A stretch of DNA of 18,612 nucleotides from Tepidisphaerales bacterium (lineage in GTDB: Bacteria > Planctomycetota > Phycisphaerae > Tepidisphaerales > Tepidisphaeraceae), in assembly GCA_038213005.1 (NCBI GenBank), contig JBBQTU010000061.1:1-18612 (forward strand), read 5' to 3'. The stretch's first letter is position 1. Each line of letters begins with the position of its first letter. The notes beneath the pieces were generated by a model. That model was not told the DNA's origin and did not search any database. It worked only from the letters and a program-made list of their open reading frames with translations. Below are positions 1 to 18,612 of this stretch, piece by piece. Made by a program: the position numbers and the translations under genes.

Positions 1-1
1 A

Positions 2-841
2 GGGCGTCTTGAGGAGGCCAGGCGGTGTACTGCGCAGATCGCCCGGCACTATGAGAACTTCACGGTGGTGTCGTGGATGCTGCCGCGGGCGATGCGTCAG
101 CACTTCTACAACGTCTATGCTTTCTGTCGCCATGCGGATGATCTGGCCGATGAGATCGCCGAGAAGGAGCGGTCGCTGGCTGAGCTGGCACGCCTGCGGG
201 AGGATGTCCGGCGCATGTATGGCGGTGAGCCCGAGCATCTCATCCTGGTCGCCTTGCGCGAGACGGTGCGGCAGTATGAGATTCCGCCGGAGCCGTTTCT
301 GGCGCTGATCGACGCGTTTGAGCAGGATCAGAAGGTAAGCCGGTATGAGACGTTTGAGCAGCTCCGCGACTACTGCCGGCGCAGTGCGGATCCGGTCGGG
401 CGGCTGGTACTCTATATGGCGGGGTATCGGGATGCCGAGCGTCAAGCCCTATCCGACTGCACGTGCACGGCGCTGCAACTGACCAATTTCTGGCAGGATG
501 TGGCGAGTGATCTTGGCCGGGGACGGATCTACATTCCGCGGGAGGATATGACGCGGTTCGGCGTGTGCGAACAGGACATCGTGGCCCGGCGATCGACGCC
601 GCAGTTTATCGAGATGATGAAGTTTGAGGTTGCCAGGGCGAGGGATCTGTTTGCCGATGGCCGCAAGTTGCTGCCGATGGTGAATCGGCGCGTGCGCGGC
701 GACATAGCTCTTTACGGGCTGGGCGGCCTGGCGATCTTGGATCGAATCGCCGGCGTCGGCTATAACGTGCTGGAGCGGCGGCCGACGCTGAGCAAGGCCG
801 CCAAACTTGGCCTCATAGCCCGCTATCTCATCGGAGTCTGA
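2..841 (+). CDS. hpnC: Squalene/phytoene synthase family protein, HpnC-like (hydroxysqualene synthase). 5' end lies outside the window.
   Basis: The reading frame is open from base 2 (…IARHYENFTVVSWMLP…). It carries the VYAFCRHADDLADE and NFWQDVASDLGRGRIYIPRED motifs typical of trans-isoprenyl diphosphate synthase head-to-head enzymes. The N-terminal YENF(P/T)V…LP signature matches HpnC. The stop overlaps the hpnD ATG (TGATG). Confidence 0.8.
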   Translation, partial: GRLEEARRCTAQIARHYENFTVVSWMLPRAMRQHFYNVYAFCRHADDLADEIAEKERSLAELARLREDVRRMYGGEPEHLILVALRETVRQYEIPPEPFLALIDAFEQDQKVSRYETFEQLRDYCRRSADPVGRLVLYMAGYRDAERQALSDCTCTALQLTNFWQDVASDLGRGRIYIPREDMTRFGVCEQDIVARRSTPQFIEMMKFEVARARDLFADGRKLLPMVNRRVRGDIALYGLGGLAILDRIAGVGYNVLERRPTLSKAAKLGLIARYLIGV

Positions 842-1845
842 TGCCCGACGAACTGGAACAGTCGCAGGAGTGGTGCCATCAGCGGATGCGTGAGGCGGCG
901 CGGAATTTCTACTACGGCATGCGCCTGCTGGCCCCCGACAAACGCAATGCCATGTATGCCCTGTATGCGTGGATGCGATGGATCGACGACCTGGCCGATG
1001 GGCCTGAAGACCAGCGCGATGAGGATCGCGATCTGGTCGCGGTCCGCAACTCGCTGGAGGATTGGCGCGAGCTGACGCATCGGGAACTGCAACCGGCTGC
1101 TGCCGGTAAATCCGAAATACGAAGTACGAAATACGAAACACCCTCTCCCAACCTCCCCCAAGGGGGAGGGGAAGAGAGTGGCGGCGGCCGCGCTGGCGGC
1201 GGCGCCGGCGGTCAGACGCCCTCGCATCCGATGTTCCCGGCCTTGGCCGAGGCGGTTCATCGGTTTGGCATCCCACCGGGGTTGTTTGATGAGGCGATGG
1301 ACGGGCAGCTTCAGGATCTGGAGCAGTCGCGATACGCCACCTTTGATGAACTCTACCGCTACTGCTACCGCGTGGCTTCGACCGTGGGCATCGCGGCGGT
1401 TTATATCTGGCGATTCAATTCGCCCGATGCCATCAAGCTGGCCGAGTATCGCGGCATCGCGTTTCAGCTCACCAACATCCTGCGGGACTTGCGCGAGGAT
1501 GCCTCGCGGGGGCGTGTCTATCTGCCGCAGGAAGATATTTCGCGATTTGGCGTGAGCCATCTGGACAAGCCTTCGCGGGAGCTGGCCGATCTGATCGCCT
1601 TCCAGGCCCGCAGGGCGAAGGAGTACTACCGGCAGTCGGCGCCGCTGGAGTCCATGATCGAGCCCGACTCGCGCCCGACTCTGCGGGTGATGACGGCGAT
1701 CTACGGCGGCATCCTCGACCAGATCATCGCCGACCCGCTGGCCGTGCTGCACAAGCGGGTTTCGCTATCGGGGCCGCGCAAGGTGGGCGAAGTGATGCGT
1801 CAGCTTTACCTCGCCGAGAAGTTGGCGATTGACGGAGCGCAGTAA
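841..1845 (+). CDS. hpnD: Presqualene diphosphate synthase HpnD-like (squalene/phytoene synthase family), with a ~40-aa low-complexity insertion.
   Basis: NFYYGMRLLAPDKRNAMYALYAWMRWIDDLAD and FQLTNILRDLREDASRGRVYLPQED motifs are present. It is translationally coupled to hpnC. At 334 aa it is ~45 aa longer than typical HpnD, because of the KSEIRSTKYETPSPNLPQGGGEESGGGRAGGGAGGQTP segment. Confidence 0.8.
   Translation: MPDELEQSQEWCHQRMREAARNFYYGMRLLAPDKRNAMYALYAWMRWIDDLADGPEDQRDEDRDLVAVRNSLEDWRELTHRELQPAAAGKSEIRSTKYETPSPNLPQGGGEESGGGRAGGGAGGQTPSHPMFPALAEAVHRFGIPPGLFDEAMDGQLQDLEQSRYATFDELYRYCYRVASTVGIAAVYIWRFNSPDAIKLAEYRGIAFQLTNILRDLREDASRGRVYLPQEDISRFGVSHLDKPSRELADLIAFQARRAKEYYRQSAPLESMIEPDSRPTLRVMTAIYGGILDQIIADPLAVLHKRVSLSGPRKVGEVMRQLYLAEKLAIDGAQ
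1105..1215. repeat. Intragenic repeat block inside hpnD: 4 tandem 7-mers (cgaaRYa, 1113-1140), a 42-bp imperfect palindrome (1139-1180; core cctccccc-aa-gggggagg) and a (ggc/gcg) tract.
   Basis: Read directly. caccctctcccaacctcccccaagggggaggggaagagagtg is nearly self-complementary. It is AT-rich and low-complexity, unlike the surrounding codon-biased sequence, yet stays in frame. Confidence 0.7.
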
Positions 1846-1847
1846 CA

Positions 1848-3137
1848 GTGACCCTGGACGCGATCGTTGTCGGCGGGGGACTGGCGGGCATGTCGGCCGC
1901 CACAGCGCTCACCGATGCCGGGGCGAGGGTTGCGCTGATCGAACAGCGCGGCTTGCTTGGCGGCCGGGCCGGCAGCTTTGTCAGTCCCGCCTTTTCCCGG
2001 CGCATGCTGGATAACTCTCAGCATGTCCTGCTGGGCTGCTGTGACGAACTCCAGGCGTTCTACGCGCGGCTCGGAGTCTCTCATCTCATCCAGTTTCAGG
2101 ATGACCTGATCTTCGCTGGTACCACCGGGCGCCGCGGAGTCATGAAGACATCCTGTCTGCCCGCGCCACTGCATCTTGGCCCGTCGATGCTGGGATTTGG
2201 CCTGATCCCGCTAGGGCATCGCATCGAGGTCGCCCTGGCGATGCTGCGAATGCAGGCGATCGGCCGGGATGGCCGCAACCAGTTCGCCGATGTCTCCTTT
2301 GAGCGCGTCCTGCTCGATCTGGGTCAGTCGGCCGGGGCCATCGCGTCATTCTGGGATGTCATCTGCGTGTCGGCGTTGAATGAGCCGTGCGCCACCGCGG
2401 CCGGGCACTACGGGCTCCAGGTTTTCCAGGAGGCGTTCCTGGGCGCTCGCGGCGGCTATCGTCTGGGCTTTGCCCGCGTGCCGCTGTCGATGCTGTATCG
2501 GCACCTGCCGATCGAGACGCTGCTGAACACATCGGTCAAGTCGCTCATTGTCGAATCCGGCCGCGCGTGCGGGGTGAGGCTCACCGATCGCGAACTGCGC
2601 GCCGACCGCATCATCCTGGCCGTCTCTCCCTGGTCGGCAGCGAGGCTATTCACCGCCGAACTGCTCGATGCCGACCCGCAACTCCGCCGCGTGCAGTCCC
2701 TCCAGTATCGCCCGATCGTCGGCGCGCATCTGCAATTCGACCGGCCGATCCTTGACGTCCCCAACCTCGCATTGATGGGCACGCGCCTGCACTGGGCATT
2801 TGCCGATAGCGACGATCCGACGCTGATCCACGGCGTGGCCAGTGCAGCCGACGACCTGTGCCCCCTGCCCCAGCAGGCCATTGCCGACCTGTTCGTCAAT
2901 GAGCTGCGCCAAACCTGCCCGGCCGCACGCAGCGCCACGCTTAGCCACTTTTTGATCGTCAAGGAAACCCGCGCCACCTTCCGCCCGCTACCGGGAGTCG
3001 ATGCTTTCCGCCCAACCCAACGGACGCGTGTCCCCGGTCTGACCCTGGCGGGCGATTACACGCAGACCACATGGCCCTCCACCATGGAGGGCGCAGTCCG
3101 ATCCGGCCGCCTTGCAGCGCGGGCTGCTCTGCGCTGA
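1848..3137 (+). CDS. hpnE: Hydroxysqualene dehydroxylase HpnE-like (FAD-dependent amine oxidase family).
   Basis: GTG start 3 nt after the hpnD stop. N-terminal Rossmann motif IVVGGGLAGMSAA…ALIEQR…LGGR. Contiguous with hpnC and hpnD. Confidence 0.85.
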   Translation: MTLDAIVVGGGLAGMSAATALTDAGARVALIEQRGLLGGRAGSFVSPAFSRRMLDNSQHVLLGCCDELQAFYARLGVSHLIQFQDDLIFAGTTGRRGVMKTSCLPAPLHLGPSMLGFGLIPLGHRIEVALAMLRMQAIGRDGRNQFADVSFERVLLDLGQSAGAIASFWDVICVSALNEPCATAAGHYGLQVFQEAFLGARGGYRLGFARVPLSMLYRHLPIETLLNTSVKSLIVESGRACGVRLTDRELRADRIILAVSPWSAARLFTAELLDADPQLRRVQSLQYRPIVGAHLQFDRPILDVPNLALMGTRLHWAFADSDDPTLIHGVASAADDLCPLPQQAIADLFVNELRQTCPAARSATLSHFLIVKETRATFRPLPGVDAFRPTQRTRVPGLTLAGDYTQTTWPSTMEGAVRSGRLAARAALR

Positions 3138-3299
3138 GTTGACAGGTGTGTGTTGCAGAGGAATAAGGAAGCGGCTGCGCCGACAGAATCGCTACGGCCG
3201 AGGACGGCACGTGCCACGGCTCGTGCAAAACAGAGCGCATCCTGGCCGGCGGGACAATCGAGCAAAAGCGAGAACTGATAGGCTTTTACGTACCGATAA

Positions 3300-3739
3300 T
3301 CAGGACGGCCCCGAACGAACTCCTATCACGTCGCTCTCAGCCTTCACGCGGCGCTCTTTAGCCAGACTGTAGCGGGGGAGGGTTTTGACGCCACCGAATG
3401 CTTCAATCAGTACATTTCCGGGATTGGCCCACTCTGTGCGACTGATCGTCTCGTGGCCGCTGCCGGAGACCCAAGCCCAGTCGCCCCGGCTCTTGGATCG
3501 GCACCGCTGCGATTTTGGGAACCACGCGATCTCACGGCGTGTCACGGAACAAAACGAAAGTACGACATCAAGGTATTGTCTTGACCGGCCAAGTGTTTCG
3601 CCTCGGGCGCGTTCTTCAGGGGTACGATAGCTGCGATCTGCCCCGTCGCCTCGTCGTAAGCCCAGCCAGCGTAAGCCCAACCGGGCGAAGCGACAGGCGA
3701 TTGCGTTGACACACTGGCGTGCCGCACTCGGGACATCAT
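3300..3739 (-). pseudogene. Two overlapping reading-frame fragments (3542-3739 and 3300-3680) that may be one degraded, frameshifted gene.
   Basis: No intact ORF. Frame B contains …GDWAWVSGSGHETISRTEW…, which faintly resembles a metallophosphoesterase GHxH-type motif. GC is lower than in the hpn genes. The region lies between hpnE and a decayed copy of the hpnE 3' end. Weakly supported. Confidence 0.25.
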
Positions 3740-3742
3740 TCC

Positions 3743-3856
3743 AGGCCTGACCCTTGCCGGGGATTACACGCAGACAACCTGGCCCTCCACCATGGAAGGC
3801 GCAGGTCTTGGTCCGACAACGACCTACAACAATCTTGCCAGAATTTGTTTGACCTG
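3743..3856 (+). pseudogene. Decayed duplicate of the hpnE 3' end (encodes IPGLTLAGDYTQTTWPSTMEGAG…).
   Basis: Bases 3745-3820 are ~85% identical at nucleotide level to 3037-3110 of the intact hpnE (cctgaccct.gc.gg.gattacacgcagac.ac.tggccctccaccatgga.ggcgcag). Only ~30 codons are conserved and there is no upstream continuation. Confidence 0.7.
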
Positions 3857-3955
3857 CCTCATCCGTTGTGGTTCTATGGGAGGTGCAAATCGTGCCGGTG
3901 GATATCTTGTTTGCCGGCCGTCATATCTGGTGGTCATTTTTTGTGGAGGACGGTT

Positions 3956-4234
3956 ATGCCTTTAGGAACCGTCAAGTGGTTTGATGCGAAGAAGGGTTAC
4001 GGCTTCATTCTTGGCCCCGAGGGCAAGGATGTGTTCGTTCACTTCAGTACGATCGCCGGCGATGGCTTCCGGTCCCTGCGGGACGGTGAGGCGGTCGAGT
4101 ACGACCTGACGGAAGGCGACAAGGGTCTGCTGGCCACTGCCGTCCGCCGGGCGGCCGCTGAGGCGATGGCGGGATCGGTCGAACCGGCCGCGCCAACCCC
4201 TTGGCGTGATCAATCGGTGTCGATGCACAATTAG
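3956..4234 (+). CDS. Cold-shock protein (CspA family) with a ~25-aa C-terminal tail.
   Basis: MPLGTVKWFDAKKGYGFI…DVFVHFS… cold-shock domain with RNP-1/RNP-2 motifs. SD GGAGGA lies 6 nt upstream of the ATG at 3956. The ORF tracker's upstream extension from 3719 has no supporting signal. Confidence 0.85.
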   Translation: MPLGTVKWFDAKKGYGFILGPEGKDVFVHFSTIAGDGFRSLRDGEAVEYDLTEGDKGLLATAVRRAAAEAMAGSVEPAAPTPWRDQSVSMHN

Positions 4235-4539
4235 TCTGGTGCGTCAGAAGGCTGACTCCCTGAGGTGGCATGTGTCCGCCAACTGCGAACGCATGGTTGC
4301 CAAGCGATATGAGGTGGCATTGGTGTGAAGCAGCACACGGGCCATCGCAGGAACATTTCGGTCTGGAATATTTTTAAGACACGTTCGGTGAAGACTGTTT
4401 CGCGGTCGGAGCGGTACGCCGTACAGGGCGCTTATCCAACGGGTAGGTGAGTGCGGCGGTCTGAGATGGGGCGGGCTGCCCCCGGTGCGGATGCTTTCTG
4501 TGCCGTGGGGCAGTCCGCTGCTGTCCGGGACCGGGCACC

Positions 4540-4725
4540 TCAGAACGACACGACCAATTGCCAGATGAAGGTGTAGGCGAGTGAGTCGACATCTTCCCAG
4601 ACCTTCTTGACCAGTTGTTCGTCGCCGGTCATCGGGGGGAGTTCCTGCTTCTTCTGGTCCCACGGGATGCAGACGCCAGGCGCGGGCGCGGGTGTCGCGG
4701 AAGGGGTTGGGGACACGGTTTCCAT
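4540..4725 (-). CDS. Small hypothetical protein (61 aa), translationally coupled downstream of the URO-D-like methyltransferase.
   Basis: AAAGGA sits 6 nt upstream of the ATG, which is 22 nt after the stop of the upstream gene on the same strand. No recognisable domain: Pro/Thr-rich N-terminus and a hydrophobic C-terminus (…LAYTFIWQLVVSF). Confidence 0.4.
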   Translation of the reverse strand: METVSPTPSATPAPAPGVCIPWDQKKQELPPMTGDEQLVKKVWEDVDSLAYTFIWQLVVSF

Positions 4726-4749
4726 AATGGGTCCTTTGTTAACTCGCGG

Positions 4750-5946
4750 TCAATACTGGCCGAACTCGCGGGCGGCCTGCGTCATGGCCTTCATGTTCTC
4801 GACGGTGGCGTCGTTCTGGATGATGGCGCCGGCGTCGAGGATGAAGCCGCCATCCCGGCCGACTTCCTGGATCACTTTCTTCACCCGGTCGCGGACCTCC
4901 TGCGGCTTTCCGTAGGCCAGCAGGGCGTTGTCGATGCCGCCGGAGATGGCGAACTTGTGGTGCAGGGCCTTGTGGACCAGGGCGATGTCATCCCGGTCGC
5001 AGTGGAAGACGATGCTGCCTTCGGGCAGTTCGCAGAAGGCCTTGAGGTGGTATTTCCACTTGCCTTCGGCGTAGAAGAGGACCTGCCGGCCACGCTTGTG
5101 AAGCTCGAGGATGATCGGCTTGAGGGTCGGCCAGTACATGGTGTCGAAGGTCTCCTGGGAGATCAGCGGGACGCAGCCGCGATGCATCCAGAAGCCGATG
5201 GGAACCGTGCCGGTGGGGTCGGAGCTGGTCAGGGCCACGTGGAGCATGTGGGGCATGAGAGCCTCGGCGGCCTTCTTGACCTGGGCGGGGCGCTCGAAGA
5301 CGTCTTCGGTGAGGCCGAGGTAGCCGCGGAACTTGTCGGCGATGATGTCGAAGGGGGACTTGAGGATGCCGGCGATGGCCGAGGGCATGGCGGCATCAAC
5401 CCGCATGCGCTGGACCTGGGCGGGGAATGAGCCGAAGTAGCTCATCAGGGCCATGCCGCCTTTGACCAGGGCGAGGTTGCTCTGGTAGGTCGCCGGCTCA
5501 CCGGGCCTGGTTACTTGCGTGGAGACGCGCGGGAGCCAGGTGTTGTAGAGGAAGGCCGTGGGGTCGGCGATGAGCTGGTCGTACTCGTCGGCCTGCATCC
5601 AGGATTGTCCCTCGGGAGGTTCGAGGTATTGGAAGCCGGTGTCAGGTGCGTGCCCGACGCCGGGGATGGCGTAATAGCGGAGTCCGACGGCCTGGGCGAT
5701 GCCGCCCCAGACGTAGACCATGTTGGCGACGGCGGCGTCCCAGTCGAAGTCGGCGCAGGTCTTGACGGTCGCGTCGAAGGCGAGGTTGAAATCCTGGGTC
5801 ACCTGCTGGCAGGTATAGCCGGTGTATCGCGCCACGAACTCGGCGACGAAGGGGCGAATGGGAACGCAATCGGGCTTGCCGTTGCGCAAGGCCGTGGTGT
5901 ATCGCTTGAGCCGCTGCTGGTAGAGCGTTTCTTTGTCGGTGGACAT
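4750..5946 (-). CDS. Uroporphyrinogen-decarboxylase-superfamily protein, MtaA/CmuA-like methyltransferase.
   Basis: Length and the C-terminal …GGFILDAGAIIQNDATVENMKAMTQAAREFG are characteristic of the URO-D-like methylcobamide methyltransferase fold. Start chosen at MSTDKETLYQQ (5946). An in-frame alternative start at 6018 adds 24 aa. Confidence 0.6.
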   Translation of the reverse strand: MSTDKETLYQQRLKRYTTALRNGKPDCVPIRPFVAEFVARYTGYTCQQVTQDFNLAFDATVKTCADFDWDAAVANMVYVWGGIAQAVGLRYYAIPGVGHAPDTGFQYLEPPEGQSWMQADEYDQLIADPTAFLYNTWLPRVSTQVTRPGEPATYQSNLALVKGGMALMSYFGSFPAQVQRMRVDAAMPSAIAGILKSPFDIIADKFRGYLGLTEDVFERPAQVKKAAEALMPHMLHVALTSSDPTGTVPIGFWMHRGCVPLISQETFDTMYWPTLKPIILELHKRGRQVLFYAEGKWKYHLKAFCELPEGSIVFHCDRDDIALVHKALHHKFAISGGIDNALLAYGKPQEVRDRVKKVIQEVGRDGGFILDAGAIIQNDATVENMKAMTQAAREFGQY

Positions 5947-6137
5947 AAGAGCACCAGTATAGCCGTGGCGAAAGAAGAAAGCAGGCGGCGTCTCGGACAA
6001 CACGGCGTGTCGGACCACCGTTGGCCTGCTTCAGGCACTGTCGCACTTCTATCGCCTGTTTGGCAAGCGCTTCGGTCTGACTCTGCGGAACTACCGGCAG
6101 CGGCAGCAGATGATCCTGGGGCGGGGGGAGCGACGCT

Positions 6138-6236
6138 GAGGGCGGGTGAGGCGATTCCGGGTTGGCGCCCGATTGACAGGCGTTGCGGCTGACTTACGAT
6201 GCTTGCGGCGGCGGGAGTTGTCGATTCCTTTCCGGA
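6138..6236 (+). promoter_or_regulatory. Conserved promoter/leader element, copy 1: GATTCC…CGATTGACA-16nt-TACGAT…GCGGGAGTTGTCGATTCCTTTCC.
   Basis: Sigma70-like -35 TTGACA and -10 TACGAT with a 16-nt spacer. ~80% identical over ~100 bp to 12888-12990. Lies immediately upstream of nfeD and divergent from the URO-D-like methyltransferase. Confidence 0.55.
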
Positions 6237-6242
6237 TACACC

Positions 6243-6818
6243 ATGCGAGCATTCTATTTCTTCTGCGCATTAGCGGGCGGAGCGCTGTTCTTCCTGCAGT
6301 TCCTGCTGGGGCTGTTTGGGCACGGCGACGGGCATGATGTGGATGGGCATGTGGATGCCCACGCCGGGGGGGATGTCGGGCACGAGACGAGCATGTTGAC
6401 CGGCATTCTCACGCTGCGGGCGATGGTGGCGGGGCTGACGGTTTTCGGGCTTACGGGCCTGATTACGCTCACATCGACGATGCACGTGGGGCTGGGGCTA
6501 CTGATCTCAATCGGGGCGGCATTCGTGAGCATGATGATCGTCGCAGCGCTGATGCGTTCGATGAGCAGTCTGTATAGCGAGGGGACCGTCCGGGTCGAGA
6601 ATGCCGTCGGCCGCCCGGGGACGGTATATCTGGGCATCCCGGCCAGGGGCAACGGCGTCGGCAAGGTGACGCTGACGCTGCAGAATCGGACGGTTGAATA
6701 TCAGGCTGTGACGGCCGGTGAGGCGTTGCCCATCGGGACCCGAATCAATGTGACCAAGGTAATCGGCGCCGACACTGTCGAGGTGGTAGGTGCCATGAAA
6801 CAGGAGAAAGTCGCGTGA
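6243..6818 (+). CDS. NfeD-family membrane protein (YqiJ-like, short form with C-terminal OB-fold).
   Basis: An N-terminal membrane segment, a His/Asp-rich linker (HGDGHDVDGHVDAHAGGD), more membrane helices and a C-terminal beta-rich soluble domain. The stop overlaps the flotillin GTG (GTGA). This is the classic nfeD-SPFH operon arrangement. The tracker's upstream extension from 6183 uses a TTG. Confidence 0.7.
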   Translation: MRAFYFFCALAGGALFFLQFLLGLFGHGDGHDVDGHVDAHAGGDVGHETSMLTGILTLRAMVAGLTVFGLTGLITLTSTMHVGLGLLISIGAAFVSMMIVAALMRSMSSLYSEGTVRVENAVGRPGTVYLGIPARGNGVGKVTLTLQNRTVEYQAVTAGEALPIGTRINVTKVIGADTVEVVGAMKQEKVA

Positions 6819-8467
6819 ATACCCTATTGCCCCTGGCGCTACTGACGGACGATCCGTACTTCCTTTCCGGCGTGCTGGTGGTCTTCGGCGTCTTTTTCCT
6901 GTTCAGCATCTTCCTGCTGTTCGTCCGGCGGTACAAGCGCTGCCCGAGCAACCGCGTGCTGGTGGTTTTCGGCAAGGTCGGGGCCGGCACGTCCGCCAAG
7001 TGCATCCACGGCGGCGGCACGTTCGTTCTGCCGCTGATCCAGGACTACAGCTACCTGAGCCTGGAGCCGATCCAGGTCGAAATCCCGCTGCAGGATGCCC
7101 TGTCGATGGAGAACATTCGCGTCAACGTCCCCAGCGTGTTTACGGTGGCGATCGGCACCGAGCTGGAGGTCATGCAGAACGCCGCCATCCGCCTGCTCGG
7201 GCTGGACACGGCTCACGTCAAGCAGCAGGCGCAGGACATGATCTTCGGACAACTGCGCCAGGTCATCGCGTCGATGCGGATCGAGGACATCAACCGCGAC
7301 CGCGAAGTATTTTTACAGAACATCCAGACGTCACTGGAGCCCGAACTGCGCAAGATCGGCCTGGTGCTGCTGAACGTCAACATCACCGATATCACCGACG
7401 CCTCGGGCTACATCGAGGCCATCGGCAAGAAGGCCGCGTCGCTGGCGATCCAGCAGGCGCGTGCTGATGTCGCCGACAATGAGAAGATGGGCGAGGTCCG
7501 CGTCGCCGAGGCCAAGCGGGAGAAGGACATCCAGGTTGCCAACGCCAACAAGCTCCGCGAGATCGGCATGCGCGAGGCGCAGCGCGAGCAGCTCGTGAAG
7601 GTGGCGCAACTCGAAAAGGAACAGAAGATCGGCGAACAGACCGCCTCTTATGAACGTGAGACGCAGGTCAAGAACGCCGAACGCGACATGCGCATCACGA
7701 TGTCCGACGCCAACGCCAAGGCCATCGCCGGCGAAGCCAGGGCACAGGCCGAGATCGTCAACACCCAGGCGCAGCTCCAGGTGAAACAGGCCGAAGCCTA
7801 TCAGCTCGGCGAGACCCGCAAGCGCGAATCCGAAGCGGCCGTGCTTGAGGCGCAGAACCGCGCCATGGCCAAGGCGGCCATCGCTGACGCCGAACGAGTT
7901 GAGGCCGAGCGCCGGGCGCAGCTCGAAGCGCCCGCGAAGGCGGATAAGGCCAAGATGATCGTCGATGCCGAAGCCGCCGCGGCCAAGAAGCGGATCGAGG
8001 CCGAGGGTGAGGCGTCTGCAATCTTCGCCCGGCTCGAAGCCGAGGCCCGCGGCCAATACGAGCTCCTGGCCAAAAAGGGCCAAGGCCTCGAACGGATCAT
8101 CCAGGCCTGCGGCGGCGCAAAGGAGGCGTTCCAGCTCCTGATGCTCGAACACCTGGACAACCTGGCGGAAACCGCCGCCACGGCGATCTCCAAGATCAAG
8201 TTCGACAAGATCGTGGTCTGGGAACAGGGGGGCAAGGATGGCAGTTCCAATACCGCCAACTTCCTCCATGGTCTATCTCGCACGCTGCCTCCGATGATGC
8301 AGGTGATGAAGGACATCGGCGGCGTGGAGCTCCCGGAATACCTGGTCAAGCTGGGCGGCGACCCGGGCGACAAGCAGTGCGACAAGCCTGCGGCTACGGT
8401 GACGGCCGATGGGGCCGTGAACCAGGCCGATAAGGGCAGCGCAGCGCACGGGGTGGAAAAGGCCTGA
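6815..8467 (+). CDS. Flotillin-like SPFH/band-7 protein (YqiK/FloA-like).
   Basis: N-terminal TM helix, then SPFH domain (…RVLVVFGKVGAGTSAKCIHGGGTFVLPLIQDYSYLSLEPIQVEI…), followed by a long Ala/Glu/Lys/Arg/Gln-rich coiled-coil region and flotillin C-terminus. SD AGGAGA 8 nt upstream of the GTG. Confidence 0.85.
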   Translation: MNTLLPLALLTDDPYFLSGVLVVFGVFFLFSIFLLFVRRYKRCPSNRVLVVFGKVGAGTSAKCIHGGGTFVLPLIQDYSYLSLEPIQVEIPLQDALSMENIRVNVPSVFTVAIGTELEVMQNAAIRLLGLDTAHVKQQAQDMIFGQLRQVIASMRIEDINRDREVFLQNIQTSLEPELRKIGLVLLNVNITDITDASGYIEAIGKKAASLAIQQARADVADNEKMGEVRVAEAKREKDIQVANANKLREIGMREAQREQLVKVAQLEKEQKIGEQTASYERETQVKNAERDMRITMSDANAKAIAGEARAQAEIVNTQAQLQVKQAEAYQLGETRKRESEAAVLEAQNRAMAKAAIADAERVEAERRAQLEAPAKADKAKMIVDAEAAAAKKRIEAEGEASAIFARLEAEARGQYELLAKKGQGLERIIQACGGAKEAFQLLMLEHLDNLAETAATAISKIKFDKIVVWEQGGKDGSSNTANFLHGLSRTLPPMMQVMKDIGGVELPEYLVKLGGDPGDKQCDKPAATVTADGAVNQADKGSAAHGVEKA

Positions 8468-8599
8468 CCGAGGAGCCGGCGACCGCCACCGCAGAGCGTG
8501 GCGGCGGAAGTATAGCGCAGGCAATCGATTGACCGTCATCAAGTCGCTGTCCTATTTCAAAGAGGCCGATGCGGAGGGGCCTGCGGCCAAGTGGGGCGG

Positions 8600-8804
8600 G
8601 CCGCCTCGGCCGCCCATCTGGTCGCTCGCCAACCACCCGCCCATCGCAGCGCCACACCCTCAACCGCCGATCCGCCAAACAGTAGTGCGTGGCGTCCCGC
8701 CCGCACATGTCTTACAGGTGAGTAATCGCCGGCCAAGCCGTTGACGATCTTCATCGTTTCGATGCTGACGTAACGCAACGAAAGGGCTGCCGAGGCAGCG
8801 GCCC
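8600..8804. repeat. ~200-bp direct repeat, copy A. Shared core: …ggccgcccatctggtc.ctcgccaaccacccgcccatcgcagc…gccgatccgccaaacagtagtgcgtggcgtcccgcccgcacatgt.ttacaggtgag.aatcg…ccaagccgttgacgatct.catcgtttcgatgctgacgtaacgcaac.aaagggctgccgaggc.
   Basis: ~94% identical to 9948-10139 by direct comparison. Its 3' ~55 bp also matches 12296-12352. Lies between the flotillin operon and the TA module. Confidence 0.85.
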
Positions 8805-9007
8805 CACCGTGAGGACGCGCAATGGACTTACGCTGTAGTGCTAGGAGTAATATACACACAGCGAGGCCCAACCAGAACAACCCAAGGCCAAAGGTGAGGC
8901 ATTGGCCGAACCGGTCCGGTCCTGAGGCCATCATCACGGGTAAGGCGGGACGGCATATCGATCCCATGCCCGTTTTCCGGCCCACCAAGCCCGCTTTCTG
9001 CGTCCTT

Positions 9008-9481
9008 CTATTCTGTCGGCTGCCGCAGCAAGTCCAGAAACTCCTCTACAGCCAGCACTTTGACTTTCGGGAAAAGCCGCCTGAACTCCGCAGACCAGGG
9101 TTTATCCGGACTACTCAACCCAAGAAGGTGACGGTCGCGACTGACAATCAGCCGGGCTTCAGCCGCCACCGCCAGATCCACATACGGGGAGTCGTCAGGA
9201 TCAATCGGGTGGTCAAACACATGTGGAACAGGAGCGACAACCAGGCACGACGGCAACAACGCATCCAGAAACGCCACCACCTTGGCATCGGTCACGTCGT
9301 ACTTCGCCAGCAGTTTGCGGGGAAGATCTTCGATCTCCGCAATCACGTAGGGACTGAGAACCACAACGAACTCGTTCTTGACGCCGCGCTCAACACACTC
9401 GCCCGCCGGTCCGTACGGGTTAATGAGAGCTTGGGCAAACACCATGCAATCCAGCACCGCTCGCATGGGTCGGCTATTCAT
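9008..9481 (-). CDS. PIN-domain toxin (VapC-like).
   Basis: Size and the …AVLDCMVFAQALI…VVVLSPYVIAEI…LAVAAEARLIVSRD… pattern fit a PIN fold. The ATG at 9481 overlaps the upstream antitoxin stop (ATGAATAG). The 9526 start in the tracker would overlap the antitoxin by 50 nt. Region GC ~52%. Confidence 0.65.
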   Translation of the reverse strand: MNSRPMRAVLDCMVFAQALINPYGPAGECVERGVKNEFVVVLSPYVIAEIEDLPRKLLAKYDVTDAKVVAFLDALLPSCLVVAPVPHVFDHPIDPDDSPYVDLAVAAEARLIVSRDRHLLGLSSPDKPWSAEFRRLFPKVKVLAVEEFLDLLRQPTE

Positions 9482-9746
9482 CAAAGGAGATACCGCGTTT
9501 GGTTTCCCTCGCCTGATGCTTGGCACGTTCTAGGTCGTCGCCAAGTTGTTCGTCTGTCAGACCGCTGGCGAGGAACCGATCATAGGTGTTGCCACTGATC
9601 TGACGCAGATAGTCGCGGGTCAACCCGTGAGTCAGGACTCGCGAGAGCAACTCAGAGGCAAGGATACCCAGATCCTTGCCTGCGGCCGTAGCCCGCTCGC
9701 GCAGGAGAATCTCAACTTCAGGCGATAATGCAACGGAAACCGTCAT
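9474..9746 (-). CDS. Ribbon-helix-helix (CopG/Arc-like) antitoxin.
   Basis: 90 aa, immediately upstream of and overlapping the PIN gene. N-terminal VALSPEVEILLRERATAAGKDLGILASELLSRVL resembles the RHH beta-strand/helix DNA-binding motif. No SD. Confidence 0.55.
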   Translation of the reverse strand: MTVSVALSPEVEILLRERATAAGKDLGILASELLSRVLTHGLTRDYLRQISGNTYDRFLASGLTDEQLGDDLERAKHQARETKRGISFDE

Positions 9747-9947
9747 CAAAGAATAGTATGGGCAGCAACCAGGTCCAAGTCAAACTCTTACGTCGTTGTC
9801 TTGGGAATTTCACGAGGTTGGAATCAATGCCGAGGTTGACAGCGATTCCGCCGCCCCAGCCCAGGAACCCCGACCTCAACAACCAGCGCGCCGCCGCGCC
9901 GCTCCCAGAGTGGGGCCGGCCGCTGCGCAGCATCTCGCCGTGGTGGA

Positions 9948-10139
9948 CCCGGCCGCCCATCTGGTCCCTCGCCAACCACCCGCCCATCGCAGCACCATAC
10001 CCCCAACCGCCGATCCGCCAAACAGTAGTGCGTGGCGTCCCGCCCGCACATGTATTACAGGTGAGCAATCGACAGCCAAGCCGTTGACGATCTCCATCGT
10101 TTCGATGCTGACGTAACGCAACAAAAGGGCTGCCGAGGC
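9948..10139. repeat. ~200-bp direct repeat, copy B.
   Basis: See copy A, with ~12 mismatches over 190 bp. Lies between the TA module and the RM module. Confidence 0.85.
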
Positions 10140-10264
10140 GGGCGATGTATTGGAGGTCGTCCTGTCGGTTTGGGTCGCTGGTAATATTGCTGCGGGTGTC
10201 GGTGTAGACAAGGTATTGGTCGGTGACCCATTCCAGGGCGGAGCGGTTGCCGAGGCGGTAGTTA

Positions 10265-11230
10265 TCAACTGGCTTCCGCCTCTGCTTCAGGTTGCACGGC
10301 TTTGAGGACGGTCGGTTCTGCAGCGGCGATTGGATGTGGCCGTGAGAGGAATTCCCATAAGTCAGTGCAGAAGAACCGGTCGATGGAGTGAATTTGCAGC
10401 TTGAGGAACGCATCCGTCTGCATATTGGGGCGAAGGTCGCAGTAGTACACGCCATCGAGAGGGTTTAGCTTAACCGAGTAGCCCTTGAAGTGTCCGGGCA
10501 AAAATGTGGCATTGATGCCGAAGTTGGGATGTATCCCCTTGCGTTGCACGTCATTGAGGAACAGTGCGACGTGTGGCGTTTGCGTCTGCGTCAGCTTGGA
10601 GTAGAGGAACTTGTCGATGAAGATCTTGTCCATTCGGTCCTTACTCGACGTCTTCACGGAGCCGAGAATCTTGATGTGTTTATCTCGCGTAATGACCAAA
10701 TCGTGCTGGTAGGTCATCTTGAATTCTTCGACACCGTCAACGATGATCGGGATGCCGATGGACCCGCTCTTGCAGTCGACCGCGAGGCCAGAAATCAGCA
10801 GTCTTATCAGCCTCTCGAAGAGATCCCCTGCGACCTTGCTGGCGTTATTCGAGACCGGATGCGCGTCCAGGCACACGCCGATGCACTGCTGAATCGTATA
10901 GATCGAATTGCGCATGATGGTGCGACTCGCCACGTCGTCCGCAGCAATGTCCTTCGCGTGCTTCATCACAGCGGCGAAGTCCCTGGAAAGCACGTTCGCC
11001 TTCTGCGGCGCATACATAAGTTGGCTGTTCACCGGCCGGCTTACTTTGCGGTCGCCGTCGTCCTTGAACTGGTAAAAATAGTAGTGACCCTCATTCCTCG
11101 CCAAGACAGTGCCATGTACACCGCCCTTACCCAGGAAGTCGAGGAAACGGCGTGCGAAGTCCACGTAAGCTTTGACATTGCTGAAGTTCGTCTTGTCGGC
11201 GGCAAAGGAAACGAGTTGGTTCAGAGTCAT
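10265..11230 (-). CDS. Putative Type II restriction endonuclease (family not recognised).
   Basis: Its ATG overlaps the stop of the upstream beta-class DNA methyltransferase (ATGA at 11227-11230). GC is ~50% in a ~65% genome. A PD-(D/E)XK-like stretch (…HDLVITRDKHIKILGSVKTSSKDRMDKIFIDK…) is possible. Assignment rests on operon context. Confidence 0.5.
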   Translation of the reverse strand: MTLNQLVSFAADKTNFSNVKAYVDFARRFLDFLGKGGVHGTVLARNEGHYYFYQFKDDGDRKVSRPVNSQLMYAPQKANVLSRDFAAVMKHAKDIAADDVASRTIMRNSIYTIQQCIGVCLDAHPVSNNASKVAGDLFERLIRLLISGLAVDCKSGSIGIPIIVDGVEEFKMTYQHDLVITRDKHIKILGSVKTSSKDRMDKIFIDKFLYSKLTQTQTPHVALFLNDVQRKGIHPNFGINATFLPGHFKGYSVKLNPLDGVYYCDLRPNMQTDAFLKLQIHSIDRFFCTDLWEFLSRPHPIAAAEPTVLKAVQPEAEAEAS

Positions 11231-12183
11231 CGGATGCTTTCTCTTCGTGTGGCGTTTCGCCGGTCGTGCTCTATCCACTCGTCGACAGGCGTTCGTTTGA
11301 CGTTTTCAATTCGCTCCACCGCCCATCTTGTATACTCCGTGCTTTGGTCGCATGCGAGCCACCTCCGACCGAGTTGCTCGGCTACCGCCGCCGTCGTGCC
11401 GGAGCCACTGAAAGGGTCGATGACAAGGTCGCCCGGATCGCTCGCGGCGAGCACAAGTTTGCGCACCAACTCCTCTGGCTTTTGCGTGGGATGGGGCGTC
11501 TTTTCGCCCATGCCATTGCAGGTCGTCGGAATCTCAAGCACATCCTTTGGCTTTGCTCCGAGTGGGTTCGGGGTCCAATCGTCTTCGCGCTTCCGACCGC
11601 TGCCAAAGTTGCTCGTGATCGCCTGAGGGTGTGTCGGGTATTTCAGCGTGTGAGCGCCGTACGGTATGCGGACCTTGTCCACGTTCAGACGGAATTCGTC
11701 GGTCTTCCGAAGGTGCAAAATGCTTTCGTGTGACCGCCCCCAGTCACTTCCGAGGTTCGCCTTGTTCTTGTAGTGCCAGACCAGCCACTTGCAGTGCTTG
11801 AACAAACGCGACGCCGGGTGCTTCATATCCGCAAGGATCTCTGAGAAGCCGCACACATAGAGCGATCCCGAAGGCCTCAGCGCCCGCGCGGCGGGCTCAA
11901 GCCATCGCATCGACCATTGTATGTAATGCTCCTGGCTCTCAAACGCGTCCCAATCAGCTTTGTTGATGTTGTACGGCGGATCAGCGAAAATCAGATCGAC
12001 GGACGACGGAGGGAGGGATTCCAGCCAAGGTATGCAGTCACCAACGTAAAGCGATCCATTCGGATGCGTGTAAAACAACGCGAAGCCTTCGCCATTGACC
12101 GTGCTATCGACGAACTTACCGCGAGTTGGACCGGGCTCCGCAAAGAGCTGCGGTGTCCCAGGCTTGAACCGCTTTATGGGCAT
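11227..12183 (-). CDS. Beta-class DNA methyltransferase (probably N6-adenine, possibly N4-cytosine).
   Basis: Motif IV DPPYN (…LIFADPPYNINKADWD…) precedes motif I FSGSGTT (…VIDPFSGSGTTAAVAEQLGRRW…). That permuted order defines the beta group. Low GC. Confidence 0.85.
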   Translation of the reverse strand: MPIKRFKPGTPQLFAEPGPTRGKFVDSTVNGEGFALFYTHPNGSLYVGDCIPWLESLPPSSVDLIFADPPYNINKADWDAFESQEHYIQWSMRWLEPAARALRPSGSLYVCGFSEILADMKHPASRLFKHCKWLVWHYKNKANLGSDWGRSHESILHLRKTDEFRLNVDKVRIPYGAHTLKYPTHPQAITSNFGSGRKREDDWTPNPLGAKPKDVLEIPTTCNGMGEKTPHPTQKPEELVRKLVLAASDPGDLVIDPFSGSGTTAAVAEQLGRRWLACDQSTEYTRWAVERIENVKRTPVDEWIEHDRRNATRRESIR

Positions 12184-12295
12184 TTCAGAACCTTAACATA
12201 TTCCAGGGCCTACTGGTAGCCACATCCATGCTCGCGCGGGCAGTACGGAGCCCGGAATCGGAAGAGGTTGACGCCCTGCTGGATAGCACGGCACC

Positions 12296-12352
12296 GATGG
12301 AGGTGCTGACGTAATGCAACGAAAGGCCGGCCGAGGCGGTCGCCCCACTGCG
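12296..12352. repeat. Partial third copy (3' ~55 bp) of the 200-bp repeat.
   Basis: gatg..ctgacgtaa.gcaacgaaagg…gccgaggc.g…gcccca c.g.g.g matches the end of copy A. The match includes the A-specific tail beyond the point where copy B diverges. Confidence 0.6.
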
Positions 12353-12887
12353 GAGACCGGGAAACAGAATATCTTTCAAATCCAACTTGACCCATCAAGA
12401 CCCGTATCTTATGCTTATCTCACTTAGCCATAGCGCCCAGTGTGCGCGCTGGCTACGGTGCTCTTTGAAAAGTGAATATCCGGCCATTTACTGGCCAGTG
12501 CCGCCATGCGGCCCCGCGGCACTCCGTCGGACTAGCGAACTTTACCGTATGCTAACATCTACCGTCGCACAGGTGCCCTGCCTTCCACCGGTCCCGTTCT
12601 GACTCGACTTACATTCAAGCGCCTCGGCAGAACGAAACTTGAGCATCTGACCCCTTGAATCGCACGTAAGTCCTTATCAAAACTCCTCTCCCGACCCCCT
12701 CCCCCCACCCCTGGAAAACGTGCGCATCTTGCCCGCCCGATCGCACGTAAGTCAGACTGGCAGTGCGGGGGAATGGTGGAAAGTCAGTGGCAAGCAGAAA
12801 GGCCAGCGCAATAACGGTGGTGGAAAGCACTCGCCACGCGCAGGATGCAAAGTCACGGGCACGCCCGCCTGCAAGGCCGCAAGGCCA

Positions 12888-12990
12888 GACTACGCGCGAA
12901 TCGATTCCAGCCCGACGGCCGATTGACACGCGGGCCGGCTCACTTACCATGTTTTGCGATGGCGGGAGTTGTCGATTCCTTTCCCGATAG
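12888..12990 (+). promoter_or_regulatory. Conserved promoter/leader element, copy 2 (-35 TTGACA, -10 TACCAT, conserved downstream GGCGGGAGTTGTCGATTCCTTTCC).
   Basis: Aligned by eye to 6138-6236 (~80% identity). Lies ~115 bp upstream of the homocysteine methyltransferase ATG. Confidence 0.55.
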
Positions 12991-13105
12991 GCCGGGTGCT
13001 TTGACGCCGCATGGGGTGGAAAAGGCCAGACCGCGGAGCCGGAAGTGGCTGCGGCGTTGCGCAGCGAAAACCAACTCGAACGTTTCAGCACGAAGGGATC
13101 GCGAC

Positions 13106-13993
13106 ATGGGTATCATTCTGGATCGTCTGGCCAAGAAGAAGCTGCTGGTGTCCGACGGCGCCTGGGGCACGATGCTGCAGGCCCAGGGGCTTGGCGGTGG
13201 CGACATTCCGGAAGAGTGGAACGCCACGCACCCCGATGCCGTGCGCTCGGTCGCCGCGGCCTATGACCAGGCCGGCTGCGATATCGTCCTCACTTGCACG
13301 TTCGGCGGGTCGTCGGCGAAGCTGGAGAAGTGCGGCCTGGGCGCGCGGGTTGTGGAACTGAATGAGAAGGGGGCCAGGTTGTCGCTGGAGGGCGCGCCCC
13401 ATGCGTGCGTGGCGGCGTCGGTGGGGCCCACGGGCGAGTTCCTCGAACCCATGGGCGACCTGACCGAAGCGCAGATGGAAGCGATCTACCGCGAGCAGAT
13501 CGCCGCCATTTACGCAGCCGGCGTCAAGGCGGTCTGCATCGAGACGATGTCGTCGCTTGAGGAAGCCACCTGCGCGATCCGCGCGGCCAAGAAGCTGAAT
13601 AAGGACAATGATGTCATCTGCACGATGACGTTCGCCGCGGCGGGCGATGGCTACAAGACGATGATGGGCGTGAGCTGCGAAGAGGCGGCCAAAGGCCTGA
13701 CCGCGGCCGGCGCGGACATCGTCGGGGCCAACTGCGGCAACGGGCCGGAGGAGATGATCGCCATCACCCGCGAGATGCGCAAGCACACGAAGCGGCCGAT
13801 CCTGGTCCATCCCAATGCGGGGATGCCGCAACTGGTGGACGGCAAGACGGTTTTCAAGCAGACGCCGGCCGACATGGCGGCCAAGGTGCGAGACCTGGTC
13901 GCGGCCGGGGCCTCGATCATCGGAGGGTGCTGCGGCACCACCCCGGCACATATCGCCGCGATCAAGGTTGTGGTGGATGAGCTTCGGAAATAA
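13106..13993 (+). CDS. Homocysteine S-methyltransferase domain protein (MetH N-terminal domain / MmuM / BHMT-like, Pfam S-methyl_trans type).
   Basis: …LLVSDGAWGTMLQ…DIVLTCTFGGS…GANCGNGPEEM…IIGGCCGTTPAHIAAI…. The zinc-ligand cysteines lie in the GxNCG and GGCCG motifs. SD AAGGGA 7 nt upstream of the ATG at 13106. The tracker's 12845 start is an upstream run-on. Confidence 0.85.
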   Translation: MGIILDRLAKKKLLVSDGAWGTMLQAQGLGGGDIPEEWNATHPDAVRSVAAAYDQAGCDIVLTCTFGGSSAKLEKCGLGARVVELNEKGARLSLEGAPHACVAASVGPTGEFLEPMGDLTEAQMEAIYREQIAAIYAAGVKAVCIETMSSLEEATCAIRAAKKLNKDNDVICTMTFAAAGDGYKTMMGVSCEEAAKGLTAAGADIVGANCGNGPEEMIAITREMRKHTKRPILVHPNAGMPQLVDGKTVFKQTPADMAAKVRDLVAAGASIIGGCCGTTPAHIAAIKVVVDELRK

Positions 13994-14017
13994 GTTTTGC
14001 ATACAGAGGCGAGAAAC

Positions 14018-15088
14018 ATGATTCGACTTGCGATTGTGGGCTGCGGTGGAATGGCTAAGGGCTACCACGTCCACCAGCTACAGAAGATCAGCGACTACAA
14101 GGTGGTGGCCCTGTGCGACATCGTGAAGGAGAAGACGGCCGACTTCCGCAAGCGGCATTTCAACGACGCCGTTGAGTTTGATGACTTTGACACGATGCTC
14201 AACGACGGCCCGGAACTGGACGCCGTGCTGCTGGTCACGCCTCATACGGTGCATTACGGTCAGGCGAAGGCAGCCCTGGAAAAGGGTCTGCATGTCATGT
14301 GCGAGAAGCCGCTGGTGACCAGTTCCAAGCATGCCTACGACCTGTGGAAGACCGTGAAGCGGACGGGCAAACTGCTGGCGATCACGTTTCAGTCGGCCTA
14401 CTCGGCGGAGTTTGGCCACCTGGCGCAGTTGCGCGACCAGGGCAAGCTGGGACAGGTGCAGAACATCTCGGGCTATGTCTCCCAGGGCTGGCGCAAGGGA
14501 TGCGCCGGCACGTGGCGTCATGACCCGGCCATGTCAGGCGGCGGGTACATCTACGATACCGGGGCTCACCTGCTCAACGCCCTGATGTGGCTGATGAATA
14601 GCCCGGTGGTCGAGGTGTCGTGTATCATGGACAACTGCGGCGCGCCGGTGGACATTCGCGGGTCGGCATCGCTGCGGTTTCAGAACGGGGTGTTCGGCAC
14701 GGTGACGATGGCGGGGAACACGCCGGCCTTTCGGAGCGAGATCCAGATATTCACCGACAGTATGGTGGTCATCACCGATCAATATGGCGGGAAGCTGGAG
14801 ATGATCGACGGCTCGGGCAAGCGGATGTATCCGCACGTGCCGGAGGATGCCCGGCCGGCGGCCGGGACGCCGCACCTGAACTTCGCCGATGCAGTGTTGC
14901 GCGGGGCACCGCTGCGGGCCCCGGTGCGCTATGGCGTGCTGCTGTCGGCGCTGATGGATGCGATGTACCAATCGGCGAAAGCCGGCACGCCGGTGAAGGT
15001 GAAGCCGGTGCCGCTGGACATCGAGGTGGACGCCAGGCCGGCGAAGAAGACCAGGCCGGCGGCGAAGGCGAAGACCGCGAGGAAGTAA
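14018..15088 (+). CDS. Gfo/Idh/MocA-family NAD(P)-dependent oxidoreductase with a Lys/Ala-rich C-terminal tail.
   Basis: N-terminal Rossmann IRLAIVGCGGMAKGYH. Conserved EKP (…VMCEKPLV…) and GfO/Idh C-terminal domain. 24 nt after the upstream gene's stop. SD AGAGG. Confidence 0.85.
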   Translation: MIRLAIVGCGGMAKGYHVHQLQKISDYKVVALCDIVKEKTADFRKRHFNDAVEFDDFDTMLNDGPELDAVLLVTPHTVHYGQAKAALEKGLHVMCEKPLVTSSKHAYDLWKTVKRTGKLLAITFQSAYSAEFGHLAQLRDQGKLGQVQNISGYVSQGWRKGCAGTWRHDPAMSGGGYIYDTGAHLLNALMWLMNSPVVEVSCIMDNCGAPVDIRGSASLRFQNGVFGTVTMAGNTPAFRSEIQIFTDSMVVITDQYGGKLEMIDGSGKRMYPHVPEDARPAAGTPHLNFADAVLRGAPLRAPVRYGVLLSALMDAMYQSAKAGTPVKVKPVPLDIEVDARPAKKTRPAAKAKTARK

Positions 15089-15171
15089 GCCGCGGTCTGG
15101 CCCAGGCCCTCGATCCGCTCGGGGCAGATCGACGGGCTAGCACTACAGCGCAACTTCATAGCGATGCGATG

Positions 15172-15235
15172 CAATTTCAAATAGGACGCGCTTCGATTGA
15201 CGGCAATTTCAAATAGGACGCGCTTCGATTGACGG
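15172..15235 (+). repeat. Perfect tandem duplication of the 32-bp unit caatttcaaataggacgcgcttcgattgacgg.
   Basis: Read directly. Each unit ends in the recurring CGATTGAC -35-like octamer. Lies downstream of the oxidoreductase gene and upstream of a small ORF with a strong SD. Confidence 0.8.
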
Positions 15236-15322
15236 CCCTTTTTGAAGAGTGTTATCCGCCCGGCTCGCTTACGGCCTCGATTGGCGCAGATTTTCAGAGA
15301 TTGAAGAAAGAGGAAACAGTCA

Positions 15323-15583
15323 ATGAGTCTTCATTGGTCTTCTTCTCAATCGCCGCAGCAACCCAGGAAAAGAAGCTTGACTGCGGCACAGGTATCCTCT
15401 GGAAGTCCCAGCCGTATCGGGTGGGCGCTAAATGATCGTCCTTACTGCCAGGCGGTCGATTTCGACAAGATTGCCCGCTTTCCCGGGCGGATGCAAGTTG
15501 CGCATCAGCGAGTGATTGGAGCGAATACGGTGCTGAAAGATGTGTCGCCCTTTCAGGCCTCATTCAGGGTGAATGGTTTTTAG
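15323..15583 (+). CDS. Hypothetical small protein (86 aa).
   Basis: Very strong SD (AAGAGGAAA, 6 nt spacer). Sits in a lower-GC patch with no overlapping alternative. No recognisable domain, and the Ser-rich composition is atypical. Confidence 0.35.
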   Translation: MSLHWSSSQSPQQPRKRSLTAAQVSSGSPSRIGWALNDRPYCQAVDFDKIARFPGRMQVAHQRVIGANTVLKDVSPFQASFRVNGF

Positions 15584-15588
15584 GACCC

Positions 15589-15679
15589 GCGCATCAATAA
15601 CCGTCCGGTTCAAAAAGCGCACCCCCTCCCAACCTCCCCTAGGGGGGAGGAGTACCATTCCTGCCAGTTATTGATGCGC
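15589..15679. repeat. MITE/REP-like palindromic element: 13-bp perfect terminal inverted repeats (gcgcatcaataac / gttattgatgcgc) around an inner hairpin ctcccaacctcccc-tag-gggggagg.
   Basis: Read directly. It sits exactly between two convergent stop codons (15583 and 15686). The inner core is shared with the hpnD intragenic palindrome (1139-1180) and partly with 12683-12714. Confidence 0.65.
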
Positions 15680-15685
15680 CGGTCT

Positions 15686-15949
15686 TTACGGCTGGCGCTT
15701 GGCGTCTTCGGCCGCCTTTTCGGCAGCGGCTTTGACATCGGCGGCTTCCTTGTCGGCCTTGGCCTTGGTGTCGGCGGCGGCCTTCTCAGCGTCGGCCTCC
15801 GCGTTGGCGGCATCCTTCTTGGCCTCGGCCCTGGTGTCGGCGGCGGTCTTGGCGGCGTCGGTGGCGGCGGGCGTTTGTGGCCGATCATCACAGCCCACCA
15901 TCAAGGCGCCTGTCAGAAACAGCGGCAGTATGAAAAGCTTCGTACGCAT
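15686..15949 (-). CDS. Small secreted Ala/Lys/Asp-rich lipoprotein (87 aa).
   Basis: Signal peptide with lipobox (MRTKLFILPLFLTGALMVGC). SD AAGGGAG 5 nt upstream. Low-complexity A/K/D/E repeats. The competing plus-strand Gly-rich ORF and minus-strand Pro-rich ORF are frame artefacts of the same repeats. Confidence 0.6.
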   Translation of the reverse strand: MRTKLFILPLFLTGALMVGCDDRPQTPAATDAAKTAADTRAEAKKDAANAEADAEKAAADTKAKADKEAADVKAAAEKAAEDAKRQP

Positions 15950-16008
15950 GATTCTCCCTTAAAAAAAAGTGACCTATTGCCAATCCATCCTGAGTACCGC
16001 CGGGGCTA

Positions 16009-16097
16009 CGTCCCCTTTGAGAGGCGCGTCCTCTTTGAAAGGCGTCCTCTTTGAAGAGGCGTCCTCTTTGAGAGGCGCGTCTCCTTTGAGAGGCGGC
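16009..16097. repeat. Five tandem ~17-bp units TCCTCTTTGAGAGGCG(CG), each containing the palindrome cctct-ttg-agagg.
   Basis: Read directly: tcccctttgagaggcgcg / tcctctttgaaaggcg / tcctctttgaagaggcg / tcctctttgagaggcgcg / tctcctttgagaggcgg. Lies in the 214-bp gap between the histidine kinase stop and the lipoprotein start (same strand). Confidence 0.8.
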
Positions 16098-16163
16098 ACT
16101 TACTGATCATAGGCAGGCAATGGCGTCGGCATCAACCGCGAAAGAGGAGAGGCTGCAACACGA

Positions 16164-17819
16164 TCAGACAGGCACCGCCGCCGCCGCGGCGCCTGTCGTC
16201 ACCCTCGCGATTGCCTTCGCCAGGGCCAGCATGTTCACGGGCTTCACCAGATGCAGAGTGAACCCCGCCTCGCGGCTGGCCTGCTGATCCGTTTCCTGAC
16301 CGTAGCCGCTGAGGGCAATCGCGGGCAGCGTCAGTCCTCTTGCTCGCAGCGTCCGCATCAGATCCAGCCCGCTGCCATCGGGCAGCCCCAGGTCGCTCAG
16401 CAGCAGGTCAAACCGCTGCTCGGCCGCCAGTTGCAGCGCCGTCGCGACATCGCCGGCGACCTGCACCTCGTGCCCCCGGGCCGATAGCAGTCGCCGCATG
16501 ATCCGGGCCGTGTCGCCGTGATCCTCCACCAGCAGAATGCGCAGCGGGCGGGCAGCAGCGACCGCCCGCGCTTTGGAGCCGGGCGACGCAGCGGCGACCT
16601 CGGCCCCGGCCGGCAGCAGCGGGAGGCGGACGGTAAACGTCGACCCCCTGCCCTTGCCTGCACTGCTGGCGCGGATACTCCCGCCGTGCATCTCAATCAA
16701 CGACCTGCTGATGGTCAGGCCCAGTCCCAGGCCGCCGAATTGTCGTGTGATCGACCGGTCGGCCTGATCGAAAGCGTTGAAAATGCGGTCCAGCGACTCG
16801 GCGTCAATTCCTTCCCCGTTGTCGCTCACCTCCGTCACCACAGACCCCTCACCGTCCCGGCGGCAGCGAACGCCTACGCATCCGCCAACCTGCGTGAACT
16901 TGACGGCGTTTTTCAGCAGGTTCCAGAACACCTGTTGAAGCCGGCCGGCGTCGCCATCAATCCAGTACGGCTCAGCCCCAAGGTCCACATCCAGTTCCAG
17001 TTCTCTGACCTCGATGTTGGGCATGCAGTCGTCCCTGGCCCGGCGGATGATCGTGCGCAGATCGATCTGCCGGCGGTCCATCTCAACTTTCCCCTGCTCG
17101 ATACGCGTCACGTCCAGCAGGTCGTCGATCAGCCGCGCCGCCAGTTCCGCGTTGCGACAAATGACATCCAACTGCTGGCGAGTGTCGGCGCTAAGGCAAG
17201 GGTCCTCGCGCAGCATGGTGGCGATGGCCAGCACCGGGTTCAGAGGATTGCGCAGTTCGTGGCTCAGCACCGCCACGAAGCGGTCCTTGGCCTTGATGGC
17301 GGCCTCCAGACCCACGTTCAGCATCTCGGCTTTCTCTGTGAGTTCCTGTTGACGAATGCCCGAAAGCAGCAGCGATTCGTTCACCGCCGTCGCTTGTTGC
17401 CGGAAGGTCGCGGCCTTGGTCGCTTCGGTCACCTGAAGCATCAGGCCCACGGGGCGCTCGTTATGCCCGAGGATCGCCCAAATCGAGTACGACCAGTAGA
17501 CGCCCGGGGTCGTCCCGTGTCTCTGCTCGGCCAGCGTCTCGGGCGTCCCCGTACGAAAGACGCGCTGCAGCACGGCCAGGCAATGGTTGGTCGCGTCCTC
17601 GGGCACGGCCTCGGTGAACGGCCGGCCCGTCACCGCGTCCCGAGTCGTTCCCGCCAGACGCAGGAACGCCGCATTTACATGCCGCACGATGTACGTCCCG
17701 CCTTCCACGGCGACCATCGCCTGCGGAGAACGCTCGCAGAAGTACCGACATAGGCGCGGGAAGTCCAGCGCCGGGTCGGTCGCGGTTGAGTTGGAGTTTC
17801 GAGTTGCGTTCTCTTGCAT
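16164..17819 (-). CDS. Hybrid sensor histidine kinase (PAS - HisKA - HATPase_c - receiver).
   Basis: H-box FVAVLSHELRNPLNPV, G-boxes (…VSDNGEGID…GGLGLGLTISRSLIEMHGG…) and a C-terminal REC domain (ILLVEDHGDTARIM…DLLLSDLGLPDGSG…LVKP). N-terminal PAS-like region. Its start is 9 nt after the KaiC stop. Confidence 0.9.
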   Translation of the reverse strand: MQENATRNSNSTATDPALDFPRLCRYFCERSPQAMVAVEGGTYIVRHVNAAFLRLAGTTRDAVTGRPFTEAVPEDATNHCLAVLQRVFRTGTPETLAEQRHGTTPGVYWSYSIWAILGHNERPVGLMLQVTEATKAATFRQQATAVNESLLLSGIRQQELTEKAEMLNVGLEAAIKAKDRFVAVLSHELRNPLNPVLAIATMLREDPCLSADTRQQLDVICRNAELAARLIDDLLDVTRIEQGKVEMDRRQIDLRTIIRRARDDCMPNIEVRELELDVDLGAEPYWIDGDAGRLQQVFWNLLKNAVKFTQVGGCVGVRCRRDGEGSVVTEVSDNGEGIDAESLDRIFNAFDQADRSITRQFGGLGLGLTISRSLIEMHGGSIRASSAGKGRGSTFTVRLPLLPAGAEVAAASPGSKARAVAAARPLRILLVEDHGDTARIMRRLLSARGHEVQVAGDVATALQLAAEQRFDLLLSDLGLPDGSGLDLMRTLRARGLTLPAIALSGYGQETDQQASREAGFTLHLVKPVNMLALAKAIARVTTGAAAAAVPV

Positions 17820-17828
17820 CGAAGGCTC

Positions 17829-18612
17829 CTACTTCTTCGCCTTTGGTTCCGGCGCGGCTTCTTGCTCCTGTACCTTCTGCGTGCTCGTTCGCACCGGCAG
17901 TCCTGATGTCAGCGCGTTGTAGCCCGTGCTCCGCGGGTGGATGAGGACCACGCCCTTGTCGGTGATGACATACTCGCGGATGTCCTTGCTATGATTGCCT
18001 CCGCGCATCTTGATCACCACCATCACCTTGCGCAACTGCCCGTCGATCTCGACATAACGCATTCGCAGGATGTCGTCGGTGAGGAACGAAATCGCATAGT
18101 GGCTGAACTGCAGCGACGTGAAGTCGTCCTCCACCTCCACCGTCGTCAGAATCGTGACGCCCGCCCGGGTCAGCGCCACGATCAGCCGGTACAGCGACTC
18201 GCGAAAATCCTCTCGGAATCCCGGCGCCAGCGCCATCTCAAACCCCACCAGTGAATCAATCACCAGTCGCTTGGCCCCGACCCGCTTGACCGCATCGAGA
18301 ATCTTCTGCGTGATCTCATCCACCGAGAGGTCCAGCGGGCGCAGGTAAAGCAGTTCCAGCTTTCCCTTTGTCTGAGGCGTCTTCAAATCCAAGCCAAAGT
18401 TGGCAGCCCGATCCGCGTAGCCTCGTGGGCGCTCTTCGAACAGGGCCATGATCGCCGGTTCGCCGTGGCGCAGTCCTTCGGCGATGAATTGCGTCGCCAG
18501 CGCCGACTTGCCCGTCCCCGAAGGCCCGGCCAGCAGCAGGCTGTCGCCTTCGAGAATCCCCCCGTTCATCATCTTGTCCAGTTCGGGGATCCCCATGGAA
18601 AGCCGCCGGCCG
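17829..18612 (-). CDS. kaiC: KaiC-family RecA-superfamily ATPase. The C-terminal KaiC domain is in the window; the N-terminal part lies beyond the window end.
   Basis: …GIPELDKMMNGGILEGDSLLLAGPSGTGKSALATQFIAEG… Walker A, then …KRLVIDSL… Walker B region, matching KaiC domain II. The frame stays open upstream of the first Met (…GRRLSMGIP…). Confidence 0.8.
   Translation of the reverse strand, partial: GRRLSMGIPELDKMMNGGILEGDSLLLAGPSGTGKSALATQFIAEGLRHGEPAIMALFEERPRGYADRAANFGLDLKTPQTKGKLELLYLRPLDLSVDEITQKILDAVKRVGAKRLVIDSLVGFEMALAPGFREDFRESLYRLIVALTRAGVTILTTVEVEDDFTSLQFSHYAISFLTDDILRMRYVEIDGQLRKVMVVIKMRGGNHSKDIREYVITDKGVVLIHPRSTGYNALTSGLPVRTSTQKVQEQEAAPEPKAKK

Follow-up and report, generated by a model that had tools for sequence, protein, structure and literature searches.

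A probable REP/MITE-type palindromic repeat block inside the hpnD gene of a Tepidisphaerales bacterium

Genes of Rickettsia carry in-frame palindromic inserts known as RPEs (Ogata et al. 2000, 2002; summarised in PMC10969869 and PMC3184786). REPs that lie inside genes encode 20–82 amino acids and have been described, among others, in the PVC bacterium Opitutus terrae (Di Nocera et al. 2013, PMC3733652). Further fusions of repeats with open reading frames, including MITEs (Nezha, Anabaena, BOX, ERIC, BRE), are reviewed in PMC3184786 and PMC10969869. In Planctomycetota/Phycisphaerae-like bacteria, such elements have barely been described. Here we analyze a block inside the hpnD gene of a Tepidisphaerales bacterium, using an 18,612-nucleotide stretch of its metagenome-assembled contig JBBQTU010000061.1, which we call the window. 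The block is probably a non-autonomous palindromic repeat of the REP/MITE type, which hpnD acquired in a recent ancestor and which has since been remodelled. Judged by its sequence and by the tag sought at its stems, it belongs neither to the RPEs nor to the tagged REPs, and a literal sequence search of the literature did not return its core. If the preferred reading is correct, the locus is a clear, though ordinary, example of a gene that tolerates selfish repeat DNA.

The hpnD insert and its host protein

The host gene is the middle one in an hpnC-hpnD-hpnE series (Table 1). The products of the two flanking genes each exceed their NCBIfam cutoffs. Start and stop codons of hpnC and hpnD overlap in ATGA, and two nucleotides separate hpnD from hpnE. 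The reading frame of hpnC, counted in Table 1 from its first start codon, is open as far as the window edge, and the gene is probably truncated there. For the open reading frame in the middle, HpnD is the top-scoring NCBIfam family and SQS_PSY the Pfam call. Its TIGR03465 score of 236.4 bits lies under the equivalog cutoff of 278.6 bits, probably because the insert splits the match into two stretches. For annotation, this means that such inserts push genuine HpnD proteins below curated cutoffs and create spurious low-complexity regions. Hopanoid synthesis is a conserved pathway and is not generally essential, which qualifies the preliminary description of this locus as an essential-pathway gene.

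Table 1. Coordinates of the hpnCDE genes, the repeat modules and the hpnD alleles; positions refer to the window unless a relative is named
Feature	Position	Strand	Length	Basis or remark
hpnC (squalene synthase HpnC)	65–841	+		TIGR03464, 314.8 bits (cutoff 250); Pfam SQS_PSY
hpnD (presqualene diphosphate synthase), host of the insert	841–1845	+	334 aa	best NCBIfam TIGR03465, E = 2.8e-70
hpnE	1848–3137	+		TIGR03467, 368.7 bits; without both in-frame inserts of relatives
Lineage-specific in-frame insert, residues 85–123 (PAAAGKSEIRSTKYETPSPNLPQGGGEESGGGRAGGGAG)	1093–1209	+	117 nt	absent from L084, L085 and distant homologues
Four imperfect tandem heptamers, cgaaata cgaagta cgaaata cgaaaca	1113–1140	+		consensus cgaaRYa
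Nested hairpin core, CCCTCTCCC-AA-CCTCCCC-caag-GGGGAGG-GGAAGAGAG	1141–1178			folding; related copies elsewhere
GC-rich tract, tggcggcggccgcgctggcggcggcgccggc	1179–1209			folds as a second small hairpin around GCGGCCGC
Intergenic long hairpin	15584–15684			25-nt arms 15584–15608 / 15660–15684, 84% complementary
Second core copy, CCCCCTCCC-AA-CCTCCCC-tag-GGGGGAGG	15622–15650	+		read from the sequence; recurrence search
Related core copies in L081	681–705, 718–735, 1670–1712
hpnD insert, L084			0 nt	DNA read at the same codon
hpnD insert, L085 (outgroup)			0 nt	DNA read at the same codon
hpnD insert, L083			57 nt	left arm decayed, no heptamers
hpnD insert, window			117 nt	DNA read at the same codon
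hpnD insert, L082			195 nt	DNA read at the same codon
hpnD insert, L081			210 nt	two intact hairpin units and a decayed third, in tandem

The bounds of the insert were set against the empty allele of close orthologues, which leaves 39 extra residues in the window protein. The preliminary description had placed the block at 1105–1215; the block is real, and by the empty allele the true insert is slightly wider. Its cgaaRYa heptamers, imperfect palindrome and GC tract were recognized again on reading the sequence. The foreign composition attributed to the heptamers is also present: their GC fraction is 0.43 against about 0.63 for the gene, and it rises to 0.90 over the GC tract. The insert preserves the reading frame and has no stop codon in the frame of the gene, in agreement with the roughly 40 low-complexity residues described before. 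The hpnD hairpin spans 38–41 nt, with outer arms at 1141–1149 and 1170–1178, inner arms at 1152–1158 and 1163–1169, and the loop caag. The G-rich strand of the core reads GGGGGAGGTTGGGAGAGGG, with GGGGAGGGTTGGGAGGGG as consensus. In all four filled hpnD alleles, a GGCGGCCGC or GGCAGCGGCCGC segment follows the core.

The ends of the insert were compared with those of mobile elements. Short GC-rich direct repeats, CCGGC, are present at both ends and may be due to chance in GC-rich DNA. No terminal inverted repeat was found that bounds the whole insert; the core itself has complementary outer arms. The GTAG/CGTC tag is not adjacent to the stems, as read across 1135–1185 and 15615–15655, and none of the 17 open reading frames of the window gave a transposase-like Pfam match that would indicate a transposase or RAYT gene. 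A search of 5.8 billion proteins with the 42-residue insert peptide returned one candidate with words in common with the query and none that scored.

We used AlphaFold2 with 116 homologues to place the insert in the protein. The model has a mean pLDDT of 89.4 and a pTM of 0.86. One helix (residues 32–53) ends in the first Asp-rich motif, DDLAD (49–53); a second helix (65–83) is followed by coil (84–131) and by a third helix (132–142), and pLDDT falls below 50 at residues 94–122. The loop between T79 and H129 has 10 residues in 58 of the 116 homologues, 10–18 in most, and 49 in the window protein, which bears out the variable surface loop proposed earlier. Foldseek aligned the model to the CrtM-like structure 8is8 (TMt 0.90) and to HpnC 4hd1 (0.84), with CrtM also matched (0.84–0.90), and the sequence alignments to PDB entries skip the insert region. 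The insert is thus predicted to lengthen, as a disordered segment, an inter-helix loop whose length varies naturally, and within the helix bundle this loop would lie at the end that faces away from the mouth of the active site. Given the variable loop and the predicted disorder, HpnD with the insert would be expected to remain enzymatically active.

The origin of the contig from a metagenome assembly, the tendency of hairpins and repeats to be misassembled, and the HpnD score under the cutoff could together point to an assembly chimera, or to an hpnD pseudogene that is still open by chance. We regard such an artefact or decay as very improbable. The low score is explained by the two-stretch match. 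All 38 invariant columns of the alignment with 116 homologues are kept in the window protein, and both Asp-rich motifs, DDLAD and DLRED (216–220), are intact. The fold is predicted with high confidence, and hpnD is tightly coupled to hpnC and hpnE. Related inserts are found at the same codon in four independent assemblies from different samples, which argues against an assembly artefact.

In RNAfold, the segment 1140–1182 reaches −26 kcal/mol (z = −2.6). The antisense strand of 1105–1215, whose stem is lengthened by G-U pairs, folds better (−51.8 kcal/mol, z = −3.4; none of 200 shuffles reached this value). A hairpin that beats shuffles, and does so more strongly in antisense, raises the question whether the block has a selected function, whether as a flexible linker or interaction segment of the protein, an RNA hairpin that adjusts translation or mRNA stability in the hpnCDE operon, an antisense G-quadruplex or a heptamer frameshift switch. 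The frame is kept in the four filled alleles, the complement of the consensus (GGGGAGGGTTGGGAGGGG) fits a four-G-tract pattern by our own reading, and several of the listed metagenome copies have GGAGG a few bases ahead of an ATG. Against this, a G-quadruplex needs GGG at a place where the window copies have GG, the heptamer number is constant at four in the three alleles with the array, with no sign of phase variation or a frameshift switch, and neither a terminator-like tail nor an Rfam family was found in the window. Furthermore, the encoded peptide is of low complexity and predicted to be disordered, the close relative L084 lacks the insert, and both length and sequence are highly labile. 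We consider a selected function improbable.

Several known signals were also sought. With gathering thresholds applied to the whole window, no Rfam family matched; in a permissive scan of 1050–1270, the best candidate was whalefall-1, rejected at 19.1 bits versus a threshold of 37. No combination of a hairpin and a T-run, as in an intrinsic terminator, was matched at either window copy. Openness in six frames was dismissed as a special trait: five of the six frames are open, shuffles match this in 5.6% of cases, and the other alleles are unremarkable.

Alleles of hpnD and further copies of the core

With HpnD as query, a protein search found five close relatives, along with thousands that are more remote. 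The close orthologues are about 90% identical outside the insert (about 87–91%; the genes differ by 8–14%), and length varies at one codon position (Table 1). They do not share an equally long, conserved segment at this site. At the protein level, the segment is missing in P0005 (89% identity outside the insert), in P0006 and in all more distant homologues; P0004 has a shorter version, and P0002 and P0003 have longer ones. In L081 and L082, two or three hairpin units stand in tandem. The length of every intragenic allele is divisible by three and the hpnD alleles are all open in the gene frame, a status that is partly a selection effect, as the filled alleles came from full-length protein retrieval. 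The empty, short, medium and long alleles at one codon amount to a natural experiment on how repeated hairpin DNA can lengthen a surface loop of a conserved enzyme, apparently with the enzyme left intact.

To order these alleles, a neighbour-joining tree was built from hpnD without the insert. Its sole supported pair is L082 and L083 (99.5%), and the empty allele of L084 is placed with bootstrap values of 9–26%. Both a single gain and a gain followed by precise loss are compatible with this tree. L082, with a long insert, and L083, with a short one, form a sister pair, which requires that part of the insert was deleted at some point.

The core is also present outside hpnD. The 14-mer CTCCCAACCTCCCC has exactly two occurrences in the window, at 1145 and 15626 (expected 0.16; 1 of 200 shuffles gave two), and the pattern CCTCCCC-N1-6-GGGGAGG is found at the same two sites only (expected 0.00). 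Two is thus the copy count for the source organism within this 18.6-kb contig. The second copy confirms the recurrence, noted in the preliminary description, of the core in an intergenic element flanked by terminal inverted repeats: it forms the tip of a 25-nt inverted repeat, and the minus strand of this long hairpin folds with −54 kcal/mol (z = −5.75). The hairpin lies between convergent unannotated open reading frames that end at 15583 (+) and 15686 (−), neither with a Pfam match. Both outer arms are present in the hpnD copy, which has the single-hairpin form, and the left one only in the intergenic copy. For the histidine kinase adjoining the intergenic copy, no relative above 67% identity was found, and the data hold no comparable intergenic region. 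In the scan of GTDB species representatives, the best match was a Tepidisphaeraceae MAG at 50% identity.

The stem pattern was then sought in the first 87 loci fetched. A single locus, L081, was positive, with two occurrences in its hpnD insert and one in hpnE. Its HpnE protein carries a 43-residue (129-nt) in-frame insert containing CACCCCCTCCCTAACCCTCCCCCAAGGGGGAGGGGACAAGAGG, which is absent from the window, L083 and L087. The peptide encoded by the core varies with the frame, PSPNLPQGGGEE in hpnD and PLPNPPPRGRGQ in the hpnE gene of L081. In the alignment of filled and empty alleles, CTTTC stands on both sides of the 129-nt insert and CTTTTC in the empty alleles, and CTTTC may be a target duplication. 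A further in-frame insert of 159 nt, unrelated and made of gccccttcagggc-type hairpins, is found in hpnE of both L081 and L083. Taken together, the sequences show three independent in-frame hairpin-repeat insertions within about 3 kb of one operon in this lineage.

We asked if the block could be a local low-complexity expansion, produced by replication slippage at heptamer and GGC-type repeats or by hairpin-promoted duplication, with its resemblance to the other copies due to convergence of simple C-run/G-run hairpins. Between the hpnD alleles, hairpin units have been gained and lost in tandem, the length of the loop varies naturally, the hpnD insert has no clear terminal inverted repeat or target site duplication around it, and TACGAAA arrays arise independently in unrelated viral contigs. 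Set against these points, three loci have some 30 nt in common, arranged in one order, and this shared stretch extends beyond the stem to the unpaired AA and the outer CCCCCTCCC arm. The hpnE copy of L081 shows clean presence and absence with its CTTTC flanks, and the same architecture forms the ends of elements elsewhere (see below). Local expansion is an unlikely explanation of the block as a whole. The preferred reading, repeated palindromic DNA of the REP/MITE type, is better than any of the alternatives at explaining both the 30-nt core at three loci and the polymorphism.

The heptamers appear to have a history of their own. The window, L081 and L082 each have four units, with point changes between them; L083 and the intergenic copy have none. 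The cgaaRYa word is not over-represented across the window (10 found, 8 expected); only the tandem array, and not the word itself, is special there. Exact TACGAAA arrays are found in five unrelated viral contigs, mostly between genes. Next to the listed metagenome hairpins described below, heptamer arrays occur at 5 of 137 matches versus 7 of 1200 controls (p = 0.005), a weak enrichment, and short tandem repeats with periods of 7, 8 and 10 are modestly enriched. With this weak enrichment and the lack of heptamers in L083 and the intergenic copy, we rejected the idea that heptamers and hairpin form one composite element. Phase variation through the heptamer number was likewise rejected, with four units in three of three array-bearing alleles. 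We treat the array as a simple-sequence module and not as a defining part of the element; the array and the GC tract presumably arose by local slippage or co-insertion. The mobile or repeated palindromic element of the preliminary description is therefore supported as such, but as a mosaic of modules with separate histories and not as one element. Cyanobacteria reportedly have STRR heptamer arrays together with hairpin-type mobile repeats of 21–27 nt that nest into repeats, an association ascribed to Elhai et al. (2008). The likeness lies in the heptamer arrays and small hairpins of these STRRs and small dispersed repeats; phylum and sequences differ, and the association of array and hairpin is weakly supported here.

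Core-like hairpins in metagenomes

A scan of metagenome contigs with the pattern CTCCC-N2-4-CCTCCCC-N2-4-GGGGAGG gave at least 137 matches, some of which are due to chance, as the pattern has 19 fixed bases and the database is very large. Among the matches listed, the host contigs span 27–72% GC. At least 114 of the 135 distinct matches listed have CC[CT] immediately upstream, a feature that the pattern does not specify. At least 44 of the 137 matches listed lie 40 codons or more inside stop-free stretches of at least 150 codons, and some of these long stretches must be genes because the contigs are low in GC. In-frame hosts among the matches listed include MetH (L096, L116), LeuRS (L181, two copies), a RimO-like protein (L127) and IleRS (L162). 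The motif in MetH is part of a linker between domains. The alignment of the L181 protein with LeuRS of T. thermophilus has an unaligned gap of about 40 residues at the first copy and is gapped around the second.

The L181 element is a unit of 123 nt with the ends AAGCCCCCTCC...GGAGGGGGCTT, which are clear terminal inverted repeats, and each end has its own CCTCCCCCAAGGGGGAGG hairpin. This layout accounts for the CCCCCTCCC left of the hairpin, which seems to be unpaired but serves as the outer arm in a nested palindrome. Among the matches listed, compact versions with two hairpins are present in L100, L141 and L155, and versions of 125 nt in L109; the two-hairpin versions of L100, L109 and L155 are mirrored. 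Relatives of the core thus form the inverted ends of MITE-like elements of 70–220 nt in metagenomes, and a MITE class is plausible for the relatives in L181. Mirrored outer arms were counted 27 times downstream versus 18 times in the upstream control among the matches listed, which is a weak test.

These observations raise the question whether the core is one end-module in a family of very small non-autonomous elements, so far undescribed, that crosses phyla. The proposed layout of such a family would be (A)AGCCCC(C/T)TCCC, two bases, CC(C)TCCCC, a loop and GGGGAGG(G). We hold this view only tentatively and think it doubtful: from sequence, one family is not separated from convergent C-run/G-run hairpins that the search pattern itself would select. 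The cross-phylum pattern is nevertheless the part most worth following up. If one conserved mechanism spreads the family, hairpin DNA would have a general way of adding disordered loops to bacterial proteins, with a widespread single-strand transposase or host repair acting on hairpins as candidate mechanisms. A wider family, if real, would also contribute to the variation of protein loops and supply in-frame polymorphic markers for uncultured bacteria.

Proposed origin and comparison with known systems

We propose that hpnD of a recent ancestor acquired a selfish palindromic repeat, and that hairpin units were then duplicated and deleted in this lineage, remodelling the block. The insertion may have occurred by transposition, with templated repair or copying from another copy as alternatives. 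It probably persisted through a length divisible by three, the lack of an in-frame stop and a site in a permissive loop, the one between the helix after the first Asp-rich motif and the next helix. Selection would filter insertions to in-frame sites located in loops, and the extra 39 residues would be passenger sequence.

The RPEs are a close parallel in coding sequence. As with RPEs, a palindromic repeat is found in frame in unrelated metabolic and housekeeping genes at sites compatible with the fold, intergenic copies exist as well, and presence or absence differs among close relatives. RPEs differ in that they are about 105–150 bp long, encode a conserved peptide and are confined to Rickettsia (PMC10969869, PMC3184786). 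Here, in contrast, the conserved unit is a hairpin of about 30–40 nt, combined with heptamers and a GC tract into a mosaic, and the peptide depends on the frame. No model of the RPE type was among the NCBIfam and Pfam matches to HpnD.

The likeness to REPs is in the form of the unit, a GC-rich imperfect palindrome of 20–40 bp with G-T pairing in the stem (PMC3733652). REPs also lie mostly between convergent or co-directional genes, as the intergenic copy does; some are intragenic and occur there singly, as dimers or in clusters. Unlike REPs, the copies described here have no GTAG/CGTC at the stem end, and the window contains no RAYT or TIRYT gene. The nested arrangement of outer arm, AA and inner hairpin also departs from the REP layout.

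With MITEs, the block shares a non-autonomous and hairpin-forming nature, a length of 57–210 nt, filled and empty sites, and internal fusion to coding sequence. Relatives of its core, moreover, are the inverted ends of the 70–220-nt elements in L181, L109 and L155. The hpnD insert differs from MITEs in having no clear terminal inverted repeat or target site duplication. The two copies in the window resemble isolated ends, or derivatives with one hairpin, more than they resemble complete MITEs.

In-frame inserts in hpnE of close relatives

The hairpin core of the window hpnD insert, a nested palindrome around CCTCCCC-caag-GGGGAGG, also lies within a different gene of the same operon. In L081, a metagenome locus of a close relative, hpnE carries an in-frame insert of 129 nt (43 aa) that contains this core and is flanked by CTTTC at both ends. 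Among the hpnE genes compared, those of the window, L083 (a second close relative) and L087 (a further locus) lack this insert. We also observe a second in-frame insert of 159 nt (53 aa) in hpnE, present in both L081 and L083, of which no copy occurs in the window. It is unrelated to the 129-nt insert, is built from gccccttcagggc, ggggcgatgcccc and gccccgttggggc hairpins, and encodes the peptide CRPFRAQG..GAMP.ANE.RPVGAEE.

Positions of inserts and repeats
Feature	Location	Site or further copy
129-nt hpnE insert	L081:1633-1761	empty site, window 1990-2000
159-nt hpnE insert	L081:2415-2573	matching site in L083; empty site near window 2650
123-nt LeuRS element	L181:3545-3667	L181:5111-5233
Hairpin with sub-threshold Rfam match	window 1140-1172 (minus)	
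hpnE end	window 3033-3096	window 3741-3804
~95-nt module	window 6143-6238	window 12893-12989
35-nt repeat	window 8441-8479	window 13004-13042
190-nt repeat	window 8607-8796	window 9950-10139; partial third copy 12304-12357
N6/N4 DNA methylase gene	window 11227-12183 (minus)	
32-nt tandem duplicate	window 15171-15234	
Small ORF	window 15686-15949 (minus)	
~17-nt tandem units	window 16009-16095	

Other repeats in the window

A copy of the final 64 nt of hpnE, which encode PGLTLAGDYTQTTWPSTMEGA, lies ~700 nt downstream with 88% identity, directly upstream of a cold-shock-domain gene, and the gene order after hpnE differs between the window and L083. The duplicated end looks like a relic of duplication or rearrangement at the end of the operon. 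A 190-nt direct repeat (95% identical) flanks hypothetical ORFs and the N6/N4 DNA methylase gene; its copies could be instances of an intergenic module that recurs, or could mark an island border. A homocysteine S-methyltransferase gene and the ORF at 6183, which are unrelated, are each preceded by a ~95-nt module with TTGACA...TACGAT-like hexamers. Together with the 35-nt repeat, whose copies are 91% identical, these modules may represent shared promoter or leader cassettes.

Directly past the stop of a GFO/IDH/MocA oxidoreductase gene, a 32-nt unit (GCAATTTCAAATAGGACGCGCTTCGATTGACG) is perfectly duplicated in tandem. Near the intergenic hairpin copy (15622-15650), there is a small ORF built from DNA repeats with a 33-nt period (five copies of family D1). 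It encodes a hydrophobic N-terminus followed by an Ala/Lys/Asp/Glu-rich body, and a Pfam search with it gave no match. Between this ORF and a hybrid histidine kinase gene are four to five tandem ~17-nt units (CGTCCTCTTTGAGAGGCG), each a small palindrome.

Related motifs in other genomes and databases

In L181, a metagenome contig of 44% GC, the LeuRS gene carries a 123-nt element twice, both times in frame, with ends AAGCCCCCTCC...GGAGGGGGCTT and a CCTCCCCCAAGGGGGAGG hairpin within each end. On other metagenome contigs the hairpin motif is likewise in frame in genes for MetH (L096, L116), IleRS (L162) and a RimO-like protein (L127).

Exact arrays of four to seven TACGAAA units, resembling the heptamers of the hpnD insert, occur in five unrelated viral contigs of IMG/VR (L208-L212), two of them giant-virus MAGs; the array in L212 ends 8 nt ahead of an ATG. 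Compared with Rfam in a 221-nt search, the hpnD hairpin scored 19.1 bits (E 0.009) against whalefall-1 RNA, below the gathering score of 37, and this match probably reflects merely a common hairpin shape.

Follow-up and report, generated by a model that had tools for sequence, protein, structure and literature searches.

In Bacillus subtilis, the yuaF(nfeD)-floT operon is part of the sigma-W membrane-stress regulon. An operon of the same plan was found in the window analysed here, which is one whole contig (18.6 kb) from a planctomycete MAG and to which all copy counts in this text refer. As in B. subtilis, nfeD precedes the flotillin gene and one dedicated promoter is predicted to serve both, but the promoter appears to be of the housekeeping type and not ECF, has no GAAAC...CGTA, and implies no stress regulator. 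Promoters of planctomycetes appear to be little characterised in the literature searched. A diverged second copy of the nfeD-floT promoter and leader lies upstream of hmt, a homocysteine S-methyltransferase-domain gene, and in the history reconstructed here, both as to direction and as to mechanism, the promoter-leader was probably duplicated from nfeD-floT and captured by hmt.

The two copies (copy 1, 6138-6242; copy 2, 12888-12993) are homologous, with an identity of about 75-80% and a single 1-nt indel in the whole alignment. Mean column identity was 79% in a wider MAFFT alignment and about 75% over the coordinates of the initial annotation, in which the two similar stretches had been rightly paired but the second one ended at 12990; the partner of 6138-6236 is 12888-12987. 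The earlier view of a promoter with a transcribed leader, conserved beyond the -10 box, was upheld. Similarity runs well past the two promoter boxes: identical positions between the copies number 22/35 in the upstream segment, 6/6 in the -35 box TTGACA, 11/16 in the 16-nt spacer, 5/6 in the -10 box (TACGAT in copy 1, TACCAT in copy 2), 4/9 in the discriminator, 24/24 in the leader block GGCGGGAGTTGTCGATTCCTTTCC at about +3 to +27, and 6/9 in the tail. Both copies also point towards the genes named in the initial annotation. When up to 3 mismatches are tolerated, the window contains exactly two occurrences of the 19-mer GGCGGGAGTTGTCGATTCC, where 0.01 would be expected, and a scan of the window for sigma-70-like sites returned copy 1 and copy 2 as the two best matches, each with 10/12 positions.

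Table 1. Features of the nfeD-floT and hmt-gfo loci, in coordinates of the window.
Feature	Coordinates	Strand	Remarks
URO-D-family gene, weakly MtaA/HemE-like	4750-5946	minus	Pfam URO-D E=6e-22; NCBIfam hemE and MtaA weak
Copy 1, upstream part	6138-6172	+	CGATTCC at 6152-6158; CGA of the extended -35 CGATTGAC; 22/35 against copy 2
Copy 1, putative core promoter	6173-6200	+	TTGACA 6173-6178, 16-nt spacer, TACGAT 6195-6200; 10/12, joint best in the window
Copy 1, leader block GGCGGGAGTTGTCGATTCCTTTCC	6210-6233	+	24/24 against copy 2
NfeD-like gene	6243-6818	+	Named by homologues
Flotillin gene floT	6815-8467	+	Band_7, FloT-like; overlaps nfeD
Source of second shared block	8445-8479	+	Last 23 nt of floT including TGA, and 12 nt past the stop
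Lower-GC stretch	ca. 8.7-12.9 kb (8480-12887)		ca. 54-58% GC against 62-65% elsewhere; between the operon and copy 2
Copy 2, upstream part	12888-12922	+	CGATTCC at 12902-12908; conserved in L021
Copy 2, putative core promoter	12923-12950	+	TTGACA, 16-nt spacer, TACCAT; 10/12
Copy 2, leader block	12961-12984	+	Identical to the copy 1 block; 23/24 in L021
floT 3'-end remnant	13008-13042	+	32/35 against 8445-8479; stop TGA changed to AGA
Distal hmt leader	13043-13105	+	Variable GC hairpin, then a proximal stretch nearly identical in L021
hmt (homocysteine S-methyltransferase-domain, S-methyl_trans)	13106-13993	+	295 aa
gfo (Gfo/Idh/MocA oxidoreductase)	13997-15088	+	Directly after hmt

We infer that the element acts as a housekeeping-type (sigma-70-like) promoter and contributes the first ca. 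30 nt of the transcript. From the position of the promoter, transcription of nfeD would start near 6207, and the leader block of copy 1 makes up most of the resulting 5' UTR of ca. 36 nt; the end of the -10 box is 42 nt from the nfeD ATG. ECF-type and sigma-54-type promoters were also considered by eye on either strand, and no such pattern is conserved between the copies. A coding role of the element, suggested by in-frame ORFs from 6183 and 12845, was rejected because the leader indels between the window and the independently assembled locus L021 are not multiples of three, and because the NfeD N-terminus M-x-x-x-Y-F-x-C-A is kept in the orthologues. The closest named homologues of the NfeD-like protein of the window are from Gemmataceae, and one homologue is a Trinity transcriptome sequence.

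Four orthologous loci with NfeD protein identities of 70% (L112), 68% (L022), 65% (L113) and 64% (L020) were compared with copy 1. At all four, TTGAC(A/T) or TTGAAT, a 16-nt spacer and TAC(C/G)ATG precede nfeD in the same position as in copy 1, and TACCAT, which is the -10 box of copy 2, is the native nfeD -10 box in L022, L112 and L113. In the wider sample of 63 dereplicated distant planctomycete nfeD loci, about 40 carry TTGAC(A/G)-17-xATCAT, and TTGACA is the most enriched hexamer 5' of nfeD. Since equivalent promoters thus precede nfeD in the orthologues, the promoter and 5' UTR native to the nfeD-floT operon are those of copy 1.

The leader block has a narrower distribution than the promoter. 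In L022, the nfeD leader matches the 24-nt block at 17 positions (p<5e-5 by shuffling), against a best score of 15 among 76 distant nfeD leaders; L020 matches at 13/24, which is not significant. The closest NfeD orthologue, L112, has a short leader without the block, in which GGAG is the Shine-Dalgarno sequence, 9 nt from the ATG, and so the block is younger than the promoter. A motif shared by three nfeD leaders, GGAG-N4-CG-N-TTC, was left out as evidence, because it was defined post hoc and is lost in L112 and L113; it is clade-specific and absent from 80 distant orthologues.

Another planctomycete clade carries a different sequence within 100 nt before nfeD, an inverted-repeat-like GAT(T/C)C.GCC ... 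GGCGAA(C/T), which either brackets the -10 box AAATCAT or makes a tight leader hairpin (L047, L057, L065, L086, L093, L099, L102, L106, L111, L075, L097 and L104). Of 80 upstream regions, 13 contained it, compared with 22 of 3432 windows of background, and it could serve nfeD-floT as an operator or leader element; no earlier description of this motif at nfeD was found.

Genes of the squalene/hopanoid type (two SQS_PSY genes and an amine oxidase; hpnC/D/E-like) are located at 65-3137, 3 kb from nfeD-floT (6243-8467). Their vicinity fits the link between SPFH-NfeD operons and polyisoprenoid lipids that is announced in the title of a review cited in PMC8581546.

The origin of copy 2 is indicated by its surroundings. 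A second block, missed in the initial annotation, is shared between the two loci: the 35 nt at the floT stop codon (8445-8479) have a counterpart at 13008-13042 with 32/35 identical positions, 23 nt 3' of the copy 2 leader block and in the order and orientation of the operon. Homology beyond these 35 nt was not significant (p=0.36). Because promoter-leader and floT-stop block are collinear, copy 2 looks like the two ends of the operon without its interior. Two points count against fixing the direction of transfer from the floT block: orthologous flotillins have no conserved C-terminal tail, and L021 retains only ca. 12 nt of the block.

At the downstream side, the end of the copy 2 -10 box is 155 nt from the hmt ATG, and the sigma-70-like scan gave no other promoter-like site between copy 2 and hmt. 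With TTGACA-16-TACCAT as promoter, the predicted start is near 12958, and the transcript would reach hmt-gfo after a leader of ca. 150 nt; copy 2 is accordingly placed as the predicted present promoter of hmt-gfo, and hmt is probably expressed in parallel with nfeD-floT.

The relatives place hmt in other company. Apart from L021, the closest Hmt relatives are 82-88% identical to that of the window and represent six sampled lineages, none of which has the element at hmt; the cluster-type spacers inspected were ca. 70-90 nt long. In L017, L018/L019 and L026, hmt is the final gene of a CODH/ACS (Wood-Ljungdahl) cluster containing CooC, CooS, ACS, the CFeSP subunits, RACo and DUF3786; in L025, DUF3786 is directly 5' of hmt, with the contig end beyond it, and L030 and L031 have other contexts upstream of hmt. 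Among the sampled relatives, the element stands before hmt-gfo in the window lineage and in L021 only. The latter is an independent Logan assembly from another run, with an Hmt of 95% identity and the order element-hmt-gfo as in the window. By this distribution, copy 2 is the derived, lineage-specific copy.

In the relatives with a DUF3786 gene before hmt (L017, L018/L019, L026 at about 1-10900, and L025 at 1-1590), the protein encoded after DUF3786 is a PF02574 protein (homocysteine-binding, MetH-N-like), and the stretch shown of the L017, L018/L019 and L026 clusters contains no pterin-binding AcsE-type methyltransferase. The PF02574 protein may be a methyl-corrinoid:thiol methyltransferase of the CODH/ACS pathway.

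Comparison with L021 also tells how copy 2 has evolved since its arrival. The element is identical at 72 of 79 positions, against 72% at the fourfold-degenerate sites of hmt (binomial p=3.7e-5), which places the promoter-leader module under purifying selection in front of hmt. On both sides of it, alignment is poor and gap-rich, namely in the ca. 110-130 nt 5' of the element and in a 45-nt stretch beyond the first half of the floT remnant, of which remnant L021 keeps only the first ca. 12 nt. The proximal hmt leader differs by one substitution and one 1-nt indel, and is non-coding, because the indel lies directly before the ATG. At several positions changed in copy 2 of the window, e.g. in GGCTGACTTACGATG, L021 agrees with copy 1, as is expected if both copy 2 sequences descend from a copy-1-like sequence. 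With copy 2 selectively maintained, some co-regulation of nfeD-floT and hmt would be a reasonable consequence.

Further upstream of copy 2, a 38-nt repeat (...CGCACGTAAGTC) occurs at 12635-12672 and 12716-12753, 81 nt apart. The stretch 12688-12753, which holds the second of these repeats, is ca. 94% conserved in L021 (1-66), and the neighbouring DNA aligns poorly.

In the proposed course of events, copy 2 would be a paralogue of copy 1 placed before hmt-gfo. The nfeD-floT operon would have been duplicated and its interior then deleted, so that what remained was its promoter and leader, possibly with a few initial nt of nfeD, and the final 35 nt at the floT stop; hmt would thereby have adopted the nfeD promoter in the window lineage, i.e. 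by promoter capture. One possible path is a tandem duplication and a subsequent deletion, perhaps with an insertion afterwards; alternatives would be recombination with a homologous fragment or a Campbell-type event. The donor could have been this genome itself or that of a close relative. The operon and copy 2 are separated by the lower-GC stretch, which may be foreign or mobile DNA and whose right-hand end, as judged from L021, was already in the common ancestor. That small segmental copies do occur in this contig follows from the duplicated 3' fragment of the hpnE-like amine-oxidase gene, of which a 64-nt piece (3033-3096) recurs at 3741-3804 with 88% identity. The fragment copy is situated ca. 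700 nt downstream, before a cold-shock gene, and each of its 8 differences is silent when read in frame with hpnE; a diverged homologue may have left this remnant, or it may reflect a scar of recombination or the mixing of strains during assembly.

Within the lower-GC stretch, a DNA methylase gene (N6/N4) is encoded on the minus strand at 11227-12183, and the other ORFs have no family match. A 190-nt repeat of 95% identity is found there at 8607-8796 and 9950-10139, and a third, partial copy of its end, TGCTGACGTAAYGCAACGAAAGG followed by a hairpin, at 12304-12357.

As the native nfeD promoter was probably copied to a site before hmt, a gene with another upstream context in six related lineages, the case reads as one of ordinary promoter capture and not of a new RNA element or a methyl-transfer regulon. 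The initial annotation had seen in the two copies the sign of a common regulon of methyl-transfer genes; the similarity is best explained by common descent through duplication, and copy 1 is predicted to drive nfeD-floT and not the URO-D gene, which is divergent from it and lies outside the element. A conserved divergent URO-D/nfeD pair was considered and rejected, as the neighbour differs among relatives: upstream of nfeD there is thiC in L020 and an unrelated gene in L112, L022 and L113, with 357 nt and 210 nt available 5' of nfeD, gave no gene call there, and no URO-D gene was found beside nfeD within the upstream sequence available from the relatives. The URO-D link is a coincidence of this contig. 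The looped repressor that had been proposed between two GATTCC motifs ca. 65 bp apart fares no better. The two CGATTCC motifs are actually 70-71 bp apart; none of the four orthologous nfeD promoters has the upstream GATTCC, nor is the upstream part of copy 1 conserved in them; and the window shows no enrichment of CGATTCC (6 occurrences, 4.1 expected).

A regulatory role of the leader block on its own is compatible with the duplication, and competes with it solely over the cause of the perfect conservation of these 24 nt. It is possible, though we hold it to be rather less than probable, that the invariant block is an operator or 5'-end mRNA site of a putative repressor, activator or RNA-binding protein. 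The block is identical at 24/24 positions between the copies, against ca. 70% for the other parts of the element; a run of 21 invariant positions is common to copy 1, copy 2 and L021 (p ~0.05 in a rough neutral estimate, which is weak statistical support); and the nfeD leader of L022 retains 17 of the 24. In copy 2, the block is ca. 120 nt from the start codon and yet conserved at 23/24 in L021, so any function would belong to the promoter-proximal region or to the 5' end, and not to a ribosome-binding site. Against such a site stand the lack of a palindrome or direct-repeat half-sites in the block, and of any inverted repeat common to the two copies (none was found in copy 1), which also tells against the looped repressor. 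Moreover, no regulator gene adjoins either copy within the window, L112 is without the block and the 13/24 of L020 are not significant, the known sites are only two, and gene conversion between the copies could equally yield a perfect run. The block might thus serve as an operator, affect promoter escape or the stability of the mRNA 5' end, or else owe its identity to gene conversion. The fuller proposal, in which the block is a lineage-specific operator or 5'-end RNA site that put hmt under flotillin-NfeD control by duplication, is more doubtful still. If true, it would represent a small regulon forming by the copying of promoter and operator, and a corrinoid/homocysteine-type methyltransferase, away from the Wood-Ljungdahl genes, would share the control of a membrane-microdomain operon.

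Membership in a dispersed repeat family (a promoter-carrying MITE or REP-like element), or a generic strong promoter, is an improbable source of the two copies. The contig is rich in other short repeats, and the extended -35 CGATTGAC occurs six times on the + strand against 0.78 expected, which indicates that part of the similarity between the copies is a lineage-typical promoter feature; CGATTGAC is probably the extended -35 of this lineage. The element as a whole, however, has only two copies in 18.6 kb and no terminal inverted repeats, and a single segmental copy is what the collinear 3' fragment of floT suggests. An nhmmer profile built from three element copies (copy 1, copy 2 and L021) was searched against the window and the loci L017-L113: no third copy was found in the window, and none in L017-L113 beyond the orthologous nfeD promoters, the next match being the L022 nfeD promoter (E=0.04), with the L020 nfeD promoter among the matches of E>4 (E=5.4). 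In 596 Gb of representative genomes, a collection from which the source species is absent, the 19-mer gave 15 matches, about the number expected by chance and all without promoter context, including one in a Planctomycetaceae MAG. A 21-mer gave no match in the JGI metagenomes, in which the source species is likewise not represented, and neither viral contigs nor, by blastn, plasmids returned a match.

The six CGATTGAC sites are at 1826, 6170, 8526, 12920, 15194 and 15226, all on the + strand and mostly intergenic, and two of them lie inside an exact 32-nt tandem repeat (15171-15234). By our own reading, GTCCTATTT(C/G)AAA is common to this tandem repeat (minus strand) and to about 8544-8556 (+ strand). 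Other repeats of the contig include a 31-nt GC hairpin repeat, CCTCCCCCAAGGGGGAGG, at 1139-1169 and 15620-15650 with 90% identity, one copy of which is within the hpnD-like ORF and gave a weak whalefall-1 match in Rfam (E=0.79, far below the gathering score). Degenerate GC-rich repeats with offsets of 15-33 nt, possibly coding on the minus strand, occupy 15698-15862, and four tandem units of 16-18 nt, CGTCCTCTTTGAGAGG, are found at 16009-16095, just downstream of a hybrid histidine-kinase gene (16164-17819, minus strand).

It is very improbable that the leader is a structured cis-regulatory RNA such as a riboswitch or attenuator. A 7-bp hairpin, CGGCGGC GGGA GTTGTCG, can be drawn at its 5' end, and the variants CGGCGGC, CGATGGC and CGGTGGT of the 5' arm can all still pair, via G-U or A-U. 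However, the minimum free energies of both leaders and of L021 do not differ in the stabilising direction from those of shuffled sequences (z +0.2 to +1.0), only 4 of the 7 hairpin positions pair in L022 by our own reading of the alignment, and the nfeD 5' UTR is only ca. 36 nt long. The shared RNA element that had been suspected in the two leaders found no backing in Rfam either, with no match at the element even at E<=1. Pairing of the block with the ribosome-binding region of hmt (14 bp, -18.3 kcal/mol) was discarded, as 16% of random 30-nt windows of the contig do equally well.

An assembly artefact, i.e. a chimeric join or a collapsed strain variant, is hardly credible: the window is a complete MAG contig, and the fragment pair 3033-3096/3741-3804, differing at synonymous sites only, could reflect strain mixing, but assemblers would not confuse copies of ca. 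75-80% identity, and the order repeat-element-hmt-gfo is identical in the independent assembly of L021.

With promoter capture as the preferred reading, no new class of element is needed, and the suggested methyl-transfer regulon dissolves. The locus would instead offer a clean and datable case of a gene that, without its usual upstream genes, regained expression by a borrowed promoter and leader, with a 3' scrap of the donor operon remaining beside the captured promoter as a footprint. The comparison also supplies promoter models for nfeD-floT of planctomycetes, TTGACA-16-TACSATG for this clade and TTGACR-17-xATCAT for the wider group.

Set beside known systems, the element resembles sigma-70 promoters in its TTGACA, its 16-nt spacer, and a -10 box whose second and sixth positions are A and T, in its correct orientation and distance to the gene, and in the repetition of this architecture at orthologous genes; it departs from the sigma-70 consensus in a -10 box of TAC(G/C)AT followed by G in place of TATAAT, and the transcription start is a predicted one. 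With the SAM, SAH and cobalamin leaders, copy 2 shares the position upstream of a homocysteine-methyltransferase-domain gene and a leader of ca. 150 nt, but unlike these riboswitches and leader RNAs of methionine and one-carbon genes it has no Rfam match and no stable or conserved structure, and its conserved part appears to be borrowed from an unrelated operon. A further parallel is promoter capture by segmental duplication. The event proposed here is a reconstructed one, and a lower-GC stretch of ca. 4.4 kb separates the copies; as in such captures, the likeness of the copies extends to positions without function as well as to functional ones, the promoter is accompanied by another piece of the donor locus, and the recipient gene hmt is found in related lineages without the element and in another upstream context.

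Follow-up and report, generated by a model that had tools for sequence, protein, structure and literature searches.

Organization of the locus

The stretch of DNA analyzed here (the window) is a whole contig of 18,612 bp, in which two small gene modules lie side by side on the minus strand, bounded and separated by copies of a single sequence that we refer to as R3. One of them is a toxin-antitoxin (TA) pair, comprising a gene for a PIN-domain toxin (9008-9526, minus strand; PIN_3, E 1e-8; TIGR00305, E 3e-11; GC 57%, GC3 65%) and a 91-aa ORF (9474-9749, minus strand), which is regarded as a putative antitoxin from its position upstream of the PIN gene, whose start it overlaps. The original prediction of a PIN toxin with an RHH antitoxin agrees with this for the toxin, and the RHH family of its partner stays unverified, as no match was found for this ORF in Pfam, NCBIfam, PADLOC or PDB. 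The other module is a Type II restriction-modification (RM) pair, recognized as such from the beginning. Its REase gene (10265-11230, minus strand) is matched over the full length by the PADLOC family REase_II (PDLC03436, E 3e-81), while its partner encodes an N4/N6 DNA MTase (11227-12183, minus strand; N6_N4_Mtase, E 3e-47; MTase_II, E 3e-63). The REase is 100% identical to P0241 and exhibits a weak full-length match to 6ekr_A in the PDB. Both modules are compositionally foreign, with GC of 54-58% against 63% in the background and GC3 of 61-72% against 76-88%; the lower GC expected of them is thus real, if not by the margin initially given (50-55% against about 65%).

R3 is 190-240 nt long and is present three times on the minus strand. 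Copy A (8575-8816, with the core at 8607-8796) is located downstream of the TA pair and adjoins the 3' end of the flotillin gene, copy B (9950-10139) lies between the RM and TA modules, and copy C (12304-12357), found upstream of the MTase gene, comprises only the first 34 nt of R3 and a 20-nt patch. In a self-BLAST comparison the core of A and the whole of B share 94.7% identity over 190 nt (E 5e-66), with 10 of the 190 positions different and an exact run of 50 nt; weaker similarity continues past a 25-nt indel, reaching about 8575 in A and about 9905 in B. Copy C is 81% identical to positions 8763-8816 of A (E 1e-7) and 87% identical to positions 10106-10144 of B (E 2e-5), and the 20-nt patch that forms the 5' end of A (8797-8816) is common to C only. 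These alignments bear out the arrangement that was originally described: three copies of one sequence, the third reduced to its right-hand end (as read on the plus strand), with one module between consecutive copies (TA between A and B, RM between B and C), both modules on the minus strand, and each accompanied by a copy at its 3' side (TA by A, RM by B).

The left-hand boundary of the island is marked by the flotillin gene's native 3' end (R2, 8445-8479, plus strand), through which homology with a related locus (L068) extends to position 8474. At the right-hand boundary (12893-13042, plus strand), R1' (12893-12989), which duplicates the promoter and leader of nfeD-flotillin, is fused to R2' (13008-13042), which duplicates the 3' end of flotillin. 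Their partners on the contig are R1, a promoter-like site and leader upstream of nfeD-flotillin (6143-6238, plus strand; 78% identity to R1'), and R2 itself (91% identity to R2'). Copy C is separated from this boundary by a non-coding spacer of 535 bp (12358-12892; 57% GC), originally estimated at 750 bp, which contains two 38-nt direct repeats and folds modestly better than shuffled sequence. It was proposed as a possible decayed attI/integrase region, a suggestion that finds no support in its ORFs, none of which matches a recombinase or any other protein family.

Origin of the repeat

Judged by homology, R3 is not an integron site. It stems from the 3' terminus of a defunct restriction gene of Type ISP ('predicted helicase') and comprises the last ~20 codons of this RM gene, which make up the first third of the repeat, and about 130-170 nt of downstream DNA. 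Copy B continues into 127 more bases of the same gene (10140-10266, minus strand), and this contiguous tail piece (YRLGNRSALEW...YIARL) starts at the stop codon of the REase gene. The ORF that runs into copy B is matched by the Pfam family Type_ISP_C (PF18135) at profile positions 296-331 of 342 (E 5e-5), a peptide search with the tail returned 683 homologues, and the coding part is 80% identical at the DNA level to the Type ISP tail in the locus L048, with the similarity crossing the R3 boundary. From position 10266 through the first third of R3, the sequence resembles the C-terminal ~65 residues of the Type ISP enzymes (LlaGI/LlaBIII family; Type_ISP_C, PF18135), from which it differs in that the tail is present alone, in three copies, and frameshifted by a 4-nt insertion. 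Only profile positions 296-342 are left, frameshifted, and there is no full-length nuclease/helicase/methyltransferase/Type_ISP_C ORF; the tail is thus the relic of an enzyme gene that is no longer intact, and the R3 copies themselves probably do nothing.

The 4-nt insertion, defined relative to intact tails including that of the full-length gene in L055, is found in A, B and C alike, which argues that the copies duplicate one tail that was already dead. It is at first and second codon positions that A differs from B, in line with neutral drift. Since the copies differ by 5-19%, either the events that generated them are old or the copies come from diverged donors.

An identical frameshifting insertion in all copies would also result from a local tandem duplication of the dead-tail segment by unequal crossing-over, followed by replacement or deletion of the contents, in which case the repeats would not stem from the entry of modules; other segmental duplications, R1/R1' and R2/R2', are indeed present on the contig. 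Nonetheless, we consider this unlikely, as two more independent replacements would be required to bring foreign modules with no relation to each other into neighbouring units, the boundaries of the copies are out of register (B is 127 nt longer on the 5' side and C breaks off after 34 nt), and another duplicate on the contig, that of hpnE, derives from a diverged allele rather than from a local copy. The two copies of the hpnE tail (3033-3096 and 3741-3804) differ by synonymous third-position changes only (8/8, chance ~1.5e-4), which identifies the remnant as coming from a diverged functional allele, i.e. as a recombination scar. Such allele-like divergence is not seen between copies A and B of R3, which look neutral, their tail being already dead. 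The duplicated tails of hpnE and flotillin both bound inserts, and the presence of three independent duplicated tails on an 18.6-kb contig suggests frequent recombination with diverged relatives in this lineage.

As the contig is metagenome-assembled and A and B have an exact run of 50 nt in common, strain variants that differ in their modules at a given locus could in principle have been stitched together via the shared repeat. However, such a stitch would yield one hybrid copy, not two distinct copies around an intact TA pair; 10 of the 190 positions distinguish the copies, and the flanks are different on both sides, which makes an assembly artefact very improbable.

Integron-like geometry and recombination sites

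Co-oriented modules, each with a repeat copy at its 3' side, have the geometry of integron cassettes, and the locus was initially likened to a gene + attC array or CALIN. On this reading R3 would serve as attC, the TA and RM pairs as cassettes, and the integrase would be encoded off the contig. Chromosomal integrons often contain TA cassettes, which counts in favor of this reading. The likeness to CALINs comprises the small co-oriented modules followed by repeat copies, the TA content and the lack of a nearby integrase (Cury et al. 2016, PMC4889954). CALINs, however, need two or more genuine attC sites (PMC4889954), while R3 derives from part of a coding gene and lacks attC structure. Its 190-240 nt exceed the length of classical attC sites, as was already apparent from the first inspection, and it has no family match in Rfam. 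No GTTRRRY or RYYYAAC box is found inside any of its copies, no correctly ordered pair of boxes within 150 nt occurs anywhere in the window, and GTTRRRY is present 18 times against 21 expected by chance. Folding of R3 in comparison with shuffled sequence gave no signal on either strand (z from -1.7 to +0.7), and thus no palindromic fold.

The contig is also devoid of any transposase or integrase and leaves no space for an integrase gene, and neither an intI gene nor an intI pseudogene was found over its whole length, all gene-sized ORFs being either non-recombinase or unmatched. The original prediction had been right that clean R''/R' boxes and an integrase are missing from the window, but the attC-like hairpin and the intI gene beyond 12.4 kb, by which it proposed that an integron might be recognized, are absent as well, the latter up to the contig end. 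The integron or CALIN reading is already close to refuted, and we find it scarcely tenable.

A related possibility is a cassette system without integrons, undescribed so far, in which an off-contig recombinase of Planctomycetota would shuttle TA and RM pairs into arrays seeded at dead Type ISP tails. In that case R3 would be a co-opted attachment site, and an analogous role would fall to the ~150-nt direct repeats (89% identity) that flank a HigBA pair in the locus L073. Small co-oriented modules split by 150-200-nt direct repeats are indeed found near a Type ISP tail in these two unrelated loci, every copy of R3 goes back to one founder, and the same 5' junction patch is present in A and C. 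Against it stand the lack of a recombinase on the contig and the repeat boundaries, which vary from copy to copy and define no fixed crossover point. Moreover, exact-pattern scans with the R3 core revealed nothing in metagenome contigs, viral contigs or plasmids, nor in 1 Mb of fetched loci beyond the Type ISP coding part; RM homologues occur elsewhere without such a repeat (see below), and the L073 repeat, which gives no fold signal, is unrelated in sequence to R3. We therefore regard this system as improbable. On our reading R3 is no dedicated recombination site, and a tempting false positive is thereby eliminated: an integron-like geometry can arise without any integron machinery, and array geometry alone should not count as a cassette system.

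Proposed entry of the modules and comparison with other loci

Homologues of the MTase-REase pair have been also found in the loci L069-L072. Homologues of the pair with 77% and 64% aa identity are located beside lpxB (L069) and between methionine genes (L071), at sites with no R3, no Type ISP tail and no long flanking repeats, and their DNA homology to the pair studied here ends inside the coding region (10314-12066). The occurrence of RM homologues without R3 in other Phycisphaerae indicates that the repeat belongs to the target and not to the cargo.

We propose that the locus is probably a small and variable islet of defence and addiction genes in a Phycisphaerales-like (Planctomycetota) genome, where the PIN toxin with its antitoxin and the Type II REase/MTase pair would have recombined into or beside the dead Type ISP tail, each entry leaving an additional copy of that tail. 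This is supported by the foreign, lower-GC modules each bounded by a repeat copy, in agreement with the original view of a modular locus that gained defence and addiction pairs; the alternative that it offered, hot-spots of another kind for recombination or insertion, also comes close, with repeats of a dead gene tail in place of dedicated sites. Insertion as such, the order of events and the route of recombination are what we infer from the sequence. Events of this kind are already known, and two routes may be envisaged.

The first route would be an insertion in which a long target is duplicated, as described for RM units (Nobusato et al. 2000; Furuta, Abe and Kobayashi 2010, PMC2853133). The parts of the latter paper considered here characterize such units by R and M homologues within the insert (here REase_II, E 3e-81, and MTase_II, E 3e-63), by an insert below 20 kb without other mobile-element genes (here ~2.1 kb for RM and ~1.1 kb for TA) and by a flanking direct repeat above 30 bp (here 39-54 bp for RM, between B and C, and 190+ bp for TA, between A and B). 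The likeness extends to an R and M pair without a mobility gene, a repeat that overlaps a gene 3' end, and GC of the insert unlike that of the genome. Compared with the cases in the same parts of that paper, in which Planctomycetota are not among the taxa named, the repeats here are just 81-95% identical, a TA pair is bounded likewise, giving two modules and three copies of one target, and the flanks of the RM pair are no clean duplication. Neither an empty nor an intermediate site was found among related genomes, the closest of which have 85-93% aa identity for single genes and no synteny with the locus.

As read from its junctions, the RM unit does not fit a simple target duplication, because the Type ISP tail would be expected before C, where the 20-nt patch common to A is found instead, and because the 127 nt of tail before B are absent from C; one or more further rearrangements, or a copy brought in by the donor, would be needed. 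For the TA unit, 190 nt at 95% identity should suffice for RecA to delete, excise or amplify it.

On the second route, DNA of a related genome would be anchored by homology in the conserved tail and joined illegitimately at its other end, displacing the resident tail downstream, which amounts to sequential displacement by homology-facilitated illegitimate recombination. Displacement of Rhs C-termini is a comparable system. In the arrays of T6SS effector-immunity modules (Kirchberger et al. 2017, PMC5361080), a conserved segment of a gene is the point of entry for new modules, and what was there before is pushed downstream, so that strings of orphaned gene 3' regions remain as direct repeats and no integrase is involved. 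The R3 copies are similarly orphaned ends of a Type ISP gene, whose tail, being 80% identical in DNA between unrelated genomes, would be usable as a homology anchor, and the hpnE remnant, with its synonymous changes only, exhibits the divergence expected between donor and recipient. On the other hand, the orphaned piece is a conserved restriction-gene tail and not a variable toxin end, unrelated defence and addiction modules rather than immunity genes lie between the copies, and no intermediate forms are seen in relatives.

The known pattern of selfish RM units with long flanking direct repeats is thereby extended to Planctomycetota and to a TA pair. A modest generalization is also suggested, namely that Type ISP genes often leave their conserved 3' tail as a remnant next to variable TA or defence modules, so that this tail may provide the homology by which defence-gene turnover is anchored. 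Such a remnant is directly adjoined by an MTase and a putative REase in L058, and in L052 it is found beside an AAA_21+DUF4276 pair. Between L046-48 and L073, the flanks are 88-90% identical while the TA content directly after the Type ISP tail differs, and the identity of 97.5% in a TA segment that they share implies recent transfer.

Origin of the three-copy repeat

The predicted three-copy repeat (R3), whose copies A and B enclose a toxin-antitoxin (TA) pair and copies B and C a restriction-modification (RM) pair, was recovered by self-comparison of the contig. Copies A (8607-8796) and B (9950-10139) share 94.7% identity across 190 nt (E 5e-66), and their similarity resumes past a 25-nt indel, reaching about 8575 in A and 9905 in B; copy C (12304-12357) exhibits 81% identity to A 8763-8816 and 87% identity to B 10106-10144. 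Mis-assembly is an unlikely source of these copies, as their flanks are distinct and A and B differ at ten of the 190 positions. An R3 boundary is crossed by a minus-strand ORF that enters copy B and matches positions 296-331 of the 342-position Pfam profile Type_ISP_C, the C-terminal domain of Type ISP restriction-modification enzymes. The corresponding conceptual peptide (YRLGNRSALEW...YVSIETMEIVNGL) has 683 relatives, all of which contain PF18135, and from 10262 down to 10084 the DNA is 80% identical to the Type ISP tail in an unrelated metagenome contig, with the identity continuing uninterrupted across position 10139. R3 thus comprises the final ~20 codons of a Type ISP gene and about 130-170 nt downstream of it.

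Copy B keeps 127 further bases of the Type ISP gene (10140-10266), beginning exactly at the stop codon of the restriction endonuclease (REase); A (8797-8816) and C (12338-12357) have in common a patch of 20 nt on the 5' side of the repeat, at the place occupied in B by true ISP sequence. When aligned with tails of other genomes, both intact and fragmentary, A, B and C have an identical 4-nt insertion that breaks the reading frame, so the three copies descend from one already dead gene tail. The differences between A and B are spread over codon positions and mostly change amino acids, in agreement with the expectation for a pseudogene. The possibility that R3 supplies promoters was rejected, since the single promoter-like site preceding the TA pair (9783-9755) falls outside R3. 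The segment abutting the 5' edge of copy A (8818-8844) is 85% complementary to 15137-15163.

The original prediction regarded this arrangement as integron cassettes or a CALIN, for which PMC4889954 requires a minimum of two true attC sites of palindromic structure; no such sites were found at R3. No R3 copy contains a GTTRRRY/RYYYAAC box, no correctly ordered pair of these motifs at attC distance occurs anywhere in the window, and GTTRRRY has 18 occurrences against 21 expected. Neither strand of R3 folds better than shuffled sequences (z from -1.7 to +0.7). The anticipated intI is lacking as well: there is no recombinase gene on the whole 18,612-bp contig, which coincides with the window, and no space for one, because it is occupied by gene-sized ORFs, namely hpnCDE, those of a cold-shock protein, a URO-D-like protein, NfeD-flotillin, the TA and RM pairs, homocysteine S-methyltransferase, an oxidoreductase, a histidine kinase and a KaiC-like ATPase, and a few small ORFs without a family match. 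A non-coding stretch does lie beyond copy C (12358-12892), but its size of 535 bp differs from the predicted figure, and its ORFs gave no family match that would identify a decayed attI/integrase region. It has no Rfam or protein-family match, folds somewhat better than shuffles (z -2.3), and contains two 38-nt direct repeats (12635-12672 and 12716-12753, 76% identity) with inverted matches nearby. The integron/CALIN interpretation is thus not supported. MITE ends, another suggestion, were discarded because a short terminal inverted match at the ends of copy A (GCCTCGGC/GCCGAGGC) is not retained in B, and a tRNA-targeting island was ruled out by an Rfam scan without a match and a tRNA scan that detected no tRNA genes.

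Foreign modules and their homologs

The TA module comprises a minus-strand PIN toxin gene (9008-9526), identified by matches to PIN_3 and TIGR00305, and an overlapping upstream ORF of 91 aa (9474-9749), a putative antitoxin by its placement; its predicted RHH identity is unverified, with family and PDB searches giving no match. The RM module consists of a REase of Type II (10268-11230; PADLOC REase_II, E 3e-81) and an N4/N6 methyltransferase (MTase; 11227-12183, E 3e-63). Both modules are compositionally foreign, although less strongly than had been claimed, with a GC content of 54-58% versus 63% and GC3 of 61-72% versus 76-88%.

Homologs of the RM pair have been found in other Phycisphaerae, one adjoining lpxB in L069 (77% aa identity) and another (64%) in L071, flanked by metXW and a Cys/Met-metabolism gene. 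Inspection of both sites revealed no R3, no ISP tail and no long flanking repeat, and DNA similarity to the window is restricted to 10314-12066, within the coding region. The RM pair therefore moves independently of R3, which is a property of this locus. A site-specific cassette system of a hitherto unknown kind has a low probability, given these R3-free homologs, the variable boundaries of the copies, and a scan of metagenome contigs, viral contigs and plasmids with the R3 core pattern that returned no matches. Both modules are of foreign origin and move independently, and neither a dedicated site nor a dedicated enzyme for their movement is detectable.

Proposed entry of the modules, and Type ISP tails in other genomes

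The fallback of the original prediction, a different kind of insertion hot-spot, is approximately correct: each module probably entered by general recombination at or beside the dead tail. This could have occurred in two ways. One is insertion accompanied by a long target duplication; PMC2853133 describes this for RM units of all types, with repeats of 46-423 bp that sometimes overlap 3' ends of genes. The TA unit is compatible with a simple target duplication, with B continuous with the upstream tail and A with the downstream flank, whereas the RM unit does not, as C lacks the 127-nt tail piece preceding B and shares its patch with A; for the RM unit, a tail copy brought in by the donor or a subsequent deletion has to be assumed. 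The other way is sequential displacement (PMC5361080), in which incoming DNA would anchor by homology in the conserved tail, its other end would join illegitimately, and the resident tail would be pushed downstream. Tandem duplication of the tail followed by replacement of the content between copies would also yield such an array, but it needs more events and leaves the out-of-register copy boundaries unexplained. The locus is an example of an already known type of RM/TA-linked rearrangement, in a Phycisphaerales-like genome.

Many of the best matches to the tail peptide are tail-only ORFs of 70-130 aa, several of them inside long contigs, and a metagenome survey with this peptide, using search patterns too specific to this sequence, gave 12 loci. 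Several remnants start close to the YRLGNRSALEW motif, as in the window. Loci L046-L048 and L073 are 88-90% identical in their flanks up to the tail end; beyond this point they differ by a further 258-aa gene, by DUF5615/DUF433, and by HigA, which occurs with or without HigB. A TA segment common to the two lineages is 97.5% identical, which implies a recent exchange. In L073, an unrelated genome (7083-9353, compared with 10240-12405 of L048, where HigB is deleted), DUF5615/DUF433 and HigBA pairs directly follow the tail remnant. The TA pairs are separated or bounded by a direct repeat of ~150 nt that is present in three to three and a half copies, with 89% and 83% identity, and has no fold signal and no sequence relation to R3. 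Other modules of defense type directly adjoin remnants, namely an N6_N4 MTase with an upstream ORF in L058 (4029-6771) and an AAA_21 and DUF4276 pair in L052 (148-3102), and in L076 the remnant is located among housekeeping genes. No second tail copy was present in any other fetched locus. A modestly interesting lead is that variable defense loci may be recurrently marked by Type ISP gene tails.

An empty site was sought through relatives of the flanking genes. The homocysteine S-methyltransferase gene (13106-13993) has counterparts in two Phycisphaerales species-representative MAGs (L001 and L002) with 85-87% aa and 82% DNA identity, the similarity beginning exactly at the start codon, and neither shares neighbors with the window; the conserved nfeD-flotillin block likewise has a different setting in every relative. 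Gene order is thus poorly conserved in this lineage.

Other duplicated gene ends and small repeats

The 3' end of hpnE (3033-3096) recurs 708 nt downstream (3741-3804, 87.5% identity); the ~640-bp insert in between contains no recognizable gene. All eight differences are synonymous third-position changes (about 1.5e-4 by chance) and the 21 encoded residues are identical, so the remnant derives from a diverged but functional hpnE allele and is a scar of recombination with a relative's DNA, not a drifted target duplication. The flotillin 3' end at 8445-8479 is native, as homology to a relative with 89% identity passes through it. It recurs at 13008-13042 (91%), fused to a duplicate (12893-12989, 78%) of the promoter-like site and leader preceding nfeD (6143-6238), just upstream of the S-methyltransferase gene. 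The fusion looks like a second copy of the operon minus its coding block, and through these duplications direct repeats enclose the entire TA/RM island (8480-12892). The junctions may carry a CCGATA microhomology.

Small repeats have been also noticed elsewhere in the window. The 27 nt at 15137-15163 just precede a perfect 2 x 32-nt tandem repeat (15171-15234) located after the oxidoreductase gene, and four or five tandem ~17-nt CGTCCTCTTTGAGAGGCG-like units (16009-16095), all of them small palindromes, closely follow the histidine-kinase gene on its downstream side. A 31-nt hairpin-like element, CACCC.CTCCCAACCTCCCC.A.GGGGGAGG, is present in two copies (1139-1169 and 15620-15650, 90% identity), one of which has a sub-threshold Rfam match to whalefall-1 (E 0.8). 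Degenerate 15-33-nt periodic repeats (CTTGGC/GTCGGCGGC...) within overlapping small ORFs at 15698-15862 probably represent a low-complexity Ala/Lys/Asp-rich protein encoded on the minus strand.
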